NCBI GenBank assembly: GCA_020148025.1
Contig: JAHCRH010000001.1
Coordinates: forward strand, 12,652-76,651
Source: Patescibacteria group bacterium
GTDB taxonomy: Bacteria > Patescibacteriota > Minisyncoccia > Minisyncoccales > JAHCRE01
Length of the DNA: 64,000 bases
Reading direction: 5' to 3'
In this document: piece after piece, positions 1 to 64,000 of the stretch
How positions within the stretch are numbered: position 1 is the first letter of the stretch
Layout of the letters: each line of letters starts with the position of its first letter
Notes under the pieces: generated by a model
What the model was told of the DNA's origin: nothing
The model's input: only the letters and a program-made list of their open reading frames with translations
The model's database searches: none
Program-made: the position numbers and the translations under genes

Positions 1-198
1 ATTGACCCCGATGTTATTAAAATTTTGAGATTGATTTTGAAAAAAGAGATGAGTTTTTTGGAAAAATTGAAAATCGAAAGAACTCATCAGAAAGTAATAA
101 AGGATATATCAGGAAACTATTTATCTTTTGTGAAAGAAGGTCAATTTTAATTTTTCTATTTAATATAGATAAAAGGTGTTAAAATAGAACTATGAAAA

Positions 199-323
199 GT
201 CGCGGCACGCGACGGTCGCTTTTGCGACCGCGCTAATACCGCTCCTTAAAACCCATCGGTTTTAATCTTTCCGCTACGGGAAAACGCCCACTGTTCACAC
301 ACAGCTCAGTTTTCCCGACCCAG
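199..323 (-). repeat. GC-rich palindromic element, family A copy (reverse orientation), upstream of the first ORF
   Basis: 'gtcgcggcacgcgacggtcgc...ctacgggaaaacgcccactg...gttttcccgaccc'; near-identical to the 44634-44733 copy. Confidence 0.65.
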
Positions 324-373
324 GGGCCCGCTTTAGCGGGAGGGTGGTGGGTGGGTTGTAGTCTGATTTTTCT

Positions 374-2029
374 ATGAAAAATAAATTGGCAATTTTCCTT
401 ATTTTTTTGACCGCTGCCTTGGGAGCCGCTGGTTTTTGGTATTATCAAAGAAACATCTATTCAAAAGATATTTTGAAATTGGAGATTTTCGGCCCAGAAA
501 CAGCTGAATTGATGGAAGAGATCGAATATATCGTCAAATATAAAAACAATGGCAATGTTAGGTTAGAGGAGGCCAGGCTTATTTTTGAATATCCAGAACA
601 TTCTATAGTGCTAGAAAATGAATTAAGAAAAGAAAAACCGCTCGACGATATTTATCCGGGAGAAGAAAAAACACTTAATTTTAAAGCTAGATTATTCGGG
701 AAAAAAGATGAATCCAAAATAGCTAAAGCTTGGCTAAGTTATCGGCCCAAAAATCTAAATGCTCGTTACGAATCAGAAACTTCCTTGACCACTATAATAA
801 AGAAGGTCCCGATAACCTTTGAACTTGATCTCCCCTCCAAAATTGAGTCAGGAAAGGAGATTCGATTTAGATTGAATTATTTTTCCAATGTCAATTATCC
901 TCTTTCCAACCTAAGGATAAGAATTGAATATCCTTCTGGCTTCGAGTTTTTAGAATCTAAACCCAAGACTTTGGAAGAAACTGAATGGGAGATTGGTCTT
1001 TTAAATCCAGCTGTAGGAGGGAGAATTGAGGTTTTAGGTAAAATCCAGGGAGAGGTTGGAGAATCAAAAATTTTCTGGGCTGAGCTTGGCCAGTGGCAGG
1101 AAGGAGAACTTGTTTTATTGAAAACAGTTAGTTGGGGAGTGGAGATTATTAAACCACTTTTGTATATTTTTCAAGAAATTAATGGAAATCCAAAGTATAT
1201 TGCTACTCCCGGCGACCTTTTGGATTATCGAATTTTCTTTAAGAATATTGGAGAGAGAGTTTTAGAAAATTTATTTTTAATGGTCAAATTAGAAAGTGAG
1301 ACTTTAGATTTCGACACCCTTAAAGTTGAACCCGATCGATTTGAAAGAATAGAAAATAAGATTATTTGGAACTACACAATGCTTTCTGATCTCAGGAGAC
1401 TGCCCCCAATGGCTGAAGGTAAAGTTGAGTTTTGGATAAAAGTAAAAGATGATTTTTCTCCCGATTTCAAAAATCCGGAAATCAAAACCGTAATTTCTTT
1501 AGATGGATTTAAAGAAGAATTCAACACCAAAATCAATTCAAAATTAGAAATTCTTCAAAAAGGATATTTTGAAGATGGAGTCTTTGGTAATTCTGGCCCC
1601 ATTCCTCCGAGAGTAGGAGAAACGACTACCTATAGTATAATCTGGCAAGCTAAAAATCATTATAACGATGTCAAAAATGTAAAGGTTAAAGCAACCTTGC
1701 CACTAGAAGTTAAATTGACTGGTAAAATTTTTCCTGAAGAGCAATCTTCAAAATTTGCTTTTGATTCTGAATCTCGGGAAATTGTCTGGGAAATCGGAGA
1801 TTTAGAGTCAGCTACAGGAGTTTCTGATGGTGGACCAAATGTTGCTTTTCAAGTATCCCTCACACCCACCGCCAGTCAGAGAGGTCAAATAGCAACTTTA
1901 ATTAATACAGCTAAGATTTCAGGCGAGGACCAATGGACGGAAGCAACCCTAGAAACAACAGCCGAAGCCATTGGCACCACTTTGCCAGACGATGAGACCA
2001 TAAGCGAGGAACAAGGGATTATTCGGTAA
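374..2029 (+). CDS. hypothetical surface protein, N-terminal TM anchor followed by beta-rich repeat domains
   Basis: 551 aa ORF; N-terminal hydrophobic helix 'LAIFLIFLTAALGAAGFWYY'; repeated Ig/DUF11-like segments; function unknown. Confidence 0.55.
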   Translation: MKNKLAIFLIFLTAALGAAGFWYYQRNIYSKDILKLEIFGPETAELMEEIEYIVKYKNNGNVRLEEARLIFEYPEHSIVLENELRKEKPLDDIYPGEEKTLNFKARLFGKKDESKIAKAWLSYRPKNLNARYESETSLTTIIKKVPITFELDLPSKIESGKEIRFRLNYFSNVNYPLSNLRIRIEYPSGFEFLESKPKTLEETEWEIGLLNPAVGGRIEVLGKIQGEVGESKIFWAELGQWQEGELVLLKTVSWGVEIIKPLLYIFQEINGNPKYIATPGDLLDYRIFFKNIGERVLENLFLMVKLESETLDFDTLKVEPDRFERIENKIIWNYTMLSDLRRLPPMAEGKVEFWIKVKDDFSPDFKNPEIKTVISLDGFKEEFNTKINSKLEILQKGYFEDGVFGNSGPIPPRVGETTTYSIIWQAKNHYNDVKNVKVKATLPLEVKLTGKIFPEEQSSKFAFDSESREIVWEIGDLESATGVSDGGPNVAFQVSLTPTASQRGQIATLINTAKISGEDQWTEATLETTAEAIGTTLPDDETISEEQGIIR

Positions 2030-2038
2030 TTCTAATTT

Positions 2039-3367
2039 ATGAATAATCTAATGAATAAAATTATCTCTCTTTGTAAAAGGCGGGGATTTGTTTTTCAATC
2101 GTCGGAAATTTATGGCGGCTTTAGTTCTTGTTATGATTTCGGACCCCTTGGAGTAGAAATGAAAAATAATATTAAGCGAGTTTGGTGGGATGAGATGATA
2201 AAGAATCATGAGAATATTGTTGGATTGGATGCGGCAATTTTAATGAAACCCGAGATTTGGAAGGCTTCAGGGCATTTAACCGCCGGCTTTGCTGATACTT
2301 TAGTCGAATGCAAGTCCTGCCACAAGAGATATAGAGCTGATGAGGTAGATAGTAAAGTTTGCCCAGAATGTGGGGGGGAATTAACCAAACCAAGAAAGTT
2401 TAATTTAATGATGAAAACTTTTGTTGGACCAGTTGAAGAAGACGCCGCAACAACTTATTTAAGAGCCGAGACCTGTCAAGGGATCTATGTTAATTTTGAA
2501 AATGTTTTAAATTCAATGAGGCTGAAAATCCCTTTTGGAATCGCCCAAATTGGAAAATCCTTTAGAAATGAAATCACCCCAAAAGATTTTATTTTTCGAA
2601 CCCGAGAATTCGAACAAATGGAGATGCAATGGTTCTGCCATCCAAAAACGGCAGCAAAATATTTTAATTATTGGATAAAAGAAAGATTGAATTGGTATTT
2701 AAATTTGGGGATTAAAAAAGAAAATTTGAGAATAAAAGAACATAAAAAAGAGGAACTTCCCCATTACGCCAAAGCCGGAACTGATATTGAATACCATTTC
2801 CCCTTCGGCTGGAGAGAGATCGAAGGAATTCATAACCGGGGTGATTGGGATTTATCTAATCACGCCAAAAACAGCGGAAAAGATTTAAGTTATTATAATG
2901 AGGAAACTAAAGAAAAATACATTCCTTATATTATTGAGACTTCAGGTGGAGTTGATAGAAGTTTTTTTGTCTTCTTAATTGATGCCTATCAAGAGATAAA
3001 AGGGGGTAGAACTGAAACAACAAAAGCGGCGAAGGAAATAGAAATTTTACTTAAGCTTGACAAGAAATTAACTCCAATTAAAGTTGCGGTACTACCATTG
3101 GTTAGAAATAAACCAAACATAGTAAAAAAAGCTAAGGAGGTTTACGAAATGTTAAAACCTCATTTTATGTGCCAATACGATGAATTAGGTTCAATTGGTA
3201 GAAGATATCGAAGACAAGACGAGATTGCAACTATATATGCCGTAACCATTGATTTTGAAACTTTGGAAAAAGAAGATGTCACCATTAGAGATCGCGACAC
3301 AATGAAACAGGAAAGAGTAAAAATTAAAGATTTGATTAGTGTTTTAAAAGAAAAATTAGGGTTCTAA
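2039..3367 (+). CDS. glyQS: glycine--tRNA ligase (dimeric GlyQS type)
   Basis: 442 aa; N-terminus 'RRGFVFQSSEIYGG...YDFGPLG', class II aaRS core and anticodon-binding C-terminal domain. Confidence 0.9.
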   Translation: MNNLMNKIISLCKRRGFVFQSSEIYGGFSSCYDFGPLGVEMKNNIKRVWWDEMIKNHENIVGLDAAILMKPEIWKASGHLTAGFADTLVECKSCHKRYRADEVDSKVCPECGGELTKPRKFNLMMKTFVGPVEEDAATTYLRAETCQGIYVNFENVLNSMRLKIPFGIAQIGKSFRNEITPKDFIFRTREFEQMEMQWFCHPKTAAKYFNYWIKERLNWYLNLGIKKENLRIKEHKKEELPHYAKAGTDIEYHFPFGWREIEGIHNRGDWDLSNHAKNSGKDLSYYNEETKEKYIPYIIETSGGVDRSFFVFLIDAYQEIKGGRTETTKAAKEIEILLKLDKKLTPIKVAVLPLVRNKPNIVKKAKEVYEMLKPHFMCQYDELGSIGRRYRRQDEIATIYAVTIDFETLEKEDVTIRDRDTMKQERVKIKDLISVLKEKLGF

Positions 3368-3383
3368 TTTGAATTTAAGTTAA

Positions 3384-3413
3384 AGCGAAAGTTCGAGTCC
3401 TACCGCCGGAGCA
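3384..3413 (+). other. tRNA 3'-end fragment (T-loop 'GTTCGAGTCC' plus acceptor-like 'CGCCGGAG'), no upstream tRNA body
   Basis: sequence 'gttcgagtcctaccgccggagca' immediately after the glyQS stop; upstream is AT-rich coding sequence with no cloverleaf. Confidence 0.3.
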
Positions 3414-3442
3414 ATTATATAATGTCATTATAGAATTCAAAT

Positions 3443-3478
3443 AATCGCCTTTTGGGCGGTTTTTTGGTAGAATAGAAT
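3443..3478 (+). promoter_or_regulatory. R2 module: short hairpin plus T-run followed by TGnTAGAAT extended -10 (terminator-promoter unit)
   Basis: 'aatcgccttttgggcggttttttggtagaat'; same module recurs at 4861-4893 and 5833-5865. Confidence 0.4.
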
Positions 3479-3516
3479 GAGAGTCGGCATAATTTGATAA
3501 CAAAAATATAATTACT

Positions 3517-3678
3517 ATGAAGAACCAAAAAATAGTAGGAATTTTATTGGCGTTAACAGGAGCCTTCTTAATGTGGAATGGTAGTATTTTGGGAGAAAAT
3601 ACTACAGGTATTGCAACTATCATAGGTATTGTCGGGTTGATCTTAATAGCTACATCACGGAAAGCCAAAAAATTCTAA
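3517..3678 (+). CDS. small membrane protein (53 aa, one TM helix)
   Basis: ATG about 3517 to TAA about 3676-3678; 'MKNQKIVGILLALTGAFLMWNG...IGIVGLILIATSRKAKKF'; preferred over the antisense track ORF 3375..3668. Confidence 0.4.
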   Translation: MKNQKIVGILLALTGAFLMWNGSILGENTTGIATIIGIVGLILIATSRKAKKF

Positions 3679-3713
3679 ATCAACAAATTATTAACAGGCA
3701 GCTGCTACTAAAC

Positions 3714-3741
3714 AGGTTCTAACATCGTCCCATCTGGGGAG
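3714..3741 (+). repeat. R1 motif copy 1 (AGGTTCTAACATCGTCC...GGGGAGC)
   Basis: 'aggttctaacatcgtcccatctggggagc', directly followed by TATAAT and a small ORF. Confidence 0.6.
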
Positions 3742-3763
3742 CAAATAGTGTATAATTATATCT

Positions 3764-3883
3764 ATGGCAAAAAGAAGAAAAGGAATAGGAAAGAGAAAGA
3801 AGTCTCATTCAAAAAAGACCAAAAAACGGCTTGCGATAAAGCGTGAAATGTTGGCAAAAAGGGACAGCAAACGGCGCAAGTAG
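3764..3883 (+). CDS. very basic 39-aa peptide (Lys/Arg-rich)
   Basis: 'MAKRRKGIGKRKKSHSKKTKKRLAIKREMLAKRDSKRRK'; TATAAT 8 nt upstream; below the ORF-track size cutoff. Confidence 0.3.
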   Translation: MAKRRKGIGKRKKSHSKKTKKRLAIKREMLAKRDSKRRK

Positions 3884-3920
3884 ATCTATTTTTCTATGTA
3901 ACCAGAATGTGCCTGAAAAT

Positions 3921-3980
3921 AGGTTCTAACATCGTCCACTACTTACAAAAAAGGTTCGAAGACTGTTAAGGGTGGGGAGC
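3921..3980 (+). repeat. R1 motif copy 2 (carries a 36-nt internal insertion)
   Basis: 'aggttctaacatcgtcca...ggttcgaagactgttaagggtggggagc'. Confidence 0.55.
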
Positions 3981-3996
3981 TTTTTTATTTCCGCCC

Positions 3997-4017
3997 GCCC
4001 CGAGAGTTTTTCTCGGG
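3997..4017 (+). repeat. R3 hairpin 'CCCCGAGAGTTTTTCTCGGGG'; part of the left 40-bp direct repeat flanking the ncRNA unit
   Basis: left direct repeat 3978-4020, matching 4329-4372 at about 38 of 42 positions. Confidence 0.6.
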
Positions 4018-4042
4018 GTTTTGAATTTATACCCATAAACCC

Positions 4043-4070
4043 TTGACAAGTTCTGTGGGTTTGCTATAAT
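4043..4070 (+). promoter_or_regulatory. near-consensus sigma70-type promoter TTGACA-16-TATAAT
   Basis: 'ttgacaagttctgtgggtttgctataat'. Confidence 0.6.
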
Positions 4071-4077
4071 AGAGGCG

Positions 4078-4337
4078 TATAGGGTAAAAGCTCTGTACCG
4101 AAAGGACCATTCGGACACAGGACGGATAGTCTTGGGTAATTTAAAAGGCTTACTTATTGAAAGCGAGTACTTCTGGAAAAGATTCCAATGAATTCTTCCA
4201 CGGGGGAGCCTGTGCTCCTATGTGGAAAATGGGTTCAGAGAAGACGTACAGAAGTACAGATGAACAAGTAGGTAGGATAAGCCTCTTTTTTACTCACATG
4301 GGGTGCGTCACTAAGATTCACCCCTTACTCTTTTTTA
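4078..4337 (+). ncRNA. candidate structured small RNA of about 260 nt, family not identified
   Basis: consensus promoter upstream; internal hairpins (ccgaa/ttcgg, ggagc/gctcc); ends in intrinsic terminator 'ggggtgcgtcactaagattcacccc' plus T-run; no convincing protein frame. Confidence 0.4.
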
Positions 4338-4347
4338 TTTCCGTCGC

Positions 4348-4368
4348 TCCGAGAGTTTTTCTCTCGGG
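4348..4368 (+). repeat. R3 hairpin copy 2 (right direct repeat of the ncRNA unit)
   Basis: 'ccgagagtttttctctcgg' within 4329-4372. Confidence 0.55.
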
Positions 4369-4400
4369 TTTCTTTGTATTACCCGATTAAGGAAACTAAA

Positions 4401-4434
4401 ACAAAAACCCCGCAAGAATTTTGCGGGGTTTGTT
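4401..4434. terminator. bidirectional intrinsic terminator
   Basis: 'aaaaccccgcaagaattttgcggggtttgtt': GC stem with an A-run and T-run on opposite sides. Confidence 0.6.
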
Positions 4435-4443
4435 CGTTCTGGA

Positions 4444-4623
4444 TTAGCGTTCGAATCTTCGAGTTCTTCGTTTAGCATGACAGTCTCTACAGTAAAGTGG
4501 TCTATCTCCCGATGGTTCAAATGGAAGTTCGGTTATTTCTTTTCCGCAATCAGAACATTTCCAATTTCCCTTGAACATCTTTCGAGGGAAATCTCTATTG
4601 GATTCAAATTTTTTGAAGGCCAT
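4444..4623 (-). CDS. small zinc-ribbon protein (59 aa, CxxC...CxxC)
   Basis: reverse-strand ORF 'MAFKKFESNRDFPRKMFKGNWKCSDCGKEITELPFEPSGDRPLYCRDCHAKRRTRRFER'; 60 codons counted; ends at the bidirectional terminator. Confidence 0.5.
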   Translation of the reverse strand: MAFKKFESNRDFPRKMFKGNWKCSDCGKEITELPFEPSGDRPLYCRDCHAKRRTRRFER

Positions 4624-4821
4624 AAATAAATGTTATTTAGTGATTAAAGGTAAAAAGCGACCTTTATGACTCTTAAGTCGCTCTACTTATTTAGGCCCCG
4701 TTAATTTTTTGAAATTACTAAAGACTTACTTTAAGATACCTCGACTTATAAATCTAAAATCATTATACTCCTTATTTTTAATAAGTCAAGTTGATGTATT
4801 GACCAAGTGGTTTTACTAACT

Positions 4822-4850
4822 AGTTTCTAACATCGTCCACCCAGGGGAGC
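4822..4850 (+). repeat. R1 motif copy 3
   Basis: 'agtttctaacatcgtccacccaggggagc', followed by the R2 module 4861-4893. Confidence 0.6.
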
Positions 4851-4935
4851 TCCGTTCAGAAAATCGCCAAGAAGGCGATTTTTTAGTAGAATGTTTTAAA
4901 GGTCATATAAAATAATTTATAAGCAACCAAAAAAT

Positions 4936-5160
4936 ATGAAAGATGAAACAAAAACAGCAATACTTACAGCTGTTCTCATGATAGGATTGATAATAATTTT
5001 TAAGAACGTAATATACAAACCACTGAATGTGGTGCCCTTATATTTAATTCCAGTGTTTCTTTATATTGGATACATAACAAGGAGAGTTGGTGCTAATCTT
5101 TGGATTGGTATGACTCTATTCATCACGTTGGCAATGGCTGTATTGCATGCTTTCTTTTAG
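4936..5160 (+). CDS. small membrane protein (74 aa, 2-3 TM helices)
   Basis: hydrophobic segments 'ILTAVLMIGLIIIF', 'LYLIPVFLYIGYI', 'LWIGMTLFITLAMAVL'. Confidence 0.5.
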   Translation: MKDETKTAILTAVLMIGLIIIFKNVIYKPLNVVPLYLIPVFLYIGYITRRVGANLWIGMTLFITLAMAVLHAFF

Positions 5161-5186
5161 AGTTTTTTTATTGTTTAGGTAAAAAA

Positions 5187-5687
5187 ATGCAGAGGAATAA
5201 CCTTTATGAAGAAAAGATATCCTCGAAGTGGTGGATGACGGGTATATTGACCGCTTTTACAGCTGGACTTCTTTTCGTATTGGTCTATCAAATTTTGGTA
5301 GGATCAATTGGTACTCGTCCTGCTCCAAACTTGTTTTTCCTACTTATGTTTCTATTGTTTTTAGGAGTGGTGATTAATTTTAGTAGGCTAAGCATTAGAA
5401 TAACTCACCTGTCTGTCAGGGTCAGTTATGGAATTTTTAAGCACACAATCCCCTGGGAGAATATTAAGAATTGTTATATAGACGAAGTTTCAACAATTAG
5501 ATATGGGGGTTGGGGCATACGCATAGGCAGAGTTAAGGGAAAATGTAGATTAGTGTATAATGTTATAGGAGCCCCTCGAGTTGTGCTTTCATTGAAGAAA
5601 GGTAAATTTAAAGAGTTTGTTTTTTCAACTGAAAAACCAAAAGAAGTAATGAATATAATCAGGCAACGGAGAGGTAGCGACTCTTGA
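5187..5687 (+). CDS. membrane protein with bacterial PH (bPH/DUF304-like) domain
   Basis: two N-terminal TM helices then 'YGIFKHTIPWENIKNCYIDE...RYGGWGIRIG'; start taken at internal ATG about 5187 of the track ORF 5100..5687. Confidence 0.5.
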   Translation: MQRNNLYEEKISSKWWMTGILTAFTAGLLFVLVYQILVGSIGTRPAPNLFFLLMFLLFLGVVINFSRLSIRITHLSVRVSYGIFKHTIPWENIKNCYIDEVSTIRYGGWGIRIGRVKGKCRLVYNVIGAPRVVLSLKKGKFKEFVFSTEKPKEVMNIIRQRRGSDS

Positions 5688-5798
5688 ATTAGCAGATCTC
5701 GGAATTTATAGAGATGATGACTGGTAAGTTGGGGTATAAGAACTAATGTTGATACTTAACTGAACCGACTCAATACTCGGTAAATTCTTCCAAAACCA

Positions 5799-5826
5799 AG
5801 TTCTAATATTGTACCATCCCTGGAGC
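5799..5826 (+). repeat. R1 motif copy 4 (diverged)
   Basis: 'aagttctaatattgtaccatccctggagc', followed by R2 at 5833-5865. Confidence 0.5.
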
Positions 5827-5875
5827 ACACAAAAATCGCCAAGAAGGCGGTTTTTTGGTAAAATAAAAATGTTTT

Positions 5876-6622
5876 ATGAAAGAAAGATATAAAAAACATG
5901 ATAAAAATAAAATGATTTGTTTCGATTTAGAAGGCGTATTAGTTAGTGGATTGGAGAAGGAGGGAGTTGTGATTCGTACAAATTCTTATACCTTGCTAAG
6001 TAAATTTTCTGGAAAAGAAAGTGAAAATCAAAGGTTATTAGAACAATTTTTAAAAGATAAAATCTCTCAAGAAAAATATGTATTAAATTCCGTAGCTTTA
6101 TGGAAAGGACTGCCAGTGGAAAAATTGAATGAAATTATTCCGTATCTTAGATTTACAACAAATGCAAAATTGGTTTGCGATTATTTAAGTCAACACGGAT
6201 ACAATCTCAGCACTATTTCCAACGGATTTTCTTTTATTACAAATTCTGTTGCAACCACATTAGGTTTAAAGTATGCTGTTTCCAATAAGCTGGAGGTCAA
6301 AAATAAAAAACTAACAGGTAGAATTGAATATGGACTAATTTTTAAGAACGAAAAGAAAGAAATAGAAAAAATTAACCCTCTTATAAAGAGCGGTTCTAAA
6401 GTTTACGCATTAAAATTACTTCTCAAAAAAGAGGAGCTAAACCCATCAAATGTTATTGTCTTCGGTGATTATCCAAATGATATAGAAATAATGAGATTTG
6501 TTAAAGATAGCCATGGAGTGGGCATCGCTTTTAATGCCGTCGAGCAAGTAAAGAAAATTGCAAGCCTATCTATAGACTCAAATGATTTAAAGATAATTTT
6601 AGAATATATAAAGCAATGGTGA
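5876..6622 (+). CDS. HAD-superfamily hydrolase (phosphoserine phosphatase-like)
   Basis: motif I 'ICFDLEGVL' (DxDx[TV]) and motif IV 'GDYPNDIEIM'. Confidence 0.7.
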   Translation: MKERYKKHDKNKMICFDLEGVLVSGLEKEGVVIRTNSYTLLSKFSGKESENQRLLEQFLKDKISQEKYVLNSVALWKGLPVEKLNEIIPYLRFTTNAKLVCDYLSQHGYNLSTISNGFSFITNSVATTLGLKYAVSNKLEVKNKKLTGRIEYGLIFKNEKKEIEKINPLIKSGSKVYALKLLLKKEELNPSNVIVFGDYPNDIEIMRFVKDSHGVGIAFNAVEQVKKIASLSIDSNDLKIILEYIKQW

Positions 6623-6714
6623 ATAGCGGGGTGGGGTAGATTAAATAGTTGCTAATACTTGTTTTATTTGCTGGAACATAATCTTAGGGCTATCAACAAA
6701 ATCCTCCCATCTCA

Positions 6715-6766
6715 AGGTTCTAAAATCGTCCGATAGACCGAGCCACTGCCCGAGAGTTTTTCTCGG
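6715..6766 (+). repeat. R1 motif copy 5 fused to R3 hairpin copy 3
   Basis: 'aggttctaaaatcgtccgatagaccgagccactgcccgagagtttttctcgg'. Confidence 0.5.
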
Positions 6767-6780
6767 ATAATCTATATATA

Positions 6781-6868
6781 AAAAAGGAGCTAAGCTCCTT
6801 TTTGTATAGCTTCTTTTTTGTTCCTGCTTATCCCCGCCGGGTCTTCGTCCGGCGGGCTTTGTTTTTTT
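6781..6868 (+). terminator. two consecutive intrinsic terminators
   Basis: 'ggagctaagctcc' plus T-run, then 'ccgccgggtcttcgtccggcgg' plus a T-run. Confidence 0.55.
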
Positions 6869-6897
6869 AAAAACTTTAAACTATAATTAAATAAACC

Positions 6898-8163
6898 ATG
6901 TTCAAAAAAACCATTCTAAAAAATGGTTTGCGGATTATTACTTTTCCTATGAAGAATACTCGAGCTTTGACTCTTTTGATTTTGGTGGCAACTGGCTCAA
7001 AATACGAAAAAAAAGAAAACAATGGAATTTCTCATTTATTAGAGCACATGGCCTTTAAAGGAACAAAAAAGAGACCCCAGACAATAGATATTGCCAAAGA
7101 ATTGGATAGGGTCGGTGGTCTTTATAATGCTTTCACTGGCAAAGAATCGATGGGATTTTGGGTAAAAGTTGGAGCAACTCATTTTGATTTAGCCACTGAT
7201 GTTTTGTCAGACATGGTTTTTAATTCTTTATTTAAAAAAGAAGAAATTGCAAAAGAAAAAAAAGTGATCTTCGAGGAAATCAATATGATGAAAGATAGTC
7301 CTTCAAGATATGTTTTAGAGCTGTGGGGAAAATTATTATATGGTGATCAGCCAGCTGGCTGGCCAATTGCAGGCGAAAAGAAAACAATTGAAAAAATTTC
7401 AAGAAAAGAAATTTTAGATTATTTTAAAAATCAATTTGGAGCAAAAAATATTGTGATTTCTTTAACTGGAAATTTTAAAGAAAAGAAAGCCATCTCAAAG
7501 ATTAAAAGTTTTTTCGGGCGCTTAAAAAAAATAAAACCTATTTTTAAAAAGCCAACAATTGAAATTCAAAAAAAACCTGAAGTTTTAATTAATTTTAAAG
7601 AAACTGATCAGGCTCATTTGTGTCTTGGAGTAAGAACTTTCGACATATTTCAACCAGAAAGATATCCTTTGGCTGTGATGTCTGTGATTTTGGGAGGGAT
7701 TATGAGCTCTCGGCTTTTTATAAAAGTTCGGGAAAAAAGAAGTTTGGCTTATTATATTAGAACATTCCCTCAACATTATACGGATACAGGTTTCCTGGTC
7801 ACTCATACAGGGATAGATAATAAAAGAGTTGAAGAGGCAATAAAGATTATTCTAAATGAATATAGTGATCTTAAAACAAAAAAAGTTTCCAAAAGAGAAC
7901 TTAAAAAAGCAAAAGAAAACATTAAAGGCCGTCTTTATTTAGGATTAGAAACTTCTGATGCCTGGGCAACTTTTTTGGGGAGTCAAGAAATTTTAAAAAA
8001 AGAAATTTCAACTCCTGTGAAAGAGTGTAAAAGAATTGATAAAGTTAGCCAAGCCGATGTTTTAAAGGTAGCAAAAAATCTTTTCCGGCCAGAAAAATTA
8101 AATTTAGCCTTAATTGGTCCATTTAAAGATAAAGAGAAATTTAAAAAACTATTAAGAATATGA
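6898..8163 (+). CDS. M16-family zinc peptidase (insulinase/pitrilysin-like)
   Basis: inverted zinc motif 'HLLEHMAFKGT' (HxxEH); about 420 aa two-domain fold. Confidence 0.85.
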   Translation: MFKKTILKNGLRIITFPMKNTRALTLLILVATGSKYEKKENNGISHLLEHMAFKGTKKRPQTIDIAKELDRVGGLYNAFTGKESMGFWVKVGATHFDLATDVLSDMVFNSLFKKEEIAKEKKVIFEEINMMKDSPSRYVLELWGKLLYGDQPAGWPIAGEKKTIEKISRKEILDYFKNQFGAKNIVISLTGNFKEKKAISKIKSFFGRLKKIKPIFKKPTIEIQKKPEVLINFKETDQAHLCLGVRTFDIFQPERYPLAVMSVILGGIMSSRLFIKVREKRSLAYYIRTFPQHYTDTGFLVTHTGIDNKRVEEAIKIILNEYSDLKTKKVSKRELKKAKENIKGRLYLGLETSDAWATFLGSQEILKKEISTPVKECKRIDKVSQADVLKVAKNLFRPEKLNLALIGPFKDKEKFKKLLRI

Positions 8164-9185
8164 ATCAGAACAGGCTCTTAGATATTTCTTGGGAGACAAT
8201 TTTTAAAATTCTTTTTGCTGTTATTTGCCTTTATTTTCTTTATTTAATTAGAAATGTTCTTATCTGGTTTATCTTTGCTGTAATAATTTCAGTCTTATTT
8301 GAACCCTTGATTGATTTTTTGACAAAACGGAAGATCCCCAGATTAATCTCGGTTGTTCTCATCTATTTTATTATTTTTGGATTAATTGCTCTTTCGATTT
8401 ATTTTACTGTTTCCATATTTACTTCTGAGATTCGTCAATTTACAAAAGTTTTGCCCCAATATTTTGAAAAAATTTCTCCACCCTTAAAAGCATTAGGTTT
8501 CAGGGCTTTTGAAAATATAGAAGAATTTATAGACTTATTAAGTAAAAATCTGGAAAGAATGGCTGACACCATTTTTAGTGCTATAGCTGCTATTTTTGGA
8601 GGAATTTTGGCAACTCTTTCAATTTTTTCGATTTCCCTCTTTCTTTCTTTAGAGGGAAAGCCAATCCAAAAAGCTCTGGGCCTTATTTTCCCCCAAAAAT
8701 ATGAAGCCTCTTTGCTAGATCTTTGGTCAAGATGTAAAATTAGAGTTTCCGGTTGGTTTCTATCAAGAATTTCTGGTTGTCTTTTTGTTGGAATTTCAAG
8801 CTTCGTTGCTTTTTCTCTTTTTAATACAAAATATCCTTTTTCATTGGGATTTTTAGCGGGTATTCTTAATTTCCTGCCAATAGTTGGGCCGATTATTACT
8901 GGAATTATCATTTTTATAATAGTTTCTTTAGATAATCTTTGGCAGGCAATTTTTGTATTAATCGTCTTTATCTTAATTCAGCAAATTGAGAATAATATCA
9001 TTTTGCCGGCCCTAACAAAAAAATTTGTTGGTTTGCCACCGGTTATAGTTTTATTAGCCTTAACAGTAGGAGGAATCTTATGGGGAATCTGGGGGGCAAT
9101 CTTGGCTATTCCATTTTTTGGAATTTTATTTGAATTTTTTAAAGAGTTTTTACAAAAGAAGAAAGAGAAAGCAGAAATTCTTTAA
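8160..9185 (+). CDS. AI-2E family transporter (PerM/UPF0118)
   Basis: multi-TM; conserved C-terminal 'LIQQIENNIILPALTKKFVGLPPV...GGILWGIWGAILAIP'. Confidence 0.85.
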   Translation: MNQNRLLDISWETIFKILFAVICLYFLYLIRNVLIWFIFAVIISVLFEPLIDFLTKRKIPRLISVVLIYFIIFGLIALSIYFTVSIFTSEIRQFTKVLPQYFEKISPPLKALGFRAFENIEEFIDLLSKNLERMADTIFSAIAAIFGGILATLSIFSISLFLSLEGKPIQKALGLIFPQKYEASLLDLWSRCKIRVSGWFLSRISGCLFVGISSFVAFSLFNTKYPFSLGFLAGILNFLPIVGPIITGIIIFIIVSLDNLWQAIFVLIVFILIQQIENNIILPALTKKFVGLPPVIVLLALTVGGILWGIWGAILAIPFFGILFEFFKEFLQKKKEKAEIL

Positions 9186-9332
9186 ATGGCTATTTTATAC
9201 ATCGTTGCAACTCCAATTGGGAATTTAGAGGATATTTCTGTAAGCGCCCTCCGAATTTTAAAGGAGGTTGATTTAATTTTATGTGAAGATACAGGGGTGA
9301 CAAAGAAATTGTTGGATCGCAATTTGAGATAA
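9186..9332 (+). pseudogene. rsmI: N-terminal 48-codon remnant of 16S rRNA 2'-O-methyltransferase RsmI
   Basis: '[48 protein letters not shown]' matches the RsmI N-terminus; the rest of the roughly 230-280 aa enzyme is absent. Confidence 0.55.
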
Positions 9333-9425
9333 TTTATTAAAAAAATTGATGAGGTGATAAAAAAAATCGAAAAAGAGAAAATAAAAGGAGAATTTGTAGT
9401 GATTATAAATAAATAAAATACATCA

Positions 9426-10958
9426 ATGAAAAAATTTTATGTAACCACAGCTATTGATTATGTGAATGCTCCTCCTCATTGCGGGCATGCTTTGGAGAAA
9501 ATTCAGACAGATGCGATAGCTCGTTATCATCGGCTTTTGGATGAGGAAGTTTTATTTTTGACTGGAACCGATGAAAATAGTCTCAAAAATGTTCAGGCAG
9601 CAAAGAAAGAAGGAATTCCTACAAAGAAATTGGTAGATAGAAACTCTAAGAAATTTTATGAATTGAAGAAAGTTCTGAATTTGTCTTTCGATGATTTCAT
9701 AAGAACCACTGAGGAACGCCATATTAAGGGGGCTCAAAAATTATGGTTAGCTTGCAAAAAGGATATTTATAAAAAAACTTATAGAGGGCTCTATTGTATA
9801 GGGTGTGAAGAATTTTACAAAGAGAGTGAGCTTGAAGATGGTCTTTGTCCTGAACACAAGACAAAACTCGAATTAGTAGAGGAGGAGAATTACTTTTTCC
9901 GACTTTCGAAACATCGAGATGAATTAGAAAAGATTATTAAAAACGATGAAATTAAAGTCACCCCCGAGTCAAGAAAAAACGAAATCCTTAGTTTTATCAA
10001 GTCGGGCTTGGAAGATATTTGTATTTCTCGCTCAGCAGAGCGGGCTCACGGATGGGGGATTGATGTTCCTGGAGATCCAACTCAAAAAATTTGGGTTTGG
10101 CTGGAGGCACTTTCAAATTATATCAATGGAGTGGAGTATGCTACTGATGAAAAAAAGTTTAAGAAATGGTGGCCGGCTGATTTACATGTAATCGGGAAAG
10201 GGATCTCCAGATTCCATTGTATATATTGGCCTGCATTTTTACTTTCGGCAAAATTACCCTTGCCAAAGAAAATTTTCGTCCACGGCTATTTAACTGTTGG
10301 TGGGCAAAAAATGTCAAAGAGTTTGGGAAATATTGTTGATCCGTTTGAATTAGTTGAAAAATATGGGACAGATAGCGTTCGATATTTTCTCTTGCGGGAA
10401 ATCCCTTCAGCTGAAGATGGTGACTTTACCTATGAGAAATTTGAAAAAAGATATAATTCAGATTTGGCAAAAGGTCTGGGAAATTTAGTAGCCAGAACCT
10501 TAACAATGGTTGAGAAATATTGTGATGGCAAAGTGCCTGAGATTGATAAAGATCCAGATAGTCATCCATTAAGAATTGATACAAAAATCCACAACTGGAA
10601 AAAGTCTTGGGCAGATGTAGATAAACACGTGCCGAATTTCCAATTCAATGAAGCACTTTCTTCGATCTGGAAATTCATCACTGAGGCCGATAGATATATC
10701 GAAGAAAATAGACCTTGGGATTTGGCAAAAGAGGGAAAAATCAAGGAATTGAATTGGATATTATATGGTTTGCTAAACGCCATTCATCAAATTGCCTGGC
10801 AAATTTATATTTTTATACCAGAAACTTCTGTAAAAATTGCCAAAGCTCTAAAATTAGAAAAATTATTGGTGAAAGACCCGAAGGAGAAAGATAGCTGGAC
10901 TAATATTAGACCAGGAACCGAGGTCAAAGAAATCAAACCATTGTTTCCTAAGGTATAA
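9426..10958 (+). CDS. metG: methionine--tRNA ligase
   Basis: HIGH-type 'NAPPHCGHALE', zinc knuckles 'CIGCEEF...CPEH', 'KMSKSLGN'. Confidence 0.9.
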   Translation: MKKFYVTTAIDYVNAPPHCGHALEKIQTDAIARYHRLLDEEVLFLTGTDENSLKNVQAAKKEGIPTKKLVDRNSKKFYELKKVLNLSFDDFIRTTEERHIKGAQKLWLACKKDIYKKTYRGLYCIGCEEFYKESELEDGLCPEHKTKLELVEEENYFFRLSKHRDELEKIIKNDEIKVTPESRKNEILSFIKSGLEDICISRSAERAHGWGIDVPGDPTQKIWVWLEALSNYINGVEYATDEKKFKKWWPADLHVIGKGISRFHCIYWPAFLLSAKLPLPKKIFVHGYLTVGGQKMSKSLGNIVDPFELVEKYGTDSVRYFLLREIPSAEDGDFTYEKFEKRYNSDLAKGLGNLVARTLTMVEKYCDGKVPEIDKDPDSHPLRIDTKIHNWKKSWADVDKHVPNFQFNEALSSIWKFITEADRYIEENRPWDLAKEGKIKELNWILYGLLNAIHQIAWQIYIFIPETSVKIAKALKLEKLLVKDPKEKDSWTNIRPGTEVKEIKPLFPKV

Positions 10959-10961
10959 ATT

Positions 10962-11828
10962 ATGCTTATCGATACCCATGCTCACTTGAATTTTTCGGCT
11001 TTTAAAGATGATGCCGACGAAGTTATTCGTCGGTCTTTAGAAAACGATATCTGGATGATAAATGTGGGATCAAATTACGAAACCTCAAAAAGAGCAATAG
11101 AAATTGCCGATAGATATGGAAAGGGAGTTTTTGCTGCCATTGGCCTTCATCCAATAAATTTGCACACGGGATTAGTGAAGATAAAAGTTGACGATAAAGA
11201 AGGTGTTCATTTTGAAAAAGAATTTGATTTTGAAAATTACAAAGAGTTAGCCCGTTCGGCAGGCCCAGGGCAAGCCAAATCAAAAATTGTAGCCATTGGC
11301 GAAATTGGATTGGATTATTATTGGCGGCCCAAAACTACTAAAAAGAAAGAATTATTTAAACAAAAACAAAAAGAATTGCTTCTAGAAGAACTGAGATTAG
11401 CCCGAGAGTTGGAGCTACCAGTAATTTTTCACTGTCGAATGGCACACGATGACTTAATCGAAACCCTAACTAATTTGGACTGCGATTTCTACGATCGTAG
11501 AAATCGCAGTCAGATCTCGGGAGTGATTCACTGTTTTACCGGAAATTGGGAGCAGGCTCAAAAATTTCTGGAAATGGGGTTTCATCTTGGTTTTAATGGA
11601 ATAATTTTTAAATTAGATCTTGATGAAATAGTCAAAAAAACGCCCCTTGAGAAAATCTTAATTGAAACCGATTGTCCCTATCTTCCGCCTCCGCAATTTG
11701 AAAATCAAAGAAACGAACCGCTTTATGTTAAATATATTGCCAAAGAAATCGCCAAAATAAGAAATATAAGCTTTGAAAAAGTTGCTGAAATTACCACAAA
11801 AAACGCTAAAGAATTATTTGAAATTTGA
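10962..11828 (+). CDS. tatD: TatD-family metal-dependent DNase/hydrolase
   Basis: 'MLIDTHAHLNF' and TIM-barrel hydrolase pattern. Confidence 0.9.
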   Translation: MLIDTHAHLNFSAFKDDADEVIRRSLENDIWMINVGSNYETSKRAIEIADRYGKGVFAAIGLHPINLHTGLVKIKVDDKEGVHFEKEFDFENYKELARSAGPGQAKSKIVAIGEIGLDYYWRPKTTKKKELFKQKQKELLLEELRLARELELPVIFHCRMAHDDLIETLTNLDCDFYDRRNRSQISGVIHCFTGNWEQAQKFLEMGFHLGFNGIIFKLDLDEIVKKTPLEKILIETDCPYLPPPQFENQRNEPLYVKYIAKEIAKIRNISFEKVAEITTKNAKELFEI

Positions 11829-11890
11829 TTTTTTGGATTTCTTGAGTTAATCTAAGGTAGAATAGAAAAGTTCTTTAAAGAGGGAAAAAA

Positions 11891-12415
11891 ATGGGGAAAA
11901 AAATAAGGATCACAATTATGGGCTCCCATGGTACAGGAAAGACTACTCTAGCTAAAGCTCTAGCTAAAAGGCTGAATTTTACTTATATCCAGGATGTAGT
12001 TAGAGAAGAAGCGGTAAAGAAAGGATTCATAATCAATGAAAATACGCCTCCCGAAGTTCAACTATGGCTTTTAATGCGACAGTGGGAACTGGAAACAACT
12101 ACTCCCGGCGGCTGGGTTGCTGATAAATCTTTATTCGATTACCTTGTCTATGGAAATTTAGTATTAAAAGACGAAGCTGTAAAAAGAGTAATCAGGAAAA
12201 TTGTTCAACGAAATGCTAAGTATGACTTCGTCTTTTATCTTCCTATTGAATTTCCAATGGAAGAAGACGGGATTAGAAGCATTGATCCAAAGTTTCGAGG
12301 AGAGATTGACCACCTTTTCAGGAAATGTCTAGATGAATTTGGTGTCAAATATATCGTCCTTTCGGGATCCGTTGAAGAGCGAATAGAGCAAGCTTTAGCC
12401 CATATAAGAAAATAG
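11891..12415 (+). CDS. P-loop NTPase (AAA_28/NadR-like small kinase family)
   Basis: Walker A 'GSHGTGKTT'; 174 aa. Confidence 0.55.
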   Translation: MGKKIRITIMGSHGTGKTTLAKALAKRLNFTYIQDVVREEAVKKGFIINENTPPEVQLWLLMRQWELETTTPGGWVADKSLFDYLVYGNLVLKDEAVKRVIRKIVQRNAKYDFVFYLPIEFPMEEDGIRSIDPKFRGEIDHLFRKCLDEFGVKYIVLSGSVEERIEQALAHIRK

Positions 12416-12464
12416 AAGCTCTTTAAATATCTAAGTTAAAAAAGCCAGCTGAGCTGGCATTTTT

Positions 12465-13574
12465 TTATTTAAAGCACTTCCAATATTTTTTGAGAATCTC
12501 CTTTAGTTTTTGAACTATTTCCTTTGTTTCCCCTAATTTCGAATTTTTTGGTGGCCCCCCACCAAATTTGGTGGGGGGGTTTATTTTAATTGGTAAATCT
12601 ATTAATCCCGTAATTAAAGCTGTCCAGGCTAAAGGTAAAATTTCTTGATTATAACCTGAAGCAATTAAATCAATTTCTTTCTCTTGACAAACTTTATCTG
12701 CTAATTTTCTTACATTTTCTCCAATCATTTTTAATCCTTCCAAAGTTAAACCAAGATTGGTTAGACCATCGGCAAAATAAGGATCAGAGCCACCATACCT
12801 GATTATTATTTCTGGTTCAAACTCTTCAGCTATTGGGAAAATTATTTTTTCAAAAATATGTTGATAAGCATCATCACCAGCACCGGGAGATAAAGGAATA
12901 TTTAGAGTAAAGCCTTTTCCCCTCCCGTCGCCGATTTCATCCATGAAACCTGTTCCAGGATAAATTGTTCTTGGATCCTGATGAATATCTATAAATAAAA
13001 CCTGATTCTCGGTATAAAATGCTTCTGTCGTTCCATTTCCGGCATGGGCATCAGTATCTAAAATTAAAATTTTCTTGAGACCTTTTTTGAGTAAGTTTTG
13101 GGCACAAATTGCAACATCATTATAAACACAAAATCCCTCTCCTTTTTCTCTTTTGGCATGATGAAGGCCCCCGCCAATTGCTATAGCTTTTTTGAACCTA
13201 CCTTCGAAAACCAATTCCCCGGCCAACAAGGAAGCACCAACAGCTATTCTTGTAGCTTTTTCAATTCCTCTTGGCAAATAACCAGTGGAGGGGTCTAAAT
13301 TATCGACGGTGGCATATTGAAAAATGTTTGGCAAAATAATTCCCTCAGACGCTTTCTTCATCGCCTCAATATATTCTTGGCTATGAAATAACTTCAAATC
13401 TTCTTCAGTTGCAGGTTCTGGTTTAATTTCCTCAAAATAATCTTTGAAGTCTGGCAACTTTTCCTTTATAAAGTTAAGAAAAATTTCAAATCTCTCACTG
13501 GTAAAAGGATGATATTTTCCAAAACTATATTTTTTTATTTCTGGATTATAAATCAGAGCAGTTCTTTGTTTCAT
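12465..13574 (-). CDS. histone deacetylase-family protein (AcuC / acetylpolyamine amidohydrolase-like)
   Basis: 'ILDTDAHAGNGTTEAF', 'GGGLHHAKR'; C-terminal region carries a GC palindrome insertion (12541-12585). Confidence 0.85.
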   Translation of the reverse strand: MKQRTALIYNPEIKKYSFGKYHPFTSERFEIFLNFIKEKLPDFKDYFEEIKPEPATEEDLKLFHSQEYIEAMKKASEGIILPNIFQYATVDNLDPSTGYLPRGIEKATRIAVGASLLAGELVFEGRFKKAIAIGGGLHHAKREKGEGFCVYNDVAICAQNLLKKGLKKILILDTDAHAGNGTTEAFYTENQVLFIDIHQDPRTIYPGTGFMDEIGDGRGKGFTLNIPLSPGAGDDAYQHIFEKIIFPIAEEFEPEIIIRYGGSDPYFADGLTNLGLTLEGLKMIGENVRKLADKVCQEKEIDLIASGYNQEILPLAWTALITGLIDLPIKINPPTKFGGGPPKNSKLGETKEIVQKLKEILKKYWKCFK

Positions 13575-13640
13575 TTTTACATTATATTTTAAATAAATTC
13601 TTTACTCAATCAGTTTCAAAAGCAGAGTTTTTCTGATAAA

Positions 13641-16157
13641 ATGAAAAATATGGAATACAAGCCGCGAAAAATAGAAAAGAAATGGCAAAGGATGTGGGAG
13701 AAAACAGGGATTTTTAAGGCAAGAGACTCCCTCTTTTTGCCAGCGAAGCGAAAAAGAGGGGGGCTAAAATTTTATATTTTGGACATGTTTCCCTATCCAT
13801 CAGCTCAAGGTTTGCATGTCGGTCATCCAAGAGGTTATATTACTACCGATGTTTTCGCTCATTTTATGAGAAGGAAGGGTTTTAATATTTTGCATCCAAT
13901 GGGTTGGGATGCCTTTGGTCTGCCAACTGAAAACTATGCCATAAAAACCGGGATCCATCCAGAAATTATTACCAAAAGAAATATCAAACGAATGAAAAAA
14001 CAACTTAAATTGATCGGTCTGGGCTATGATTGGTCAAGGGAAATAAACACAACTGACCCGGAATACTATAAATGGACTCAACAGATTTTTCTTCTACTTT
14101 ACAAAATGGGTTTGGCTTACGAAGCAACCTTGCCTATTAATTGGTGTCCTTCTTGTAAGACAGGTTTAGCCAACGAAGAAGTGATTGAAGGAAGGTGTGA
14201 GAGGTGTGGGACCGAAGTGATAAAAAAAGATCTAAGACAATGGGTTTTAAAGATTACCGTCTTCTCTGATAAGTTATTAAAAGATTTAGATTTGCTTGAT
14301 TGGCCAGAGAAAATTAAAGAGATGCAGAGAAATTGGATTGGAAGGTCAGAGGGGTGGGAGATTAAATTTAAAGTAGCGACAACTGACAAGCGACAAGAAA
14401 CAAGTATTAAAGTTTTTACTACAAGGACAGACACACTTTTTGGTTGTACTTATCTAGTTTTAGCTCCAGAGCATCAAATAATTCAAAAGCTTAAAGATCA
14501 AATCTTAAATTTCAAATCTGTTGAAAGATATATTGAAAAGTCAAAGAAAAAAACTGAGAGAGAAAGAATAAGCAAGGTGAAAGAGAAAGCTGGAATAGAA
14601 ATTAAGGGGATTAAAGCAGTAAACCCAGTAAATGGCAGAGCTATTCCTATTTTCGTGGCTGATTACGTTCTAATTCATTACGGGACAGGAGCCATTATGG
14701 CTGTTCCTGCCCACGATCAAAGAGATTTTGATTTTGCTAAAAAATACAATTTACCAGTAATCGAAGTCATCAAGCCCTATTATGTAAAAGAAGAATTACC
14801 CAAAGAAACTCCTTTAGTGATTTCTGATGGAAGATTTGAAAAAGCTTATGAAGGAGAAGGAATTTTAATTAACTCTGGTCGTTTTATTGGGATGAAATCG
14901 AAAATTGCTCGAGAAAGGATAGGGGAGTGGTTGACTAAGAAGAATTTAGCCAAAAAAGCTATATATTTTAAATTGAGGGATTGGATTTTTTCGAGACAGA
15001 GATACTGGGGAGAGCCCATTCCAATAGTTCATTGTCAAAAGTGTGGAATTGTTCCCTTAGGAAAAAAAGATTTACCTTTGAAACTGCCAAGAGTTAAAAA
15101 ATATCAGCCCACTGGAACTGGAGAATCTCCCTTAGCTGCAATCAAAAAATGGGTTAATACCAAATGTCCAAAATGTAAAGGTCCAGCCAAGAGAGAAACA
15201 AATACAATGCCCCAGTGGGCAGGTTCGTGTTGGTACTTTATTGCTTATCTCTTAGATAAAAATAAAGAATTTGCTTGGAATAAAAGAAAGATAAATTATT
15301 GGCTGCCAGTAGATTTGTATGTTGGGGGAGCTGAGCATGCCGTTTTGCATTTGCTTTATGCCAGGTTTTGGACAAAAGTTCTCTATGATGCCGGTTTAAT
15401 AAAATTCAAAGAACCGTTTTTAAAACTCAGGACTCTTGGTTTAATTTTGGCTCCGGATGGCCAGAAAATGTCAAAATCAAGAGGAAATGTGATTTTGCCT
15501 GATAAAATAATCGAAGAATATGGAGCTGACGCTTTTAGATTATACGAGATGTTTATGGGTCCATTTGATGAAGCAATAAATTGGAATGTTCAAGGGATAG
15601 TTGGAATGAGAAGATTTCTTGAAAAAGTCTGGAAACTGTTCGATGGACAAAAATCAATCGTTCCAATTAAAGAAGATAAAGAGTTAGAAAAATTAGTTCA
15701 CAAAACAATTAAAAAAGTAACCGAAGATATTGAGAATTTCAGATTCAACACAGCCATTTCTGCCTTAATGATTTTAGTAAATAATTTTCAGGGGAAAAAT
15801 TATGGCGTTTGGTATTTAAAAACATTACTTTTACTTTTGGCTCCTTTTGCTCCTCATATAGTAGAAGAATTGTGGCAAAAATATTTTGTTGAAAAACCAG
15901 AATTTAAGATTAACCGCTCAATTCACAACCAGCCCTGGCCAAAATACGATCCTAAATTAGTAAAAGAAGAAATGATTACTTTAGTTATCCAGGTGAATGG
16001 TAAGGTTCGAGATAAAATAGAAGTTAAGGCCGATATATCTGAGAAAAAAGCTAAAAAACTCGCAACTTCCCGTGAAAAAATCAAAAAACGGATAAAAGAC
16101 AAAAAAATCAAAAAAGTATTTTTTGTCCCCGGAAAATTAATTAATATCGTTGTATAA
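13641..16157 (+). CDS. leuS: leucine--tRNA ligase
   Basis: 'PYPSAQGLHVGHPRGY', 'KMSKSRGN', 838 aa. Confidence 0.95.
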   Translation: MKNMEYKPRKIEKKWQRMWEKTGIFKARDSLFLPAKRKRGGLKFYILDMFPYPSAQGLHVGHPRGYITTDVFAHFMRRKGFNILHPMGWDAFGLPTENYAIKTGIHPEIITKRNIKRMKKQLKLIGLGYDWSREINTTDPEYYKWTQQIFLLLYKMGLAYEATLPINWCPSCKTGLANEEVIEGRCERCGTEVIKKDLRQWVLKITVFSDKLLKDLDLLDWPEKIKEMQRNWIGRSEGWEIKFKVATTDKRQETSIKVFTTRTDTLFGCTYLVLAPEHQIIQKLKDQILNFKSVERYIEKSKKKTERERISKVKEKAGIEIKGIKAVNPVNGRAIPIFVADYVLIHYGTGAIMAVPAHDQRDFDFAKKYNLPVIEVIKPYYVKEELPKETPLVISDGRFEKAYEGEGILINSGRFIGMKSKIARERIGEWLTKKNLAKKAIYFKLRDWIFSRQRYWGEPIPIVHCQKCGIVPLGKKDLPLKLPRVKKYQPTGTGESPLAAIKKWVNTKCPKCKGPAKRETNTMPQWAGSCWYFIAYLLDKNKEFAWNKRKINYWLPVDLYVGGAEHAVLHLLYARFWTKVLYDAGLIKFKEPFLKLRTLGLILAPDGQKMSKSRGNVILPDKIIEEYGADAFRLYEMFMGPFDEAINWNVQGIVGMRRFLEKVWKLFDGQKSIVPIKEDKELEKLVHKTIKKVTEDIENFRFNTAISALMILVNNFQGKNYGVWYLKTLLLLLAPFAPHIVEELWQKYFVEKPEFKINRSIHNQPWPKYDPKLVKEEMITLVIQVNGKVRDKIEVKADISEKKAKKLATSREKIKKRIKDKKIKKVFFVPGKLINIVV

Positions 16158-16159
16158 AT

Positions 16160-16594
16160 ATGAACGAAAAATATCCAACTGTTCATGTAGATCCAGTAAT
16201 TATTACCAAAGATTATAGAGTTGTTTTGGCTCTAAGAGCTAAAGGTATAGAAGGAGGTGGTAAATGGCATTTGCCTGGAGGACAAGTTTTGTATGGCGAC
16301 ATTATTTTAGATGCACTGAAAAGACCTACCCTAAGAAAAACTGGATTAAAAATCGATTTTTATTATGATTCTGAAAAAGAGTCTTTAGTGAATGCCTACA
16401 GCAACCCCAAAAGAGATAGAAGGGGACATTTTGTTGCACTAGTTTTTCTGTGCAAATTAGTTGGAGGGGATTTAAAACCTGGAGAAAATATACAAGATGT
16501 GAAATTTTTCTCTAAACAAGAATTGAAAAACCTAGACATAGGTTGGGATCATAGAGAAATGATTGAAGATGCCTTTAAAAAACTTAGTATATAA
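16160..16594 (+). CDS. NUDIX hydrolase
   Basis: 'GGKWHLPGGQVLYGDIILDALKRPTLRKTGL' Nudix-box-like region. Confidence 0.7.
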   Translation: MNEKYPTVHVDPVIITKDYRVVLALRAKGIEGGGKWHLPGGQVLYGDIILDALKRPTLRKTGLKIDFYYDSEKESLVNAYSNPKRDRRGHFVALVFLCKLVGGDLKPGENIQDVKFFSKQELKNLDIGWDHREMIEDAFKKLSI

Positions 16595-16895
16595 AATGAG
16601 TTTTAAACAATTTTTAAAACCAGACTGGAGAAAGATTGTTTTATCAATAATAATTTTTCTATTTCTTTTTATTTATGGGATTCCGTGGTGTATAGATCCT
16701 AGCGAAGAAGGATGGTTGAGACGTCCGGATCCAGAATATTGGGGCTGTCATAGTGAGTGGCATAGACAGTTTCATTTTATTCCCGATTGGCCTATTGGCC
16801 ATCTTGGGATCTCCTTTTTTGTTTCTGCATTGATTTCTTATTTCATTTCCTGTCTCATAATCTGGATTTACGATAAGATAAGAAAAAAATCTTGA
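16563..16895 (+). CDS. hypothetical small membrane protein (likely starts at internal ATG near 16596)
   Basis: TM segments 'IVLSIIIFLFLFIYGIPW' and 'GISFFVSALISYFISCLIIWIY'. Confidence 0.4.
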   Translation: MKMPLKNLVYKMSFKQFLKPDWRKIVLSIIIFLFLFIYGIPWCIDPSEEGWLRRPDPEYWGCHSEWHRQFHFIPDWPIGHLGISFFVSALISYFISCLIIWIYDKIRKKS

Positions 16896-16948
16896 TTTTT
16901 AATAGAAGGGTTGCTAAAATAGAATAGGAACTTGAAAAGTGAAAAATA

Positions 16949-17257
16949 ATGAGAATGAAAAGGAGAGAAAAGGTGAAATGGAGGTGGGAATTAGAGGAAC
17001 CAAAAAAGGAGATAATTGTCCCGACCCTGAAAGAGAAAATTGAACTCGGCCTATCTGACCAAGAATGTATATTGATCTGTTTTACAAAATACCCAAATAG
17101 CCAATGCTTTAGAGAACGTAATGCCCAGCCACTTTGTAGTTTATGCCCTAAATCTAAAAAGATAAAAACAGAAGAAGAATTGGCAAAAGAAATCGAGATC
17201 CTGCTAGCAAAAACAATGAAAAAGTTAGTTCGTAAAAGACGTTATCGCAGGCGTTAA
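16949..17257 (+). CDS. hypothetical basic protein with Cys-rich segment
   Basis: 102 aa ORF followed by an intrinsic terminator. Confidence 0.4.
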   Translation: MRMKRREKVKWRWELEEPKKEIIVPTLKEKIELGLSDQECILICFTKYPNSQCFRERNAQPLCSLCPKSKKIKTEEELAKEIEILLAKTMKKLVRKRRYRRR

Positions 17258-17285
17258 AAATTGATTTAACGCCTTTTTTATTTCT
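17248..17285 (+). terminator. intrinsic terminator
   Basis: 'ggcgttaaaaattgatttaacgcc' plus T-run. Confidence 0.55.
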
Positions 17286-17330
17286 TCTGTTCTTTTTTAA
17301 AATTAAATGTTAAAATAAAAAATCAAATTT

Positions 17331-19151
17331 ATGTGCGGAATAGTAGGTTTCTTCGGAAACAATAATAATATAGAAATTGGACTCGATGTTTTAAAAAGAT
17401 TGGAGTATAGGGGATATGATTCAGCTGGCTTAGCTTTTTTTAACTCAGAAAAAAAAGAAATTTTTTGTTTAAAAACTGCGGGAAGGATAAATTTATTAGA
17501 AAAGAAACTTAAGGAATCTAAATTTGATTTTAATGGGAATCCTTCAATTTTTCATACGAGATGGGCAACCCATGGAGAAGTAACCGATGAGAACGCTCAT
17601 CCTCACTTCGACTGTCAAAAAAATATTTTTTTGGTTCACAATGGGATCATTGAAAATTATAGGGAATTAAAGGAAAAGTTGATTAAAGAGGGTCATCAAT
17701 TTTCATCTGAGACAGACACCGAAGTTTTATCTCATTTAATTGAAAAGTTCTTTCAAGGGAATTTGGAAGAGGCAGTAAGAAAAGCTCTGAGATTAGTAAA
17801 GGGGACCTATGCAATTTGTGTAATTTCTCGTCAGGATCCTCAAAAAATCGTTGCTGCCCGTTTATCTTCTCCTCTCTTAATAGGGTTAAACGGCAAGGAA
17901 TACATTGTAGCTTCTGATCCAGCAGCAATCGTTCCTTTTACAAGAAAAATAATAAACCTCGACGATTATGAAATAGCTGTTATCTCTCCAGAAAAATTTT
18001 TCATTCTTAAAGAAAAAATTCCGGAAGAGATAGAATTTACCCTTGAAGAAGCCGAGAGAGGGGGCTATTCTCATTTCATGCTGAAAGAAATAATGGAACA
18101 GCCAGAAAGTTTAGAAAACTCTCGAAGGGGAAGATTGATTTTGGAAACGGGTCAGGCAAAGTTGGGAGGATTAGAAAGCGTTAAAGAAAAATTAAGAAGG
18201 ATTAAGAGACTGATTATTGTTGCTTGCGGAACTGCTTACCATGCTGCTTTAGTGGGTAAATACATGTTAGAAGAATATGCCAGAATTCCAGTTGAGGTTG
18301 AGGTGGCCTCTGAATTTCGTTACAAAAAACCAATTTTAGATAAAAACACAGCAGTTTTAGCCATTTCCCAAAGCGGTGAAACAGCTGATACATCGGCAGC
18401 AATTAAAGAAGCAAAAGAAAAAGGGGTATTAACTCTGGGAATTGTAAATGTTGTTGGTTCTTCGATTGCTAGAGAAACAATAGCCGGAGTTTACAATCAT
18501 GCCGGACCTGAAATTGGGGTAGCCTCAACCAAAGCCTTTACTTCCCAGCTTGAAATTTTAGCTCTCTTAACTTTGTTTTTAGGAAGGCAAAGGGAAATGT
18601 CATTGGTAATTGGCCAAAGGATTGCCAGAGAAATTTTAAAAATTTCTGATTTGGTAAAAGAGGTTTTAGAAAATTCTTCGCAAATTGAAAAATTGGCAGA
18701 AAAATATAAAAACTATAATAACTTTTTATTTCTTGGCAGAAAATACAATTTTCCAGTCGCCTTAGAAGGAGCTTTAAAGCTCAAAGAAATTTCTTATATC
18801 CATGCCGAAGGCTATGGAGCTGGAGAAATGAAACACGGACCAATTGCCTTAATTGATGAAAATTTCCCGACTTTTGCTATTTGCCCTTCAGATTCAGTTT
18901 ATGATAAAATGCTTTCTAATATCGAAGAAATTAGAACAAGGAAAGGTAAACTGATTGCCTTAGCAACAAAAGGAAATAAAAAAATTCAAGAGTCAGCAGA
19001 TGATGTAATTTATATTCCAAAGACTTTGGAGATGTTAACTCCAATTTTAAGTGTTATCCCCTTGCAACTTTTCGCCTACTACCTAGGACTATTAAGAGGA
19101 TGTGATGTTGACAAGCCTAGGAATCTTGCTAAATCAGTTACAGTAGAATAA
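17331..19151 (+). CDS. glmS: glutamine--fructose-6-phosphate aminotransferase
   Basis: N-terminal nucleophile 'MCGIVGF', two SIS domains, C-terminal '...KSVTVE'. Confidence 0.95.
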   Translation: MCGIVGFFGNNNNIEIGLDVLKRLEYRGYDSAGLAFFNSEKKEIFCLKTAGRINLLEKKLKESKFDFNGNPSIFHTRWATHGEVTDENAHPHFDCQKNIFLVHNGIIENYRELKEKLIKEGHQFSSETDTEVLSHLIEKFFQGNLEEAVRKALRLVKGTYAICVISRQDPQKIVAARLSSPLLIGLNGKEYIVASDPAAIVPFTRKIINLDDYEIAVISPEKFFILKEKIPEEIEFTLEEAERGGYSHFMLKEIMEQPESLENSRRGRLILETGQAKLGGLESVKEKLRRIKRLIIVACGTAYHAALVGKYMLEEYARIPVEVEVASEFRYKKPILDKNTAVLAISQSGETADTSAAIKEAKEKGVLTLGIVNVVGSSIARETIAGVYNHAGPEIGVASTKAFTSQLEILALLTLFLGRQREMSLVIGQRIAREILKISDLVKEVLENSSQIEKLAEKYKNYNNFLFLGRKYNFPVALEGALKLKEISYIHAEGYGAGEMKHGPIALIDENFPTFAICPSDSVYDKMLSNIEEIRTRKGKLIALATKGNKKIQESADDVIYIPKTLEMLTPILSVIPLQLFAYYLGLLRGCDVDKPRNLAKSVTVE

Positions 19152-19170
19152 AATTAGAAATTAGAAAAAT

Positions 19171-20808
19171 ATGGAAAAAATAATTTTAATTGGAGGAAAA
19201 GCTGGTCAGGGTTCAGCCCTCACCTCTTATTTTATAGGAAAGATATTTTGTAGTTTGGGATATTATGTTTTTAATTACCGGGATTACCCTTCTTTAATAA
19301 GAGGAGGGCATAATTTTAATGTTCTGAGAATTTCTGACAAGCCGGTTTATTCTCACAAAAACAAATACGACATTATCTTGGCCTTAGACCAGAAAACTAT
19401 CGATTTACATCAAAAAGACTTAAATAAAAACGGTTTCGTTATTGGAGACAAAACTTTAAAGGCAAAGAAACTATGTTCAATCGATCTAAAATCCATTCTA
19501 AGCAGATTAAAAGCGCCCAAAATTTTAGAAGCCGATATTTTAGTAGGTTTTCTTTTTAAACATTTTGGAGTTAATAAAAAAATTTTATTAAAAGCTGCAG
19601 AAAAACAATTTAGAGAGAAAGCAAAATTGGTAAAAAAAACAATAGAAGAGGGATATGATTTGGCCAAAACGAAAGGAAAACTAAAAAAGATAGGTCCAGC
19701 CAAATATTTCATCTCTGGGAACGAAGCAATAAGCATAGGAGCTTTGGCTGCAGGCCTTGATATTTACATTGCCTATCCAATGACACCAGCTACTCATGTC
19801 TTGCATTTCTTGGCCAAAAGACAACTGGAACATAATATTTTAGTATTACAATTGGAGAACGAAACTGGAATAGCAAATGCAGCTGTGGGAGCTTCTTTTG
19901 CTGGGGCTAAAGTAATGGTTGGAACCTCTGGAGGCGGCTTTGCTTTAATGACCGAAGCCTTGAGTTTAGCCGGTATGTCGGAACTACCTTTAGTAGTCTA
20001 TTTAGCTCAAAGAACAGCTCCTGCTTCTGGAGTTCCAACCTACACTGCCCAGGGCGATCTAAAATTTGCTTTAAATAGTGGCCACGGTGAATTTCCAAGG
20101 ATTGTTGTTGCTCCCGGGGATCCGCAGGAAGCTATAATAAGAGCCCAAGAAGCTTTCTATCTATCTTCAAGATATAGAACTCTGGCAATTCTTTTGGGTG
20201 ATAAACATTTAGGAGAAAGCAATTATAGTTTTGATGAAATTAAAAAATCTCCGATAGGTAATCAAAGATTTCTCTTAAAAAATCCTTCAAAAAATTACAA
20301 AGGTTATCAAATTACCAAGACCGGAGTTTCTCCTAGAGCAGTTCCGGGCCAGGGTCCTTTTGTTCGTGCTACCAGTTACGAACATAACGAATACGGAAAT
20401 ACGATTGAAGACCCCGACTGGATAGTTAAAATGAACAACAAGCGCTTAAAAAAAATTAGACATCTGGTGCGAGATATAAAGAAGTTTAACCCCGTTACTG
20501 TATATGGTAAAGGAAAAAATCTGATAATTGGTTGGGGGTCGACTAAAGGAGCAATAATTGATGCAATCTCCGAACTCAATAATTTTAGGTTTTTGCAAAT
20601 TTCTTATCTTAGCCCGTTCCCAAAAGAAAAAGTGGCGAAAGAAATTAAAAAATCTCAGAAAATAATTCTGGTAGAAAATAATGCAACCGGCTTATTAGGT
20701 GATGTAATTGCTGAACAAACCGGTCTAATTATCAAAGATAAAGTTTTAAAATATGATGCCAGACCCTTTACCCCTTCTGATATTATTAGGGGTATTAAAA
20801 AATTATGA
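19171..20808 (+). CDS. 2-oxoacid:ferredoxin oxidoreductase, fused gamma-alpha subunit
   Basis: 545 aa; 'GGKAGQG' gamma-domain N-terminus followed by an alpha domain. Confidence 0.8.
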   Translation: MEKIILIGGKAGQGSALTSYFIGKIFCSLGYYVFNYRDYPSLIRGGHNFNVLRISDKPVYSHKNKYDIILALDQKTIDLHQKDLNKNGFVIGDKTLKAKKLCSIDLKSILSRLKAPKILEADILVGFLFKHFGVNKKILLKAAEKQFREKAKLVKKTIEEGYDLAKTKGKLKKIGPAKYFISGNEAISIGALAAGLDIYIAYPMTPATHVLHFLAKRQLEHNILVLQLENETGIANAAVGASFAGAKVMVGTSGGGFALMTEALSLAGMSELPLVVYLAQRTAPASGVPTYTAQGDLKFALNSGHGEFPRIVVAPGDPQEAIIRAQEAFYLSSRYRTLAILLGDKHLGESNYSFDEIKKSPIGNQRFLLKNPSKNYKGYQITKTGVSPRAVPGQGPFVRATSYEHNEYGNTIEDPDWIVKMNNKRLKKIRHLVRDIKKFNPVTVYGKGKNLIIGWGSTKGAIIDAISELNNFRFLQISYLSPFPKEKVAKEIKKSQKIILVENNATGLLGDVIAEQTGLIIKDKVLKYDARPFTPSDIIRGIKKL

Positions 20809-21674
20809 AAATTGAAAAATTAAGCACAAAAGAAGAAATTACTTGGTGTCCTGGATGTTCGAATAACGGAATTTTACAAGCTTCAAAAGAAGCGATAGTT
20901 GGTTTAGTAAATAAAAATAAAATTAAAGCCAAAGATGTTACAATTGTTACTGGCGTTGGTTGTAGCCCCAAAATTTTTGACTATGTCAATGTAAATGGGT
21001 TTTATGGACTTCACGGTAGAGTCTTACCTGTTTGTCTGGGCATAAAAAATGGTAATCCAAAATTAACAGTCATTGGTTTTGCCGGAGATGGGGGTACTTA
21101 TGCGGAAGGGATCGCCCACTTTATTCATGCCTGCCGCTACAATGCAAATTTTACAATGATTGTTCATAATAATCAGGTTTTTTCCTTAACCACTGGTCAG
21201 GCTACTCCTACTTCAGAAAAAGGATTTGTTGATGGTTCCACTCCCTTAGGGATAAAAGAGAAGCCATTGAATCCAATTGTCCTGGCCTTAGAAAGCGGAG
21301 CAAGTTTTGTAGCCAGGGGTTATGCTTTAGATGTTCCTCATTTGAAAAATCTTATAAAACAGGCAATAGCGCATAAGGGGTTTGCTTTTGTTGATGTCTT
21401 GCAACCCTGCTTGATATTTCATAATACTACTCCTTATTTTCAAAAAAATATTTACAAGTTAGACAAAAGCCACGATATTTCAGATCTTGAAAGAGCTTTA
21501 CAGAAAGCCAAAGAATGGGACTATTGTTTCGATAAGGACACTAAAATCCCCATTGGCATTTTTTACAAAAAAAGAAAGCCAACCTTTGAAGAGCAATGGC
21601 CCCAATTGAAAAAACCCTGGTATAATATTAAAAGAGAGATAGATTGGGAAAGGATTATCGAAAAGTTTAAATAG
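20805..21674 (+). CDS. 2-oxoacid:ferredoxin oxidoreductase beta subunit (TPP-binding)
   Basis: 'WCPGCSNNGIL', 'GFAGDGGTYAEG'; 4-bp overlap with the alpha gene. Confidence 0.85.
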   Translation: MKIEKLSTKEEITWCPGCSNNGILQASKEAIVGLVNKNKIKAKDVTIVTGVGCSPKIFDYVNVNGFYGLHGRVLPVCLGIKNGNPKLTVIGFAGDGGTYAEGIAHFIHACRYNANFTMIVHNNQVFSLTTGQATPTSEKGFVDGSTPLGIKEKPLNPIVLALESGASFVARGYALDVPHLKNLIKQAIAHKGFAFVDVLQPCLIFHNTTPYFQKNIYKLDKSHDISDLERALQKAKEWDYCFDKDTKIPIGIFYKKRKPTFEEQWPQLKKPWYNIKREIDWERIIEKFK

Positions 21675-21685
21675 TTTTTAAATCA

Positions 21686-22927
21686 ATGGTAAAAGCTGTG
21701 ATTTTAGCTGCGGGTTCTTCATCTAGGTTTTGGCCCTTGAATGTTCAACATAAGGGTCTTTTTAAAATAATTGGTCGACCCTTAATTTGGTATACAATTG
21801 AAAATTTAAGAAAAAACGGAATAAAAGAATTAATAATTGTTCAAGGACAAAAAAAAGACATAGAAAAAGAATTAAAAAATTATAAATTCCAGAATTTAAA
21901 GACAAAATATGTTATTCAAAAAAAACCTCTGGGGACTGGAGACGCTCTCAAGCGAGCTAAAGCATTTATTAAAGATAAATTTATTCTCTTATACGGTGAT
22001 GATTTCTACAGCGAGGAAGATATAAAAAAATGTCTAAAGAAAAAACCCTGTATTTTAATAAAACAGGTGCAAAATCCCAATAATTTTGGACAGGTAGTTG
22101 TCCAAAAAAATCGGGTTAAAAAATTAATTGAAAAACCGAAAAAGAAAGTTTCAAGGCTGGTTAATACCGGCCTTTATCTTTTAGATAAATCAATTTTCGA
22201 TTTTAAAATAAGAAAATCTAAAAGGAAAGAATATGAACTCATTGATTTTGTTAAAGAATTAATAAAAAAAGAAAAATTGTATTTTAAGATTGCAAAAAAC
22301 TGGATTCCAATTTCTTATCCCTGGGATTTGTTTAATGTTAATAAATTTTTATTAAATAAAATTAAAAGAAAGATTTTTGGAAAAGTAGAAAAATACACTA
22401 CTCTCAAAGGGAAAATAATCGTTGGCAAAAAAACAATAATAAAGAATGGAACTTATATCGAAGGACCAGTTTATATCGGAAATAATTGTCAAATTGGGCC
22501 TAGCTGTTATATAAGGAAGTTCACTTCAATTGGTGATAATTGTAATATTGGTCAAGCAGTGGAAATAAAAAATTCCATTATTGGTGATAATTCAAGGGTA
22601 TCTCATTTAAGCTATTTGGGAGATTCCATAATAGGGCCAAATTGTAACTTAGGAGCTGGAACAATTATGGCTAATCTCAGATTCGATTCCAAGACAGTAA
22701 AAGCGAAAATTCGTGGCAAATTGATAGATACTGGAAGAAAAAAATTAGGCTGTATTCTAGGAGATAATGTTAAAACAGGAATTAACGTCTCTTTAATGCC
22801 AGGAGTTTTAATAGGATCTGATTGTCAAATCGGGCCTGACTCTTTAGTTTTCAAAAATATTAAAGATAATACGATTTATTACACCCGCCAAAGTTTAAAG
22901 AAACTCAAGCGGACAAGAAAAACTTGA
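21686..22927 (+). CDS. sugar-phosphate nucleotidyltransferase fused to left-handed beta-helix acyltransferase domain (GlmU-like, archaeal type)
   Basis: 'VILAAGSSSRFWP' NTP-transferase motif; C-terminal hexapeptide repeats. Confidence 0.7.
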   Translation: MVKAVILAAGSSSRFWPLNVQHKGLFKIIGRPLIWYTIENLRKNGIKELIIVQGQKKDIEKELKNYKFQNLKTKYVIQKKPLGTGDALKRAKAFIKDKFILLYGDDFYSEEDIKKCLKKKPCILIKQVQNPNNFGQVVVQKNRVKKLIEKPKKKVSRLVNTGLYLLDKSIFDFKIRKSKRKEYELIDFVKELIKKEKLYFKIAKNWIPISYPWDLFNVNKFLLNKIKRKIFGKVEKYTTLKGKIIVGKKTIIKNGTYIEGPVYIGNNCQIGPSCYIRKFTSIGDNCNIGQAVEIKNSIIGDNSRVSHLSYLGDSIIGPNCNLGAGTIMANLRFDSKTVKAKIRGKLIDTGRKKLGCILGDNVKTGINVSLMPGVLIGSDCQIGPDSLVFKNIKDNTIYYTRQSLKKLKRTRKT

Positions 22928-23028
22928 AGAATTAAAGTAAAAAACTTGATGTGGATAACTTAATCTGCTATAATTGAGATGTCTTTGAAAAAATCAGGGA
23001 CTATGAAACAAAGAAAGAAGGAAACTAG

Positions 23029-23184
23029 ATGACTGAAAAAAAGATGAAGGATGGAAGACGAGCGATAACAAAAGAAGAGGCAATCAAAAACTTTAAATTC
23101 CTACCAAAAGGACTCAAGAGAAGAATATTAGCTTCGCCAGAGCTGACTGAAGCCGAAAAGGCCGAACTGCGTTTTGGCTACTAA
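23029..23184 (+). CDS. small hypothetical protein (51 aa)
   Basis: 'MTEKKMKDGRRAITKEEAIKNFKFLPKGLKRRILASPELTEAEKAELRFGY'; weak RBS 'aaggaa'. Confidence 0.25.
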   Translation: MTEKKMKDGRRAITKEEAIKNFKFLPKGLKRRILASPELTEAEKAELRFGY

Positions 23185-23369
23185 TGCCAATAAAAAAACA
23201 AATCAATCCCCCTTTTTTCTTTCAAAATAAAATTGCTCTTTTAATTGCTCCTTAAAAATTTTCTTTTAATCAAAGGCATTAGTCAAAATTGGTTTAACGC
23301 CTATTTTTTTTAGGCTTGACTAATTTTGAAAGAAATGATAAAAAGAAAATAGCTCATAAGAAATATGAT

Positions 23370-23500
23370 CTCGAATTGGGTCGTGATTGAGTGAATGTGC
23401 CGCGAGTCACGGACTCGTAATGTGAGGTAAGAGGATGCCGACGCCCTCCTTATCCATTCCTCTGGCCGAGGCTCCCGCCCACGAGAAAATTGATTCCTGA
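23370..23500 (+). other. GC-rich structured block in an AT-rich spacer (possible ncRNA, leader or repeat element)
   Basis: 'gggtcgtgattgagtgaatgtgccgcgagtcacggactcg...ggccgaggctcccgcccacgag', followed by a hairpin terminator at 23500-23542. Confidence 0.3.
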
Positions 23501-23575
23501 AAGGCGTTCAACAATAAAACTTACGAACGCCTATTTTTTATTTAATTCAGAACTTAAAAATGTTAAGATAAAAAA

Positions 23576-24595
23576 ATGAAAAAGAAGAATCAAAAGTTTA
23601 CTTATCGAGACCTTCAATCCCAGTCCGCCACCGCCCGCGAGCGGACTCGCGGGCGGGCGAGCGGCGGGCCGATGGGGGGCGGATATGTAATTGGAGTAGA
23701 TGGAGGAGGAACAAAAACAATTGCTGCTTTGGCTAATTTAAAAGGAAAGATTTTGAAACTGGCAAAAACTGGGCCTTCAAATTTGAGGAACGTTGGAATA
23801 AAAAAAGCAGCTGAAAATATTGCTTTAGCAATTAAAAAAGTTTTGCCAAAGAAAGGAAAAATTTTATCTACTTTTATAGCTTTGGCAGCAGTTGAAGAAG
23901 AGTATAAATTCAAAAAAGAAAGAATCAAAAAAGAGATTTTAAAAGAAAAAGGAGTTTCTAAAATTTCAAAAGGAAAAATAGAAATTGGTTCAGATCAAGT
24001 TATAGCTTTTAGAGCAGGAACTGATGACAAAGATGGCGTTGTTCTAATTTCAGGCACGGGTTGTGTAGCTCGTGGCTGGAAAGGGAATAAAGAAGCAAAA
24101 GTTTCAGGTTGGGGTTGGTTAGATGATGAGGGTTCTGGATTTTGGGCGGGTCAAAGGGGTTTCCAGGCAGTTTTAAAAGAATTAGATGGTCGAGGGCCAA
24201 AAACTAAAATTACGAAATTAATTTTTAAGGAATGGAAATTGAAAAATAAAGAGGACCTTCTAAAAAAAGTTTATTCAAAAAATTCAATTCGCCAGGTTTC
24301 TTGTATCTCAAGAATCGTTGATAAAGCTGCTGAGGAAGGGGATAAAATTGCCAAAAGTATAATGAAAGAAGCTGGAAAGCAATTAGCTCAAGCTACCATT
24401 TCGGTAATTAAAAAATTAAATTTCAAAAATCAGAAATTCCCCTTAGTTTTGGTTGGCAGAATGTTTAGGTCGAAGGTTGTTTTAAAGAAAGTTAAATCTC
24501 AAGTGAAAAAAATTGCTCCAAGAGTGAAATTTATTCGGCCCAAAAAAGAACCAGTACTTGGGGCAGTAAAATTGGCTATTGAAAATTTAAAATAA
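23576..24595 (+). CDS. BadF/BadG/BcrA/BcrD-type ATPase (N-acetylglucosamine kinase-like)
   Basis: 'GVDGGGTKT'; likely true start at internal Met near 23672; the N-terminal 32 codons are a GC-rich perfect palindrome 'ccgcccgcgagcggactcgcgggcgg'. Confidence 0.7.
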   Translation: MKKKNQKFTYRDLQSQSATARERTRGRASGGPMGGGYVIGVDGGGTKTIAALANLKGKILKLAKTGPSNLRNVGIKKAAENIALAIKKVLPKKGKILSTFIALAAVEEEYKFKKERIKKEILKEKGVSKISKGKIEIGSDQVIAFRAGTDDKDGVVLISGTGCVARGWKGNKEAKVSGWGWLDDEGSGFWAGQRGFQAVLKELDGRGPKTKITKLIFKEWKLKNKEDLLKKVYSKNSIRQVSCISRIVDKAAEEGDKIAKSIMKEAGKQLAQATISVIKKLNFKNQKFPLVLVGRMFRSKVVLKKVKSQVKKIAPRVKFIRPKKEPVLGAVKLAIENLK

Positions 24596-24602
24596 ATCAG
24601 TT

Positions 24603-24655
24603 CGAGAGCTGTTCTCGGGATTAACTACAAAAAAGCCCTTAAAGGGCTTTTTTGT
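24603..24655. terminator. hairpin terminators between the kinase gene and tRNA-Leu
   Basis: 'cgagagctgttctcggg' and 'aaaaagcccttaaagggctttttt'. Confidence 0.5.
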
Positions 24656-24741
24656 TGGTGCCGCCGGTGGGAGTTGAACCCACATGAGGTTTCCCTCATG
24701 CGATTTTGAGTCGCACGCGTAATCCATTCCGCCACGGCGGC
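24656..24741 (-). tRNA. tRNA-Leu (anticodon CAA), encoded CCA
   Basis: reverse complement 'gccgccgtggcggaatgg...gactCAAaatc...gggttcaactcccaccggcggcacca'; long variable arm; 86 nt. Confidence 0.8.
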
Positions 24742-24783
24742 CTATTCTTAATTTATCAATTTTAAAACCAGTCGTCAATTTTA

Positions 24784-26841
24784 CTATTTTTCAAAACCAC
24801 ATTCTTTATTTGAACATTTTATTTGACCTCTTTTAGTTTTTATCAGTAGTGCTACGCATTTTGGACATTTTTCGCCAGTCGGTCTATCCCATAAGGCAAA
24901 ATCACATTCCGGCCAATTTGAGCAGCCATAAAAAATTTTTCCTTTTTTGGTTCTTTTTTGGGCTACTTCTCCTTTTTTACATTTCGGACATTTTATCCCT
25001 AAAGTTTCTTTTTTAAGGGGCTCAGTGTATTTACATTTTGGATATTTCGGACAAGCATAAAATCTTCCAAATTTTCCAAGCCTAATTATCATCTGCGAGC
25101 CACACTTGGGACAGATTTTCTCAGTTTTTTCGATCAAATCTTTCTTTGAAATTTCTTTTTCTTTTTGTTTAAGATTCTCTTCAAAGGGATTATAGAATTC
25201 TTTTAAAACCTTAACCCATTTTTCTTTTCCTTCGGCAATTTCATCCAGATCTTTCTCCATTTCGGCGGTGAATTCAATATCAACGATTTTCGGAAAATGA
25301 CTCACTAAAAGATCATTGACCACAGTTCCGATTTCTGTTGGTCCAAATCTCTTTTTTTCATCTTTCTCAATATAGTTTCTTTGCTGAATCGTAGATAATA
25401 TTGGAGCATAAGTTGAGGGCCGGCCAATTCCATTTTTTTCTAGTGCTCGAATCAAAGTGGCCTCAGTGTATCTTGGCGGAGGTTGGGTAAAGTGCTGAGA
25501 GGGAATTAATTCGATAAGTTTTAGAACTTCTTCAATTTCAAGTGGCGGCAATTCTTTTTCTTCGAATTTAATGGGATAGACTTTTAGGAATCCATCGAAT
25601 TTTAAAATTTGCCCCGTGGCCCGAAAAGTATAACTTGTCGCTTGCCGCTTGCCACTTGTCGTTAACACATCAACCGTTGTTGAATCAAAAATAGCTTGAG
25701 CCATCTGGCAGCCAATAAATCTCCGCCAGATTAAATCATAGAGCCGGGAACTGTTCTCATCCAATTTTAGTTTCTCAAGAATTTTGCTAGGATAGGTGGG
25801 TCTTATGGCTTCGTGAGCCTCCTGGACTTTTCCTTTGGCTTTATATTTTCTTAGGAAACCTGCCCAATACTCTTCACCATAGTGATTAATGATAAATTTT
25901 TTAGCTGCGAATAAAGACAGATTAGAAAGATTTAAAGAATCGGTTCTATGATAGGTGATATGTCCTTTTTCATAAAGATTCTGAGCGACCCGCATTGTTA
26001 ATTTGGCTGGCCAGTGAAATCTTTGCCAGGCTTCTTGCTGAAGGGTGCTAGTTGTAAAAGGAGGTAGGGGATTTCTTTTTGTTTCTTTTTTTTCGATATT
26101 AATTACTTTATATTCGGCCTCTTTTAAATCTTTTAAAATTTTATCTGCCTCCTTTTTTGTTTTAATTCCCAATTTTGTGATAGCTTTCCCATCTTTTTTA
26201 ATCAAAATCGCTTCAAATTCAGTTGGCAGAGGCCCGTCCTCTTCCAGTTTTTTTAGATGGACGGTGATTTTCCAGTATTCCTGAGGGACAAAGTTTTTAA
26301 TTTCTCTTTCTCTTTCCACCACTAATCTTACGGTCACTGATTGAACTCTTCCTGCTGACAACCCTCTGGCTATTTTTTTCCATAAAAAAGGAGAAAGCTT
26401 ATAGCCGACAATTCTATCTAAAATCCTTCTGGTCTGTTGGGCATCAACCAAATCCATATCAATTTTTCTCGGATTCTTCAGAGCCTCCTCAATTGCCGAT
26501 TTGGTAATTTCGTGAAAAACAATTCTTTGATAAGGATTTTTTCCGTCCAAATTCAAAGTTTGAGTTAGGTGCCAGGCAATAGCTTCTCCTTCTCGATCGC
26601 TATCGGTAGCTAAAATGGTTAATTTTGATTTTTCAGTGAGTTTTTTTAAGAACTGAATTACCTTTTTAGATTTTGGAGTAATAAGATATTCTGGCTTAAA
26701 ATCCTGCTCAATATCCACCCCAAATTTCTTTTGAGGCAAATCGCGAATATGTCCAAAAGTGGCGGCAACTTGATAATCTTTGCCAAGAAATTTTTTAAGA
26801 GTTTTTGATTTTGTAGGGCTTTCAACTACTACAAGTTTCAT
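24784..26841 (-). CDS. topA: DNA topoisomerase I
   Basis: TOPRIM N-terminus 'MKLVVVESPTKSKTLKKFLG...ATFGHIRDLP'; C-terminal Zn ribbons (CPKC...CPKC). Confidence 0.95.
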   Translation of the reverse strand: MKLVVVESPTKSKTLKKFLGKDYQVAATFGHIRDLPQKKFGVDIEQDFKPEYLITPKSKKVIQFLKKLTEKSKLTILATDSDREGEAIAWHLTQTLNLDGKNPYQRIVFHEITKSAIEEALKNPRKIDMDLVDAQQTRRILDRIVGYKLSPFLWKKIARGLSAGRVQSVTVRLVVEREREIKNFVPQEYWKITVHLKKLEEDGPLPTEFEAILIKKDGKAITKLGIKTKKEADKILKDLKEAEYKVINIEKKETKRNPLPPFTTSTLQQEAWQRFHWPAKLTMRVAQNLYEKGHITYHRTDSLNLSNLSLFAAKKFIINHYGEEYWAGFLRKYKAKGKVQEAHEAIRPTYPSKILEKLKLDENSSRLYDLIWRRFIGCQMAQAIFDSTTVDVLTTSGKRQATSYTFRATGQILKFDGFLKVYPIKFEEKELPPLEIEEVLKLIELIPSQHFTQPPPRYTEATLIRALEKNGIGRPSTYAPILSTIQQRNYIEKDEKKRFGPTEIGTVVNDLLVSHFPKIVDIEFTAEMEKDLDEIAEGKEKWVKVLKEFYNPFEENLKQKEKEISKKDLIEKTEKICPKCGSQMIIRLGKFGRFYACPKYPKCKYTEPLKKETLGIKCPKCKKGEVAQKRTKKGKIFYGCSNWPECDFALWDRPTGEKCPKCVALLIKTKRGQIKCSNKECGFEK

Positions 26842-26846
26842 AATTT

Positions 26847-27746
26847 TTAGCGCTTCATTGTATAAATACTCCCCCCTAAATTTCTTACTTTACCTTTTAT
26901 TTCCATTATCGCAAGTGTACTCGCCACTGTCGCAGCTTCAAGTTTTGTTTTCTCAATAATTTTATCAATATACAAGGCATCTTCTTTTAGGGCTTCTAAA
27001 ATTAAATTTTCCTCTAAAGTTTCTCCTTCAACGAGAACAGTTCTCGTTGATTTTATTGGTAAGTTTAATTCTTTTAAAATATCGTTGGCGCTTTCTACTA
27101 GTTTGGCTCCTTTTTTAATCAAGAGATGACAACCTTTTGAATTTGAGGAATGAATTGACCCGGGAATAGCAAAAATCTTCCGATTCTGTGTTTTTGCCCA
27201 ATCAGCAGTGATTAAGGCTCCAGATTTTTGTTTTGCTTCAATAACTAAAACCCCTAAACTTAATCCAGAAATTATTCTATTTCTTTGAGGGAAACTAAAT
27301 TGAGTTCCTCGAGTCCCGGGTTCATATTCAGAAATTAAACAGCCGCCTAATTCTAAAATTTTTTTAGCTAATTTTAGATTAGATTAAGGGTAAATGATTT
27401 TTTCATCAAGTCCAGTGCCCAAAACAGCAATTGTCCTTTTCCCTCTCTCGATTGTTGCCTGGTGAACAAAAGTATCAATGCCAGGAGCTAAACCCGAAAC
27501 AATAGTCAATCCGGCTTCGGCTAAGTCTCCGGCAATTTCTAAAGCAATTCTTTTTCCATAGGGAGAAAATCTTCTAGTGCCAACAATTGCAAAACGAGAT
27601 TCTTCCCGCCACAGGCGAGGCTCGTCCATGTGGGCGGCGGCCTTTAATTTACCTAGATAATAAAGAATTTTTGGTGGATTTTTAATCTTCTTTAAAAGTT
27701 TTGGATAATTTTTGTCATTTAAATCGATAGTTTTAATATCTTCCAT
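26847..27746 (-). pseudogene. dprA: DNA processing protein DprA/Smf interrupted by one in-frame TAA
   Basis: N-terminal 120 codons (27384-27746), in-frame TAA at 27384-27386, then 87 codons 'LGGCLISEYEPGT...FPQRNRIISGLSLGVLVIEAKQKSGALITA...AIPG', contiguous with the C-terminal 91 codons (26847-27122). Confidence 0.6.
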
Positions 27747-27752
27747 ACTTTA

Positions 27753-27781
27753 TTGACATATTTATTGGTTTATCATAAATT
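27753..27781 (+). promoter_or_regulatory. putative promoter TTGACA-17-TAAATT in a divergent region
   Basis: 'ttgacatatttattggtttatcataaatt'. Confidence 0.35.
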
Positions 27782-27823
27782 AAAGACAGAGATTTAACAA
27801 GTTTGATATAAGGGTGAAAAAAA

Positions 27824-28048
27824 TTGGTAGCGGAGAATGAAAATCTACAACGGGAAATGGAAGAAAGGGTGTTACAAATCTTAAAAAAGAATCCCAACAA
27901 ATTGGTTTCTATTAGCGGTTGGGATTTCATCGGCATCGATTGGGAAGTAATTAAGTCCATGGGGAAAAGAGGGCTTATTAAAATCCATCCTTTTCCACAA
28001 GGAAGCGCGATATTCATAGGTTTGAATGAACAAAATCGCCAATTTTAA
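27824..28048 (+). CDS. hypothetical small protein (74 aa)
   Basis: ORF with upstream promoter-like element. Confidence 0.35.
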   Translation: MVAENENLQREMEERVLQILKKNPNKLVSISGWDFIGIDWEVIKSMGKRGLIKIHPFPQGSAIFIGLNEQNRQF

Positions 28049-28073
28049 CTATAATTAAAAAGAGGAGGGAAAG

Positions 28074-28202
28074 ATGGCTAAAGTCTGCTTTTGTGGTGAG
28101 CCCGCACATGCCAAGGGTCTTTGCGAGAAGCATTACCGGCAGAGTTATCGAAGAAGACCTCAAGTAAGAATTCGACAGAGAATCCGGCGAAAATTCCGAT
28201 AG
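28074..28202 (+). CDS. small Cys/His-containing basic peptide (42 aa)
   Basis: strong RBS 'gaggaggg'; 'MAKVCFCGEPAHAKGLCEKHYRQSYRRRPQVRIRQRIRRKFR'; followed by a terminator. Confidence 0.45.
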   Translation: MAKVCFCGEPAHAKGLCEKHYRQSYRRRPQVRIRQRIRRKFR

Positions 28203-28245
28203 CACCTTAAAATAACGCCTTTCAAGGCGTTTATTTTTATTTTAA
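28203..28245. terminator. bidirectional intrinsic terminator
   Basis: 'aacgcctttcaaggcgtt' plus T-run. Confidence 0.6.
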
Positions 28246-30243
28246 CTTTAATTTCTCAACGGCTTCGGATATCATCTGGCAATACAGATTTAGGCCGACT
28301 TGGTTGATGTTTCCTGACTGTTCTCTCCCCAGAATATTTCCAGCTCCTCGAATTTCCAAATCTTTTAAGGCAATCTTATATCCTGATCCCAAAGCTTCAG
28401 CTTCTTTTAAAGCATCTAATCTCATTTTAGCTTTTTCAGAAAGATTCTGGCCATACAAGAAGAAGGCGAAAGCCTGGGCGTGAGATCTGCCAACCCTTCC
28501 TCTTATTTGATATGCCTCAGCTAAACCTAATCTTGTTCCATCAGCAACAATTAAGGTATTAACATTGGGAAAATCAAGACCGTTTTCAATTATAGTTGTT
28601 GCTACTAGCACATCAAGAGTTTTATTCTGGAATTTAGTCATTACTTTTATTAATTCTTTCTCTTTTAATCTGCCATGGGCAATGCCAATCTTTGCCACGG
28701 GGACAAGTTTTCCCAAAAGATTTTTGACTACTCTAATTGTTTCAATTCTGTTGTGTAGATAATATATTTGACCCTCTCTAGAAATTTCGTTTTCAATCGC
28801 CTCTTTAATAACTTTCTCTGACCAGGGTAAAATAAAAGTTTTAACCGGTAATCGGCCTACTGGTGGAGTTTGGATTAAAGAAATTTTCTTCAAAGAAGAT
28901 AGGGCTAAATATAAAGTTCTGGGAATGGGAGTGGCAGAGAGTGAAAGAATATCAAGAGACGAGCGCATTTTTCTTAATTTTTCTTTTTGTTTGACTCCAA
29001 ATCTTTGTTCGTCATCAATAACTAAAATCCCTAAGTTTTTAAATGCCACATCTTTGGATAAAATTCGGTGAGTGCCAATTATGATGTCGATTTTTCCTTC
29101 TCTTAATTCCTTGGTTATTTCCTTCTGCTCTCTTTTTGATTGTAATCTTGAAAGTAAATTGATTTTAACTGGAAGATTTTTTAACCTTTCTTTGAAATTT
29201 TGAAAATGCTGATTGGCTAAAATTGTTGTCGGGCAAATCATTACTGCCTGGAAGCCTGAGCTCACAACCCTTATCATTGTTCTTAAGGCAATTTCAGTTT
29301 TTCCAAAACCGACATCACCACAAATTAATCTATCTATTGGTTGATTTTTTTCTAAATCTTTTTCTATTTCTTCAATTACCTGGAGTTGATCCGGAGTTTC
29401 AGTATATTGAAAACTCGATGCCAGTTGCGAATCAATTTCATTAGAAGGTAAATAGGGAGGACGGCTGGTAAGCTCTCGTTCGGCGTAGATTTCTAAGAGC
29501 TCTTTGGCTAATTTCTCAGCTCCTTCCTTAATTTTTTTCTTTGTTCTCTGCCAAAGAGGACTGCCTAATCTGGAAATTTTTGGCTGAACAAAACCTATGT
29601 ATCTTGATAATTTTCTCTCCAATCCCACCGGAACATATAATTTGTCCCCCTGGGCGTATTCTAGGACATAATATTGTTGTTGATTGCTTGCCCCGTCGCC
29701 GAGCAGCAGCGAGGTGTTTTCGGGGTTAATTGTTAATCGCTGATTATAAATTCCAATGCCATGATCCAAATGAACCAAAAGGTCCCCTGTTTTTAAATGG
29801 CCTAACTGAGAATAAATTTTTTGATATTTTAGTTTTTTCTTTAGTCTTTCTTTTGCCTCTTTTTCATTTTTGAGTTCGATTTTTAATCTCTCAATTTCTA
29901 AAATTTTATTCCCTAAAAATTCAAATCTTAAAGGAAAATTCAAATTTATTGGAAAAACATCAATGATTCCTCCTCTTTGAGAAAATTCACCAATATCTCC
30001 GACATTATAAACTTTTTCATAACCTAGTTCGTCTAATTTTCTTAAAAACTGAGAAAAATGAAAAATTTGATTTCTTTCTAAAATTAAAGTGTTATCTTGC
30101 CACCAACTTTGAGTTTTTCTTATTTTTAAAATTTTTTCAAAATTTTCTTCAAACCAGAGATTACCTCTTTCTAAAAAATAGGGGATGATACTAACGATTA
30201 ATACCTTATTTAGATTTTCTTCTTTTAGCATCTTTAGCCCCAC
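28237..30243 (-). CDS. mfd: transcription-repair coupling factor Mfd, short form of 668 aa
   Basis: 'RGGIIDVFP', SF2 helicase motifs 'GDVGFGKTE', 'DEQRFGV', TRG motif region; lacks much of the canonical N-terminus. Confidence 0.8.
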   Translation of the reverse strand: MGLKMLKEENLNKVLIVSIIPYFLERGNLWFEENFEKILKIRKTQSWWQDNTLILERNQIFHFSQFLRKLDELGYEKVYNVGDIGEFSQRGGIIDVFPINLNFPLRFEFLGNKILEIERLKIELKNEKEAKERLKKKLKYQKIYSQLGHLKTGDLLVHLDHGIGIYNQRLTINPENTSLLLGDGASNQQQYYVLEYAQGDKLYVPVGLERKLSRYIGFVQPKISRLGSPLWQRTKKKIKEGAEKLAKELLEIYAERELTSRPPYLPSNEIDSQLASSFQYTETPDQLQVIEEIEKDLEKNQPIDRLICGDVGFGKTEIALRTMIRVVSSGFQAVMICPTTILANQHFQNFKERLKNLPVKINLLSRLQSKREQKEITKELREGKIDIIIGTHRILSKDVAFKNLGILVIDDEQRFGVKQKEKLRKMRSSLDILSLSATPIPRTLYLALSSLKKISLIQTPPVGRLPVKTFILPWSEKVIKEAIENEISREGQIYYLHNRIETIRVVKNLLGKLVPVAKIGIAHGRLKEKELIKVMTKFQNKTLDVLVATTIIENGLDFPNVNTLIVADGTRLGLAEAYQIRGRVGRSHAQAFAFFLYGQNLSEKAKMRLDALKEAEALGSGYKIALKDLEIRGAGNILGREQSGNINQVGLNLYCQMISEAVEKLKLK

Positions 30244-30267
30244 ACCAATAAGATTGATAGTGGGGTC

Positions 30268-30296
30268 TTGACAAATTAAATTTTATTTTTTATAAT
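30268..30296 (+). promoter_or_regulatory. consensus promoter TTGACA-17-TATAAT
   Basis: 'ttgacaaattaaattttattttttataat'. Confidence 0.65.
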
Positions 30297-30302
30297 ATAA
30301 AT

Positions 30303-30560
30303 TAAGAAAGGTTTTGCCTTGCAGCCTATCTGTGAGTGGCTCCGCCTGTTGAAATTTCTTTGAAATTTTAACAGATGAAAAAAGTAAGGTTATCCCTCCT
30401 GAAAACCTTACAGAGCTCATTAGCTATGGTTGAGGAGCAATCTTCTTTTAATTATAGCGCTCGCCCCGTAGTAAATTTTTACTGTGGGGTGTGAAGCTCG
30501 TGGTGAAATACTTATGTATTTTTACTACGGGGCTCGCAGATAGACTGGAGGGCAGAATTA
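30303..30560 (+). ncRNA. structured RNA or long 5' leader of about 260 nt (6S-like or riboswitch/attenuator-like; unidentified)
   Basis: closing helix 5' 'cctatctgtgag' with 3' 'ctcgcagatag'; three mutually exclusive pairing segments 'gccccgtagtaaa', 'tactgtgggg', 'tttactacggggc'; no terminator before ORF 30709. Confidence 0.4.
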
Positions 30561-30708
30561 GTTATTAGTTGTTAGATTTTAGTTTGTAGTTCTTTTAAAA
30601 TTCAATGGCTCTTATGGGTAGGAACTGGATTGGTAGAATTTCTAATTTCAAATTTCTAATACCTAATAATCTGGTTTCTACTCATAGGAGCAGAAGGAGA
30701 AATGAAGA

Positions 30709-31239
30709 ATGTCTGAAGAAAAAGAGAAGATTCAAGAAAAACTGCGCGAATTGTGGAAAAGTCACAAGAAATATCAGGAAAAATTTCCGGGAGTAAAGAG
30801 AGAAGTGAAGTATATAATGATACCAATGAAAGGACTCTCGCTATTTTGGAAAAGAGGAAGCGACGGAAAGTTAATTAAAACGCCAGCAGTTGGAGGAATA
30901 AAAGAGCAAAATAATTCTTCTCAAGTGGAAATAATGATCGTTATTGCCGAAGAAATACCAAAAAAATTCCAGCGTTACGTTGTATATCATGAATGGGTGG
31001 AAGCAATCAGCGTCAGCGAACGTACTTTAAGAGAAGAAGATTGTCTCGCTAGTCTTTTCCTTCACGCAAGTGCTACAGAAGCAGAAATTGAGTTAGCTAA
31101 GAAGGAGTTATCCAAAGAGGAGTTTAATTCTTATCTTCTATGGCGTCTACGAAAAGAACTAGATAGTCCAATCCTTCGTCGAAAAAGTTCTTTGAAAATA
31201 AAACTTCTCGCACGCTTGGGGCACTTAATAGATCGGTAG
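30709..31239 (+). CDS. hypothetical protein (176 aa)
   Basis: good RBS 'aggaga' 8 nt upstream. Confidence 0.5.
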   Translation: MSEEKEKIQEKLRELWKSHKKYQEKFPGVKREVKYIMIPMKGLSLFWKRGSDGKLIKTPAVGGIKEQNNSSQVEIMIVIAEEIPKKFQRYVVYHEWVEAISVSERTLREEDCLASLFLHASATEAEIELAKKELSKEEFNSYLLWRLRKELDSPILRRKSSLKIKLLARLGHLIDR

Positions 31240-31247
31240 CCCCTTTT

Positions 31248-31847
31248 TTATTTATTAAACTCATTCATTGTCTTTTCGATTCCTTCTATTATCGCCACCT
31301 CAATTGCCTGGCAAGTTCGTTTAATAACTTCTTTTAAAAGTTTCTCCTCTTTTTTAGTAAATTTTTGAAGAAGAAAACTCTCTAGGGTTTTAGGGTCTAG
31401 GGTATAGGGTTTAGGTTTAATTCCGATTCTGAAACGGACAAAGTTTTTTGTTCCCAACTCATCAGTTATTGATTGAATTCCTTTGTGGCCAGCTGCTCCC
31501 CGATTTTTGATAATTTTCATTTTTCCTAAAGGCAGATCGATATCGTCGTGAACAATAATTAGGTTATTAGGGTCTAGGGTATAGGGTTTAGTTAATAATT
31601 TTACTGCTTTTCCGGAATTGTTCATAAAGGTCTGGGGTTTAGCTAAGATAACTTTCTTCTTATCCAATCTACCTTCTGAAATTAAAGAATTGAATTTTTT
31701 AGAAAATCTAAATTTTGGGAATTTCTTTTCCTTTGCAAATTGATTGACAACTCGAAAACCAAGGTTGTGCCGAGTCCTAATATATTTTCTTCCTGGATTG
31801 CCCAGACCAACAATGAGTGTCATATTAACATTTAAACATATTAACAT
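31248..31847 (-). CDS. pth: peptidyl-tRNA hydrolase
   Basis: 'MTLIVGLGNPGRKYIRTRHNLGF', 'IVHDDIDLPLGK'; contains two identical 25-bp copies of a repeat. Confidence 0.9.
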   Translation of the reverse strand: MLICLNVNMTLIVGLGNPGRKYIRTRHNLGFRVVNQFAKEKKFPKFRFSKKFNSLISEGRLDKKKVILAKPQTFMNNSGKAVKLLTKPYTLDPNNLIIVHDDIDLPLGKMKIIKNRGAAGHKGIQSITDELGTKNFVRFRIGIKPKPYTLDPKTLESFLLQKFTKKEEKLLKEVIKRTCQAIEVAIIEGIEKTMNEFNK

Positions 31848-31960
31848 CTAAACATTTTTAATTTATGTTTAGACGTTTACGTATTTATATGAGATCGGTT
31901 AGTTAATTATATCATTCCTCTTGCAGAATAAAAAAACTTTGGTATAATGAGATAAATCTT

Positions 31961-32515
31961 ATGCTAAAGCTGAAAAATTTTTTCATATTCATCTGGGATA
32001 TACTAAAAATTATTTTCCTTGCCTTGGTGATAGTTGTTCCGATCCGCTATTTTTTGTTTCAACCTTTTTTAGTTAAAGGTCAGTCAATGGAACCTACTTT
32101 TCAAAATAGCGATTATCTAATTATTGATGAAATTTCTTACCGATTCAGAGAACCCGAAAGGGGAGAGGTGGTAGTTTTTAAATATCCTCAAAATCCCTCT
32201 CAGCGCTTCATTAAAAGAATCATTGGTTTGCCTGGGGAAACAGTAGAAATAAAGGAGGGTAAAGTAATAATAATCAAAGATGATAAAACTCAAGTATTAG
32301 ATGAATCCAGCTATCTCCCCAAAGCTTTAAAGACTTCCGGCAATCTCCGAATTACCTTGGCTGAAAATGAATTCTTTGTCTTAGGAGATAACCGGAGGCT
32401 TTCAGCTGATTCCAGGAGCTGGGGGCCATTGTTTAGGGAGAATATTATTGGCCGGGTATTCTTCAGAGCCTGGCCAATTACAGCTTTAGCTTTAATTAAA
32501 GAACCAAGTTATTAA
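31961..32515 (+). CDS. lepB: signal peptidase I
   Basis: 'GQSMEPTF', 'RIIGLPGE', 'VLGDNRRLSADSR'. Confidence 0.9.
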   Translation: MLKLKNFFIFIWDILKIIFLALVIVVPIRYFLFQPFLVKGQSMEPTFQNSDYLIIDEISYRFREPERGEVVVFKYPQNPSQRFIKRIIGLPGETVEIKEGKVIIIKDDKTQVLDESSYLPKALKTSGNLRITLAENEFFVLGDNRRLSADSRSWGPLFRENIIGRVFFRAWPITALALIKEPSY

Positions 32516-32587
32516 ATATTAGATGTTAGGTGTTAGATATTGGACAAAATTATCTAAAATCCAGAATCCAATATCTAAAATCCAATT

Positions 32588-33859
32588 ATGACAAGGCCAA
32601 AGTTTCAAGCCCCGACAGGAATGCACGATATTATATTTACCGAGCAAGGCTATTTTAAAAAAATTTATAATATCGTAGAGAATATTGCCAATTTCTATCG
32701 ATTCGAAAAAATTGATACTCCGATTTTGGAGGAGACTGAGTTGTTTTCAAAAGGAATTGGTCTTTCTACTGATATTGTCCAAAAACAGATGTATGGTCTC
32801 CGAACCAAAGGTGGGGATTCCTTGACTTTAAGACCGGAGGGAACGGCTCCAATAGTCAGAGCTTTCATTGAAAAGGGAATGTTTAATCTTCCTCAGCCAG
32901 TGAAACTTTGGTATTCTGGTCCCTTTTTTCGCTATGAACGTCCTCAAGCTGGTAGATATCGCCAATTTCATCAATTTGGATTTGAAGTTTTGGGAGAAAG
33001 GAACCCGATAATTGATGCTCAGATTATTCAAATTTTTTTCCAAATTTTAAAAAGTCTCAAATTGAAAAATTTAATCATTGAAGTAAATAGCATTGGAGAT
33101 TCTCAGTGTAGGCCTTATTATAAAAAACTTTTAACAAGCTATTTTAGATCAAGAGAGTCCAGTTTATGTGCTAATTGCCGGAGAAGGTTAAGAGAGAATC
33201 CTTTAAGAATTTTAGACTGTAAAGAAGAGAAATGTCAGCCAATTAAAGCTCAGGCCCCTCAGCTAATTGATCATCTTTGCAAGGAATGTCATTGGCATTT
33301 TAAGGAAGTTTTGGAGTTTCTAGATGAGCTAGAGATCCCCTATCAATTAAATCCCTATTTAGTTCGAGGATTAGATTATTATACTAAAACGGTCTTCGAG
33401 ATTTTCGAAGATACTGAAGAAGGTCGAAAACAGGGAGCATTAGTTGGGGGAGGGAGATATGATGCTTTAGTTAAACTTTTGGGTAGAAAAGATGTTCCTG
33501 CCTGTGGCGGATCGGCTGGAATTGAAAGAATTGTAAATTTAATGAAGGGAAAAAAAATAAGACTTCGTTCATTTCCTAAACCTAAAATATTTTTAGCTCA
33601 GATTGGTAATTTGGCCAAACGTAAGAGTTTAAAAATTATTGAAGAGTTTAGAAAAGCGAAAATTGAAGTTGCTGAATCTTTTGGCCGAGATTCTTTAAGG
33701 GCTCAATTAAACAGAGCCAATCGAATAGGAGTAAAATTTACCCTAATTTTAGGACAAAAGGAGGCTTTGGAAGGAACGATAATGGTTCGAAATATGAAGA
33801 CTGGAAGCCAGAAAATAGTAAAGTTAGATAAAATAGTTAAGGTGATGAAAAAAGGCTGA
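32588..33859 (+). CDS. hisS: histidine--tRNA ligase
   Basis: class II motifs, 'GMHDI', 'GGGRYD'. Confidence 0.9.
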   Translation: MTRPKFQAPTGMHDIIFTEQGYFKKIYNIVENIANFYRFEKIDTPILEETELFSKGIGLSTDIVQKQMYGLRTKGGDSLTLRPEGTAPIVRAFIEKGMFNLPQPVKLWYSGPFFRYERPQAGRYRQFHQFGFEVLGERNPIIDAQIIQIFFQILKSLKLKNLIIEVNSIGDSQCRPYYKKLLTSYFRSRESSLCANCRRRLRENPLRILDCKEEKCQPIKAQAPQLIDHLCKECHWHFKEVLEFLDELEIPYQLNPYLVRGLDYYTKTVFEIFEDTEEGRKQGALVGGGRYDALVKLLGRKDVPACGGSAGIERIVNLMKGKKIRLRSFPKPKIFLAQIGNLAKRKSLKIIEEFRKAKIEVAESFGRDSLRAQLNRANRIGVKFTLILGQKEALEGTIMVRNMKTGSQKIVKLDKIVKVMKKG

Positions 33860-33924
33860 AGAAAAGTTAATTTTAACATGCTAACATCCTAACATTTTAA
33901 CAAAAACAAACTCTCAATGTTTAA

Positions 33925-34284
33925 ATGTTAATATGTTTAAATGTTTTGATGATGGCCGATTGCCTATTTTGCAAAATTATCAAGAAAAAACTTCCCTCAG
34001 ATATTGTCTATGAGTCAGATTCGGTTATTGCTTTTAAGGATATTAATCCTAAGGCCCCGGTACATCTTTTAATTTTGCCAAAGGAACATATTCCTTCGGT
34101 GAATCATTTAAAAAAAGAAGACAGAGAATTAATGGGGGAATTAATACTTGTGGCTCAGAAAATCGCTAAAGAGAAAAAATTAAAAGGATACAAATTAATA
34201 ATTAATGTCGGTCGAGGAGGTGGTCAGCTAATTGACCATTTACATTTACATTTACTGAGTGGAAAACTATTAGAATTACCTTAA
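33925..34284 (+). CDS. HIT-family protein (HinT-like)
   Basis: histidine triad 'HLHLHLL'; start probably at internal Met 'MADCLFCKI' near 33952. Confidence 0.85.
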   Translation: MLICLNVLMMADCLFCKIIKKKLPSDIVYESDSVIAFKDINPKAPVHLLILPKEHIPSVNHLKKEDRELMGELILVAQKIAKEKKLKGYKLIINVGRGGGQLIDHLHLHLLSGKLLELP

Positions 34285-34297
34285 CAATTTTAAATTT

Positions 34298-34534
34298 ATG
34301 GCTTTAAAAATTCATCGTAGAGGAAAAGAAAGCTCTCACAGTTTAGTTCGCCGCTTCACAAAGGGTATAAAAGAAAGCGGGATTTTGGTTCGGAAAAGAA
34401 AAATAAGATTTAAACGAAGAAGAAAATCTGGGGAAGCCAAAAAAAGAGCAGCCCTTAGAAGAGAAGAATTAAAAAAAGAATACGAGAGATTGAGAAAATT
34501 AGGAAAACTTAAAAATAAGCGTTCGAGAAGCTAA
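34298..34534 (+). CDS. rpsU: small basic protein, probable ribosomal protein S21
   Basis: 'LVRRFTKGIKESGILVRKRKIRFKRRRK...KKRAALRRE' resembles the S21 pattern. Confidence 0.45.
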   Translation: MALKIHRRGKESSHSLVRRFTKGIKESGILVRKRKIRFKRRRKSGEAKKRAALRREELKKEYERLRKLGKLKNKRSRS

Positions 34535-34535
34535 T

Positions 34536-34695
34536 TTTTAGGAGAAGCGCTCGGCAACTAAATTTTCAAAGTATCGGCTATCCGAATCCCAGCGAGATTC
34601 GGTATCCTGCGTTCTCGGCCCGTTGTCCGCCAGAGGCAGAACCATGCCAACAGGCCTCCGAAAGCTACTTTGAAAATTGTTGCCTCACTCTAGGT
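34536..34695. repeat. GC-rich MITE-like element, family C, with terminal inverted repeats
   Basis: TIRs 'gcaactaaattttcaaagta' / 'tactttgaaaattgttgc'; core 'gaaccatgcc...ggcctccgaa' shared with 39645-39800. Confidence 0.55.
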
Positions 34696-34735
34696 TCCAT
34701 CCTAAAAATTACTTTCCTCGCTTTAACGACAAGAA

Positions 34736-35266
34736 ATGACCCTAAAAGAAAAAATTCAAGAAGATTTTAAAAAAATCTTAAAGGAGAAAAAAGAAATTGA
34801 AATTTCAACTTTAAGGATGTTAAATGCTGCTATCTTAAATCGGGAGAAAGAAAAGAGATATAAATTAAGCAAGGAAAAACCAGATTTAAAAGAAAAAGAT
34901 TTAGAAAAAGAGAGTCAACTCATAGATGAAGAGACAATCGAGGTAATCTTTTCTGAAGTAAAAAAAAGAAAAGAGGCAATAGTAGAATTTGAAAAAGGCA
35001 AAAGACTACAACCCCCCCTCCACCCTACAAGGAAAAAACATATATCGGACTTGGTAGAAAAGGAAAAAAAAGAAATGGAAATTTTAAAGAAATATTTACC
35101 AGAGCTTCTTTCAGAAGAAGAGATTAAGAAATTGGCAAAAGAAGTAATTGAGAAATTTGGAGCTAAAGATTTCGGCAGGGTAATGGGTCAATTAATGCCC
35201 AAAGTTAAAGGCAAGGCAGAAGGAGGTACGGTTAGCAAGGTTGTTAAAGAGTTATTAGGCTCTTAA
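34736..35266 (+). CDS. GatB/YqeY domain protein
   Basis: 'LRMLNAAI...', C-terminal 'GQLMPKVKGKAEGGTVSKVVKELL'; carries a C-rich in-frame insertion 'QPPLHPTRKK'. Confidence 0.75.
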   Translation: MTLKEKIQEDFKKILKEKKEIEISTLRMLNAAILNREKEKRYKLSKEKPDLKEKDLEKESQLIDEETIEVIFSEVKKRKEAIVEFEKGKRLQPPLHPTRKKHISDLVEKEKKEMEILKKYLPELLSEEEIKKLAKEVIEKFGAKDFGRVMGQLMPKVKGKAEGGTVSKVVKELLGS

Positions 35267-35322
35267 TCGAAATATATTAAATAGTTAAATTTGCTATTGC
35301 GAGAAAAGTTTTTAAATATATT

Positions 35323-35763
35323 ATGATTGAAATTAATAATTTAACTACCAATCCGATTGACGGAAATTTTTTAAAGAAAGTTGCCCAAAAAGTTTTGAAA
35401 GATGAAAGAAAGGAAAAATCAGAATTATCTATTGCTTTAATTGGTCAAGGAAGAATGAGGAAGTTGAATAAGAGATATCGGGGGAAAAATCGAGTGACCG
35501 ATGTCCTCGCTTTTGGGCAAAATCAAAAATCAAAATTTGTTATTCCTCCTGGCAAAAAATCAGGACTTGGTGAAGTAGTTATCTGTTCAAGAGAAGTGAA
35601 AAAAAATGCTCAGAGATTTGGATCAACTTTTGAAAGAGAATTAGCTGCCTGTTTAATCCATGGAATTTTGCATCTTTTAAGATATAACCATGAAAAATCT
35701 GAAAAAGCGGCTAAAGAAATGGAGGAAAAACAAAATTATTATCTAAGTAAATTCGAGTTTTAA
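35323..35763 (+). CDS. ybeY: rRNA maturation RNase YbeY
   Basis: 'HGILHLLRYNHE' metal-binding motif. Confidence 0.9.
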   Translation: MIEINNLTTNPIDGNFLKKVAQKVLKDERKEKSELSIALIGQGRMRKLNKRYRGKNRVTDVLAFGQNQKSKFVIPPGKKSGLGEVVICSREVKKNAQRFGSTFERELAACLIHGILHLLRYNHEKSEKAAKEMEEKQNYYLSKFEF

Positions 35764-35766
35764 TTT

Positions 35767-36969
35767 ATGGCTCGGATCATAACCGGTTTAGATATTGGAA
35801 CAAGAACTATAAAAACTTTGATCTGCCAAAAAAAATCAAGTGAATTGGATCTTGAGGTTTTGGGTCAGAGTAAAGAAATTTCCTCTGGTGTAAGAAAAGG
35901 AGTAGTGATTAATATTGGAGAGGTTGCTGAGATTATTAAATCTTCTATTGATAAAACTCAAGAAATTTCTAATAAAAAAATTAAATCAGTTTTTGTTAAT
36001 GTTGGGGGAGCTCATATTTTTTCTACCACTTCTCACGGTCTAATCTCAGTCTCGCGAGCCGATCAGAAAATATCTCAGGAAGATATTGAGAGGGTACTTC
36101 AGGCCGCTCAGACTTTTTCTCTTCCTTCAAATAAAGAAATTTTGTCAGTTTTCCCCAAGGAATTCACCCTTGATAACGAGAAAGGGATAAAAGAACCTTT
36201 AGGAATGAAAGGAGTAAGGTTGGAGGTAGGAGTTTTAGTTCTCGGAGGTTTTTCTCCTTATTTAAAAAATTTGACTCAGGCTGTTTTAGATGCCGGTGTC
36301 CAAATTGATGATTTGATTTTAACTCCCTTAGCTAGTTCGAGAGCAGTCTTGACTCCCCGAGAAAAAGAATTAGGGGTGGCTCTTTTGGATATTGGGGCAG
36401 GAACTACTGGGTTAGCTGTATTTGAAGAAGGTGATTTAATTCAGACAACCATTTTGCCAATTGGTTCAGCTCATATTACCAATGATATTGCTATTGGTCT
36501 TAGATGTGATATTGATACGGCTGAAAAAATAAAATTAGAATCAGGTGCTTGCATTTTCAAAGGGGTTGATAAAAAGAAAAAAATTGAGACCATTTCTGGA
36601 GAGATCTTGATTTTTTCTCAGAAGATGTTAAGTCGAGTTATTGAAGCTAGAGTTTCTGAAATTTTTGAAGAGATAAACAAAGAATTGAAAAAAATTTCCC
36701 GTCGAGCTTTACTTCCCGGAGGCACAGTTTTAACTGGTGGGGGAGCAAAGTTGCCAAAGATTAAAGATTTAGCTAAAAAAGAATTAAGGTTGCCTTGTCG
36801 AATTGGAGTTCCTCAGGGTTTTTCTTCTCCTTTGGAAGATCCAGAACTATCAACTGTTTGTGGTTTAGTTCTTTTGGGAGCCGATCTTGAGACTGAAAGA
36901 ACTTTTCCTGCTTTTGGGAAAGAAATTACTTCTCGATTAAAAAAGATATTTAAAATTTTTTTACCTTAA
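35767..36969 (+). CDS. ftsA: cell division protein FtsA
   Basis: 'ITGLDIGTRTIKTLI', actin-fold ATPase, 400 aa. Confidence 0.8.
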   Translation: MARIITGLDIGTRTIKTLICQKKSSELDLEVLGQSKEISSGVRKGVVINIGEVAEIIKSSIDKTQEISNKKIKSVFVNVGGAHIFSTTSHGLISVSRADQKISQEDIERVLQAAQTFSLPSNKEILSVFPKEFTLDNEKGIKEPLGMKGVRLEVGVLVLGGFSPYLKNLTQAVLDAGVQIDDLILTPLASSRAVLTPREKELGVALLDIGAGTTGLAVFEEGDLIQTTILPIGSAHITNDIAIGLRCDIDTAEKIKLESGACIFKGVDKKKKIETISGEILIFSQKMLSRVIEARVSEIFEEINKELKKISRRALLPGGTVLTGGGAKLPKIKDLAKKELRLPCRIGVPQGFSSPLEDPELSTVCGLVLLGADLETERTFPAFGKEITSRLKKIFKIFLP

Positions 36970-37015
36970 ATATCTTTATCTTTTTTAAAATAAATGTTAG
37001 AATAGGTTTGAATTA

Positions 37016-37070
37016 TTGACACTTCGGCGGCCTCAGTGTCAACCCTGAGCGAAGCCGAATGGGTTGACTT
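37016..37070 (+). repeat. GC-rich palindromic element, family B copy
   Basis: 'ttgacacttcggcggcctcagtgtcaaccctgagcgaagccgaatgggttgac'; homologous copies at 41050-41110 (reverse) and 61372-61450. Confidence 0.55.
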
Positions 37071-37266
37071 TCGAGGAATAAAATTCTAAAATGATTAAAT
37101 ATTATCTGTAAAAGGTTGACTATCTTTTTAATTTTAATAAAATAAGAATATAACACTTTAAACTTGAATTATGAATTGAGAATTATGAATTAGGAATACA
37201 TCGCCTCTGGGCGTTATAGCTTTAACGATTCATTATTCTTGATTCATTATTCATAATTCTAAATTT

Positions 37267-38466
37267 ATGGCAGAAAAAAAGAAATTTGTGAGGGAAAAAC
37301 CTCATGTTAATATCGGCACTATCGGTCACGTTGATCATGGAAAAACTACTTTGGTATCGGCCATCTTACACATTTTACATTTGAAAAATCCTGAGATAGT
37401 GGAAAAATCAGTGGATCAAATTGATGCTGCTCCGGAAGAAAAAGCAAGGGGACTGACAATTTCTGTTTCCCACCTAGAATATAAAACCGAGAAGCGCCAC
37501 TACGCCCACATTGATTGTCCTGGCCATGCCGACTACATCAAGAATATGATTACTGGGGCGGCTCAAATGGATGGAGCAATTTTGGTTGTTTCAGCTCCCG
37601 ACGGTCCAATGCCTCAGACCAGAGAGCATATTCTACTCGCTCGTCAGGTTGGCTTACCAGCATTAGTGGTATTTTTAAACAAATGTGATGCGGTGGATGA
37701 TCCAGAGATTATTGATTTAGTTGAGTCTGAAATTCGAGAACTTCTCAAAAAATATGATTATCCCGGAGATAAGATTCCAGTAATTCGGGGGTCAGCTCTA
37801 AAGGCTTTGGGGGTAAAATCTCCAGATGATGAGGCGGCTAAACCAATTTTAGATTTAATTAAGGCTGTAGATGACCATATTCCTGAACCAGTTCGGGAAA
37901 CAGATAAACCATTTTTGATGGCAATTGAAGATGTTTTTTCAATTGCCGGAAGAGGTACCGTACCTACTGGAAGAATTGAGAGAGGAATAGTGAAACCAAA
38001 CGATGAAGTTGAATTAGTTGGTTTCCAACCAACCAAAAAGACGGTAGCAGTCAGCATTGAGATGTTTAATAAAATTCTTGATGAAGGACGAGCTGGAGAT
38101 AATGTGGGAATATTACTTAGAGGTCTTAAAAAAGAGGAAGTAGAGAGAGGTCAGGTGCTGGCTAAACCGGGTTCAATCACCCCTCATACAGAATTCGAAG
38201 GCGAGGTTTATGTTTTAGCCAAAGAAGAAGGCGGTCGTCATACTCCTTTCTTTTCTGGTTACAAACCCCAGCTTTATTTCAGAACTACTGATGTAACCGG
38301 AGAAGTTACCTTGCCAGAGGGCACTGAAATGGTTATGCCAGGCGATACAGTAAATTTGAAGATCAAGTTAATTGCTCCAATTGCCCTAGAAGAAAAACAG
38401 AGATTCGCTATCAGGGAGGGAGGAAAAACAGTTGGAGCAGGAGTAGTGACCAAGATTGTTAAATAG
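37267..38466 (+). CDS. tuf: elongation factor Tu
   Basis: '[10 protein letters not shown]', 'DCPGHADY', 'NKCD'. Confidence 0.97.
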
Positions 38467-38572
38467 GGTCTAGAATCTAGGTTTTTAGTAATAGAAATAT
38501 TTATTAAATTTTAAAAAATTGACTATACCCTAAACCCTAAAAACCTAAACCCTAATTTAGTGTTCTTTTAAG

Positions 38573-38917
38573 ATGATGGCCCGGAAGAAAACTACTGAAG
38601 TTACAGAGGGAGTTAAGCAAAAGATTCGAATTAAATTGAGGGCTTATGATCATAAAGTCCTTGATAATAGTGCTCGCCAGATTGTCGAGACAGCTTTGCG
38701 TTATGGGGTAGAGGTTTCAGGCCCTGTGCCTTTACCAACCGAAATTCACAAATATACTGTAAATCGATCCACTTTTATTCATAAAGATGCTCGGGAACAA
38801 TTTGAAATTAGGATTCATAAAAGATTAGTTGATATTTTAAATCCCAATTCTAAAGTAATTGATGCTTTAATGACTTTAAACCTACCCGCCGGAGTTGACA
38901 TCGAGATCAAGATGTAA
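38573..38917 (+). CDS. rpsJ: ribosomal protein S10
   Basis: '[15 protein letters not shown]'. Confidence 0.95.
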
Positions 38918-39051
38918 TTTTTACAAAAATAAATTTTTAGTATATAATTAAAATGTTGAGAATTAATGAATTTTAAAATTTAAGTATTTATATAAAATAA
39001 CCGTGGTGAAAACCGGGTTATCACCCGGTTTTCAATTATCAAAGAATTTTA

Positions 39052-39642
39052 ATGAAATTTATTCTCGGATTAAAATTAGAGATGAGTCAGATTTTTGATG
39101 AAAAAGGAAAAGTAATTCCAATAACTTTAATTGAGACCGGTCCTTGTTATATCACTCAAATAAGAACAAAAGAGAAAGATGATTACGAAGCTATTCAGAT
39201 TGGGTTTAAAAAATTAAAAGCGAAAAAAGTAAAAAAACCACAGAAAGAAAAACCCTTTAGATATTTACGAGAATTCAAAGACGATGTGTCAAAATATAAA
39301 GTAGGACAAGAAATTGATGTTTCGTTTTTTCAAGAAGGAGAGAAAGTCTCGGTTTCAGGTTTTAGTAAAGGTAAGGGTTTCGCCGGTGTAGTTAAAAGAT
39401 GGCATTTTGCTGGTGGACCGGGTAGCCATGGGCTAAAGCACGAACTGAGAACTCCTGGTTCAGTTGGATCGCGTTGGCCTCAAAGAGTACTTAAAGGAAA
39501 GAAAATGCCCGGAAGAATGGGTTATAAAAGAGTGACTATAAAAAATTTAGAGATAGTTAAAATTGATAAAGAAAAGAATCTAATGGCTGTGAAGGGTGCA
39601 ATTCCTGGAAGAAGAGGGACATTATTGGAAATTAGAGGATAA
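39052..39642 (+). CDS. rplC: ribosomal protein L3
   Basis: 'GKGFAGVVKRWHFAGGPGSHG'. Confidence 0.95.
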   Translation: MKFILGLKLEMSQIFDEKGKVIPITLIETGPCYITQIRTKEKDDYEAIQIGFKKLKAKKVKKPQKEKPFRYLREFKDDVSKYKVGQEIDVSFFQEGEKVSVSGFSKGKGFAGVVKRWHFAGGPGSHGLKHELRTPGSVGSRWPQRVLKGKKMPGRMGYKRVTIKNLEIVKIDKEKNLMAVKGAIPGRRGTLLEIRG

Positions 39643-39644
39643 TT

Positions 39645-39800
39645 GCTCGCCGTTTGTCACGAAGAGACAACAATCAATTTTCCCAGCGAGAAAATTGTTG
39701 TTCGTTTCTCGGCCTCGCTCTTCGAGCTAAAGCTCGAAACCATGCCCGCTCGGCCTCCGAAGCGCTCTTCTTAGCCAAACGGCTCGCTTAATGGTTGTTC
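39645..39800. repeat. GC-rich element, family C copy (internal hairpin 'gacaacaatcaattttc...gaaaattgttgttc')
   Basis: shares 'gaaaccatgcccgctcggcctccgaagcg' with 34536-34695. Confidence 0.5.
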
Positions 39801-39994
39801 AGAAACTACACTCCTTGCTTAAAGGTTTTTATTCGTATATTCGTAAAAATTCGTAATTCGTAGGAAAATAAAAAAATGGGCATTTAGCGTCCGCCCGATA
39901 ACAAATCAATTCATGCTTGTTGATACTTACCCCGATAGTATACCCGCCTTCGGCGGATAACTACGGGGCAAGCAATCAAAAAGATAATCCAAAT

Positions 39995-40639
39995 ATGTTA
40001 ATTGATACATATAATCAAGATGGCAAAAAAATTGGACAAACGAGATTACCAAAGGAAATTTTTGACGTCCCGCTAAATCCTGATTTGGTCCATCAGATCG
40101 CTGTTTCTCAGATGGCAAACAGAAGAAAAGTTGTTGCCCATACTAAAACAAGAGCTGAAGTGAGAGGAGGAGGTAGAAAACCTTGGCGGCAAAAAGGAAC
40201 AGGGAGAGCCAGACATGGTTCAATTCGCTCGCCCATTTGGCGAGGTGGTGGAGTGACTTTTGGGCCAAGAAAAGAAAAAGTTTTTAAAAAGAAAACTCCC
40301 AAAAAAATGAGAAGAAAAGCCCTATTTATGGTTTTATCAGCTAAAGCAAAGGAGAAATTACTTATTCCTTTAGATTTTTTGAAAATTGAAAAACCAAAAA
40401 CAAAATTAATAGCTGAAATAATAGAGAACCTGAGATCGAAAATCAAAGATTTTAAAAAAGGAAGTATTCTTATTGCCCTTCCTCAAAAGGATAAGAATAT
40501 AATAAGGGCGGCCAGAAATATCCCCAATCTTCAGACCATTGAAGCTCGCAATCTTAATGTTTTAGATTTACTTTCATTTAAATATTTATTAACACCAAAA
40601 GAAGCGATAAAAGTAATAAAAGGAACATTTTTAAAGTAA
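39995..40639 (+). CDS. rplD: ribosomal protein L4
   Basis: 'MLIDTYNQDGKK...' ; the track ORF from 39917 includes a GC-rich upstream extension. Confidence 0.9.
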   Translation: MLIDTYNQDGKKIGQTRLPKEIFDVPLNPDLVHQIAVSQMANRRKVVAHTKTRAEVRGGGRKPWRQKGTGRARHGSIRSPIWRGGGVTFGPRKEKVFKKKTPKKMRRKALFMVLSAKAKEKLLIPLDFLKIEKPKTKLIAEIIENLRSKIKDFKKGSILIALPQKDKNIIRAARNIPNLQTIEARNLNVLDLLSFKYLLTPKEAIKVIKGTFLK

Positions 40640-40640
40640 A

Positions 40641-41045
40641 ATGGCTCTGCGAGATTTTTTCAAAAAAAAGAAACTGGAAGAAAAGAAGGTTAAACCGAGG
40701 GAAAAGCCGATTGAAAAGATTCCAACTCCTAAACCAAAGTCCGAAAAACGAACTCCTAAAAGAAGCGAAGCCTACCGAATTTTGAAAACCCCTCATATTA
40801 CTGAGAAAGCCACTGATTTGGCAAGAAAGAATCAATATGTTTTTAGAATTTGGGAAAGGGCGAATAAAGTTGAGGTTAAAAAAGCGATTGAAGATCTCTA
40901 TAAAGTTGAGGTAATCGATGTGAAAATTATTAAAGTTCCAGCCAAGAGAAGAAGATTTGGTAGAATTTCAGGCTGGAAAAAGGGATATAAAAAAGCAATT
41001 GTTAAAATAAAGGAAGATCAGAAGATTGAGCTTTTCCCAAAATAA
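40641..41045 (+). CDS. rplW: ribosomal protein L23 with basic N-terminal extension
   Basis: 'ILKTPHITEKATDL...'. Confidence 0.9.
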   Translation: MALRDFFKKKKLEEKKVKPREKPIEKIPTPKPKSEKRTPKRSEAYRILKTPHITEKATDLARKNQYVFRIWERANKVEVKKAIEDLYKVEVIDVKIIKVPAKRRRFGRISGWKKGYKKAIVKIKEDQKIELFPK

Positions 41046-41139
41046 AAAATTAACCCATTCGACAAGCTCAGAGTTAATGCTGAGCAACGTCGAAGCATTA
41101 ACCGAAGCGCATAACAAATTATGTGTCCGGTGAAATCAA

Positions 41140-41934
41140 ATGAAAAAAGCTGTTACTTACAAGAAAATATTAACTAAAAAAGAACCTGAAAAAAGGCTGC
41201 TTTTGGCATTTAAAAAAAGGGCAGGAAGAGCAAAATCGGGTCGAATAACCGTCCGTCATCGGGGAAGGGGAGCAAAAAGACTTTATCGAATAATCGATTT
41301 TGGCCAGGAAAAAATCGATACTCCGGCAAAAGTCATTGCTTTAGAGTATGATCCTTATCGGACCGGTTACATTGCCCTTTTAGAATATGCTGACGGAGAA
41401 AAGAGATACATTTTAGCCCCTCAGGATTTAAAAGTGGGAGATCAAATTATCATTTCGGAAAAAGCCGAGATCAAACTGGGAAATCGAATGAAATTAAAAA
41501 ATATTCCACCGGGTACCTTGATTTGTAATATTGAGATTGTCCCTGGTAAAGGAGGAAAATTAGTTAGGGGCGCCGGGACAGCAGCAAAAGTTTTAGCTAT
41601 AGAGGGCGGATATACTCATCTCGAAATGCCCTCGAAAGAAATTAGAAAGGTTTCTGAAGAATGTTTTGCTTCCATTGGTGGTGTTTCTCGACCAGAGCAT
41701 CGGTTTAGAATTTTAGGAAAGGCCGGCAGAGTTCGTCATTTAAGACGGCGACCAGTGGTTCGAGGAGCAGCAATGAATCCTTATGACCATCCTCATGGGG
41801 GGAGGGGAGGAGGAAAGAGGCCGATTGGATTAAAACACCCAAAGACTCCCTGGGGAAAACCAGCCAGGGGAGTAAAAACTAGAAAAAGGAAACAGACAGA
41901 TAAATACATCATTCAAAGAAGAAAAAAGAAATAA
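41140..41934 (+). CDS. rplB: ribosomal protein L2
   Basis: '[18 protein letters not shown]'. Confidence 0.95.
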
Positions 41935-41935
41935 T

Positions 41936-42250
41936 ATGGCAAGAAGTTTAAAAAAAGGTCCTTTTGTTGACCAAAAATTGCTTAAAAAAATGAAGAAGCT
42001 GGAGCCGAGAACTAAGGAGATTATTAAAACCTGGGCTCGGGATTCAGTCATTACCCCTGAAATGGTTGGTTTTACTTTTGGAGTTCATAACGGAAAAGAA
42101 CATATCCCAGTTCATATCACTGAAGAAATGGTTGGCCACCGGCTCGGTGAGTTTGCCCCGACTACTAGATTTTCCAGACACGGAGGAAAAATACAAAGAG
42201 AACTTGAGAAAAAATCGGGTCGAAAAGAAGCCGAAAAATTAAAAAAATAG
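41936..42250 (+). CDS. rpsS: ribosomal protein S19 with C-terminal extension
   Basis: '[11 protein letters not shown]', '[23 protein letters not shown]'. Confidence 0.95.
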
Positions 42251-42333
42251 TCAGTAGGGTTTAGCCAATAGGGTTTAGCCAATAGAGTGGAAGAAATTAG
42301 ACCCTAGACCCTAGACCCTAGACTCTAGACTCT

Positions 42334-42861
42334 ATGAAAGTTACTGCTAAACTTCGCTATTTACGGATTGCTCCTCGAAAAGTAAGATTAGTGGCTGATT
42401 TAATCAGAGGAAAAAGAGTTTCTGAAGCTTTAACTTTACTTGGATTCCTGCCAAAAAGAGCCACCACTTCTTTAATTAAACTTTTAAAACAGGCCATTGC
42501 TAATGCCAAGAACAACTTTCAATTAGCTGAATCAAATCTTTATATTTATAAAATTTTTGTTGACGAAGGACCAAAACTAAAGAGGTGGAGGCCAAGAGCC
42601 CGCGGTCAAGCCCTTGAAATCCAGAAAAAAACTTCCCACATAACCCTTATTTTAAATGAGATCGAGAAAAAACCAAGAAAGATTAAAAAGGTAAGAAAAG
42701 TTGAGAAAGCAAAAAAAATTAAAAAGGTTCCAAAAATGAAAAAACCCCCGAAGGAAGGCAAACCTCCTACGGGGCGGGCAAAATTAAGACCAGAGTTGGA
42801 AACACCCAAACCAAAAATTGAAAGGGGAATTAGAAGAATCTTTAGACGAAAAGCCTTCTAA
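42334..42861 (+). CDS. rplV: ribosomal protein L22 with Lys-rich C-terminal tail
   Basis: 'LRIAPRKVRLVADLIRGK'. Confidence 0.9.
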   Translation: MKVTAKLRYLRIAPRKVRLVADLIRGKRVSEALTLLGFLPKRATTSLIKLLKQAIANAKNNFQLAESNLYIYKIFVDEGPKLKRWRPRARGQALEIQKKTSHITLILNEIEKKPRKIKKVRKVEKAKKIKKVPKMKKPPKEGKPPTGRAKLRPELETPKPKIERGIRRIFRRKAF

Positions 42862-42943
42862 CCGAAGCCGTTGTACGAATTTACGAATTTGCGGCTTCGG
42901 ATACGAATAAATTATTCGTATAAATTCGTAATTCGTAGGAACT

Positions 42944-43603
42944 ATGACTCATAAAGTTCATCCTAAAATTTTTCGGATAAGAAAAATAACTGACTGGTAT
43001 TCTCGGGGCTTTTATGAAAAAAAATTTTCAGAGCATTTGAAAGAAGATTTTGAAATTAGAGAATTTTTAAAAAAGAAATTAGCAAAATGTGCAGTTGATC
43101 GAATTGAACTTGAAAGATTCCCAACCAAAGTAAATGTGATTATTTTTACTGCCAGACCGGGTTTAGTTATTGGTCGGCGAGGGGAAGGAATTGAGGCATT
43201 AAGGGGAAGATTGGAAAGAAAAATTCTAAAAAAGAATAAGAAAAAAGCCACTATTGGCCCACAGGAATTAAAAATAGAAATTAGGGGAATTAAGGATCCC
43301 TGGCTTTCCGCCAGTCTTTCTGCCCAATGGATTGCCCAACAAATTGAAAATCGAGTTCGTTACCGAAGAGTTTTAAAACGGGCTTTAGGTAGAATTGTGT
43401 CTCGTAAGGAGGTTCAAGGGGCAAGAGTGGAGGTATCCGGGAGATTGGACGGAGTAGAGATTGCCCGAACTGAATGGTTAAAAAAAGGAAGATTGCCTCG
43501 CCAGACTATCAGAGCTGATATTGATTATTCTCAGGCCAGGGCTTATTGTAGATATGGAGTAGTAGGGGTGAAAGTTTGGATTTATAAAGGAGAGAAGTTT
43601 TAA
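42944..43603 (+). CDS. rpsC: ribosomal protein S3
   Basis: 'VHPKIFRI', KH domain. Confidence 0.95.
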
Positions 43604-43607
43604 AAAT

Positions 43608-44012
43608 ATGCTCTATCCCAAAAAGGTTAAACATAGAAAATGGATGAAAGGTCGCAGTAAAGGCATTGAAACTCGAGGTACTGAGTTGGTTTTTGGTACT
43701 TTTGGCTTAAAATCCCTGGAAACCTGCTGGGTTACTTCTCGTCAAATTGAGGCAGCCAGAAGGGCAATTATTAGATATTTGAAAAAAGGGGGAAAACTTT
43801 GGATCAGAATTTTTCCTCAAAAACCGGTAACAACTAAAGGGACCGAGGTTCCTATGGGTGGAGGAAAAGGAAAAGTCTCCCATTATGTTTTTCCCATAAA
43901 ACCCGGTCGAATTATTTTTGAGATAGAGGGGATAACTGAAAAAGAAGCCCGAGAGGCTTTAAGAAAAGCTAGTGATAAGTTGCCAGTGAAAACAAAGTTT
44001 ATTAAAAGATAG
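43608..44012 (+). CDS. rplP: ribosomal protein L16
   Basis: '[16 protein letters not shown]'. Confidence 0.95.
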
Positions 44013-44022
44013 CTTACTAATT

Positions 44023-44208
44023 ATGAAGGCTAGAGAATTACGCCAAAAATCAAAAGCTGAACTTCAAAAAATTCTTTGGAATAAACGAGAGAAATTAAGA
44101 GATACTCGTTTTAATTTAGCTTCCGGAAAAATCAAAAACGTTCGGGAGATCAGAAAATTAAAAAGAGACATTGCCAGAATACTCACCCTGTTAAAAAGTA
44201 ACCAGTAA
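44023..44208 (+). CDS. rpmC: ribosomal protein L29
   Basis: 'ELRQKSKAEL...'. Confidence 0.85.
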   Translation: MKARELRQKSKAELQKILWNKREKLRDTRFNLASGKIKNVREIRKLKRDIARILTLLKSNQ

Positions 44209-44280
44209 TCCGTAATGGGTAACGAGGAAAAGTTCGCCGAAGGTGAACATTAATTACCGATTACTAATTACTAAATTTCT

Positions 44281-44517
44281 ATGCCTAAAAAAAGATTAAA
44301 AGGAACAGTGATATCAGATAAAATGGAAAAAACAGTGGTGGTGGAAATTGAACGGATTAAAGAACATCCAAAATATAAGAGGAGATATAAAGTCCATAAA
44401 AAATATAAAGCCCATGATGAAAAGAGTGAATATAAGATTGGAGACAAAGTGATAATTGAAGAATGTAGGCCAATAAGTAAAGAGAAAAGGTGGAGAGTAA
44501 TAAGAAAATTAGAATAA
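44281..44517 (+). CDS. rpsQ: ribosomal protein S17
   Basis: '[14 protein letters not shown]'. Confidence 0.9.
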
Positions 44518-44597
44518 TGAATAATGAATAATGAATTATGAATTATGAGAACGATATATCCTTATTCTTTATTCCTAATTCGTAATTCTCAGTTTTT

Positions 44598-44810
44598 ATG
44601 ATACAACCAAGAACAATGTTAAAAGTAGCTGATGTCGCGGCACGCGATCGCTTCGCTCCGCTAACACCGCTCCTTGAAACCTTGCGGTTTCAATACTTCC
44701 ACTACGGGAAAACACCCAGTTTTCCCGACCCCTTTCTATTATCAGCTACTTTTGATAGTATTTATTACTACTTTTTAAATAAAATTAAGTTTATTCTAAA
44801 AATAAAATGA
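44598..44810 (+). other. upstream ORF made of a duplicated rplN start (12 codons) fused to a family-A repeat element; its TGA overlaps the rplN ATG
   Basis: 44598-44633 'atgatacaaccaagaacaatgttaaaagtagctgat' versus 44807-44842 'atgatacaacctaggactatgctaaaagtagctgat'; four differences, all synonymous. Confidence 0.5.
44634..44733 (-). repeat. GC-rich palindromic element, family A copy (reverse orientation)
   Basis: 'gtcgcggcacgcga...ctacgggaaaacacccagttttcccgacccc'. Confidence 0.7.
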
Positions 44811-45178
44811 TACAACCTAGGACTATGCTAAAAGTAGCTGATAATACTGGTGCTAAAATCGTTCAATGTTTTAGAGTTTTAGGTGGTACTCGTAAAAGAT
44901 ATGCCCGAATTGGTGATATTATTGTTGGCACTGTAAAAGAAGCTGAGCCGAGAAGACTGGTAAAAAAACACGATATTGTCAGGGCAGTAATAGTTCGTCA
45001 AAAAAAAGCTTATCGAAGATCTGACGGAAGTTATATTCGATTTGACGATAATGCCATCGTAATTTTAGAAGGGAAAACAAAAGACCCAAAAGGGGGGAGA
45101 ATCACTGGACCAGCGCCTAGAGAATTAAAAGAGAAAGGATTTGAAAAAATAGCGGGATTAGCTGAAGAATTAGTATAA
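44807..45178 (+). CDS. rplN: ribosomal protein L14
   Basis: '[17 protein letters not shown]'. Confidence 0.95.
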
Positions 45179-45259
45179 AGTTTAGATACTAGATAGTAGA
45201 TGCTAGATATTGGATGTTAATCATTAGAAATCTAATATCTAATATCCAAAATCCAATTT

Positions 45260-45565
45260 ATGAAAATTCATAAAGGCGATACAGTCTTAATAATTTCGGG
45301 TAAGTATCGTGGCAAAAAGAGTAAAGTTTTAAAAGCCTTTCCAAAAGAGCAAAGATTTTTAATTGAAGGAGTTAATTTAAGAAAAAAGCATATCAGATCA
45401 AGAAAGGAGGGAGAAAAAGGTCAAATTGTTGAGTTGCCCGCCCCTATTTACATTTCCAATATCAAGCTTATTTGTCCGAAATGCAAAAAAGCAACTAAGG
45501 TAGGGTATAAAATCGAAGGGAATAAAAAAGACCGTATTTGTAAAAAATGCGGACAGAAAATATAA
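45260..45565 (+). CDS. rplX: ribosomal protein L24 with C-terminal CxxC...CxxC zinc-ribbon extension
   Basis: KOW 'GDTVLIISGKYRGK'; tail 'CPKCKKATKV...CKKCGQKI'. Confidence 0.9.
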   Translation: MKIHKGDTVLIISGKYRGKKSKVLKAFPKEQRFLIEGVNLRKKHIRSRKEGEKGQIVELPAPIYISNIKLICPKCKKATKVGYKIEGNKKDRICKKCGQKI

Positions 45566-45588
45566 ATCATACTAACATCTATGCTTAA

Positions 45589-46152
45589 ATGAAAATTACG
45601 CGCCTCAAAGACAAATATATTAAAGAAGTCATTCCAGCTATGCAGGGAAAGTTTGGCTATCGCAGCGTTATGACTGTTCCTAAAATTGAGAAAGTGGTGG
45701 TGAATACTGGTTTTGGTAGACTGATTGCTGGAAAAACCTCCGAAGATCAAAAGAAAATTTACAAAGCTGTTTTAAATGATTTAACCCTAATCACCGGTCA
45801 GAGAGCAGTTTTAACCAGGGCAAAAAAATCAATTTCCGGCTTCAAAATCCGTCAAGGAATGCCAGTTGGCGCCCAGGTTTCTTTACGAGGAGAAAGAATG
45901 TTTGATTTTTTAGAAAGATTAATTCATATTGCCCTTCCTAGATCTCGAGATTTCCGGGGGATTGATTCTAAATCTTTTGACCGGGAAGGAAATTTAACCA
46001 CTGCTATAAAAGAACATATTGCCTTTCCGGAGATATCTCCTGAAAAAGTAAAAAATATTTTTAGTTTTGAAATAACAGTGGTGACAACAGCAAGAAGCAG
46101 GGAAGAGGGAATAGAATTATTAAAATTATTGGGCTTTCCGATTAAAACTTAA
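45589..46152 (+). CDS. rplE: ribosomal protein L5
   Basis: L5 fold, 187 aa. Confidence 0.95.
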
Positions 46153-46154
46153 AT

Positions 46155-46340
46155 ATGTCCACTAAAGCTCAGATAGTAAAATCAAAAAAGAAACCGAAGT
46201 TTTCAACGCGAATTGTTCGTCGTTGTTTTCGCTGTGGTCGAAAGAGAGGATACATGAGAAAATTTGGATTATGTAGGATTTGTTTCAGAGAATTAGCAAA
46301 CAAAGGATTAATTCCAGGAGTAAAAAAAAGTAGCTGGTAA
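46155..46340 (+). CDS. rpsZ: ribosomal protein S14, zinc-binding Z type
   Basis: '[23 protein letters not shown]'. Confidence 0.9.
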
Positions 46341-46410
46341 AAGACAATGAACAATGAGCAACGGACAATGAACAAAATATTTTTAATCCCCGTTTCCTGT
46401 TCTTTGTCTA

Positions 46411-46815
46411 TTGTTTACTGAAATTATGACTGATCCAATAACTGATATGTTAAATCGAATAAGAAATGCCCAGGCCGTTTCCCACCCCACGGTCAATATT
46501 CCTTTTTCCCAAATTAAATATAAAATTATTCAAATCTTGGCAAAGGAGGGATTTATTGAAAAATTTGAAAAAAAAGGGAAGAAAGCAAAAAAAACTATCA
46601 GAATCACCTTAAAATATATCGGAAAAACTCCCGCTATTTCTGCCCTAAAAAGAATTTCAAAACCCAGTCAAAGAATCTACTTTCCCTATAAAAAAATTAA
46701 AAAAGTTCGAGGAGGTTATGGAATAACCATAGTTTCAACCTCCAAGGGTTTAATGGGTAATAAAGAGGCGAGAAAGAAAAAGTTGGGAGGGGAGGTAATT
46801 TGTGAAATTTGGTAA
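46411..46815 (+). CDS. rpsH: ribosomal protein S8
   Basis: 'DPITDMLNRIRNA'. Confidence 0.95.
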   Translation: MFTEIMTDPITDMLNRIRNAQAVSHPTVNIPFSQIKYKIIQILAKEGFIEKFEKKGKKAKKTIRITLKYIGKTPAISALKRISKPSQRIYFPYKKIKKVRGGYGITIVSTSKGLMGNKEARKKKLGGEVICEIW

Positions 46816-46847
46816 AAATTAGAAATACCGCCCCATATCGGAGAGAG

Positions 46848-46990
46848 GTCGGGAGAACCCTCCGGTTCTCCCGTATAGGAAAACAGCGAGCGAAGCTCGC
46901 GTTAGAAACCGAGGGTTTCTAAAGAGCGAGCCCGAAGCGACCCGCCCAGGGCGGGGAGCACCAGAACTTTGTTCTGGAGAGGGCGAGCGA
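46848..46990 (+). repeat. GC-rich palindromic element, family A copy (diverged), between rpsH and rplF
   Basis: 'ggtcgggagaaccctccggttctcccgtataggaaaacagcgagcgaagc...accagaactttgttctgg'. Confidence 0.55.
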
Positions 46991-47000
46991 TTAACCAACC

Positions 47001-47591
47001 ATGTCAAGAATAGGCAAAAAACCAATTAAGATACCGGAAGAAGTAGAAGTAAAAATTAATGGAAATCTGGTGACTATTAAAGGTCCTAAAGGGGAGCAAT
47101 GCCTGAAAATCCGACCGGAGATTAAAGTTGAAATAAAAAACTACATACCCCCCCACCCCTCTCCCCCCAAAAGCGCAGGCCCCTCGGGAAAGATTTTAGT
47201 AGTTACTCCTCGAATTGAGACTAAAAAAACTAAGGCTTTTTGGGGTTTGACCCGATCCCTTTTGGCTAATAAAATTTTTGGGGTAATTACAGGGTACGAA
47301 AAAAAATTAGTAATCGAGGGCTTGGGGTTTAAAGCCAATATTGAGGGGGAAGATTTAGTTTTGCGAGTTGGTTTTACTCATCCGGTAAAAATAGAAGCTC
47401 CCCAAGGGATCAAATTTTCAGTTGATAAAACCGTTATTACGGTTTCAGGAATTAATAAAGAACTGGTTGGTCAAGTTGCTGCAAAAATAAGAAAAGTTCA
47501 TCCCCCCGAGCCCTATAAGGGAAAAGGAATTAAATATCTTGGGGAAATAATTAAAAGAAAGCCAGGGAAGAGAGTAGTAACCGCTGGCTAA
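47001..47591 (+). CDS. rplF: ribosomal protein L6, carrying an in-frame GC/Pro-rich insertion
   Basis: L6 repeats; insert '[18 protein letters not shown]' encoded by 'cccccccacccctctcccccc'. Confidence 0.9.
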
Positions 47592-47608
47592 GCCCGAAAT
47601 TTCTAAAA

Positions 47609-48016
47609 ATGAAAAGAAAATTAAAAAAAGAAGCAAGATATAGAGGTCATAAAAGGGTACGAGCTAAAATTTCAGGTTCTGCTAATCGGCCGCGGCTTTG
47701 TGTTTTTCGATCAAACAAACATATGTATGCTCAACTAATTGATGATGAAAAGGGAATAACATTAGCTGTAGCTTCTAACTTGGAATTTAAAAAGCCCACT
47801 GTTCGCCCACAGCAGAAAATAAAAACTAAAAATAAAAAGGTAGAAAAAAAACTTTCTGGTAAAATTGGGACAGCTTATGAAGTTGGAAAACTAATTGCCA
47901 AAAAAGCCTTAAAAAAGAAAATAAAAAAAGTAGTTTTCGATCGAGGAGGTTACAAATACCATGGACGCGTAAAAGCTTTGGCGGAGGGTGCAAGGGAAGA
48001 GGGCCTCCGATTTTAA
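47609..48016 (+). CDS. rplR: ribosomal protein L18
   Basis: '[18 protein letters not shown]'. Confidence 0.9.
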
Positions 48017-48025
48017 ATTTTTAAT

Positions 48026-48526
48026 ATGTTTAGAAAAATCATTAAAGAAAAACCAAAAGAAGAGTTCGAATCCAAACTTCTTGATTTAGCTCGTGTTACC
48101 CGAGTTACCGCAGGCGGTAAACATTTTCGATTTCGGGCAGTAATGGTGATTGGAAATAAGAATGGAGAAGTTGGGGTAGGAGTAGCTAAAGGTTCAGATG
48201 TCGCCCAGGCAGTAGAAAGGGCAACGAGATTAGCTAAGAAAAATTTAATTGAAGTGCCAATCATCGATGATACAATTGAGCACGAAGTTTTCGCAAAATT
48301 TGGAGCGGCTAAGGTTTTACTTAAACCCCAAAGAAAAGGAAGAGGGCTGGTGGCGGGCGGTACCGTCAGAGTTATTTGCACTTTAGCTGGAATAAAAAAT
48401 ATTTCTTCAAAAGTTTTAGGAGCTACAAGTAACAAAATCAACAATGCTAGAGCAACAATTAAAGCCCTGAAGGAACTTAAAGCAACAAGTAACAGGCAAC
48501 AAGCAACAAGGAGTGTTAAAAAATAA
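48026..48526 (+). CDS. rpsE: ribosomal protein S5
   Basis: 'VTRVTAGGKHFRFRAVMVIGN'; C-terminus contains a '(caacaag)' heptamer repeat. Confidence 0.95.
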   Translation: MFRKIIKEKPKEEFESKLLDLARVTRVTAGGKHFRFRAVMVIGNKNGEVGVGVAKGSDVAQAVERATRLAKKNLIEVPIIDDTIEHEVFAKFGAAKVLLKPQRKGRGLVAGGTVRVICTLAGIKNISSKVLGATSNKINNARATIKALKELKATSNRQQATRSVKK

Positions 48527-48567
48527 ACCCCTTCTTGTCTCTTGTCTCTTGTCTCTTGTCTCTTGTA

Positions 48568-49011
48568 ATGCAATTACATCAATCACGTTCAAAACATAAA
48601 TTAAAAAAGAGAAAGCGTGTAGGCCGGGGAGGGAAACGTGGTACTTATTCTGGTCGGGGAATAAAAGGTCAAAGGGCTCGAGCTGGTCGAAAGCTGAAAC
48701 CTGTAATTCGAGAGTTAATAAAAAGATACGCAAAGTTAAGGGGATATAGATTCAAACCTCTGGAACAAAAGCTAGATGTGATTAATATTGAGACCCTTGG
48801 GAAAAAATTTAAAGCAGGCTCGGTGATTAATCCTCAAACCTTGCTTAAACTTAGATTAATCCGTAGAATAAAAGGGAAGATGCCAAAAGTAAAAATTTTA
48901 GGGAGGGGAGAAATAAAAAAGGCTTTAGTTATTGAAGGGTGTGAGATTTCAAAAAGTGCTAAAGAGAAAATCAAAAAAGCAGGCGGCAAAATTACAGGGT
49001 CTAGGGACTAG
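48568..49011 (+). CDS. rplO: ribosomal protein L15 (directly after S5; no L30 gene)
   Basis: 'KLKKRKRVGRGGKRGTYSGRG'; the track ORF from 48535 runs through the (ctcttgt)x4 repeat. Confidence 0.9.
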   Translation: MQLHQSRSKHKLKKRKRVGRGGKRGTYSGRGIKGQRARAGRKLKPVIRELIKRYAKLRGYRFKPLEQKLDVINIETLGKKFKAGSVINPQTLLKLRLIRRIKGKMPKVKILGRGEIKKALVIEGCEISKSAKEKIKKAGGKITGSRD

Positions 49012-49082
49012 GGTCTAGCCATTAGGTTCTAGTAAAAAAACGATAAATCCTAAACCCTATACCCTGAACCCTAAGCTAAAAT

Positions 49083-50366
49083 ATGTGGTTCCAAAAAGTT
49101 ATTCAGATTTTTAAAATAAGAGAATTGAGAAACAAAATTTTTTTTGTTTTAGGAACTTTGGTTGTTTTTCGGCTAATGGCTAATATCCCTATCCCCGGGA
49201 TTAGTGCCGAGGACTTAAGAGCTTTTTTTGAACAATTTCAGCTTTTTGGCCTTTTAAATATTTTTACCGGTGGAGCTCTGGATAAACTTTCAATTGTTAT
49301 GTTAGGATTGGGGCCTTACATTACTGCTGTCATTATTTTACAACTTTTAACGATGATTTTTCCCCAGCTGGAGCGGCTTTATCGGGAAGAGGGGGGGGCG
49401 GGACGTCAGAAATTTAATCAATATGGAAGGATTCTAACCGTTCCTCTGGCAATGCTTCAGGGATATGCAATGTTGACTTTATTTCAACGCCAAGGAGTAA
49501 TTGGGTCTCTTTCTCCTATTTTGCTTTTCACTTCGATTTTGACTATTACGGCTGGAGCCTTATTTTTAATGTGGCTTGGGGAATTAATTTCTGAAAAAGG
49601 AATTGGCGATGGTGTTTCCCTTTTAATTTTCGCTGGTATAGTCTCCTCTGTTCCAGTGAGTGTTCAGCAAGTTTATTTTGACCTCAAGACGGGTCCTTTT
49701 AAAATCCCAGCCTATTTACTCTTTTTTAGTATGGCTTTATTGATTATTGCCGGAGTCGTTTTAATCAATGAGGCTAGACGAAATATTCCAGTTTCTTATG
49801 CCAAAAGAGTTCGAGGAACGAAAATGTATGGTGGAGTTTCAACCTTCCTACCATTGAATGTTAATCCAGCTGGAGTGATGCCAATAATTTTTGCCCTATC
49901 GATTTTAACTTTTCCTGGAATGATCGCCAACTTTTTAGTAGGAGCTGGTGGAACCATTGGAAATATTGCCCAAAACATAAGTAATTTGCTTCAAAACCCT
50001 TGGGTTTATGGAATTTTGTACTTTTTATTAGTTGTTATCTTTGTTTATTTTTATACCGCTGTAACTTTTGATCCAAAGGCTATCTCTGAAAATCTCCAAA
50101 AAATGGGCGGATTTGTTCCAGGGATAAGACCAGGCACTTCAACGGCCAATCATTTATCTTATATTTTAAACCGAGTTTTGCTTATTGGAGCCTTATTTTT
50201 AGGAGTAATTGCGGTTATGCCTTCAGTTGTGGGCGGAATAACCAAGGTAATGGTTTTTCAATTTTTGATCGGAGGAACTTCTTTGCTAATTGTTGTTTCA
50301 GTGGTTTTGGAGACTGTACGTCAGATCAATGCCCAACTTCAGATGAGAGAATATGAAACTTTCTAA
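49083..50366 (+). CDS. secY: preprotein translocase subunit SecY
   Basis: 10-TM SecY, 427 aa. Confidence 0.95.
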   Translation: MWFQKVIQIFKIRELRNKIFFVLGTLVVFRLMANIPIPGISAEDLRAFFEQFQLFGLLNIFTGGALDKLSIVMLGLGPYITAVIILQLLTMIFPQLERLYREEGGAGRQKFNQYGRILTVPLAMLQGYAMLTLFQRQGVIGSLSPILLFTSILTITAGALFLMWLGELISEKGIGDGVSLLIFAGIVSSVPVSVQQVYFDLKTGPFKIPAYLLFFSMALLIIAGVVLINEARRNIPVSYAKRVRGTKMYGGVSTFLPLNVNPAGVMPIIFALSILTFPGMIANFLVGAGGTIGNIAQNISNLLQNPWVYGILYFLLVVIFVYFYTAVTFDPKAISENLQKMGGFVPGIRPGTSTANHLSYILNRVLLIGALFLGVIAVMPSVVGGITKVMVFQFLIGGTSLLIVVSVVLETVRQINAQLQMREYETF

Positions 50367-50418
50367 CCCTAAGAGTACAACACTACGAGAACAGTTCTCG
50401 TAGTGATTTGATTAATGT

Positions 50419-51114
50419 ATGAAAAAACCGTTTGTGATAATTATATTAGGACCCCCTGGGTCAGGAAAAGGGACTCAGGCTGAACTTCTAGAAGAAAAAT
50501 TAAATCTTTATCACTTAAATACAAGCGGAATTATTGTTGCCAATTTATTAAATGCTAAAAAGAGTGACTTTGTAAAAGTTGGAGGCAAAAAATATTTTCT
50601 CCTGGAAGAAAAAAAGTTGCGAGAATCAGGAAAATTAATGAGCCCTCCTTTAATAGCCTTTTGGATTAAAAATAAGATTAGAGAATTGGCCAAGGGAGGA
50701 AAGGGAATAGTAGCTTCTAGTTCTCCAAGGACTCTTTATGAGGGAGAGGAAATTATTCCTCTCTTTAAAAAATTATATGGGAGCTCTAGTATAAAAATAA
50801 TTTTAATTGAATTGAGTGAAAAAGAGTCGATTCGTAGGAATTGGTATCGAAGGACATGCAAATTAATGCGCCACCCAATTTTATACACAAAAGAAACTGC
50901 CAAACTTACGAAATGTCCTCTCGATGGCTCAAAATTAGTTATTCGCAAAGATGATACTCCAAAAACTATTAAAGTTAGATTAATGGAGTATAAAAAGCGA
51001 ACTTTCCCCTTAGTCAGTTATTTCAAAAAACAAGGTTTAAAAGTAAAGAAAGTAGATGGTAAACAATCGGTTGAAAAAGTTTTTAAAGACATCTTAAAAG
51101 CAATCAAAATCTAA
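50419..51114 (+). CDS. adk: adenylate kinase
   Basis: 'ILGPPGSGKGTQA'. Confidence 0.9.
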   Translation: MKKPFVIIILGPPGSGKGTQAELLEEKLNLYHLNTSGIIVANLLNAKKSDFVKVGGKKYFLLEEKKLRESGKLMSPPLIAFWIKNKIRELAKGGKGIVASSSPRTLYEGEEIIPLFKKLYGSSSIKIILIELSEKESIRRNWYRRTCKLMRHPILYTKETAKLTKCPLDGSKLVIRKDDTPKTIKVRLMEYKKRTFPLVSYFKKQGLKVKKVDGKQSVEKVFKDILKAIKI

Positions 51115-51143
51115 TGTTCAAAACCCGACGTTGAACATATTCT

Positions 51144-51959
51144 TTGAGATTGACAGAGACCCGGTCTCTGTTGGATGAAATGATTTCTATCAAATCAAAA
51201 AAGGAAATTGAGATAATGAGAGAGGGTGGTAAAATTCTGGCAAAAATTATGAAAGAGTTAGAAAAGATGGTCAGACCAGGAATTACCACCAAAAAATTGG
51301 ATAGGCTCGCTGAGAGCCTTATTTTAAAATATGGGAAATGCTCATTTGAAGGTTATAATGGTTTCCCGACTTGTCTTTGTACCTCAATAAATGAAGAAAT
51401 TGTTCACGGCGTCCCATCCAATAGAATTTTGAAAGAAGGAGATATTATTTCTCTTGACCTTGGTTTTTTTTACAAAGGATTTCATTCTGACATGGCAGTC
51501 ACTTTAGCAGTTGGAAAAGTGAAGCCTGAACTTTTGAAATTAATTAAGGTGACAAAAAAAGCTTTAAAGAGAGCCTTAAGAAAAGTTCGGCCGGGAAATA
51601 CTTTTGGTGATATTGGAAACAGTATTCAGAGATATGTTGAGGGTCAGGGATTTAATGTAATTAGGGAGCTTTGTGGTCATGGAATTGGCAAAGATCTACA
51701 CGAAGACCCTCAAGTATTGAATTATGGCAAAAGAAGGACCGGGCCTGAGCTTGTCGAGGGTATGACATTCTGCATTGAGCCTATGGTATCAACGGGAGAT
51801 TTCAGAATAAAGAAAACAACCCCGAAGCAGAGCAAGCTCGCTACGGGGCAAGAAAATGGCTATAGTTATCAAACTGTTGATGGTTCAATATCGGCCCATT
51901 TTGAACATACAGTGGCAGTAACAAAAAATGGAGTAGAGATCTTGACAATTTCAAAATAA
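51144..51959 (+). CDS. map: methionine aminopeptidase type I
   Basis: 'MISIKSKKEIEIMREGG', metal ligands; start probably at internal Met near 51180. Confidence 0.9.
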   Translation: MRLTETRSLLDEMISIKSKKEIEIMREGGKILAKIMKELEKMVRPGITTKKLDRLAESLILKYGKCSFEGYNGFPTCLCTSINEEIVHGVPSNRILKEGDIISLDLGFFYKGFHSDMAVTLAVGKVKPELLKLIKVTKKALKRALRKVRPGNTFGDIGNSIQRYVEGQGFNVIRELCGHGIGKDLHEDPQVLNYGKRRTGPELVEGMTFCIEPMVSTGDFRIKKTTPKQSKLATGQENGYSYQTVDGSISAHFEHTVAVTKNGVEILTISK

Positions 51960-52034
51960 CAACTATAAAGGGGCGTTTCAGAAAACTGATTCGCCCATTT
52001 TTTGTTTTATAATTTTTTATGCTAAAATAATTTA

Positions 52035-52820
52035 ATGCCAGACTACAACCCACCCACCACGTCCTCCCATTCTTCGCTTCGCTCAGAACGAGCCCCTGTT
52101 TATTTATCTGTTATTATCCCTGCCTATAATGAGGAAGAGAGATTACCAGAGACTTTGCGAGAGATTGATAAATATTTAAAGACAAAAGATTATGAATCTG
52201 AAATTATTGTTGTTTCTGATGGTTCAACCGATAGAACGGTTGAGGTTGTTAAAAATTTGATGCCAGAAATTAAAAACCTGAGATTAATTGAATTTGAAAA
52301 AAAGAGGGGAAAGGGATTTGGAGTTCGTCAGGGAATGTTAAAAGCCTCAGGAAAATATCGGGTTTTTACTGATGCTGATAATTCAACCTCAATCGATCAG
52401 ATTGAGAAAATGTGGCCGGAATTTGAGTCAGGTTTCGATATCGTCATTGGTTCAAGAGATATAAAAGGAGCTGTAATTGCCGTTCCCCAGACCTGGTTTA
52501 GAAGAAGATTAGGGGACATTTTTAATTTAATTTCGCAGGTAATTTCTGGTCTCTTGGGGATCTGGGATACTCAATGTGGATTTAAGGGGTTTACTAAAAA
52601 AGCGGCAGAGGATATTTTTTCAAAGGCGACGATTGATCGTTTCGCCTTTGATGTTGAGGTTTTAATTCTGGCAAAAAAACTTGGATATAAATTCAAGGAA
52701 ATCCCGGTAGTCTGGATAAATGACCCAGGAAGCAAAGTGAAATTCAGATCAATGGTAGAGATGTTAATTGATGTATTCAAAATAAGATTAAATTTTATTA
52801 AAAATATATATAAAATCTGA
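52035..52820 (+). CDS. family 2 glycosyltransferase (dolichyl-phosphate sugar synthase-like)
   Basis: 'LSVIIPAYNEE', 'DADN'; GC-rich N-terminal extension. Confidence 0.8.
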   Translation: MPDYNPPTTSSHSSLRSERAPVYLSVIIPAYNEEERLPETLREIDKYLKTKDYESEIIVVSDGSTDRTVEVVKNLMPEIKNLRLIEFEKKRGKGFGVRQGMLKASGKYRVFTDADNSTSIDQIEKMWPEFESGFDIVIGSRDIKGAVIAVPQTWFRRRLGDIFNLISQVISGLLGIWDTQCGFKGFTKKAAEDIFSKATIDRFAFDVEVLILAKKLGYKFKEIPVVWINDPGSKVKFRSMVEMLIDVFKIRLNFIKNIYKI

Positions 52821-52821
52821 T

Positions 52822-53865
52822 ATGAAACCTAAAAAAAAGACCAAAGGTAAAATAAGATTCCCATCTGAGCTTCGATTTGATTTGGTTTCGAGAGATTGGG
52901 TTATCATTGCAACTGGCAGGGCTAGAAGGCCGGAAACCTTCAAAAGAGAAAAGAGATTCAAAAAAGTACCTCCTCGTAAGACTTGTCCCTTCTGCCAAAT
53001 TAAAAATTTAGAAAACCCCCTACTTATTTTTGCTCAAGGAAAAAAAATCCCCGGTCAAAAAATTCCTAAGAATTGGACAACGATTATTATTCCAAATAAA
53101 TTTCCTGCTCTTTTTCCTCACCCTAAATTAAACAAAAAGATTGAAGGTGGTCTTTATCAGACAATGAATGCAGTGGGTTTTCATGAAATAGTGGTTACTG
53201 AAAATCATAAAAGGTCAATAGGTCAGTTTAAGGTAGAGGAGGTAAAAGAAGTTATTGATGCCTATTACAAGAGATATTCAGAATTGATGAAAAAACCATT
53301 TGTAAATTATGTTTCTATATTTCACAACCATGGGGCTGAAGCAGGAGCTTCAATCTTTCATCCCCATTCTCAAATCATCACCACCCCTCTTATTGATGTC
53401 GATTTAAGCAGGGCTCTTTTTAATTCAAAGAAATATTTCAAGACTCATAAAAAATGCGTTTATTGTCAAATGGGTAAATGGGAAAGGAAAACCCAAAAGA
53501 GGATTGTTTTTGAAAATGAAGATTTTTTAGTTTTATGTCCTTTTGCCTCAAAGGCCGCCTTCCAAATTATAATCTCTCCAAAAAAACACTCAGCCTATTT
53601 TGAAAGAATAACTGAAAGAGAAAAATGGACTTTGGCCGAAGCCTTCAAGATGGCCTTGGGTAAACTTTATAAGGCCCTAAATGATCCGGCTTATAACTTT
53701 TATTTACACACTGCCCCCTGTGATGGAAAGAAGTATGATCATTATCACTGGCACTGGACGATTTTACCAAAAACATCAATTTGGGCAGGATTTGAAATTG
53801 GAACAAGAATGGAGATTTCCACCATTGAGCCAGAGAAAGCAGCCGAATATTTGAGAAAACAATAA
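52822..53865 (+). CDS. galT: galactose-1-phosphate uridylyltransferase
   Basis: 'FHPHSQI' HIT-like motif; zinc Cys/His 'CPFCQ'. Confidence 0.8.
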   Translation: MKPKKKTKGKIRFPSELRFDLVSRDWVIIATGRARRPETFKREKRFKKVPPRKTCPFCQIKNLENPLLIFAQGKKIPGQKIPKNWTTIIIPNKFPALFPHPKLNKKIEGGLYQTMNAVGFHEIVVTENHKRSIGQFKVEEVKEVIDAYYKRYSELMKKPFVNYVSIFHNHGAEAGASIFHPHSQIITTPLIDVDLSRALFNSKKYFKTHKKCVYCQMGKWERKTQKRIVFENEDFLVLCPFASKAAFQIIISPKKHSAYFERITEREKWTLAEAFKMALGKLYKALNDPAYNFYLHTAPCDGKKYDHYHWHWTILPKTSIWAGFEIGTRMEISTIEPEKAAEYLRKQ

Positions 53866-53869
53866 ATTT

Positions 53870-54682
53870 TTGATAATGGGCCAAAAAAGTTTCACTCTAA
53901 TTGAGCTTATGGTAGTTATTGCCATTGTTGGATTAATTGCCAGTATTGTTTTGGTTAGTTTAAGAGGAGCAAGGCAAAGAGCAAGAATTGCTGCCGGTAT
54001 GCAGTTTTCTGATTCCCTAAGAGCTGGCTTATCTGATGCTATAACTGGTTGGTGGAGCCTTGATGAAGGAACAGGAAATACAGCTGGAGATACTTGGGGA
54101 GGAAATAATGGAACAATTTATGGCGACAATTACTGGACAACAGAAGGGATAAGAGAAGGAGCTCTGAGTTGTAGTGGAAATGATTATGTCAGGATTAATA
54201 ATGTTCAAGTTGATACTGCAAGTGGAGCCCAAAATACGGTTGAGTTTTGGATGAATTGGACTGGTACTAACAGTCAGATGCCAATGGGTTGGGACATTTA
54301 TGACCTGTGGTTAATAGACGGTTGTTTTGGTTTTAATACATCAGAAAATAATGCTTTAGGAGTTTCCTGGGATGGCTTAGTTAATAACTGGATTCATGTT
54401 GCTGCAATTTTTTACAACGGAGCGCCATCAAGCACAAATAATGAATTATATATCAATGGAAAAAAGCAAAGTATTTATTGGTGTCGTGGTAGCGGAGGTT
54501 CCTCTAGCAGCGTGACTACAACAGTTCAAATAAGCGGGTGGCCCACCAATGCCGCTTATCGTTTCAGCGGTCTTATTGATGAATTCAAGATTTATAACCG
54601 AGGCCTTACTGCTTTAGAAATTCAAAAGAGATATGCCGAAGGGTTGGAGAAATATAAGGACTTTGTCTTAAAAAAGCTCTGA
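53870..54682 (+). CDS. type IV pilin-like protein with C-terminal LamG_3 (concanavalin-A-like lectin) domain
   Basis: prepilin N-terminus 'GQKSFTLIELMVVIAIVGLIASIV'; LamG_3 signature 'GLIDEFKIYNRGLTALEI'. Confidence 0.7.
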   Translation: MIMGQKSFTLIELMVVIAIVGLIASIVLVSLRGARQRARIAAGMQFSDSLRAGLSDAITGWWSLDEGTGNTAGDTWGGNNGTIYGDNYWTTEGIREGALSCSGNDYVRINNVQVDTASGAQNTVEFWMNWTGTNSQMPMGWDIYDLWLIDGCFGFNTSENNALGVSWDGLVNNWIHVAAIFYNGAPSSTNNELYINGKKQSIYWCRGSGGSSSSVTTTVQISGWPTNAAYRFSGLIDEFKIYNRGLTALEIQKRYAEGLEKYKDFVLKKL

Positions 54683-54687
54683 TTGAA

Positions 54688-55236
54688 GTGTTTAAACGAA
54701 TCTTTAAATATCTTCTGATGATGCAACAAAAATCATTCACTCTCATCGAACTTTTAGTAGTCATTGCCATTATCGGGCTTTTAGCTTCGATTGTGTTTAT
54801 TAGTCTGGCAGGGGTAAGGGCAAGAGCAAGGGATGCCAGAATTCTTCTTGATTTAAGACAAATTAAAACTATAGCCGCAATGATTAACAGTGATTATAAT
54901 TCCTATGCTAATTTGTGTGCTGTCGATTTGACTCTTAACGAAAATGCCCCCGCTCCTTATGGAAAACAGCTAGAGTTAATTGAAGACGATCTTACCAAAC
55001 AGCAAGGGAGGTCACCTCTTATTATGCTTTGCGTTGCTGCTACCTCTAGGTATTGTGTATCCGCAGTTTCATCTACTTTTGATTTCATTTCAGAAGATTA
55101 TCACTCTTGGTTTTGTACGGACTCTGATGGGAGGAGTGAGTTTAGATTTTACTGCTGGGACGAGTCCACTGACACCCCTACTGATAGATGCCTAGAACAC
55201 AAAGCATTTCCTCCACCCCCACCCCCACCTCCATAA
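54688..55236 (+). CDS. type IV pilin-like protein, Cys-rich, C-terminal poly-Pro tail
   Basis: 'QQKSFTLIELLVVIAIIGLLASIV'; ends 'FPPPPPPPP' from (ccaccc)n. Confidence 0.7.
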   Translation: MFKRIFKYLLMMQQKSFTLIELLVVIAIIGLLASIVFISLAGVRARARDARILLDLRQIKTIAAMINSDYNSYANLCAVDLTLNENAPAPYGKQLELIEDDLTKQQGRSPLIMLCVAATSRYCVSAVSSTFDFISEDYHSWFCTDSDGRSEFRFYCWDESTDTPTDRCLEHKAFPPPPPPPP

Positions 55237-55300
55237 AGCAGTGTCAGTTGGTATTACACAAGGAAAATAGAAAATAAGGTTATTCTCATTTTTTTAATTT

Positions 55301-56056
55301 ATGAAACCATTAATTGTAGCAAATTGGAAATGCAACCCTCAAACTCTAAAAGGAGCTAAGCTCCTTTTTAATTCGATAAAAAGAGGAATGAAAAAAATTA
55401 GGAATGTCGAGGTGGTAATTTGCCCCCCCTTTGTATATTTATTGACAAGCGACAAGCGACAAGCGACAAAGATAAAATTAGGTGGACAGAACTGTTTTTG
55501 GAAGGGAAAAGGACCCTTTACTGGAGAAGTTTCCCCAAAGCAGCTTTTAAATTTTGGCTGCAAATATGTAATTTTAGGGCATTCCGAAAGGAGAATCTAT
55601 TTCGATGAGACCGATGAAATGATAAATAAAAAAATAAAGGCTGCGATATCAGTAAAATTAAATCCAATTTTTTGTATTGGGGAAACTAAAGAGGAACGAG
55701 AAAAAGGCCAGACTCAAAGTATTTTAAAGTCTCAGATCGAAAAAGGTCTTAAGAAAGTTTCAAAAAAGGAGATCGAAAAGATTACAATTGCCTACGAGCC
55801 CGCCTGGGCGATTGGAACTGGAAAACCTTGTGACACTGAAGAAGCCCAAAAAATGAGTTTGCTTATTAGAAAGATGATGGCTAGAAAATATTCTCTTTCG
55901 ATTGCTAAGAAACTAAGAATGATTTACGGAGGCAGTGTCAATAGTAAAAATGCCAGAGACTATATAAAAGAAGCCGATTTCCAGGGACTTTTAATTGGCG
56001 GAGCCTCTTTAGATCCCAAAGAGTTTATTAAAATTGTGAAAACAATTTCTGCGTAG
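55301..56056 (+). CDS. tpiA: triosephosphate isomerase
   Basis: 'ANWKCN', 'GHSERR', 'AYEPAWAIGTG'; contains (gacaagc)x3 tandem repeat. Confidence 0.95.
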   Translation: MKPLIVANWKCNPQTLKGAKLLFNSIKRGMKKIRNVEVVICPPFVYLLTSDKRQATKIKLGGQNCFWKGKGPFTGEVSPKQLLNFGCKYVILGHSERRIYFDETDEMINKKIKAAISVKLNPIFCIGETKEEREKGQTQSILKSQIEKGLKKVSKKEIEKITIAYEPAWAIGTGKPCDTEEAQKMSLLIRKMMARKYSLSIAKKLRMIYGGSVNSKNARDYIKEADFQGLLIGGASLDPKEFIKIVKTISA

Positions 56057-56143
56057 CTGTTAAATCTCAGAAGTGTCAATAGAGTTAAACTCTAATTTAA
56101 AAGCTTGACTTTTTTGTGCTTTTTAGTATTTTAATAGAATAGT

Positions 56144-56824
56144 ATGGATAAATTTTTAAAAGGTTATTTTTATAATCCCACTCGAGGAAATTTGAAAATC
56201 AAGGAGGTGATGGAGGAAATGTTAAGCTACATGAAGGAGAAACCAGAAAAGTTTTACGATATTATTGTTGGTTGTGATTCTTCCTCTGGAGAGAAATTCA
56301 ATTTCCCAGTGGCAGTGGTTATTTTAAGAGTAGGGGAAGGAGGGAGATTTTTTCTTAAAAAAATAAATTATCCTCCATCTCTAAGAAAAAAATTTTCCAA
56401 TTGGAAAATGCGAGTTTTGGAAGAAGTTTTATTATCCTGTGAATTAGCTCTATTCTTAAGAGAGAACTTTGAGAAAAAGATAAAAAGTGAATCAAATGCT
56501 TTTGATAAAAAGCCAGAAGGGGGTCGGGAAAACTGGGTGTTTTCCCGTGGTGGAAACAGGGAGGCTGAAAGCCGACCGCCAGAACCGCAAGGTTCTGGGG
56601 AGCTGAGCGAAGCGAGCCCAAAGGGCAAGCGCCAGCCGAAGGCTGGAGAAGCGAAGCAACCTTTTAATTATCAACTTCGTTATATTCATGCTGATATTGG
56701 AGAGCACGGTCAGACAAGAGATATGATAAAAGAAGTTACTGGTTTAATCCGGGGAAATGGCTTTGAGCCAAAGATTAAACCAGAGTCCTATGTAGCTTCA
56801 ACGGTGGCTGATAGATACAGCTAA
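56144..56824 (+). CDS. YkuK/DUF458-family RNase H-like protein carrying an in-frame family-A element insertion of about 150 nt
   Basis: 'IIVGCDSS' ; insertion encodes 'PEGGRENWVFSRGGNREAESRPPEPQGSGELSEASPKGKRQPKAGEAKQP'. Confidence 0.6.
   Translation: MDKFLKGYFYNPTRGNLKIKEVMEEMLSYMKEKPEKFYDIIVGCDSSSGEKFNFPVAVVILRVGEGGRFFLKKINYPPSLRKKFSNWKMRVLEEVLLSCELALFLRENFEKKIKSESNAFDKKPEGGRENWVFSRGGNREAESRPPEPQGSGELSEASPKGKRQPKAGEAKQPFNYQLRYIHADIGEHGQTRDMIKEVTGLIRGNGFEPKIKPESYVASTVADRYS
56517..56660 (+). repeat. GC-rich palindromic element, family A copy, inside the ykuK-like ORF
   Basis: 'gggtcgggaaaactgggtgttttcccgtggtggaaacagggagg...ccagaaccgcaaggttctgg...gcgaagcg'. Confidence 0.7.
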
Positions 56825-56925
56825 TTAGTATGTAGTATGTAGATAGTAGATGGTTGAGCCGCCTTTTTGGCGGCCCTTTAACTTATTTGAAAAAATCTTC
56901 TTATTTAGTAAGATTAGAATAGAAA

Positions 56926-58707
56926 ATGATTTCTAAAGACTTGCGAAAAAATTTTTTAGATTTTTTTGAAAAAAGAGGACACAAAATTGTGGCCTCCGGT
57001 TCGCTTTTACCGTCTGACCCTACTGTTTTGTTTACTACCGCTGGCATGCAGCAGTTTACTTTATATTTGGCAGGGGGAAGAGATCCTATCGAGAGGTTTG
57101 GAACAAGACACTTGGCTTCTTGTCAGAAATGTTTTAGGACCGATGACATAGATAAAGTAGGTGACGATATCCATCACACCTTTTTTGAAATGTTGGGAAA
57201 TTGGTCAATTGGTCAAGACCAAGAAAAAGGTTATTTTAAAAAAAGAATGATTAAATACGCCTTAGAATTTTTGGTTGGTGTTTTAAATATAGATAAAAAT
57301 AGAATTTGGGTAACTATTTTTAAAGGAGAAAAAAACATACCAAAAGATGAAAGGTCAAAAAAAATTTGGCAGGAAAACGGAGTTTTGAGAGAAAGAATAG
57401 GAGAATTTGGTATAGAGGAAAATTTCTGGGGACCGGTTGGGAAAACAGGTCCCTGCGGTCCTACTTCAGAAGTTTTTTATGATAGGGGAAAAGAATTTGG
57501 TTGCAAAAATCCTGACTGTGGTCCAAATTGCCATCATTGTCAACGTTTTGTAGAAATTTGGAATTTGGTTTTTATGGAATATATCAAAGATGAAGATGGA
57601 AATTGTCGACTTTTGTCTCAAAAGAACATAGATACTGGAATTGGATTTGAAAGATTGGTCGCCATTTTACAAAAAAAACCCTCAGCTTATGAAACTGATC
57701 TTTTCTTGCCAATCATTCAAGAATTGGGAAAAATTTCCTTTAAAAAATACGAAGAAGAAAAAAGAAACTTCAGAATTTTAGCCGATCATATTAGAGGAAC
57801 AGTTTTTTTGATTGCAGAAGGAATTTTCCCTTCAAATGTGGAGAGGGGATATGTTTTGCGAAGAATTTTAAGAAGAGCAATCAGATTCGGAAGGTTATTA
57901 AATCTACCTAAAAACTTTCTAATTCCCTTGGCTCAAAAAGTTATTGAAATTTACGAAGACACTTACCCTGAAGTGAAATCTAAAGAGACAGATATTTTAA
58001 CAATTTTACAAAATGAAGAAGAGAAATTTGAAAAAACCTTAGAAAAAGGTTTAAAACAATTTGAAAAGATTTCAGCTAAAGGAGATATCTCAGGAATTGA
58101 TGCCTTTCATCTCTTTGATACCTATGGGTTTCCTTTAGAATTGACTCAAGAATTAGCAAAAGAAAGAAAATTGGAAATTGATATTGAAGGATTTAAAGAA
58201 GCCTTTGAAGAACATCGGGAAATTTCTCGGGCAGGAGCAGAGAAAAAATTTGGAGGTGTAGGAAAGGAGGCAAGTTTCGAAGCTACTAAACTTCATACCG
58301 CAACTCATTTACTCCACACTGCCTTAAAAAAAATTTTAGGTCCCCATATTAGACAAATGGGTTCAGATATTACCTCCAAAAGACTTCGGTTTGATTTTTC
58401 CCATCCCCAAAAAATGACAGCTGAAGAGATTAAAAAAATTGAAGACTTGGTTAATCAAAAGATAAAAGAAGATTTAGTAGTTAAAAAAGAGGAGATGCGA
58501 TATGAAGAGGCGATAAAATCAGGCGCTTTAGCTTTTTTTAAGGAAAAGTACCCTGAAATTGTTAAAGTTTATTCAATTGGTAACTTTTCAAAAGAAATTT
58601 GTGCTGGCCCTCATATCAATAGAACTTCAGAACTTGGTAAATTTAAAATCGTTAAAGAAGAGTCATCTGGTGCGGGAATCAGAAGAATAAAAGCTATTTT
58701 AGAATAA
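56926..58707 (+). CDS. alaS: alanine--tRNA ligase, short form (catalytic plus editing domains, no C-Ala domain)
   Basis: 'FTTAGMQQF', editing 'HTATHLLH'. Confidence 0.85.
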   Translation: MISKDLRKNFLDFFEKRGHKIVASGSLLPSDPTVLFTTAGMQQFTLYLAGGRDPIERFGTRHLASCQKCFRTDDIDKVGDDIHHTFFEMLGNWSIGQDQEKGYFKKRMIKYALEFLVGVLNIDKNRIWVTIFKGEKNIPKDERSKKIWQENGVLRERIGEFGIEENFWGPVGKTGPCGPTSEVFYDRGKEFGCKNPDCGPNCHHCQRFVEIWNLVFMEYIKDEDGNCRLLSQKNIDTGIGFERLVAILQKKPSAYETDLFLPIIQELGKISFKKYEEEKRNFRILADHIRGTVFLIAEGIFPSNVERGYVLRRILRRAIRFGRLLNLPKNFLIPLAQKVIEIYEDTYPEVKSKETDILTILQNEEEKFEKTLEKGLKQFEKISAKGDISGIDAFHLFDTYGFPLELTQELAKERKLEIDIEGFKEAFEEHREISRAGAEKKFGGVGKEASFEATKLHTATHLLHTALKKILGPHIRQMGSDITSKRLRFDFSHPQKMTAEEIKKIEDLVNQKIKEDLVVKKEEMRYEEAIKSGALAFFKEKYPEIVKVYSIGNFSKEICAGPHINRTSELGKFKIVKEESSGAGIRRIKAILE

Positions 58708-58736
58708 AATTTCTATTTTGTGATATAATTAAAAGG

Positions 58737-59933
58737 ATGAAAGTCAAATTTCCTTTTTCGAAAGAAATCAAGCCGGAATATTTTTTAGCCTTAGATGTCG
58801 GGACCGAAGCAGTAAAGGCTTTAATTTTTTCTTCCCCTGCTCGCTCTGGCAAAAGCAGAAAAGAGGAAGGTGAAAAAATCATTGTCCGTGGGGCTTCTAC
58901 TCAATATTTCGAGCAATTTGGAGTTTTCAATACTAAGGGTCTTGGAGAAGAAATTCTCAAAAAAGCAATTTCAAAAGTAATTGAAGAAGTTCAGAAGAAG
59001 GCTCAGATAAAGACAGATGCTCTTTTTCTTGGTTTACCAGCTAATATTTTGAGAGGAAGAGTGGTGTCTCAAAATTTTAGAAGGAAAAATCAAAAAGAAA
59101 TTATTAGCGAGATCGAAAAGAGTCAAATTTATAAAGAGGTTTCAAATTCGGTTAAAGAAAAACTCTCTCAAGAATTCGCTCGAGAAGTAGGCCTCTTACC
59201 CAGAGATTTCTATTTTTCTAATCTAAAAATTCTGGAAATAAAGATTGATGGTTATGAAGTTTCTTCAATTCAGAGATTGAGCGGTAAAAATCTTGATTTT
59301 AAAGTTTTAGCTGTTTTTTTGTCAAGATATTATTTGGAGAAGGTCAAGAAGATTTGCCAAGATTTAGATTTAAAAATTTCTAAAATAATCCATCAGGCTG
59401 AAAATCTGCCCCTTTTTTTTCAAGACAAGAAGATAAATGCTATTTTCCTTGATATTGGCGGAGAATTAACAAAAATTTTTTTGGTGGAAAAGGGAAAACT
59501 AAAGAAAACCTCTGAATTTAAAAAGGGAGGGGTCGATTTTACTCGGAAGCTTTCCCAGATTTTAGGATTAAGTTTCCAAGAGGCAAGAGTTTTAAAACAC
59601 AATTATTCCCAGTTACTTTTGTCAGGAAAAACAAGAAAAAAGGTTAAAGAGATTTTTTCTGCTAATCTTCAAGATTGGTTTAAAAATTTAGAAGAAACTT
59701 TAAAGAAATTCTCCAAGAAATTATTTCCCTCTAATATTTTTCTTTTTGGTGGGGGAAGTCTCTTGCCAGAAATTCCAGAAATTTTAGAAAAAGGTGATTG
59801 GGCTGACTTTCCTTTTGTTTTCAAACCAAAGGTGAGACTTATCTATCCTAACGAGTTAAAGAATATTGAAGATAAAACTCAGGGTCTTAACAGTCCTCAA
59901 GAAATTTCCCTTCTTTTAATTTCTTATGAATAG
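58737..59933 (+). CDS. actin-fold ATPase, PilM-like / FtsA-like
   Basis: 'YFLALDVGTEAVKALIF', 'IFLFGGGSLLPEI'. Confidence 0.5.
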   Translation: MKVKFPFSKEIKPEYFLALDVGTEAVKALIFSSPARSGKSRKEEGEKIIVRGASTQYFEQFGVFNTKGLGEEILKKAISKVIEEVQKKAQIKTDALFLGLPANILRGRVVSQNFRRKNQKEIISEIEKSQIYKEVSNSVKEKLSQEFAREVGLLPRDFYFSNLKILEIKIDGYEVSSIQRLSGKNLDFKVLAVFLSRYYLEKVKKICQDLDLKISKIIHQAENLPLFFQDKKINAIFLDIGGELTKIFLVEKGKLKKTSEFKKGGVDFTRKLSQILGLSFQEARVLKHNYSQLLLSGKTRKKVKEIFSANLQDWFKNLEETLKKFSKKLFPSNIFLFGGGSLLPEIPEILEKGDWADFPFVFKPKVRLIYPNELKNIEDKTQGLNSPQEISLLLISYE

Positions 59934-61125
59934 AAAAATTTTTTTTGATATTTTGCCACCCAAAAAATTTGTCCAAAAGAAGATTAAAGAACAGAGAGTA
60001 TCTCGTTTTGGAGTATTTAAAAAAGGTTTGATTTTCGCTTGTTTATCTTTGATTTTACTGGGAATTATCGGCTATTTTGCTTTAGCTAAAGTAGAAATTG
60101 AGATTTGGCCGGAAACTGAGATTTTAAATTTTAATAAAGAGATTACCGCTAGCACTAAGACTTTTCAAGTAAATTTCTTGGAAGGGAGCATACCTGCAAG
60201 AATTTTTGAAATTGAAGAAAGTGCTTCCCAGGAATTTCCCTCTTCTGGCAAAATTGAAAAGAAAGCTGAGGGTACGATTCGAGTTTATAATAATTATCAT
60301 CTCTTAGTAGCTCTAAGGTCAGGAACTCGATTTCAGCCTCCTTTTGAGAAGGTGCTCTATTTTTGTTCACCTCAAAAAATAGTTATTCCGGCTAAAAGTT
60401 ATCTTGATATTAAGATAATTGCCTGTCGTCCTGGTGAAGGTGAAAAATATAATATTGGACCTTCTAAATTTTCTGTTCCCGGACTCAGTGGTACCGATTT
60501 GTTCTTTTATATTCATGGAGAGTCTTTTGAACCAATGACAGGAGGTGGAACAATCTCTCAAGTCACCGAAGATGATTTAGAAAGGGCAAAAAACATTTTA
60601 ACTGAAACGGCATTTACTCGAATAAATGAATCTTTAAAGAGCAAAATTCCAACTGACTTCATCCCGTTGGAGGAAGCAATAAAAGGAGAGATCTTAGAAA
60701 CTTTTCCAGAGGTTGAGCTAGGCGCTGAAGTTCAATCCTTTGAAGTTAAAGTAAAAGTAAAATCTAAAACCCTGGTTTTTAAAAAATCTGATCTCGAGAA
60801 TTTTGCTAAAGAATTTATTTCAGCCCAAATTCCAAAAGATAAGAAACTTCAGACCGAAAGTCTAAAAATTGACTTCCAAGCAGAATCAACCGACCTTGAA
60901 TCAGAAAAAACTGTTTTAAATTTAAAGTTCTCAGCCAAAATTTACTTGGATATTGACTCCTCTTTTCTTAGAGAGAACTTAAAAGGGAAGTCTTTGGAGG
61001 AGACTAAAATTATTTTAGAAAATCAAGCAGACATTATTAAAGCTCAAATAAGTGCTTGGCCATTTTGGGTAAGAAAAATTCCTCAGGATATTGAAAAAAT
61101 CGAATTGAAAATAAATTTGGATTAA
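59926..61125 (+). CDS. hypothetical membrane-anchored protein (possible pilus assembly partner)
   Basis: N-terminal TM 'LIFACLSLILLGIIGYFALA'. Confidence 0.45.
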   Translation: MNRKIFFDILPPKKFVQKKIKEQRVSRFGVFKKGLIFACLSLILLGIIGYFALAKVEIEIWPETEILNFNKEITASTKTFQVNFLEGSIPARIFEIEESASQEFPSSGKIEKKAEGTIRVYNNYHLLVALRSGTRFQPPFEKVLYFCSPQKIVIPAKSYLDIKIIACRPGEGEKYNIGPSKFSVPGLSGTDLFFYIHGESFEPMTGGGTISQVTEDDLERAKNILTETAFTRINESLKSKIPTDFIPLEEAIKGEILETFPEVELGAEVQSFEVKVKVKSKTLVFKKSDLENFAKEFISAQIPKDKKLQTESLKIDFQAESTDLESEKTVLNLKFSAKIYLDIDSSFLRENLKGKSLEETKIILENQADIIKAQISAWPFWVRKIPQDIEKIELKINLD

Positions 61126-61218
61126 AGCGAGCAAGACGCGCTCCGCAATGGCAGAAGAGATAATTCTTGTTTGATGGGATAAATAAATATTTTTTAGAAC
61201 TTTAATCCAAATTTCAGA

Positions 61219-61450
61219 AAGGGGTCGGGAAAACTAGGTGTTTTCCCGTATAGGAAGACAGGGAGGAGCGAAGCGACGACCGCCAGAAACCGAGAGGTGT
61301 CTGGGGAGCGGAGCGAAGGTCGCCAAGGGCGACCGCTCGAGCGAAGCGCGAGGGAGGAGAGCGACAATATTGATGCTTCGACAGAGGCTCAGCATTAACC
61401 CTGAGGACATTCGGCTGAGCTCAGTCGAAGCCCTTGTCGAATGGGTTGAC
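61219..61450 (+). repeat. composite GC-rich element: family A copy (61219-61374) followed by a family B copy (61372-61450)
   Basis: 'ggggtcgggaaaactaggtgttttcccgtataggaagacagggagg...' then 'gctcagcattaaccctgagg...gtcgaatgggttgac'. Confidence 0.65.
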
Positions 61451-61487
61451 TAAATTATAAATTTTTGCTATCTTAAACAATTACAAG

Positions 61488-61709
61488 ATGAATCCCCAGA
61501 AAAAAATTTTGCGAGAAAAAGGTAAAGTAATAGAGGCTTTACCTAGTACCCATTTTCGTGTCGTCTTAGATGATGGGAAAGAAATAATTGCCCATCTGGC
61601 CGGTAAATTGAGGATTTACCGAATTAAAGTTTTACCGGGAGATCGAGTAACGGTGGAGATTAGTCCTTATGATAAAAAAAGGGGGAGAATTGTTTACAGA
61701 GGAAAATAA
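61488..61709 (+). CDS. infA: translation initiation factor IF-1
   Basis: S1-like 'KGKVIEALPSTHFRVVLDDGKEIIAHLAGKLR'. Confidence 0.95.
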   Translation: MNPQKKILREKGKVIEALPSTHFRVVLDDGKEIIAHLAGKLRIYRIKVLPGDRVTVEISPYDKKRGRIVYRGK

Positions 61710-61712
61710 AGC

Positions 61713-61826
61713 ATGAAGGTTAGATCATCAGTTAAAAAAATTTGTAAATACTGTAAAATAGTCCGAAGAAAAGGGCGAATTTATGTTATTTGTAAAAACC
61801 CTAAACATAAGCAAAGACAAGGATAA
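61713..61826 (+). CDS. rpmJ: ribosomal protein L36
   Basis: '[37 protein letters not shown]', 37 aa. Confidence 0.9.
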
Positions 61827-61831
61827 AAAAT

Positions 61832-62221
61832 ATGCCACGTATTGCCGGAGTTAATATCCCGGAACAAAAACAAATAGAGATTGCTCTAACCTATATTTAT
61901 GGAATAGGTCTTTCTTTGAGTAAGAGGATTTTAGCTGAAGTTGGAATTGAAGGTCGGCGCCGGGCTAAAGATTTGACGCCCGAAGAGATTTCTCGACTTA
62001 AAGGAAATATCGAAAAAAAATATAAAATTGAGGGAGGACTTAAAAGAGAGATAATGATGAATGTTAAAAGATTAAAGGATATAGGAACCTTTCGAGGGAT
62101 TCGTCATATTAAGGGATTACCAGTAAGGGGTCAAAGAACCCGGACTAATACCCGGACGGTCAGAGGAAATGTAAGAAAAACGGTAGGTTCGGGAAGAAAA
62201 CCACCGCCCGCCCCCAAGTAA
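61832..62221 (+). CDS. rpsM: ribosomal protein S13
   Basis: '[10 protein letters not shown]'. Confidence 0.95.
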
Positions 62222-62324
62222 AAATCATTTTAACATACTAACATACTAACATCCTAACATCTTAACATATCAAAATACTTTTTTTTGTTTAAATGTTAAA
62301 ATGTTTAAATGTTAAGATGAGATT

Positions 62325-62777
62325 ATGGGTAAAAAAAGAATTATCAAAAAAACTGAAGAAGAGCTTCTAAAAGAAAGAGCAAGAGTCGAGGCGGCTTTAA
62401 AAAAAGAAATTAAAGTTCAGGCTCCTCAAAAAATCAAGGAGGGAAAGGTTTATATTTTTTCTTCTTATAATAATACAATAATGACTTTAACTGGTCCTCA
62501 AGGAAATACTCTTACCTGGGCCAGCGCTGGTAATGTTGGATTTAAGGGAACAAAGAAAGGTACTCCTTTTGCGGCCTCTAAAGTGGCTGAGGTTTTAGTT
62601 CAGCGAGCCAAAAAATTAGGAATAGATAAGGTCGAAATTTTAGTAAAGGGTATAGGTTCTGGTCGAGAATCAGCCATAAGGTCTTTGGCTAATCGGGGTT
62701 TAGATATTATTTCAATTCAGGATGTTACCCCCATTCCTCATAATGGATGTCGACCGCCAAAAGTAAGAAGAGTATAA
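62325..62777 (+). CDS. rpsK: ribosomal protein S11
   Basis: S11 core, C-terminal 'HNGCRPPK'. Confidence 0.95.
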
Positions 62778-62778
62778 T

Positions 62779-63408
62779 ATGCAAAATAAAAAATGCAGAA
62801 TCTGTCGAAGATTGGGTGCAAAACTTTTTTTAAAAGGGGAAAAATGTTTGTCTCCAAAATGTCCAATGGTAAAAAGGCCTTATCCGCCGGGACAGAAAAG
62901 AAAAAGAAGATTAAGGACTCTTTCTGAATATGGGAAGGAATTGAGAGAAAAACAAAAATTAAAAAATTGGTATAATTTGGAGGAGCGTCAATTTAAGAGA
63001 TATGTAGAGCAAGCTTTGGAATCTCGAGGAAAAGCGGAAGATAATGTAACATTTCTGATTAAGAAATTAGAAAGTCGTTTAGATAATGTAATTTTTCGAT
63101 TGGGATTCGCTTCCTCTCGGGCTCAAGCCCGCCAATTAGTTAATCACGGCCATTTTTCAATTGATGGAAAAGCAGTTGATATCCCCAGCTATCAACTAAA
63201 GAAAGGAAATAAAATTACCCTTCACCCAACTTCTCGAGAAAAAAATATTTTCCAAAATCTTCAAACCAAATTAAAAAAATATCAACCTCCTTCTTGGCTT
63301 TCCCTGGACATCAAAACCTTGACAGGGGAAGTTATCGCTTCCCCTTCCTTAGAAGAGGTTGCTCCCCCAGCTGAAATTCCAATCATTTTTGAATTTTATT
63401 CACGATAA
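62779..63408 (+). CDS. rpsD: ribosomal protein S4
   Basis: zinc knuckle 'CRICRRLG...CLSPKC'; S4 domain. Confidence 0.95.
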   Translation: MQNKKCRICRRLGAKLFLKGEKCLSPKCPMVKRPYPPGQKRKRRLRTLSEYGKELREKQKLKNWYNLEERQFKRYVEQALESRGKAEDNVTFLIKKLESRLDNVIFRLGFASSRAQARQLVNHGHFSIDGKAVDIPSYQLKKGNKITLHPTSREKNIFQNLQTKLKKYQPPSWLSLDIKTLTGEVIASPSLEEVAPPAEIPIIFEFYSR

Positions 63409-63422
63409 CAATCAATAAACTT

Positions 63423-64000
63423 ATGATTCCTCTTCCTCTTCCACCTAAAATTATTGAAAAAAAAGGAAATCGAGCTTCCTTTAAGATTGAAGCTTTATAT
63501 CCCGGTTATGGAGTAACTATTGGTAATTCTCTCCGGAGAGTTTTACTTTCTTCTTTATCAGGAGCGGCAGTTACTCAAGTGAAAATTAAAGGCGCTCAAC
63601 ATGAATTTTCAACTATTTCAGGAGCGAGGGAAGATGTAATTTCAATTCTTCTAAACTTGAAGCAATTAAGATTTAAGATTTATACCGATGAATCCCAAAA
63701 GGCAACTCTCAAAATTAAAGGCGAAAAAGAAGTTAAGGGAGCCGATTTCAAATTACCTTCCCAGGTTGAATTGGTAAACAAAAATGTCCCTATTGCTACT
63801 TTAACTAATAAAAATGCTGAGCTTGAAATGGAAATCCAAATTGAAAAAGGAATAGGTTACCTTCCAGTCGAAAGAAGAAAAAAGGGAAAATTGGAAATAG
63901 GGGTAATTGCCTTAGATGCCATTTTTACTCCGGTAAGAAGGGTAGCCTGTCGGGTGGAAAATATGAGAGTGGGGGAGAGGACTGATTTTGACCGATTAAT
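63423..64000 (+). CDS. rpoA: DNA-directed RNA polymerase alpha subunit (N-terminal part; runs off the window end)
   Basis: 'GVTIGNSLRRVLLSSLSGAAVT'. Confidence 0.9.
   Translation, partial: MIPLPLPPKIIEKKGNRASFKIEALYPGYGVTIGNSLRRVLLSSLSGAAVTQVKIKGAQHEFSTISGAREDVISILLNLKQLRFKIYTDESQKATLKIKGEKEVKGADFKLPSQVELVNKNVPIATLTNKNAELEMEIQIEKGIGYLPVERRKKGKLEIGVIALDAIFTPVRRVACRVENMRVGERTDFDRL

What the first reader, a model, noticed from the sequence alone, without database searches (positions are those of the whole stretch)
3368..6897. Cassette-like accessory island between glyQS and the M16 peptidase, punctuated by recurring R1/R2/R3 motifs and a tRNA 3' fragment
Five copies of a 28-35 nt motif R1 ('AGGTTCTAACATCGTCC..CC.GGGGAGC') lie at 3714, 3921, 4822, 5799 and 6715, all in plus orientation. 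Each is followed by either the R2 module ('AAATCGCCaagaaGGCGATTTTTT' plus 'GGTAGAAT' -10) or the R3 hairpin ('CCGAGAGTTTTTCTCGG'). Each then leads into a small gene or the ncRNA: a 53-aa membrane protein, a 39-aa Lys/Arg peptide, the ncRNA, a 74-aa membrane protein plus bPH-domain protein, and a HAD phosphatase. A 30-nt tRNA 3'-end fragment (T-loop plus acceptor) sits right after the glyQS stop. The whole layout looks like an array of independently promoted cassettes, possibly the remains of successive site-specific insertions, not a normal operon. No integrase is present in the window.
Basis: seen in the sequence. Interest (0 to 1): 0.7.

Follow-up and report, generated by a model that had tools for sequence, protein, structure and literature searches.

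The report
tRNA-Asn-like repeats bounding gene cassettes
The 3.5 kb between glyQS and the M16 peptidase is an inserted array of five small self-contained gene units, each ending in a 35-base repeat related to the 3' end of tRNA-Asn; the same repeat marks similar arrays in many uncultured Parcubacteria-type metagenome contigs, which points to an undescribed, integron-like way of collecting genes.

Summary
R1 occurs 6 times on the + strand in 3707-6744 and nowhere else in the 64 kb. The "tRNA fragment" at 3391-3412 belongs to the same element family.

The region is an insertion. glyQS and M16 lie 60 nt or less apart in 39 of 65 relatives. The closest relative carries a different 3.9 kb insert at the same spot.

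R1 is not local. An exact-pattern scan hit at least 120 metagenome contigs. There it forms same-strand arrays of up to 12 copies in 7.9 kb, about one per gene. It sits a median of 44 nt after the stop codon and is followed by the same R2/R3 terminator-promoter modules.

R1 shares GGTTC...TCC...GGGGAGC with the 3' end of tRNA-Asn. Six of the 17 tRNA genes in these contigs are tRNA-Asn, each just upstream of an array and co-oriented with it.

Blocks of homology between contigs break at R1. The window's own 74-aa/166-aa unit recurs at 93.7% nt identity in a different array.

I found no recombinase, no covariation and no Rfam or literature match.

Best reading: an integron-like cassette array that uses a tRNA-Asn-derived site. 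The recombination mechanism is inferred, not shown.

The parts
2039..3367 (+). glyQS (glycyl-tRNA synthetase), the left flank. Its last two codons and stop (GGG TTC TAA) differ from those of relatives.
   Evidence: ORF, and 68-84% identity to 80 relatives. Homology with L002 ends two codons before the stop.
3391..3412 (+). tRNA-Asn 3'-end-like fragment (T-loop through acceptor 3' strand, no 5' part). It is the first site of the array, the position held by a full tRNA-Asn gene in other arrays.
   Evidence: Matches GTTCGA[AG]TCCTACC..GGAGC of tRNA-Asn genes in L097, L102, L124, L163 and L183. The same orphan fragments occupy R1 positions in L082, L100, L185 and L195. No tRNA gene is called here.
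3443..3473 (+). R2 module: terminator hairpin, T-run and extended -10 (TGGTAGAAT). Start of unit 1.
   Evidence: The same module follows R1 or tRNA-Asn in many contigs.
3517..3678 (+). 53-aa predicted membrane protein (unit 1 cargo).
   Evidence: ORF. No Pfam hit.
3707..3744 (+). R1 copy 1, canonical (end of unit 1). An extended -10 follows at 3749-3756.
   Evidence: Profile hit, 41.3 bits, E 1.5e-10.
3764..3883 (+). 39-aa Lys/Arg-rich peptide (unit 2 cargo).
   Evidence: ORF. A 69% nt homologue lies in L180, behind a different upstream gene.
3915..3981 (+). Composite R1 (end of unit 2): an R1 5' half (3915-3939) plus a divergent GGTTCGAAG-type R1 (3944-3981).
   Evidence: The same composite is in L083:307.
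3997..4019 (+). R3 hairpin terminator (start of unit 3).
4043..4070 (+). Perfect sigma-70-type promoter (TTGACA, 16 nt, TATAAT, with TG).
   Evidence: 12 of 12 consensus matches.
4076..4345 (+). Candidate structured non-coding RNA (unit 3 cargo).
   Evidence: MFE -90.2 kcal/mol, z-score -5.08, 0 of 200 shuffles as stable. No Rfam match. No homologue in the fetched loci.
4331..4371 (+). Repeat of 3982-4022 (CTTTTTTATTTCC plus an R3-like hairpin). Terminator of the RNA gene.
   Evidence: Direct repeat D5. Terminator scan.
4405..4431 (.). Bidirectional terminator between the RNA gene and the minus-strand gene.
4444..4623 (-). 59-aa treble-clef zinc-finger protein, inverted within unit 3. Its promoter-like site is at 4789-4762.
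   Evidence: PF23477, E 3.2e-14. Promoter-like site scores 11 of 12.
4815..4851 (+). R1 copy, canonical with one mismatch (end of unit 3). It keeps the array orientation although the adjacent gene is inverted.
   Evidence: 34 bits, E 3.1e-8.
4857..4892 (+). R2 module (terminator plus TAGAAT). Start of unit 4.
   Evidence: Homology with L202 begins exactly here, at 4862.
4936..5687 (+). Unit 4 cargo: a 74-aa membrane protein (4936-5160) and a 166-aa protein (5187-5687).
   Evidence: ORFs. The same pair is 93.7% nt identical in L202, inside another R1 array. The 166-aa family has 206 homologues, including archaeal ones.
5790..5827 (+). R1b subtype (AAGTTCTAATATTGTACCATCCCTGGAGC), end of unit 4.
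   Evidence: The same subtype recurs in at least 12 contigs.
5831..5864 (+). R2 module (terminator plus TAAAAT). Start of unit 5.
5876..6622 (+). HAD-family hydrolase (unit 5 cargo).
   Evidence: PF08282, PF12710 and PF00702. Only a self-hit at E <= 1e-20 in the protein database. HAD is a recurrent cassette family.
6714..6744 (+). R1c subtype (CCCATCTCAAGGTTCTAAAATCGTCCGATAGACCGAGCC), end of unit 5.
   Evidence: The same subtype is in L090, L170, L171, L180, L202 and L203.
6748..6768 (+). R3 hairpin after the last R1.
6833..6897 (+). Right border: a terminator hairpin (6833-6856) and a -10 (TATAAT) ahead of M16. Homology with L002 resumes here.

Best explanation
SHOWN
- 3391-6768 is an inserted array of five modular units.
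- Each unit is built as terminator hairpin (R2 or R3), promoter-like -10, cargo, then a ~35-nt R1-family element. Cargo is one or two small genes, or a structured RNA plus an inverted gene. Unit 2 is the exception: it starts with an extended -10 only, with no hairpin.
- The array opens with an orphan tRNA-Asn 3'-end fragment directly after glyQS.
- R1 is a sequence-conserved relative of the tRNA-Asn 3' end: GGTTC, an expanded 'T-loop' TAACATCG, TCC, 5 variable nt, GGGGAGC.
- The same elements build co-directional arrays of diverse single-gene units in many Parcubacteria/CPR-type metagenome contigs. Several of these arrays begin at an intact tRNA-Asn gene.
- Units recur in different arrays, and homology breaks at R1.

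INFERRED
- Units are gained, lost and shuffled by recombination at the R1/tRNA-Asn-like site, with the exchange point at or just past its 3' end (...GGAGC).
- The enzyme is most likely a sequence-specific recombinase encoded elsewhere in the genome. In that picture tRNA-Asn, or a pseudo-site such as the one behind glyQS, plays the role of an integron attI, and R1 plays the role of attC.
- Because every unit brings its own terminator and promoter, it is expressed independently wherever it lands.
For: Insertion and hot spot:
- 39 of 65 relatives have glyQS and M16 60 nt or less apart.
- L002 has other genes at the same spot but keeps a decayed tRNA-like remnant at the left junction and the same terminator and -10 at the right junction.
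- L192, another Nealsonbacteria-like contig, has an independent R1 array with different genes ending directly in front of M16-AI2E-MetRS.
- L072 has a solo R1-like element plus terminator in its 86-nt glyQS-M16 gap.

R1 is cassette-linked:
- There are 6 copies in the island and 0 in the other 60 kb. Across 1.24 Mb of relatives' loci there are only two weak hits, L011 (E 0.083) and L072 (E 0.13).
- At least 120 metagenome contigs match exactly.
- In 72 of 74 multi-copy loci all copies are on one strand.
- Median spacing is 843 nt, and 103 of 133 inter-R1 segments carry a co-oriented ORF.
- R1 starts a median of 44 nt after the stop codon.
- Flanking proteins fall into 199 clusters out of 233.

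tRNA link:
- tRNA-Asn genes end in GGTTCGAGTCCTACCCGGGGAGC and are followed by the same R2 or R3 module.
- 6 of 17 tRNA genes in the 120 loci are tRNA-Asn, all upstream and co-oriented, 0.5-2.4 kb from the first R1.
- Orphan tRNA-Asn 3' fragments occupy R1 slots.

Mobility:
- 35-38% of internal homology breakpoints between contigs fall within -20 to +60 nt of R1, against 5.9% for random positions.
- The window's unit 4 is 93.7% identical over 813 nt to L202, starting exactly at R2 behind a different R1, in an unrelated array.
- Homologues of KR39 and the 166-aa gene are arranged differently in L180.

Sequence rather than structure is conserved. R1 at 4815 keeps the array orientation next to an inverted gene.
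Against: - Sensitivity is limited and there was no positive control.
- No excision product or empty/filled pair that differs by exactly one unit was seen.
- Some homology boundaries are not at R1. The right end of the L202 match lies inside the 166-aa gene. The L180 match starts inside the 74-aa gene. The L001 strain differs only in 5097-5640. Ordinary homologous recombination therefore also acts here.
- Linkage of the variable 5-mer to the upstream or the downstream block is ambiguous (n = 12).
- R1's position in the 3' UTR, before a terminator, fits an RNA role equally well.
Confidence: 0.55

Rival explanations
1. R1 acts as RNA: a sequence-specific 3'-UTR element derived from a tRNA 3' end. 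It would be bound or cut by a conserved factor (an RNase, a tRNA-end-recognising enzyme or an RNA-binding protein) to set mRNA 3' ends, stability or termination efficiency. On this view the arrays are just runs of independently transcribed accessory genes acquired by ordinary transfer.
For: - R1 lies a median of 44 nt after the stop of a co-oriented ORF, and a terminator-like hairpin with T-run follows within 110 nt in 60 of 141 cases, against 13 of 121 controls.
- 93.7% of cells in a GGUUCU/GGAGCC plus CC/GG hairpin can pair, with conserved G-U wobbles that suit RNA better than DNA.
- Some copies carry an extra hairpin inserted between AAC and AUCG, or a GNRA-tetraloop hairpin (module X) after R1, as structured RNAs often do.
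- In L183 and L195 an inverted tRNA-like element sits on the other side of a bidirectional terminator.
Against: - No covariation: score 0.039 against 0.040 in shuffles.
- An RNA role does not explain why arrays begin at tRNA-Asn genes, why orphan tRNA 3' fragments that cannot fold as tRNA fill the same slot, or why homology blocks break at R1.
- R1 at 4815 follows an inverted gene and would be transcribed only as antisense read-through.
- R1 is absent from all other 3' UTRs in the window.
- No Rfam family matches.
Confidence: 0.2
2. No dedicated enzyme is involved. R1, R2 and R3 are portable stretches of homology, and units are swapped between genomes by natural transformation and RecA-type homologous recombination between these conserved 30-100-nt modules. 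tRNA-Asn is involved only because the modules descend from its 3' end and downstream region.
For: - R1, R2 and R3 are near-identical across contigs whose core genes are only 66-76% identical at the nucleotide level.
- Breakpoints scatter across R1 and the following module rather than falling at one base.
- Recombination tracts also end inside genes.
- No recombinase was found.
Against: - Neutral homology patches should decay. Instead about 24 positions of R1 are more than 95% invariant while a 5-nt block inside it varies freely, which points to recognition by a specific factor.
- The strict single orientation and the anchoring at tRNA-Asn are not required by homologous exchange.
Confidence: 0.15
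3. R1-R2/R3 modules are selfish miniature repeats of the REP/BIME, Correia or MITE kind. They insert behind pre-existing genes, so the genes are not mobile and only the punctuation is.
For: Modules combine as a mosaic (R1, X, R2, R3, truncated and tandem forms). A subset forms long imperfect palindromes. The modules supply terminators and -10 boxes, as Correia elements do.
Against: - In the window the modules occur only inside a block of genes that relatives lack, and in none of the other intergenic regions in 60 kb.
- The inverted partner of R1 is not enriched downstream: 14 of 167 with one mismatch or fewer, against 8 of 167 upstream.
- Genes travel with the modules.
Confidence: 0.08

Closest known systems
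Integron gene-cassette arrays, including CALINs (clusters of attC sites without an integrase)
   Same: Co-directional arrays of mostly single-ORF units of about 0.5-1.4 kb. Each unit ends in a recombination-site-like repeat. Cargo is very diverse and largely unknown. The same unit is found in different arrays. Many arrays have no integrase nearby.
   Different: R1 is about 35 nt and is conserved as a sequence, not as an imperfect palindrome with R''/R' and L''/L' boxes. The inverted partner is not enriched. The units carry their own terminator and promoter instead of relying on Pc. The anchor is a tRNA-Asn 3' end rather than attI next to intI. No IntI-like gene was seen.
Genomic islands and integrative elements that target the 3' end of tRNA genes, with tandem accretion. 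asn tDNAs are classic hot spots (e.g. PMC4891358), and tRNA gene fragments are known integration scars (PMC9897764). These two papers are cited from the titles and abstract snippets returned by the search only; I did not read them. The general mechanism is from my own knowledge.
   Same: Direct repeats of the tRNA 3' portion, from the T-loop to the acceptor end. An intact tRNA at one end of the array. Orphan 3' fragments elsewhere. Content differs between close relatives at one site.
   Different: Units are 0.2-1.4 kb and lack an integrase, whereas islands are usually over 5 kb with an integrase next to attL. The repeat has diverged into its own conserved form, with a 5-nt expansion of the T-loop. 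In the window the array sits behind a protein gene at a pseudo-site, not at a tRNA.
Bacteriophage 'morons' (own knowledge)
   Same: Independent promoter-gene-terminator units are inserted between conserved neighbours.
   Different: There is no phage context: 0 hits in IMG/VR and none in phage or plasmid records. Morons have no common boundary repeat.
REP/BIME, BOX, Correia and other mosaic intergenic repeats (own knowledge)
   Same: Short conserved modules in mosaic combinations, at the 3' ends of genes, co-oriented with transcription, contributing hairpins, terminators and promoters.
   Different: Those repeats are scattered over the whole chromosome between core genes. R1 modules are confined to accessory arrays and move together with the genes.
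pdif modules of Acinetobacter plasmids (XerC/D-dependent; own knowledge)
   Same: Small gene modules bounded by short recombination sites and shuffled between replicons without a module-borne recombinase.
   Different: pdif sites are 28-nt XerC/XerD sites in alternating orientation. R1 has no such dyad and always points one way.

Membership tests
Integron / CALIN | attC sites: 57-141-nt imperfect palindromes with R'' (RYYYAAC) and R' (GTTRRRY) cores. | tested here: not met
   R1 is about 35 nt. It contains TTCTAAC, one mismatch from RYYYAAC. A downstream inverted partner (TTAGAACC with one mismatch or fewer) is present in only 14 of 167 copies, against 8 of 167 in upstream controls. No attC covariance model was available.
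Integron / CALIN | An intI tyrosine recombinase with attI and the Pc promoter at the head of the array (complete integron). | tested here: not met
   No tyrosine recombinase was found by phmmer seeds or by motif in the window or in 120 array loci. The genes upstream of the window's array are a conserved 551-aa protein and glyQS. Sensitivity is limited.
Integron / CALIN | A co-oriented array of short, mostly single-ORF, promoterless cassettes. | tested here: inconclusive
   Array geometry is met: median spacing 843 nt, 103 of 133 segments co-oriented, 72 of 74 loci single-strand. The units are not promoterless, however; they carry terminator plus -10 modules.
tRNA-targeting integrative island | Integration at the 3' end of a tRNA gene, with a direct repeat of the tRNA 3' portion at the far end. 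| tested here: inconclusive
   Met in metagenome loci: tRNA-Asn lies upstream of arrays in L096, L097, L102, L124, L163 and L183, and L162 has a further tRNA-Asn-like 3' end upstream of R1 by regex only. In the window only an orphan tRNA-Asn 3' fragment (3391-3412) is present, behind glyQS.
tRNA-targeting integrative island | An element-encoded integrase adjacent to the attachment site. | tested here: not met
   Upstream of tRNA-Asn in L096, L097 and L124 lie two large ORFs. I read them as dnaG and rpoD from the start of their translations only, not from a search.
REP/BIME- or MITE-type dispersed repeats | Many copies dispersed through intergenic regions of the whole genome. | tested here: not met
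   0 copies in the 60 kb outside the island. 1.24 Mb of relatives' loci hold only two weak hits, L011 (E 0.083) and L072 (E 0.13).
REP/BIME- or MITE-type dispersed repeats | Terminal inverted repeats or a palindromic unit, with target-site duplication. | tested here: not met
   no general inverted partner. No target-site duplication was seen at the window junctions.
Known structured RNA family (Rfam) | A score above the family threshold against any of 4,227 covariance models. | tested here: not met
   Only a tRNA-Leu in the window, and one tRNA in 20 array loci. Nothing covers R1, X or the RNA candidate.
Structured RNA in general | Base pairs supported by covariation. | tested here: inconclusive
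   Paired positions are almost invariant. Covariation score is 0.039 against 0.040 in shuffles. This neither supports nor excludes a hairpin.

The most novel reading that the evidence does not exclude
Parcubacteria-type CPR bacteria have their own gene-capture system, analogous to integrons but built differently. The 3' end of the tRNA-Asn gene (or a copy of it, as behind glyQS here) is the primary docking site. Mobile units consist of terminator, promoter, gene and a 35-nt tRNA-Asn-derived site. An as yet unidentified recombinase, possibly of a new type and encoded away from the arrays, inserts and excises them. This would give streamlined, DNA-scavenging genomes a plug-and-play accessory gene pool.
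Probability: 0.4. Interest if true: 0.85.

Novelty: new variant of a known kind. Interest (0 to 1): 0.72.

Why it matters
CPR/Patescibacteria have tiny genomes and few recognisable mobile elements, and how they acquire accessory genes is an open question.

A conserved 35-nt boundary element would explain how gene content at fixed hot spots turns over. It is found in at least 120 metagenome contigs, is tied to tRNA-Asn and delimits self-expressing single-gene units.

It would also give a simple sequence tag for finding the flexible gene pool of these uncultured organisms. That tag makes the search for the responsible enzyme directly testable by phylogenetic profiling against the presence of R1 arrays.

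It also explains a practical problem: assemblies break at these repeats. The ENA contig L001 starts right after R1/R2 at 4822-4890.

Tried and rejected
- **Known RNA families.** Rfam at gathering and at E <= 5 on the island, and at gathering on 20 array loci, gave nothing. I compared R1 by eye with preQ1-I, twister, boxA and T-loop motifs and dropped all of them.
- **Remnant of a local tRNA gene.** No relative has a tRNA between glyQS and M16.
- **attC-like palindrome** (R1 5' end pairing with the TAGAAT or TTAGAACC after the terminator). This holds for a subset only (L183, L195, L127, L133) and is not enriched overall.
- **Riboswitch or attenuator in front of a terminator.** Rejected because the downstream genes are unrelated (199 clusters of 233) and a promoter follows the terminator.
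- **Coding constraint on R1.** The variable 5-mer changes the amino acid in every frame, and stop codons lie upstream.
- **Phage or plasmid origin.** 0 IMG/VR hits, and no blastn match to phage or plasmid records.
- **Foreign base composition.** The island's GC (0.29-0.43) is not distinct from its flanks.
- **Mapping the crossover** from linkage of the variable 5-mer. Too few informative pairs.
- **Recombinase hunt** with phmmer seeds and a motif. Empty, but there was no positive control.
- **Literature.** Searches for the motif and for integrons or attC in CPR/Patescibacteria found nothing relevant.
- **HAD protein.** Only a self-hit, so its context elsewhere could not be compared.

Full report
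**What is in the window.** The window is from a Candidatus Nealsonbacteria-like Patescibacterium; the 80 best GlyRS relatives are such MAGs. Between the glyQS stop (3367) and the M16 peptidase start (6898) lie 3,530 nt.

R1 is real and local.
- The 16-mer core matches 4 times in the island with one mismatch or fewer, against 0.18 matches expected for the whole search; 0 of 100 shuffles reached the observed total of 5.
- A profile built from 115 copies finds six + strand copies: 3707-3744, 3916-3939, 3944-3981, 4815-4851, 5790-5827 and 6714-6744.
- The profile finds nothing in the other 60 kb. In 1.24 Mb around glyQS in 80 relatives it finds only two weak hits, L011 (E 0.083) and L072 (E 0.13).
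- R2 (3 copies) and R3 (3 copies) are also confined to the island.
- Pfam confirms HAD, M16 and a minus-strand treble-clef zinc-finger gene. It does not confirm a bPH domain in the 166-aa protein.

**The region is an insertion at a hot spot.** Of 65 relatives with both genes, 39 have glyQS and M16 60 nt or less apart, often overlapping. Eight have gaps of 61-300 nt and 18 have larger gaps. None of those gaps holds a tRNA gene.

The closest relative, L002, has a 3.9 kb insert with three unrelated genes and no R1.
- Window and L002 are alignable up to two codons before the glyQS stop. They align again from the terminator at 6833-6856 and the -10 in front of M16.
- At the left junction L002 keeps a decayed copy of the tRNA-like fragment: AAGTTCAAG..GGAACAATTA against AAGTTCGAGTCCTACCGCCGGAGCAATTA.

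Two other relatives show R1 at this junction.
- L192, whose M16, AI-2E and MetRS are 68-72% identical to those of L025, has an independent R1 array with other genes. It ends with R1 + X + R2 immediately before M16.
- L072 has a solo R1-like element plus a terminator in its 86-nt gap.

**R1 is a widespread element.** By my estimate only a handful would be expected by chance. IMG/VR gave 0 hits.
- The flank AAACAGG, which was not part of the pattern, is conserved. A 5-nt block inside R1 varies freely.
- A profile search raises the count to about 300 copies, with up to 12 in 7.9 kb (L186), 10 in 13 kb (L135) and 9 in 12 kb (L171).
- In 72 of 74 multi-copy loci all copies share one strand.
- R1 starts a median of 44 nt after the stop of a co-oriented ORF. 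In several cases that ORF uses the TAA inside R1, as glyQS uses the TAA of an R1-like GGTTCTAA.
- The next ORF starts a median of 105 nt downstream. A strict terminator-like hairpin lies within 110 nt in 60 of 141 cases, against 13 of 121 controls.
- Inter-R1 segments have a median length of 843 nt; 103 of 133 carry a co-oriented ORF and 3 an inverted one.
- The genes are very diverse: 199 clusters from 233 flanking proteins. Families include NUDIX, HAD, cold-shock, Dabb, methyltransferases and DegV.
- L186 shows the pattern gene by gene: ORF, R1, R2 or R3 hairpin, -35/-10, next ORF.
- The window's 'odd' copies are not decay products. The 5790 type (R1b), the 6714 type (R1c) and the 3915-3981 composite each recur in several other contigs.

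**The tRNA-Asn connection.** tRNA-Asn(GTT) genes in these contigs end ...GTAGGTTCGAGTCCTACCCGGGGAGC (U1-A72, G73, no encoded CCA). They are followed by the same R2- or R3-type terminator/promoter module that follows R1.
- R1 aligns to this end as AGGTTC / T-loop expanded by 5 nt (TAACATCG for GAG) / TCC / 5 variable nt / GGGGAGC. Intermediate forms exist: GGTTCGAAAATCGTCC..., and GGTTCGAGTCCAGTCCGGGGAGC.
- ARAGORN on all 120 loci finds 17 tRNA genes. Six are tRNA-Asn, all upstream of the array, co-oriented and 0.5-2.4 kb from the first R1. Two are tRNA-Gln(CTG), with a similar 3' end.
- With about one Asn gene among roughly 45 tRNA genes per genome, I estimate P of about 1e-6 for this. Some of these loci share ancestry, however (L096, L097 and L124 share two large upstream ORFs that I read as dnaG and rpoD from their translations only), so they are not fully independent.
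- Orphan tRNA-Asn 3' fragments that start in the T-loop occupy R1 slots in L082, L100, L185 and L195, and at window 3391-3412.
- The window array therefore has the same layout as the tRNA-anchored ones, with an orphan fragment in place of the tRNA.

**Units move.** In an all-against-all comparison of the array loci, 30 of 78 homology starts and 28 of 86 homology ends that are internal to both contigs fall within -20 to +60 nt of R1. Random positions give 5.9%.

Examples:
- The L135:11482-11951 unit is 97% identical in L088 and L113, with different neighbours.
- L086, L171 and L179 share a gene plus R1 and diverge right after R1.
- L112 and L159 are 99.5% identical for 3.3 kb and diverge after the R1-R2 module.

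For the window itself:
- L202 is an NCBI Patescibacteria contig with nine R1-family hits on one strand (four at E below 0.002, five weaker at E 0.025-0.45). It carries the 74-aa plus 166-aa pair at 93.7% nt identity over 813 nt.
- That homology starts exactly at R2 (window 4862), behind a different, split R1, and the neighbours are unrelated.
- L180 has homologues of the KR39 peptide and the 166-aa gene in another order.
- The 166-aa family (206 homologues) is 55-87% identical across Patescibacteria and MAGs labelled Dehalococcoidia, Bacteroidales, Methanophagales and Methanosarcinales. No R1 lies near the non-CPR copies fetched.

Not every boundary is at R1.
- The right end of the L202 match and the left end of the L180 match lie inside genes.
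- The near-identical strain contig L001 differs from the window by 27-29 substitutions, all within 5097-5640.

**DNA site or RNA element?** A hairpin (GGUUCU/GGAGCY closing an 8-nt bulge AACAUCGU and a CC/GG stem with the variable loop) is possible; 93.7% of cells can pair. The paired positions hardly vary, though, and covariation equals the shuffle control at 0.039 against 0.040.

Near-invariance of about 24 positions, across hosts whose core genes are only 66-76% identical, points to a sequence-reading partner.

Several observations favour a DNA recombination site:
- arrays are anchored at tRNA-Asn;
- orphan tRNA fragments sit in the same slot;
- homology breaks at R1;
- array orientation is kept next to the inverted zinc-finger gene at 4444-4623.

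Other observations keep an RNA role open:
- R1 sits in the 3' UTR before a terminator;
- the G-U pairs are conserved;
- some copies carry inserted hairpins, and a GNRA-tetraloop module X follows others.

No phage or plasmid similarity was found. No Rfam family and no paper in the searchable library describes the motif.

**Model for the window.** Shown anatomy, inferred history:

glyQS | tRNA-Asn-like site (3391-3412)
- Unit 1: R2, 53-aa gene, R1.
- Unit 2: -10, KR39, composite R1.
- Unit 3: R3, perfect promoter, structured RNA with its terminators, inverted zinc-finger gene, R1.
- Unit 4: R2, 74-aa and 166-aa genes, R1b.
- Unit 5: R2, HAD, R1c.

Then R3, a terminator, a -10 and M16.

Units are most likely added and exchanged by recombination at the 3' end of the R1/tRNA-like site, by a factor encoded elsewhere.

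**Verdict.** They extend to a broad, apparently undescribed element family. The enzymology is unknown.

Noticed in passing
window 4043-4371: Candidate ~270-nt structured RNA. It has a perfect 12/12 promoter with TG and its own terminator. Fold z-score is -5.08, with 0 of 200 shuffles as stable. It has no Rfam match and no homologue in any fetched locus. A 77-aa TTG ORF overlaps it and is probably spurious.
   Followed up: partly
window 5187-5687: The 166-aa protein has no Pfam domain ('bPH' is not confirmed). It belongs to a family of 206 or more proteins that are 55-87% identical across Patescibacteria and MAGs labelled Dehalococcoidia, Bacteroidales, ANME-1/Methanophagales, Methanocellales and Methanosarcinales. 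That looks like recent cross-domain transfer. The archaeal and other non-CPR copies fetched have no R1 nearby.
   Followed up: partly
window 5097-5640 vs L001 131-674: The ENA contig L001 is identical to the window over 13.2 kb except for 27-29 substitutions, all clustered in the 3' end of the 74-aa gene and in the 166-aa gene. This is a strain-level recombination tract inside one unit. L001 also begins at window 4967, just after the R1/R2 repeat, so the assembly broke at the repeat.
   Followed up: partly
window 9185-9426 and the same junction in L002-L081: The AI-2E transporter to MetRS gap also varies widely among relatives, from about 20 nt to about 3.5 kb. It may be a second variable junction in this conserved gene row.
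   Followed up: no
L185:4880-5000; also L082, L091, L100, L122, L153, L192: Module X (AGGCTAGTGAGnnnTTCGGGAGACCGAGnnnCTCA) is a hairpin capped by a GAGA tetraloop. It often sits between R1 and the terminator. In L185 a 55-nt unit of X plus a tRNA-like end is tandemly duplicated.
   Followed up: no
L183:2943-3030, 5294-5380, 7863-7950; L195:9530-9620: In these contigs the module after tRNA-Asn or R1 is a roughly 100-nt imperfect palindrome: R1, a bidirectional terminator, then an inverted tRNA-like end (ATACCCC..TAGGATTTAGAACC). The shape is attC-like but is not general for the family.
   Followed up: partly
L127, L133, L166, L129, L114, L201: A subclass (AAACTAG-TTCTAACATCGTCC-ACGAY-GGGGAGC) is followed by GGGACGTTAGAAC and a T-run. 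Here the R1 5' half is itself the 5' arm of a long terminator hairpin.
   Followed up: no
L072:6999-7050: A solo R1-like element (AGGTTCTAACTTCCTTTTCCTTAAGAGCC) plus a terminator fills the 86-nt glyQS-M16 gap of this relative. It may be an empty or collapsed array at the same hot spot.
   Followed up: partly
window 3764-3883; L180 (reverse) 1652-1786: The 39-aa Lys/Arg-rich peptide has a 69% nt homologue in another array. It is therefore probably a real conserved small gene rather than a chance ORF.
   Followed up: no

Follow-up and report, generated by a model that had tools for sequence, protein, structure and literature searches.

In bacteria, a stand-alone small RNA (sRNA) gene consists of a sigma-70 promoter, a structured body and an intrinsic terminator. 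Integron cassettes can also carry sRNAs, an example being sRNA-Xcc1 of Xanthomonas. The attC site of an integron is an imperfect palindrome (R″-L″...L′-R′) which folds as a hairpin, and the IntI tyrosine recombinase and the attI site adjoin the array of cassettes. 6S RNA is about 180–200 nt long, is conserved across its lineage, and is held together by a closing stem of its 5′ and 3′ ends, which flanks a large central bubble.

The locus described here lies in a stretch of 64 kb (“the window”, i.e., the whole of the DNA analysed), which is part of a Patescibacteria (Nealsonbacteria-like) chromosome. A preliminary description of this DNA had proposed a promoter-driven, structured small RNA bounded by direct repeats of about 40 bp; the observation is partly confirmed and the interpretation partly supported by the analysis presented here. 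Like stand-alone sRNA genes, the unit runs from a promoter to a terminator, has no credible open reading frame (ORF), begins with a stable 5′ hairpin and is situated in accessory, mosaic DNA. Unlike them, it is a unit for which neither a homologue nor a target was found in the searches described below, and it ends in four stacked terminator-like hairpins rather than one. We regard it as an orphan small-RNA candidate that is unproven.

The island between the GlyRS and M16 peptidase genes

The RNA unit is one of a series of small cassettes inserted between two conserved genes, the positions of which are as follows.

2039–3367: gene for GlyRS, a class II aminoacyl-tRNA synthetase (identified by Pfam)
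3368–6897: lineage-specific island of 3.5 kb with about six small cassettes, between the GlyRS gene and the M16 peptidase gene
4444–4623, minus strand: 59-aa treble-clef zinc-finger protein, CxxC-x17-CxxC (Pfam PF23477, E = 3e-14)
6898–8163: M16 peptidase gene (identified by Pfam)

The 80 relatives fetched via GlyRS are all Patescibacteria (labelled Nealsonbacteria or other Parcubacteria). Both the GlyRS gene and the M16 peptidase gene are present in 63 of them, and in 40 of these 63 the gap between the two genes is 111 nt or less. Some relatives have unrelated inserts of 0.2–3.9 kb at this place, and L001, whose GlyRS is 84% identical, has a different insert of 3.9 kb. Comparison of the island with the 80 GlyRS loci revealed no similarity except for 45 nt directly ahead of the M16 peptidase gene. 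Exact-protein look-ups of the neighbouring genes led to a further assembly of the population from which the window comes (ERZ23498930, 99.8% identity), the contigs of which stop at 3797 and resume at 4967, thereby bracketing the part of the island that holds the RNA unit; these contig breaks are compatible with strain-level variation at the island.

Each unit of the island has its own promoter and terminator. In order, the units are those of a 53-aa membrane protein, a 39-aa basic protein, the RNA unit, the 59-aa zinc-finger protein, a pair of membrane proteins (74 aa and 166 aa), and then a HAD hydrolase. The zinc-finger gene is convergent to the RNA unit and constitutes a separate, neighbouring cassette.

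Promoter, fold and 3′ end of the RNA unit

The elements of the RNA unit, from the promoter to the last terminator, are listed here in the order in which they would be read.

4043–4070, plus strand: sigma-70-type promoter, TTGACA-16-TATAAT with a TG extension (12/12 in a consensus scan; sequence match)
4077–4098, plus strand: 5′-terminal hairpin at the predicted transcription start (minimum free energy [MFE] structures)
4103–4133, plus strand: second hairpin (MFE fold)
4146–4284, plus strand: irregular hairpin of about 140 nt, followed by U6 at 4286–4291, the first possible 3′ end (fold)
4167–4175 with 4249–4257, plus strand: perfect 9-bp stem inside the hairpin of about 140 nt (fold)
4196–4227, plus strand: apical hairpin GGGGGAGC/GCUCC inside the same hairpin (fold)
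4300–4340, plus strand: hairpin GGGGTG...CACCCC (4300–4324), 6-nt spacer and U-run (4331–4336) (sequence and fold)
4348–4368, plus strand: second copy of hairpin B (see below), terminator-like (scan and sequence)
4405–4431: strong bidirectional terminator, common to the RNA unit and the convergent zinc-finger gene (terminator scan)

The near-consensus promoter noticed in the preliminary description agrees with the consensus at all 12 positions and has a TG extension in addition; thus, by sequence match, the unit has a promoter of its own, as an sRNA gene should. A pattern search of the 64-kb window observed two such perfect matches, against 0.03 expected from shuffled sequence. The predicted start at about 4077 is placed from the position of the –10 element. 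The string comprising the –10 element and the initial transcribed bases (TATAATAGAGGCGTA) is identical at L116 1091–1105, where it heads a protein-coding cassette; apart from junction pieces, this promoter/start string TATAATAGAGGCGTA is all of the RNA unit that was found again in the collections searched. Comparable promoters drive protein genes in the sister cassettes of L116, L148 and L179.

The plus strand of 4076–4345 folds with an MFE of –90.2 kcal/mol (z = –5.1), which was equalled by none of 200 shuffles. The minus strand folds too (z = –4.6), to a structure about 13 kcal/mol weaker than that of the plus strand, and G–U pairs account for 15 of the 82 pairs (18%) in the plus-strand structure. 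The bias in stability towards the plus strand, together with the G–U pairs, speaks for a structure that is read on the plus strand; given how well the minus strand folds, part of the folding signal is plain inverted repeat. The GC content of the RNA unit is 43%, compared with 35.5% for the window, which places it at the 94th percentile among windows of 261 nt. The raised GC content and the strand-biased folding are the sole intrinsic hints of selection at the level of the RNA. A second promoter-driven structured RNA candidate is present elsewhere in the window (30303–30560; z = –10.3, no Rfam match) and, going by the modelled folds, would be a far stronger structured-RNA candidate than the unit at 4077.

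As for the 3′ end, the stem at 4300–4324 had been described as a clean intrinsic terminator. This description does not hold: there is a gap of 6 nt between the stem and its U-run, the terminator scan makes no call for this stem, and a better stem with U6 ends upstream of it, at 4291. There are four candidate 3′ ends (about 4291, 4340, 4375 and 4431) and, as several terminator-like hairpins are stacked, the candidate RNA would be about 215, 264, 300 or 360 nt in length. Thus, the RNA of about 260 nt (4078–4337) that had been proposed retains its hairpin-rich fold, but not its single defined length.

Coding potential, known RNA families and the search for relatives

The only long frame in the unit (ORF77, 4157–4390, with a TTG start) crosses two terminator hairpins. 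A search of 5.8 billion proteins found no homologue for it, and its single match among 1.84 billion cluster representatives is a spurious tandem-repeat protein; likewise, a tblastx comparison with related DNA (about 1.7 Mb) revealed no protein remnant in the RNA unit. The earlier judgement that the unit has no credible protein frame is therefore borne out, and the unit probably has no translated ORF.

With Rfam 15 at the gathering threshold, the sole match in the whole window is a tRNA-Leu outside the RNA unit. At E = 10 with lax filters, nothing relevant was found in 3300–5000 or in 4060–4345, where the best matches (E = 0.4–10) are to eukaryotic snoRNA, lncRNA and miRNA families; ARAGORN found the tRNA-Leu elsewhere only, and no tmRNA. 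The Rfam search thus gave no family for the unit, which had already appeared to lack the hallmarks of RNase P, tmRNA, SRP and 6S RNA: it matches the models of 6S, RNase P, SRP, tmRNA, riboswitches, ribozymes, raiA, OLE and HEARO in no instance.

The DNA that is specific to the RNA, i.e., excluding the repeats, comprises about 4023–4328. Searches with nhmmer and blastn of 255 loci, which amount to about 1.95 Mb and include 80 GlyRS-syntenic genomes, 120 D1-bearing metagenome loci (among the matches listed; for D1, see below), 28 loci from viruses and another 25, found no homologue of this region. A single-sequence covariance model (R1) run over about 1.95 Mb returned the self match only; blastn against phage and plasmid collections left the RNA body unmatched; and IMG/VR, scanned twice for exact words from two segments of the RNA, returned unrelated phage terminators, or nothing. 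The RNA is also absent from the contexts of the closest zinc-finger homologues, and no second copy of the body was found, so that the body is single-copy. Because no homologue was found in the collections searched, the structure is backed neither by covariation nor by any other comparison, and no sign of selection emerges. Conservation with compensatory changes, which would mark an sRNA gene, was not found in the 255 loci, the phages, the plasmids or the IMG/VR word scans. The preliminary description had itself counted a want of conservation against its proposal, and the claim of a functional RNA is weakened to that extent. When mRNA targets were sought by duplex energy in the 73 translation-start regions of the window, the results were no better than those for shuffled controls.

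Repeats and terminator modules at the cassette joints

The unit is flanked by members of a small set of junction elements: the repeat modules with hairpin B, terminator A, and the motif D1.

3444–3464 and 5835–5855: other copies of terminator A
3706–3742, plus strand: copy of D1
3917–3980, plus strand: composite junction, with a truncated D1 (3917–3939) and a full divergent D1 (3944–3980, ending GGGGAGC)
3981–4019, plus strand: left repeat, U-rich tail TTTTTTATTTCCG and hairpin B (CCCCGAGAG-TTTTT-CTCGGGG), terminator-like
4331–4368, plus strand: right repeat, tail TTTTTTATTTCCG and the second copy of hairpin B
4814–4850: copy of D1
4863–4883, plus strand: terminator A, a hairpin ATCGCC-N5-GGCGRTTTTT fused to an extended –10 element (TTTTTTrGTArAAT)
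5787–5827 and 6705–6748: divergent copies of D1
6750–6768, plus strand: third copy of hairpin B, at the island’s end

The imperfect direct repeats on either side of the unit are real, 3980–4021 and 4330–4371 being 88% identical over 43 nt. The repeated module consists of a U-rich tail and the hairpin CCGAGAGTTTTTCTCGG. Copies of hairpin B (CCGAGAGTTTTTCTC) occur at 4000, 4349 and 6750, and its core recurs in many unrelated metagenomic contigs, beside other cargo. In L230 and L116, the module of the left repeat likewise comes after the basic 39-aa gene, with other cargo downstream; in L239, L241, L235 and L242, the zinc-finger gene has a conserved 3′ flank made up of hairpin B and the following TTTGTAT..ATTAAGGAA..AAAACAAAAACCCCGC. 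This recurrence with other cargo and in the zinc-finger flank implies that the left repeat closes the preceding unit and that the right repeat belongs to the zinc-finger cassette. Judged by their sequence, the “40-bp repeats” are generic inter-cassette terminator modules of the whole island. They had been taken to bound the unit; that they are boundaries belonging to the element itself, such as target-site duplications or terminal repeats, is contradicted by the third copy at 6750, the copies in unrelated contigs and the zinc-finger flank. The idea of a discrete inserted module survives in part: the unit behaves as a module, in that other cargo is found between the same junction pieces in relatives, but the repeats are not its private boundaries.

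Within the window, hairpin B, terminator A and D1 are confined to the island and are found at cassette joints. In some respects they can be compared with the REP/BIME elements of enterobacteria, which are likewise sequence-conserved hairpins just 3′ of genes, serve as terminators as well and are combined as modules. In contrast to REP/BIME, the elements in the window are island-confined rather than dispersed and are fused to promoters, and no RAYT-type transposase was seen.

The cassettes that neighbour the RNA unit are mosaic. The basic 39-aa gene occurs in three contexts (the window, L128 and L230), and different genes follow it in each; in L230 its unit comes after a membrane-protein gene, a context which differs from that in L128/L229, where the arrays carry a ParE toxin–antitoxin pair. 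The membrane-protein cassettes of the island also recur elsewhere, in L136, L173, L180 and L204. The composite of D1 and hairpin B upstream of the RNA promoter has a counterpart of 91% identity at L116 312–419, where a protein gene follows it. The zinc-finger cassette (4390–4797) is 73% identical in L168, with no RNA beside it, and in L239, L241, L235 and L242 the hairpin B and 40-nt linker known from the window likewise precede the zinc-finger gene, the position of the RNA unit being taken by oxidoreductase or other genes.

The D1 motif and its arrays

The motif that accompanies the repeat modules, D1, is 36 nt in length (AAACAGGTTCTAACATCGTCC-N7-GGAGC). A whole-metagenome scan with the pattern TTCTAACATCGTCC-N7-GGAGC gave at least 146 copies in at least 120 contigs, and a motif profile gave at least 201 copies. 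Among the matches listed, AAACAGG is conserved upstream of the searched pattern and nothing is conserved downstream of GGAGC; a T-run follows within 80 nt downstream in 106 of 137 copies. All multi-copy contigs among these matches (44 of 44) have their copies on the same strand, with a median spacing of 880 nt and a co-oriented upstream ORF in 150 of 170 cases, the densest array having 10 copies in 5.9 kb of one contig.

This arrangement resembles that of integron arrays and CALINs, which also consist of short, mostly single-gene modules on one strand, in which every gene is followed by a conserved site; individual cassettes turn up in different contexts, and the cargo includes toxin–antitoxin and small-protein genes. 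As in integrons, co-oriented sites follow co-oriented ORFs at a cassette-sized spacing (among the matches listed). Unlike attC, D1 is asymmetric and does not form the R″/L″–L′/R′ hairpin, so that the palindrome is missing. Unlike the cassettes of integron arrays, each cassette here has its own promoter and terminator. Furthermore, no integrase was found adjoining the arrays (the island is flanked by the GlyRS and M16 peptidase genes), and clustering of the ORFs of at least 120 aa from the 120 loci among the matches listed revealed no recurrent recombinase family near D1.

Several other identities were considered for D1 and rejected. As an attC-like palindrome, it would need an inverted partner, which was found within 200 nt downstream in 1 of 137 copies (among the matches listed), i.e., at the control rate. 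A tRNA-like 3′ end was rejected for want of a T-arm fold, and a DNA uptake sequence because the motif is island-confined and on a single strand. Nor is D1 the C-terminus of a real long protein encoded on the opposite strand: the frames are short, and the 43 database matches to the opposite-strand frame are all orphans of 29–81 aa with no Pfam domain. The literature searched contained no match to the motif sequence. D1 could be a recombination site or, equally, an RNA element in 3′ untranslated regions.

A second class of contigs, which is less AT-rich (GC 0.40–0.46), has copies of D1 in which the reverse strand extends as a conserved, peptide-like frame (..LPGQDDVRTF..EIPIYDIP*). This frame exists as orphan ORFs of 29–81 aa only and, in one case, two copies of it bracket a three-gene block with an HNH-domain gene.

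What the RNA unit may be

To the reading that the unit is an accessory, autonomous, non-coding transcription unit, carried as cargo of a mosaic cassette island, we assign roughly an even chance. Constitutive transcription from the consensus promoter at 4043–4070 would start the RNA at about 4077; the RNA would comprise, in order, the 5′-terminal hairpin, the second hairpin and the irregular hairpin of about 140 nt, and would be stopped by one of the stacked hairpins, at about 4291, 4340 or 4375, with 4431 as a backstop. The 5′ hairpin and the 3′ terminator hairpins would stabilise it. The junction module (U-rich tail and hairpin B) would be a terminator that insulates adjacent cassettes from each other, and the RNA module would have come by recombination at the junction pieces. 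The promoter suggests that the unit is transcribed; we infer that the product acts as an RNA, most plausibly a stable accessory small RNA with a regulatory or protein-binding role.

Much the same DNA might be left if a cassette had decayed, losing its protein gene while keeping its strong promoter and terminators; any transcript would then be functionless, and its folding an incidental consequence of terminator stacking and inverted repeats. Decay would fit the identical promoter/start string and the hairpin B–promoter layout that head protein genes in sister cassettes, the good folding on both strands, and the lack of conservation in the collections searched. It fits less well with the z-score of –5.1, the plus-strand bias and the many G–U pairs, or with a GC content that is raised relative to the genome, and the tblastx comparison with related DNA (about 1.7 Mb) found no remnant of the protein that would have been lost. 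In addition, a perfect 12/12 promoter is unlikely to last long without selection. On balance, decay is an unlikely explanation, albeit one to be taken seriously. A protein product could also be sought in the unit as it stands, as similar cassette arrays carry toxin–antitoxin genes (the ParE pair of L128/L229) and the transcript might be a highly structured mRNA that encodes a small peptide, perhaps a toxic one in the manner of type I toxins. Two frames are candidates.

4188–4271: candidate 27-aa frame, beginning with ATG
4221–4390: candidate 56-aa frame, beginning with ATG, whose GGGGGAG ribosome-binding site would be hidden within the apical hairpin

Within the apical hairpin, the Shine–Dalgarno-like GGGGGAG pairs with CUCC, and the 56-aa frame ends in a hydrophobic C-terminus. 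However, this frame crosses two terminator hairpins and their U-tracts, and its apparent hydrophobicity is due to those U-tracts; its ribosome-binding site is 13 nt from the ATG, and the 27-aa frame is without a ribosome-binding site. No homologue was found in the 5.8 billion proteins or the 1.84 billion cluster representatives, no antisense partner is evident and no antisense promoter is present over the unit. Neither the hydrophobic ORF with a ribosome-binding site nor the antisense RNA of a type I toxin–antitoxin pair can be recognised here, and a toxin-like mRNA is very unlikely.

Two further explanations would place the unit in a known class of elements. Direct repeats of 88% identity on both sides, and the absence of the unit from relatives, are what might be expected if a small mobile element, either MITE-like or an integrated module, had the 40-bp repeats as its own terminal or target-site repeats. 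Yet the repeats are shared terminator modules, which occur also at 6750 and in unrelated contigs, and the right repeat belongs to a flank that is conserved beside the zinc-finger gene. Neither terminal inverted repeats nor a transposase accompany the body, which is single-copy. With neither repeats of its own nor further copies, the unit has a very slim chance of being a transposable element or MITE. The strong, constitutive-type promoter and the stable structure would also suit a divergent housekeeping RNA (6S, RNase P, SRP or tmRNA) which the Rfam models had missed in bacteria of the candidate phyla. Against this, Rfam is empty even at E = 10 with lax filters, ARAGORN found nothing, and the 5′ and 3′ ends do not pair with each other, unlike those of 6S, RNase P and SRP RNA; moreover, such an RNA is expected to be conserved, whereas the unit is in a strain-specific island that is missing at this locus from 80 related genomes. 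The resemblance to 6S RNA extends to the strong promoter and to a long irregular hairpin with internal loops; in contrast to 6S RNA, the 5′ end of the unit forms its own hairpin instead of a closing stem, the irregular hairpin measures only about 140 nt, Rfam gives no 6S match and the unit is not conserved in relatives, so that the defining features of 6S RNA are missing. A housekeeping RNA has next to no chance of being the explanation.

A wider proposal concerns the system to which the cassettes may belong. The RNA unit might be the non-coding cargo of an undescribed, integron-like cassette system of Patescibacteria, in which a putative recombinase would exchange cassettes at the asymmetric D1 and the hairpins, and the small RNA would be traded horizontally. 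We offer this proposal tentatively and consider it rather doubtful.

Implications for gene exchange and regulation in Patescibacteria

By itself, the unit adds to the number of unconfirmed orphan small-RNA candidates; its setting matters more. The setting is a hotspot between two conserved genes, filled with self-contained cassettes that are joined by conserved terminator modules and D1, and same-strand arrays of D1 are present in many metagenome contigs of the candidate phyla radiation. Should D1 be a recombination site, it would represent a new route for the exchange of genes (and RNA) in very small, host-dependent genomes; should it instead be an element of 3′ untranslated regions, it would represent a widespread post-transcriptional signal.

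The D1 Motif and Its Reverse-Strand Frame

Almost every gene of the island is followed by D1, a 36-nt junction motif, which also stands in same-strand arrays in at least 120 metagenome contigs. Among the matches listed, these arrays have up to 10 copies in 5.9 kb, with a median spacing of 880 nt. The copies are as follows:

3706–3742, 3917–3980, 4814–4850, 5787–5827 and 6705–6748 (also loci L109–L228): D1, AAACAGGTTCTAACATCGTCC-N7-GGAGC

There is no Rfam entry for D1, nor was its sequence found in the literature searched; its role may be that of a recombination site or else that of a 3′-UTR element. In an IMG/VR contig (L083, 14690–14819), a D1 copy lies precisely at the join of a 130-nt AT-rich end and GC-rich “viral” DNA; the join stems either from integration or from chimeric assembly. 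Two D1-bearing contigs also carry, several kb from D1, a LOOT RNA scoring well above the gathering threshold:

L228 5003–5132 (−): LOOT RNA (RF03000)
L152 569–688 (+): LOOT RNA (RF03000)

In less AT-rich contigs (GC 0.40–0.46; L149, L170, L182, L207, L213, L244–L255), the reverse strand of D1 extends into a peptide-like frame of conserved sequence, ..WLPGQDDVRTF-x(5-8)-EIPIYDIP..*, which occurs solely as orphan ORFs of 29–81 amino acids, in which no Pfam domains were found. In L170/L248, two copies of this frame flank a block of three genes, one of which has an HNH domain.

Modules and Neighboring Genes of the Island

At three places in the island, the terminator A hairpin (AATCGCC-AAGAA-GGCGG) is joined to TTTTTTGGTAGAAT, giving a module that unites a terminator with an extended −10 promoter and is conserved in sequence. 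It is nearly identical across dozens of metagenome contigs, and such sequence conservation is unusual for terminators. This module and the upstream parts of the zinc-finger gene are located as follows:

3444–3476, 4863–4894 and 5835–5866: terminator A joined to TTTTTTGGTAGAAT
4789–4762 (−): near-consensus promoter of the zinc-finger gene (11/12)
within 4624–4789 (−): 5′ leader of the zinc-finger gene, about 130 nt

The leader is about 73% conserved in the metagenome locus L168 and may be regulatory. The gene for a 39-aa basic protein (3764–3883), a protein that two other metagenome contigs encode in identical form, starts 7 nt past the extended −10 of TGTATAAT (3749–3766), and its mRNA is therefore probably leaderless.

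Island Edge and Possible Strain Variation

Immediately past the GlyRS stop codon, 3388–3420 resembles a tRNA 3′ end (GTTCGAGTCCTAC-CGCCGGA-GCA) across T-loop, T-stem and acceptor strand; the tRNA 5′ half is absent, and the sequence could be the remnant of an attachment site. Across 231–3797 and 4967–16163, the window is 99.8% identical to L233 and L231, contigs of the same population that were assembled independently (ENA ERZ23498930). The breaks in this assembly flank the segment with the basic-protein, RNA and zinc-finger units, which points to heterogeneity among strains in that region or to a break induced by repeats.

A Further Structured-RNA Candidate

Besides that of the RNA unit, the window has one other perfect promoter:

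30268–30296 (+): TTGACA-N17-TATAAT

The roughly 258 nt downstream of it (30303–30560, +) contain no ORF; for this stretch, an Rfam search gave zero hits at E ≤ 1, and no match turned up among the comparison loci searched. Its fold has an energy of −113.5 kcal/mol (z = −10.3), with the 5′ and 3′ ends predicted to pair and close a multi-helix junction with about five hairpins. As a candidate structured RNA, it far surpasses the RNA unit of the island.

Follow-up and report, generated by a model that had tools for sequence, protein, structure and literature searches.

The RNA gene between mfd and pth

The window, the whole 64-kb stretch of DNA that was analysed, contains, at 30268-30561, a small-RNA (sRNA) gene with a consensus promoter. 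The gene is placed between mfd (28237-30243) and pth (31248-31847), which were identified by Pfam matches and synteny and are both encoded on the minus strand, opposite to the sRNA. The mfd gene is divergent from the sRNA, and pth is convergent with the sRNA/ORF transcript. The sigma-70 promoter consists of a -35 TTGACA (30268-30273), a 17-nt spacer and a -10 TATAAT (30291-30296) on the plus strand. It had been described in the initial annotation as a perfect TTGACA-17-TATAAT, and the promoter scan agrees, with a score of 12/12 and no other perfect match within 29500-32000. The promoter sequence is identical in the aligned relatives of the window, and 60 of 70 loci of the family described below have a 12/12 consensus promoter. 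Transcription probably starts near 30303; this position, like the RNA ends and processing given here, is predicted from the sequence.

On the other side of mfd, dprA (26847-27746) apparently consists of two minus-strand ORFs in the window (27384-27746 and 26847-27122), compared with a single gene of 289-290 aa in relatives. An insertion or a frameshift may account for this difference. The interval between mfd and dprA, ~60 nt in relatives, contains two small ORFs on the plus strand of the window (27824-28202), one of which has a CxxC...CxxH motif.

The RNA itself, a long-form member of its family, spans 254 nt of the plus strand (30308-30561). This is the single match of the family covariance model in the 64-kb window, at 108.7 bits (E = 3e-28) vs 31.5 bits on the minus strand. 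Against shuffled sequences, the region 30297-30708 folds at -157.6 kcal/mol with z = -10.8, and the core at 30320-30560 has a z of -8.9. In the minimum-free-energy folds a closing helix, P1, pairs the 5′ strand GGUUUUGCCUUGCAGCCUAUCUGUGAG (30310-30336) with the 3′ strand CUCGCAGAUAGACUGGAGGGCAGAAUU (30533-30559), at ~27 nt per strand. A long closing helix had been proposed for this RNA, and it proves longer than described. The P1 3′ strand, which is also supported by covariation, includes a Shine-Dalgarno (SD)-like GGAGGG. Within P1, the short helix P1b (30338-30417, formed by 30338-42 with 30413-17) encloses P2 and P3, and its three model pairs covary between GC and AU or CG and UA. P2 (30346-30374) is a variable hairpin, missing from the short members of ~140 nt, with compensatory changes in 12 of 12 pairs; three double changes separate the window from locus L003. 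P3 (30384-30411) carries the apical loop AUCCCUCCU (30392-30400), the element conserved across the family, which is anti-SD-like. By alignment and covariation, the P4a hairpin (30423-30458) is the counterpart of the family P4.

Between P4 and the P1 3′ strand sits a clade-specific insert of ~73 nt (30463-30532), recognised from alignments, repeats and energetics, which forms two hairpins. Within alignments A1 and A2, the insert is limited to the window, L001 and L003/L004/L007. The second, last hairpin of the insert resembles the P4 of other subtypes (e.g. L060 and L061), and the 3′ arm of the first is a copy of the 3′ arm of the last. The insert contains the three segments which the initial annotation considered mutually exclusive in their pairing. 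The repeats are present: GCCCCGTAGTAAA (30463-75) and TTTACTACGGGGC (30521-33) are inverted repeats that match perfectly over 13 nt, and ATTTTTACTGTGGGG (30475-89) repeats 30518-32 in direct orientation at 87%, a partial duplication. Alternative pairing can also be drawn on paper, since the copied arm allows the segments to cross-pair. Real exclusivity is not supported, as forcing 30463-75 to pair with 30521-33 costs +6.1 kcal/mol and gives an ensemble probability of ~5e-5. The whole insert lies inside P1, therefore no terminator or SD sequence hinges on its pairing choice. The proposed antiterminator or anti-sequester geometry is thus not supported, the segments being within the closing helix, confined to one clade and dependent on a strongly disfavoured fold. 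The same facts count against the RNA as a riboswitch or attenuator leader, in which a ligand or an alternative pairing controls the downstream gene: the segments are clade-specific, the switch conformer is 6 kcal/mol worse and no competing hairpin comes near P1 in stability.

A further element of ~80 nt is found between mfd and the sRNA promoter in L073, L076 and L114. Its terminal inverted repeats (CCCCGTAGTAGATTTT...AAAATTCACTACGGGG) resemble the window arms 30463-75 and 30521-33, and it may be related to the insert of the window clade.

A family of structured RNAs in Patescibacteria

A search with nhmmer located the RNA just upstream of mfd in 13 further genome loci, and a metagenome scan with the 3′ motif GCRGRYAGRCYRGAGRGYAAAA returned at least 120 loci. 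At least 110 RNA-bearing loci were gathered and 78 distinct copies were aligned. Members are typically ~175 nt long, with short forms of ~140 nt and ~250 nt in the window clade. The covariance model, R1, combines 18 diverse members with a hand-curated structure of 57 pairs, comprising P1 (23 bp), P1b (3 bp), P2 (12 bp), P3 (5 bp) and P4 (14 bp). It finds one copy per locus, scoring 150-184 bits on the promoter strand vs 40-55 bits on the reverse.

In an alignment of 73 sequences, which is fitted to R1, 92.7% of cells are paired vs 75.6% in shuffles and 38-52% with slid partners. Double (compensatory) changes occur in 45 of the 57 model pairs, and the covariation score is 0.475 vs 0.193; the observed values were reached by none of 500 shuffles. 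P1 is 95% paired over its 23 bp and has double changes in 11 pairs, with U·G the dominant pair at two fixed positions. An independent, earlier MAFFT/RNAalifold run also recovered P1, P1b and P4 with compensatory changes. Comparative folding, called for by the initial annotation, thus bears out a genuine structured RNA downstream of the TTGACA-17-TATAAT promoter. The existence of a conserved family of such RNAs in Patescibacteria (Parcubacteria/Paceibacteria) is almost certain.

Sequence conservation of 90% or more is found in the 73-sequence consensus only in the two P1 strands (CUAnCUGcGAG and CUCGCAGgUAGnCcGGAGgGcAAAA) and in the P3 loop, AUCCCUCCUU. The junction nucleotides are not conserved and appear as ‘n’. 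A riboswitch is unlikely on this ground, as the consensus holds no conserved ligand-binding core.

The gene order is shared, with mfd divergent upstream and pth convergent downstream in nearly all of the at least 110 loci with enough flank; the exceptions are L047, L053, L095 and L123. Since the motif scan was blind to context and still gave this synteny, one RNA copy per genome at a fixed locus is argued for. A single copy at a single fixed locus is again not what a riboswitch reading would favour. Sister lineages, such as L020-L022 and L038, lack the RNA and have pth abutting mfd, so the RNA is specific to its clade and not essential.

In typical members the start codon of Mfd lies inside the spacer of the sRNA promoter, and ATGGATTTGTCAAGG is the reverse complement of CCTTGACAAATCCAT. 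A second promoter, TTGACA-17-TATTAT, is present on the mfd strand and overlaps the -10 palindrome of the sRNA, with the mfd ATG ~10 nt after the mfd-strand -10 (e.g. L066:878-960). As the ATG is this close to the -10 and the promoters overlap, the arrangement implies that mfd would be leaderless and that the divergent sRNA and mfd promoters would be mutually exclusive. The start of mfd is shifted ~40 nt away in the window clade (window 30231-30300).

The possibility that P1 is a DNA-level inverted repeat, part of a mobile element or a chance structure is extremely remote. P1 is indeed a long inverted repeat, and a GC-rich dispersed repeat has inserted at the L001 locus. Set against this are the dominance of G·U at fixed P1 positions and the strong strand asymmetry of the model score, together with the covariation of the internal hairpins. 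Furthermore, the RNA occupies a single syntenic locus, and a scan of viral contigs with the RNA motif gave 0 matches.

The GC-rich dispersed repeat is ~155-180 nt in length (GGGGGTCGGGGAAACTGAG...CCAGAAACCGAGAGGTGTCTGG...) and occurs in the window at 61209-61363, 56517-56650, 44696-44738 and 46865-46952. In L001 (L001:3735-3914) it lies between the sRNA promoter and P1, where it splits a 5′ extension of the helix. It is also found beside the RNA in L008, L058, L099 and L111, and could be a MITE or another RNA.

At the gathering threshold, Rfam 15 detected only a tRNA elsewhere in the whole window. At E <= 10, scans of the window RNA and of one typical and one short member returned nothing beyond noise, in matches to miRNA and snoRNA models. 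The Rfam check recommended earlier thus places the RNA outside Rfam 15. Among other candidates, signal recognition particle (SRP) RNA, RNase P, tmRNA, retron and T-box were dropped, as there were no model matches, no RT, no tandem repeats and no T-box sequence. A type III antitoxin, outside the scope of Rfam here, was dropped on anatomy alone, there being no tandem repeats. The literature searched on structured RNAs of Patescibacteria/CPR, 6S RNA and anti-SD mimics yielded nothing relevant. It is well supported that this conserved, independently promoted and structured RNA family is new.

A 6S-like RNA had been among the initial suggestions. The RNA resembles 6S RNA (RF00013) in being single-copy, ~180 nt in length, driven by a strong promoter and closed by a long stem. 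It differs in having a four-helix junction with no central bubble, in not being universal and in matching neither the 6S model nor any other in Rfam at E <= 10; the multibranched fold and the absent match speak against the suggestion. A broader form of this explanation, a housekeeping protein-binding RNA that acts as a 6S-like polymerase binder or as a decoy for a factor of the 16S tail, with the downstream region a merely permissive insertion site, is unlikely. The single copy, the consensus promoter, the length of ~175 nt and the sequence-conserved closing stem would fit it, as would the adjoining polymerase-associated gene, mfd, and a loop which nearly copies the 16S tail sequence GAUCACCUCCUUA. 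The lack of any 6S, SRP, RNase P or tmRNA signal at E <= 10, a multibranched topology in place of a rod with a central bubble, and the absence of the RNA from sister lineages all weigh against it.

The downstream slot and its cargo

In the window, P1 is followed by a spacer specific to the window genome (30562-30708, plus strand), which contains a long hairpin at 30608-30691 and then the SD sequence AAGGAG (30695-30700). The hairpin is near-perfect (-37.7 kcal/mol), ends 3 nt before the SD sequence and belongs to the insertion specific to the window genome; no convincing copies of it were found elsewhere. The orphan ORF which follows, ORF 30709 (ORF176; 30709-31239, plus strand), encodes 176 aa and is annotated by NCBI as KJA16_00225 of “Patescibacteria group bacterium”. 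The initial annotation credited it with a good ribosome-binding site, and the AAGGAG 8 nt upstream of its ATG agrees with this. It had also reported no terminator ahead of this ORF, and the terminator scan likewise found no terminator-like site there; ORF 30709 is probably co-transcribed with the RNA. At the end of the ORF, a weak terminator-like hairpin (GGGGC, 16-nt loop, GCCCC) with a T6 run was read from the sequence at 31218-31249 on the plus strand, abutting the pth stop codon. The terminator scan passed over it, its loop being above the 8-nt limit.

ORF176 has no Pfam or NCBIfam match, and a word-indexed search of a set of 5.8 billion proteins returned only itself. Exhaustive phmmer searches found one real homologue, P0122 (E = 4e-9, 36% identity), plus noise from repeat proteins. 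The AlphaFold model of ORF176 has a pLDDT of 57, too poor for a fold search. ORF176 and P0122 (L160:1156-1644) have in common an RYVVYHEW-E motif, which is HExxE-like. P0122 sits after a GDPD gene, and the covariance model finds no RNA copy on its contig. It had been proposed to check whether homologues of the ORF carry the same leader; the only homologue does not.

The closest relatives of the window were fetched via Mfd and are 88-91% identical in this protein. In these genomes pth and mfd are separated by a gap without any called gene. The promoter and RNA lie there, at 85-90% DNA identity, and are followed by a hairpin (TCGAGT...ACTCGA) with a T-run and the pth stop. L001, L003 and L004 thus have the RNA and a terminator and lack the ORF. 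The homology of the window to L001 stops near 30592, and relative to these genomes the window has an insertion of ~650 bp (about 30593-31243) containing the long hairpin and ORF176. ORF 30709 is therefore a gene particular to this lineage, which entered a rapidly changing slot downstream of the RNA. The view of the RNA as the leader of an ORF-30709 family does not survive the comparison with these relatives, which keep the promoter and RNA without the ORF. A dedicated role of the RNA as leader or switch of ORF176 is very improbable.

The slot is occupied in most members. In ~80% of loci, an ORF with a strong SD sequence is found mostly 10-45 nt past P1, with no terminator between, and in ~20% no downstream ORF was found. 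The first ORFs belong to ~25 unrelated families. GGDEF diguanylate cyclases are the commonest cargo, with 13 distinct proteins confirmed by Pfam. Other cargo includes a family of 57-63 aa (MWEVKxFKGTLP), Zn-ribbon proteins and a HAD hydrolase, and several peptides of 40-67 aa have one membrane helix and a charged tail. Turnover of the cargo is fast, since near-identical RNAs precede different cargo: an MWEVK protein in L066, a membrane peptide in L073, a Zn-ribbon protein in L115 and nothing in L060.

In the ORF-less loci, when the flanks are read by eye, the RNA is followed by a hairpin with a T-run or runs into the 3′ end of pth. Their model scores (e.g. 174 for L060 and L053, 164 for L130) equal those of ORF-bearing members. 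As the ORF-less members score equally and show compensatory substitutions, the RNA is kept for its own sake. In L013, L027, L053, L060, L064, L093, L120 and L130, AATCGCTTCGGCGGTTTTTTTT is located 75-95 nt past the RNA and forms a UUCG-loop hairpin with a U8 run. This hairpin is within the coding region of pth, antisense to the codons for KKTAEAI, where codon choices are GC-rich. These codon choices suggest that the 3′ end of pth also serves to terminate the sRNA, in which case the tail of the sRNA would be antisense to pth.

Directly past P1, 16 of 69 distinct 3′ flanks (23%) contain a G[CT]TCTT..A element, vs 1.3% in the background. Examples are L098, L092, L032 and L019, and the window has GTTCTTTTAAAA at 30589-30600. 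The element is complementary to the P1 3′ strand and resembles boxA (GCUCUUUAACAA). In several loci it encodes a mini-ORF (MLLLF, MLLIF or MLLQF) with a UUG start 7-11 nt past GGAGGG.

A riboswitch or attenuator leader, as suggested by the initial annotation, draws its best arguments from this region. An ORF lies directly after the RNA with no terminator between in those ~80% of loci, and the commonest cargo is the GGDEF diguanylate cyclase. The GGAGGG of P1 is 4-12 nt ahead of the start codon in L054, L095, L077 and L068, and the UUUUGCUCUU module, with its complementarity to the P1 3′ strand, recurs in the 16 of 69 flanks at far above background. A switch would nevertheless have to serve ~25 unrelated cargo families and some loci with none, the homologue of the window ORF has no RNA, and the RNA is kept with covariation where the ORF is missing. 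Given the unconserved junctions, the single fixed locus and the unrelated downstream genes, this explanation is quite improbable.

It has also been considered that the RNA is an expression or processing cassette, in which the strong promoter and the P1 stalk would express and stabilise any accessory gene landing downstream. The small hydrophobic peptides would then be translationally locked, as with type I toxin mRNAs. The fast cargo turnover between near-identical RNAs (L066, L073, L115 and L060), the several charged-tail membrane peptides of 40-67 aa, and the near-continuous P1 duplex of at least 23 bp are all in keeping with this. A cassette leaves the conserved loop and the retention of RNAs without cargo unexplained, and no antisense antitoxin or recombination sites were found. 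The likelihood assigned to it is low. The leaders of type I toxin mRNAs (hok, aapA1) share the long-range 5′-3′ pairing, the anti-SD elements and, in some cases, hydrophobic peptides downstream. They differ from the present family, whose cargo is mostly not toxin-like, which has no antisense RNA that could be found and whose leader is conserved independently of the ORF.

The conserved loop and proposed function

Even the most divergent members found (L005, L024, L009 and L049) have the core of the P3 loop, CCCUCCUU, and the only variants seen are CACUCCUU in L033 and CCCUCCUG in the window clade. The loop is unpaired in the consensus structure, with a predicted unpaired probability of 0.73 in the window and a family mean of 0.51. 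In approximately half of the members, the predicted folding partly pairs the loop with the neighbouring G-rich junction. The 3′ tail of 16S rRNA, GAUCACCUCCUUA, is the anti-Shine-Dalgarno sequence. The loop AUCCCUCCUU looks like this tail and is complementary to AAGGAGGGAU and to canonical SD sequences. Complementarity to SD sequences is a generic property of C-rich loops, and extended complements of the P3 loop occur within the window at chance level, with no target found.

A pseudoknot between the P3 loop and the GGAGGG of P1 was rejected. Where GGAGGG varies (e.g. to GGAGAG), the P1 5′ strand carries the compensating change and the loop stays the same. Because the variants covary with that strand and not with the loop, the partner of the loop is external.

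The best guess, which carries about an even chance of being correct, is that the family consists of regulatory RNAs, stand-alone or dual-function, which pair with ribosome-binding sites. The mechanism by which SD sequences would be paired is more tentative and is put forward as a possibility from the sequences. The C-rich P3 loop would base-pair with ribosome-binding sites, a proposal made because the P1 sequence and the SD-complementary P3 loop are all that stays constant across the family. It might act in cis on the ORF that follows within its transcript, on other mRNAs in trans, or in both ways. P1 may serve as a stabilising or processing stalk of the RNase III type, or as a stalk for protein recognition, roles proposed because this long duplex is conserved in sequence. 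Recognition by a protein is an alternative explanation for the high sequence conservation of P1. In the window, the transcript would be a dual-function RNA, a conserved sRNA and at the same time the 5′ part of the ORF-176 mRNA.

Comparable regulators are known in other bacteria. RsaE/RoxS, the UCCC-motif Rsa RNAs and the RNAIII hairpins of Firmicutes are sRNAs with C-rich loops which are complementary to SD sequences and act in translational repression. The Patescibacteria RNA is similar in its independent transcription, with a promoter in 60 of 70 loci and, by eye, a hairpin and T-run in ORF-less loci, and in its conserved, exposed C-rich loop complementary to the G-rich SD sequence; repression is presumed. 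It belongs to a different phylum and shows no homology to these sRNAs, being larger and multibranched, with a closing helix of 23-27 bp and one loop similar to the 16S tail. RNAIII-hld, SR1-SR1P and SgrS-SgrT are dual-function sRNA/mRNAs. These likewise combine a structured RNA and a small ORF on one transcript; in the Patescibacteria family, unlike in these systems, the RNA is conserved and the ORF is interchangeable or absent. Leaders and processing stalks of rRNA operons, with boxA, serve only as a lead and resemble the family in the consensus promoter, the long 5′/3′ stalk, the 16S-tail-like sequence and the GCUCUUA/GUUCUUUA element in a subset of flanks. The family differs from them in having no rRNA, and its boxA-like element, present in 23% of flanks, is alternatively a mini-ORF or a complement of P1.

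A more speculative and rather doubtful reading is that the RNA is a lineage-specific ‘anti-Shine-Dalgarno mimic’. In this reading, an RNA of high abundance and stability would present a copy of the 16S tail on a long stalk and could act as a general sponge for ribosome-binding sites or for a 16S-tail factor, with an integron-like cargo slot that lacks an integrase. If true, its promoter would overlap the promoter of a leaderless mfd and drive a slot which exchanges diguanylate cyclases and membrane peptides.

Patescibacteria form a very large branch of bacteria, for the most part uncultured, whose genomes are tiny and in which few regulators are known, and no characterised regulatory RNA of the group was found in the literature searched. 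With its comparative support, precise genomic address and conserved loop as a handle, the family offers an entry point to post-transcriptional control in these organisms, and its covariance model is usable by annotators. Two further oddities, the overlap of the sRNA promoter with that of a putatively leaderless mfd and the rapid change of the cargo slot, are testable in their own right.
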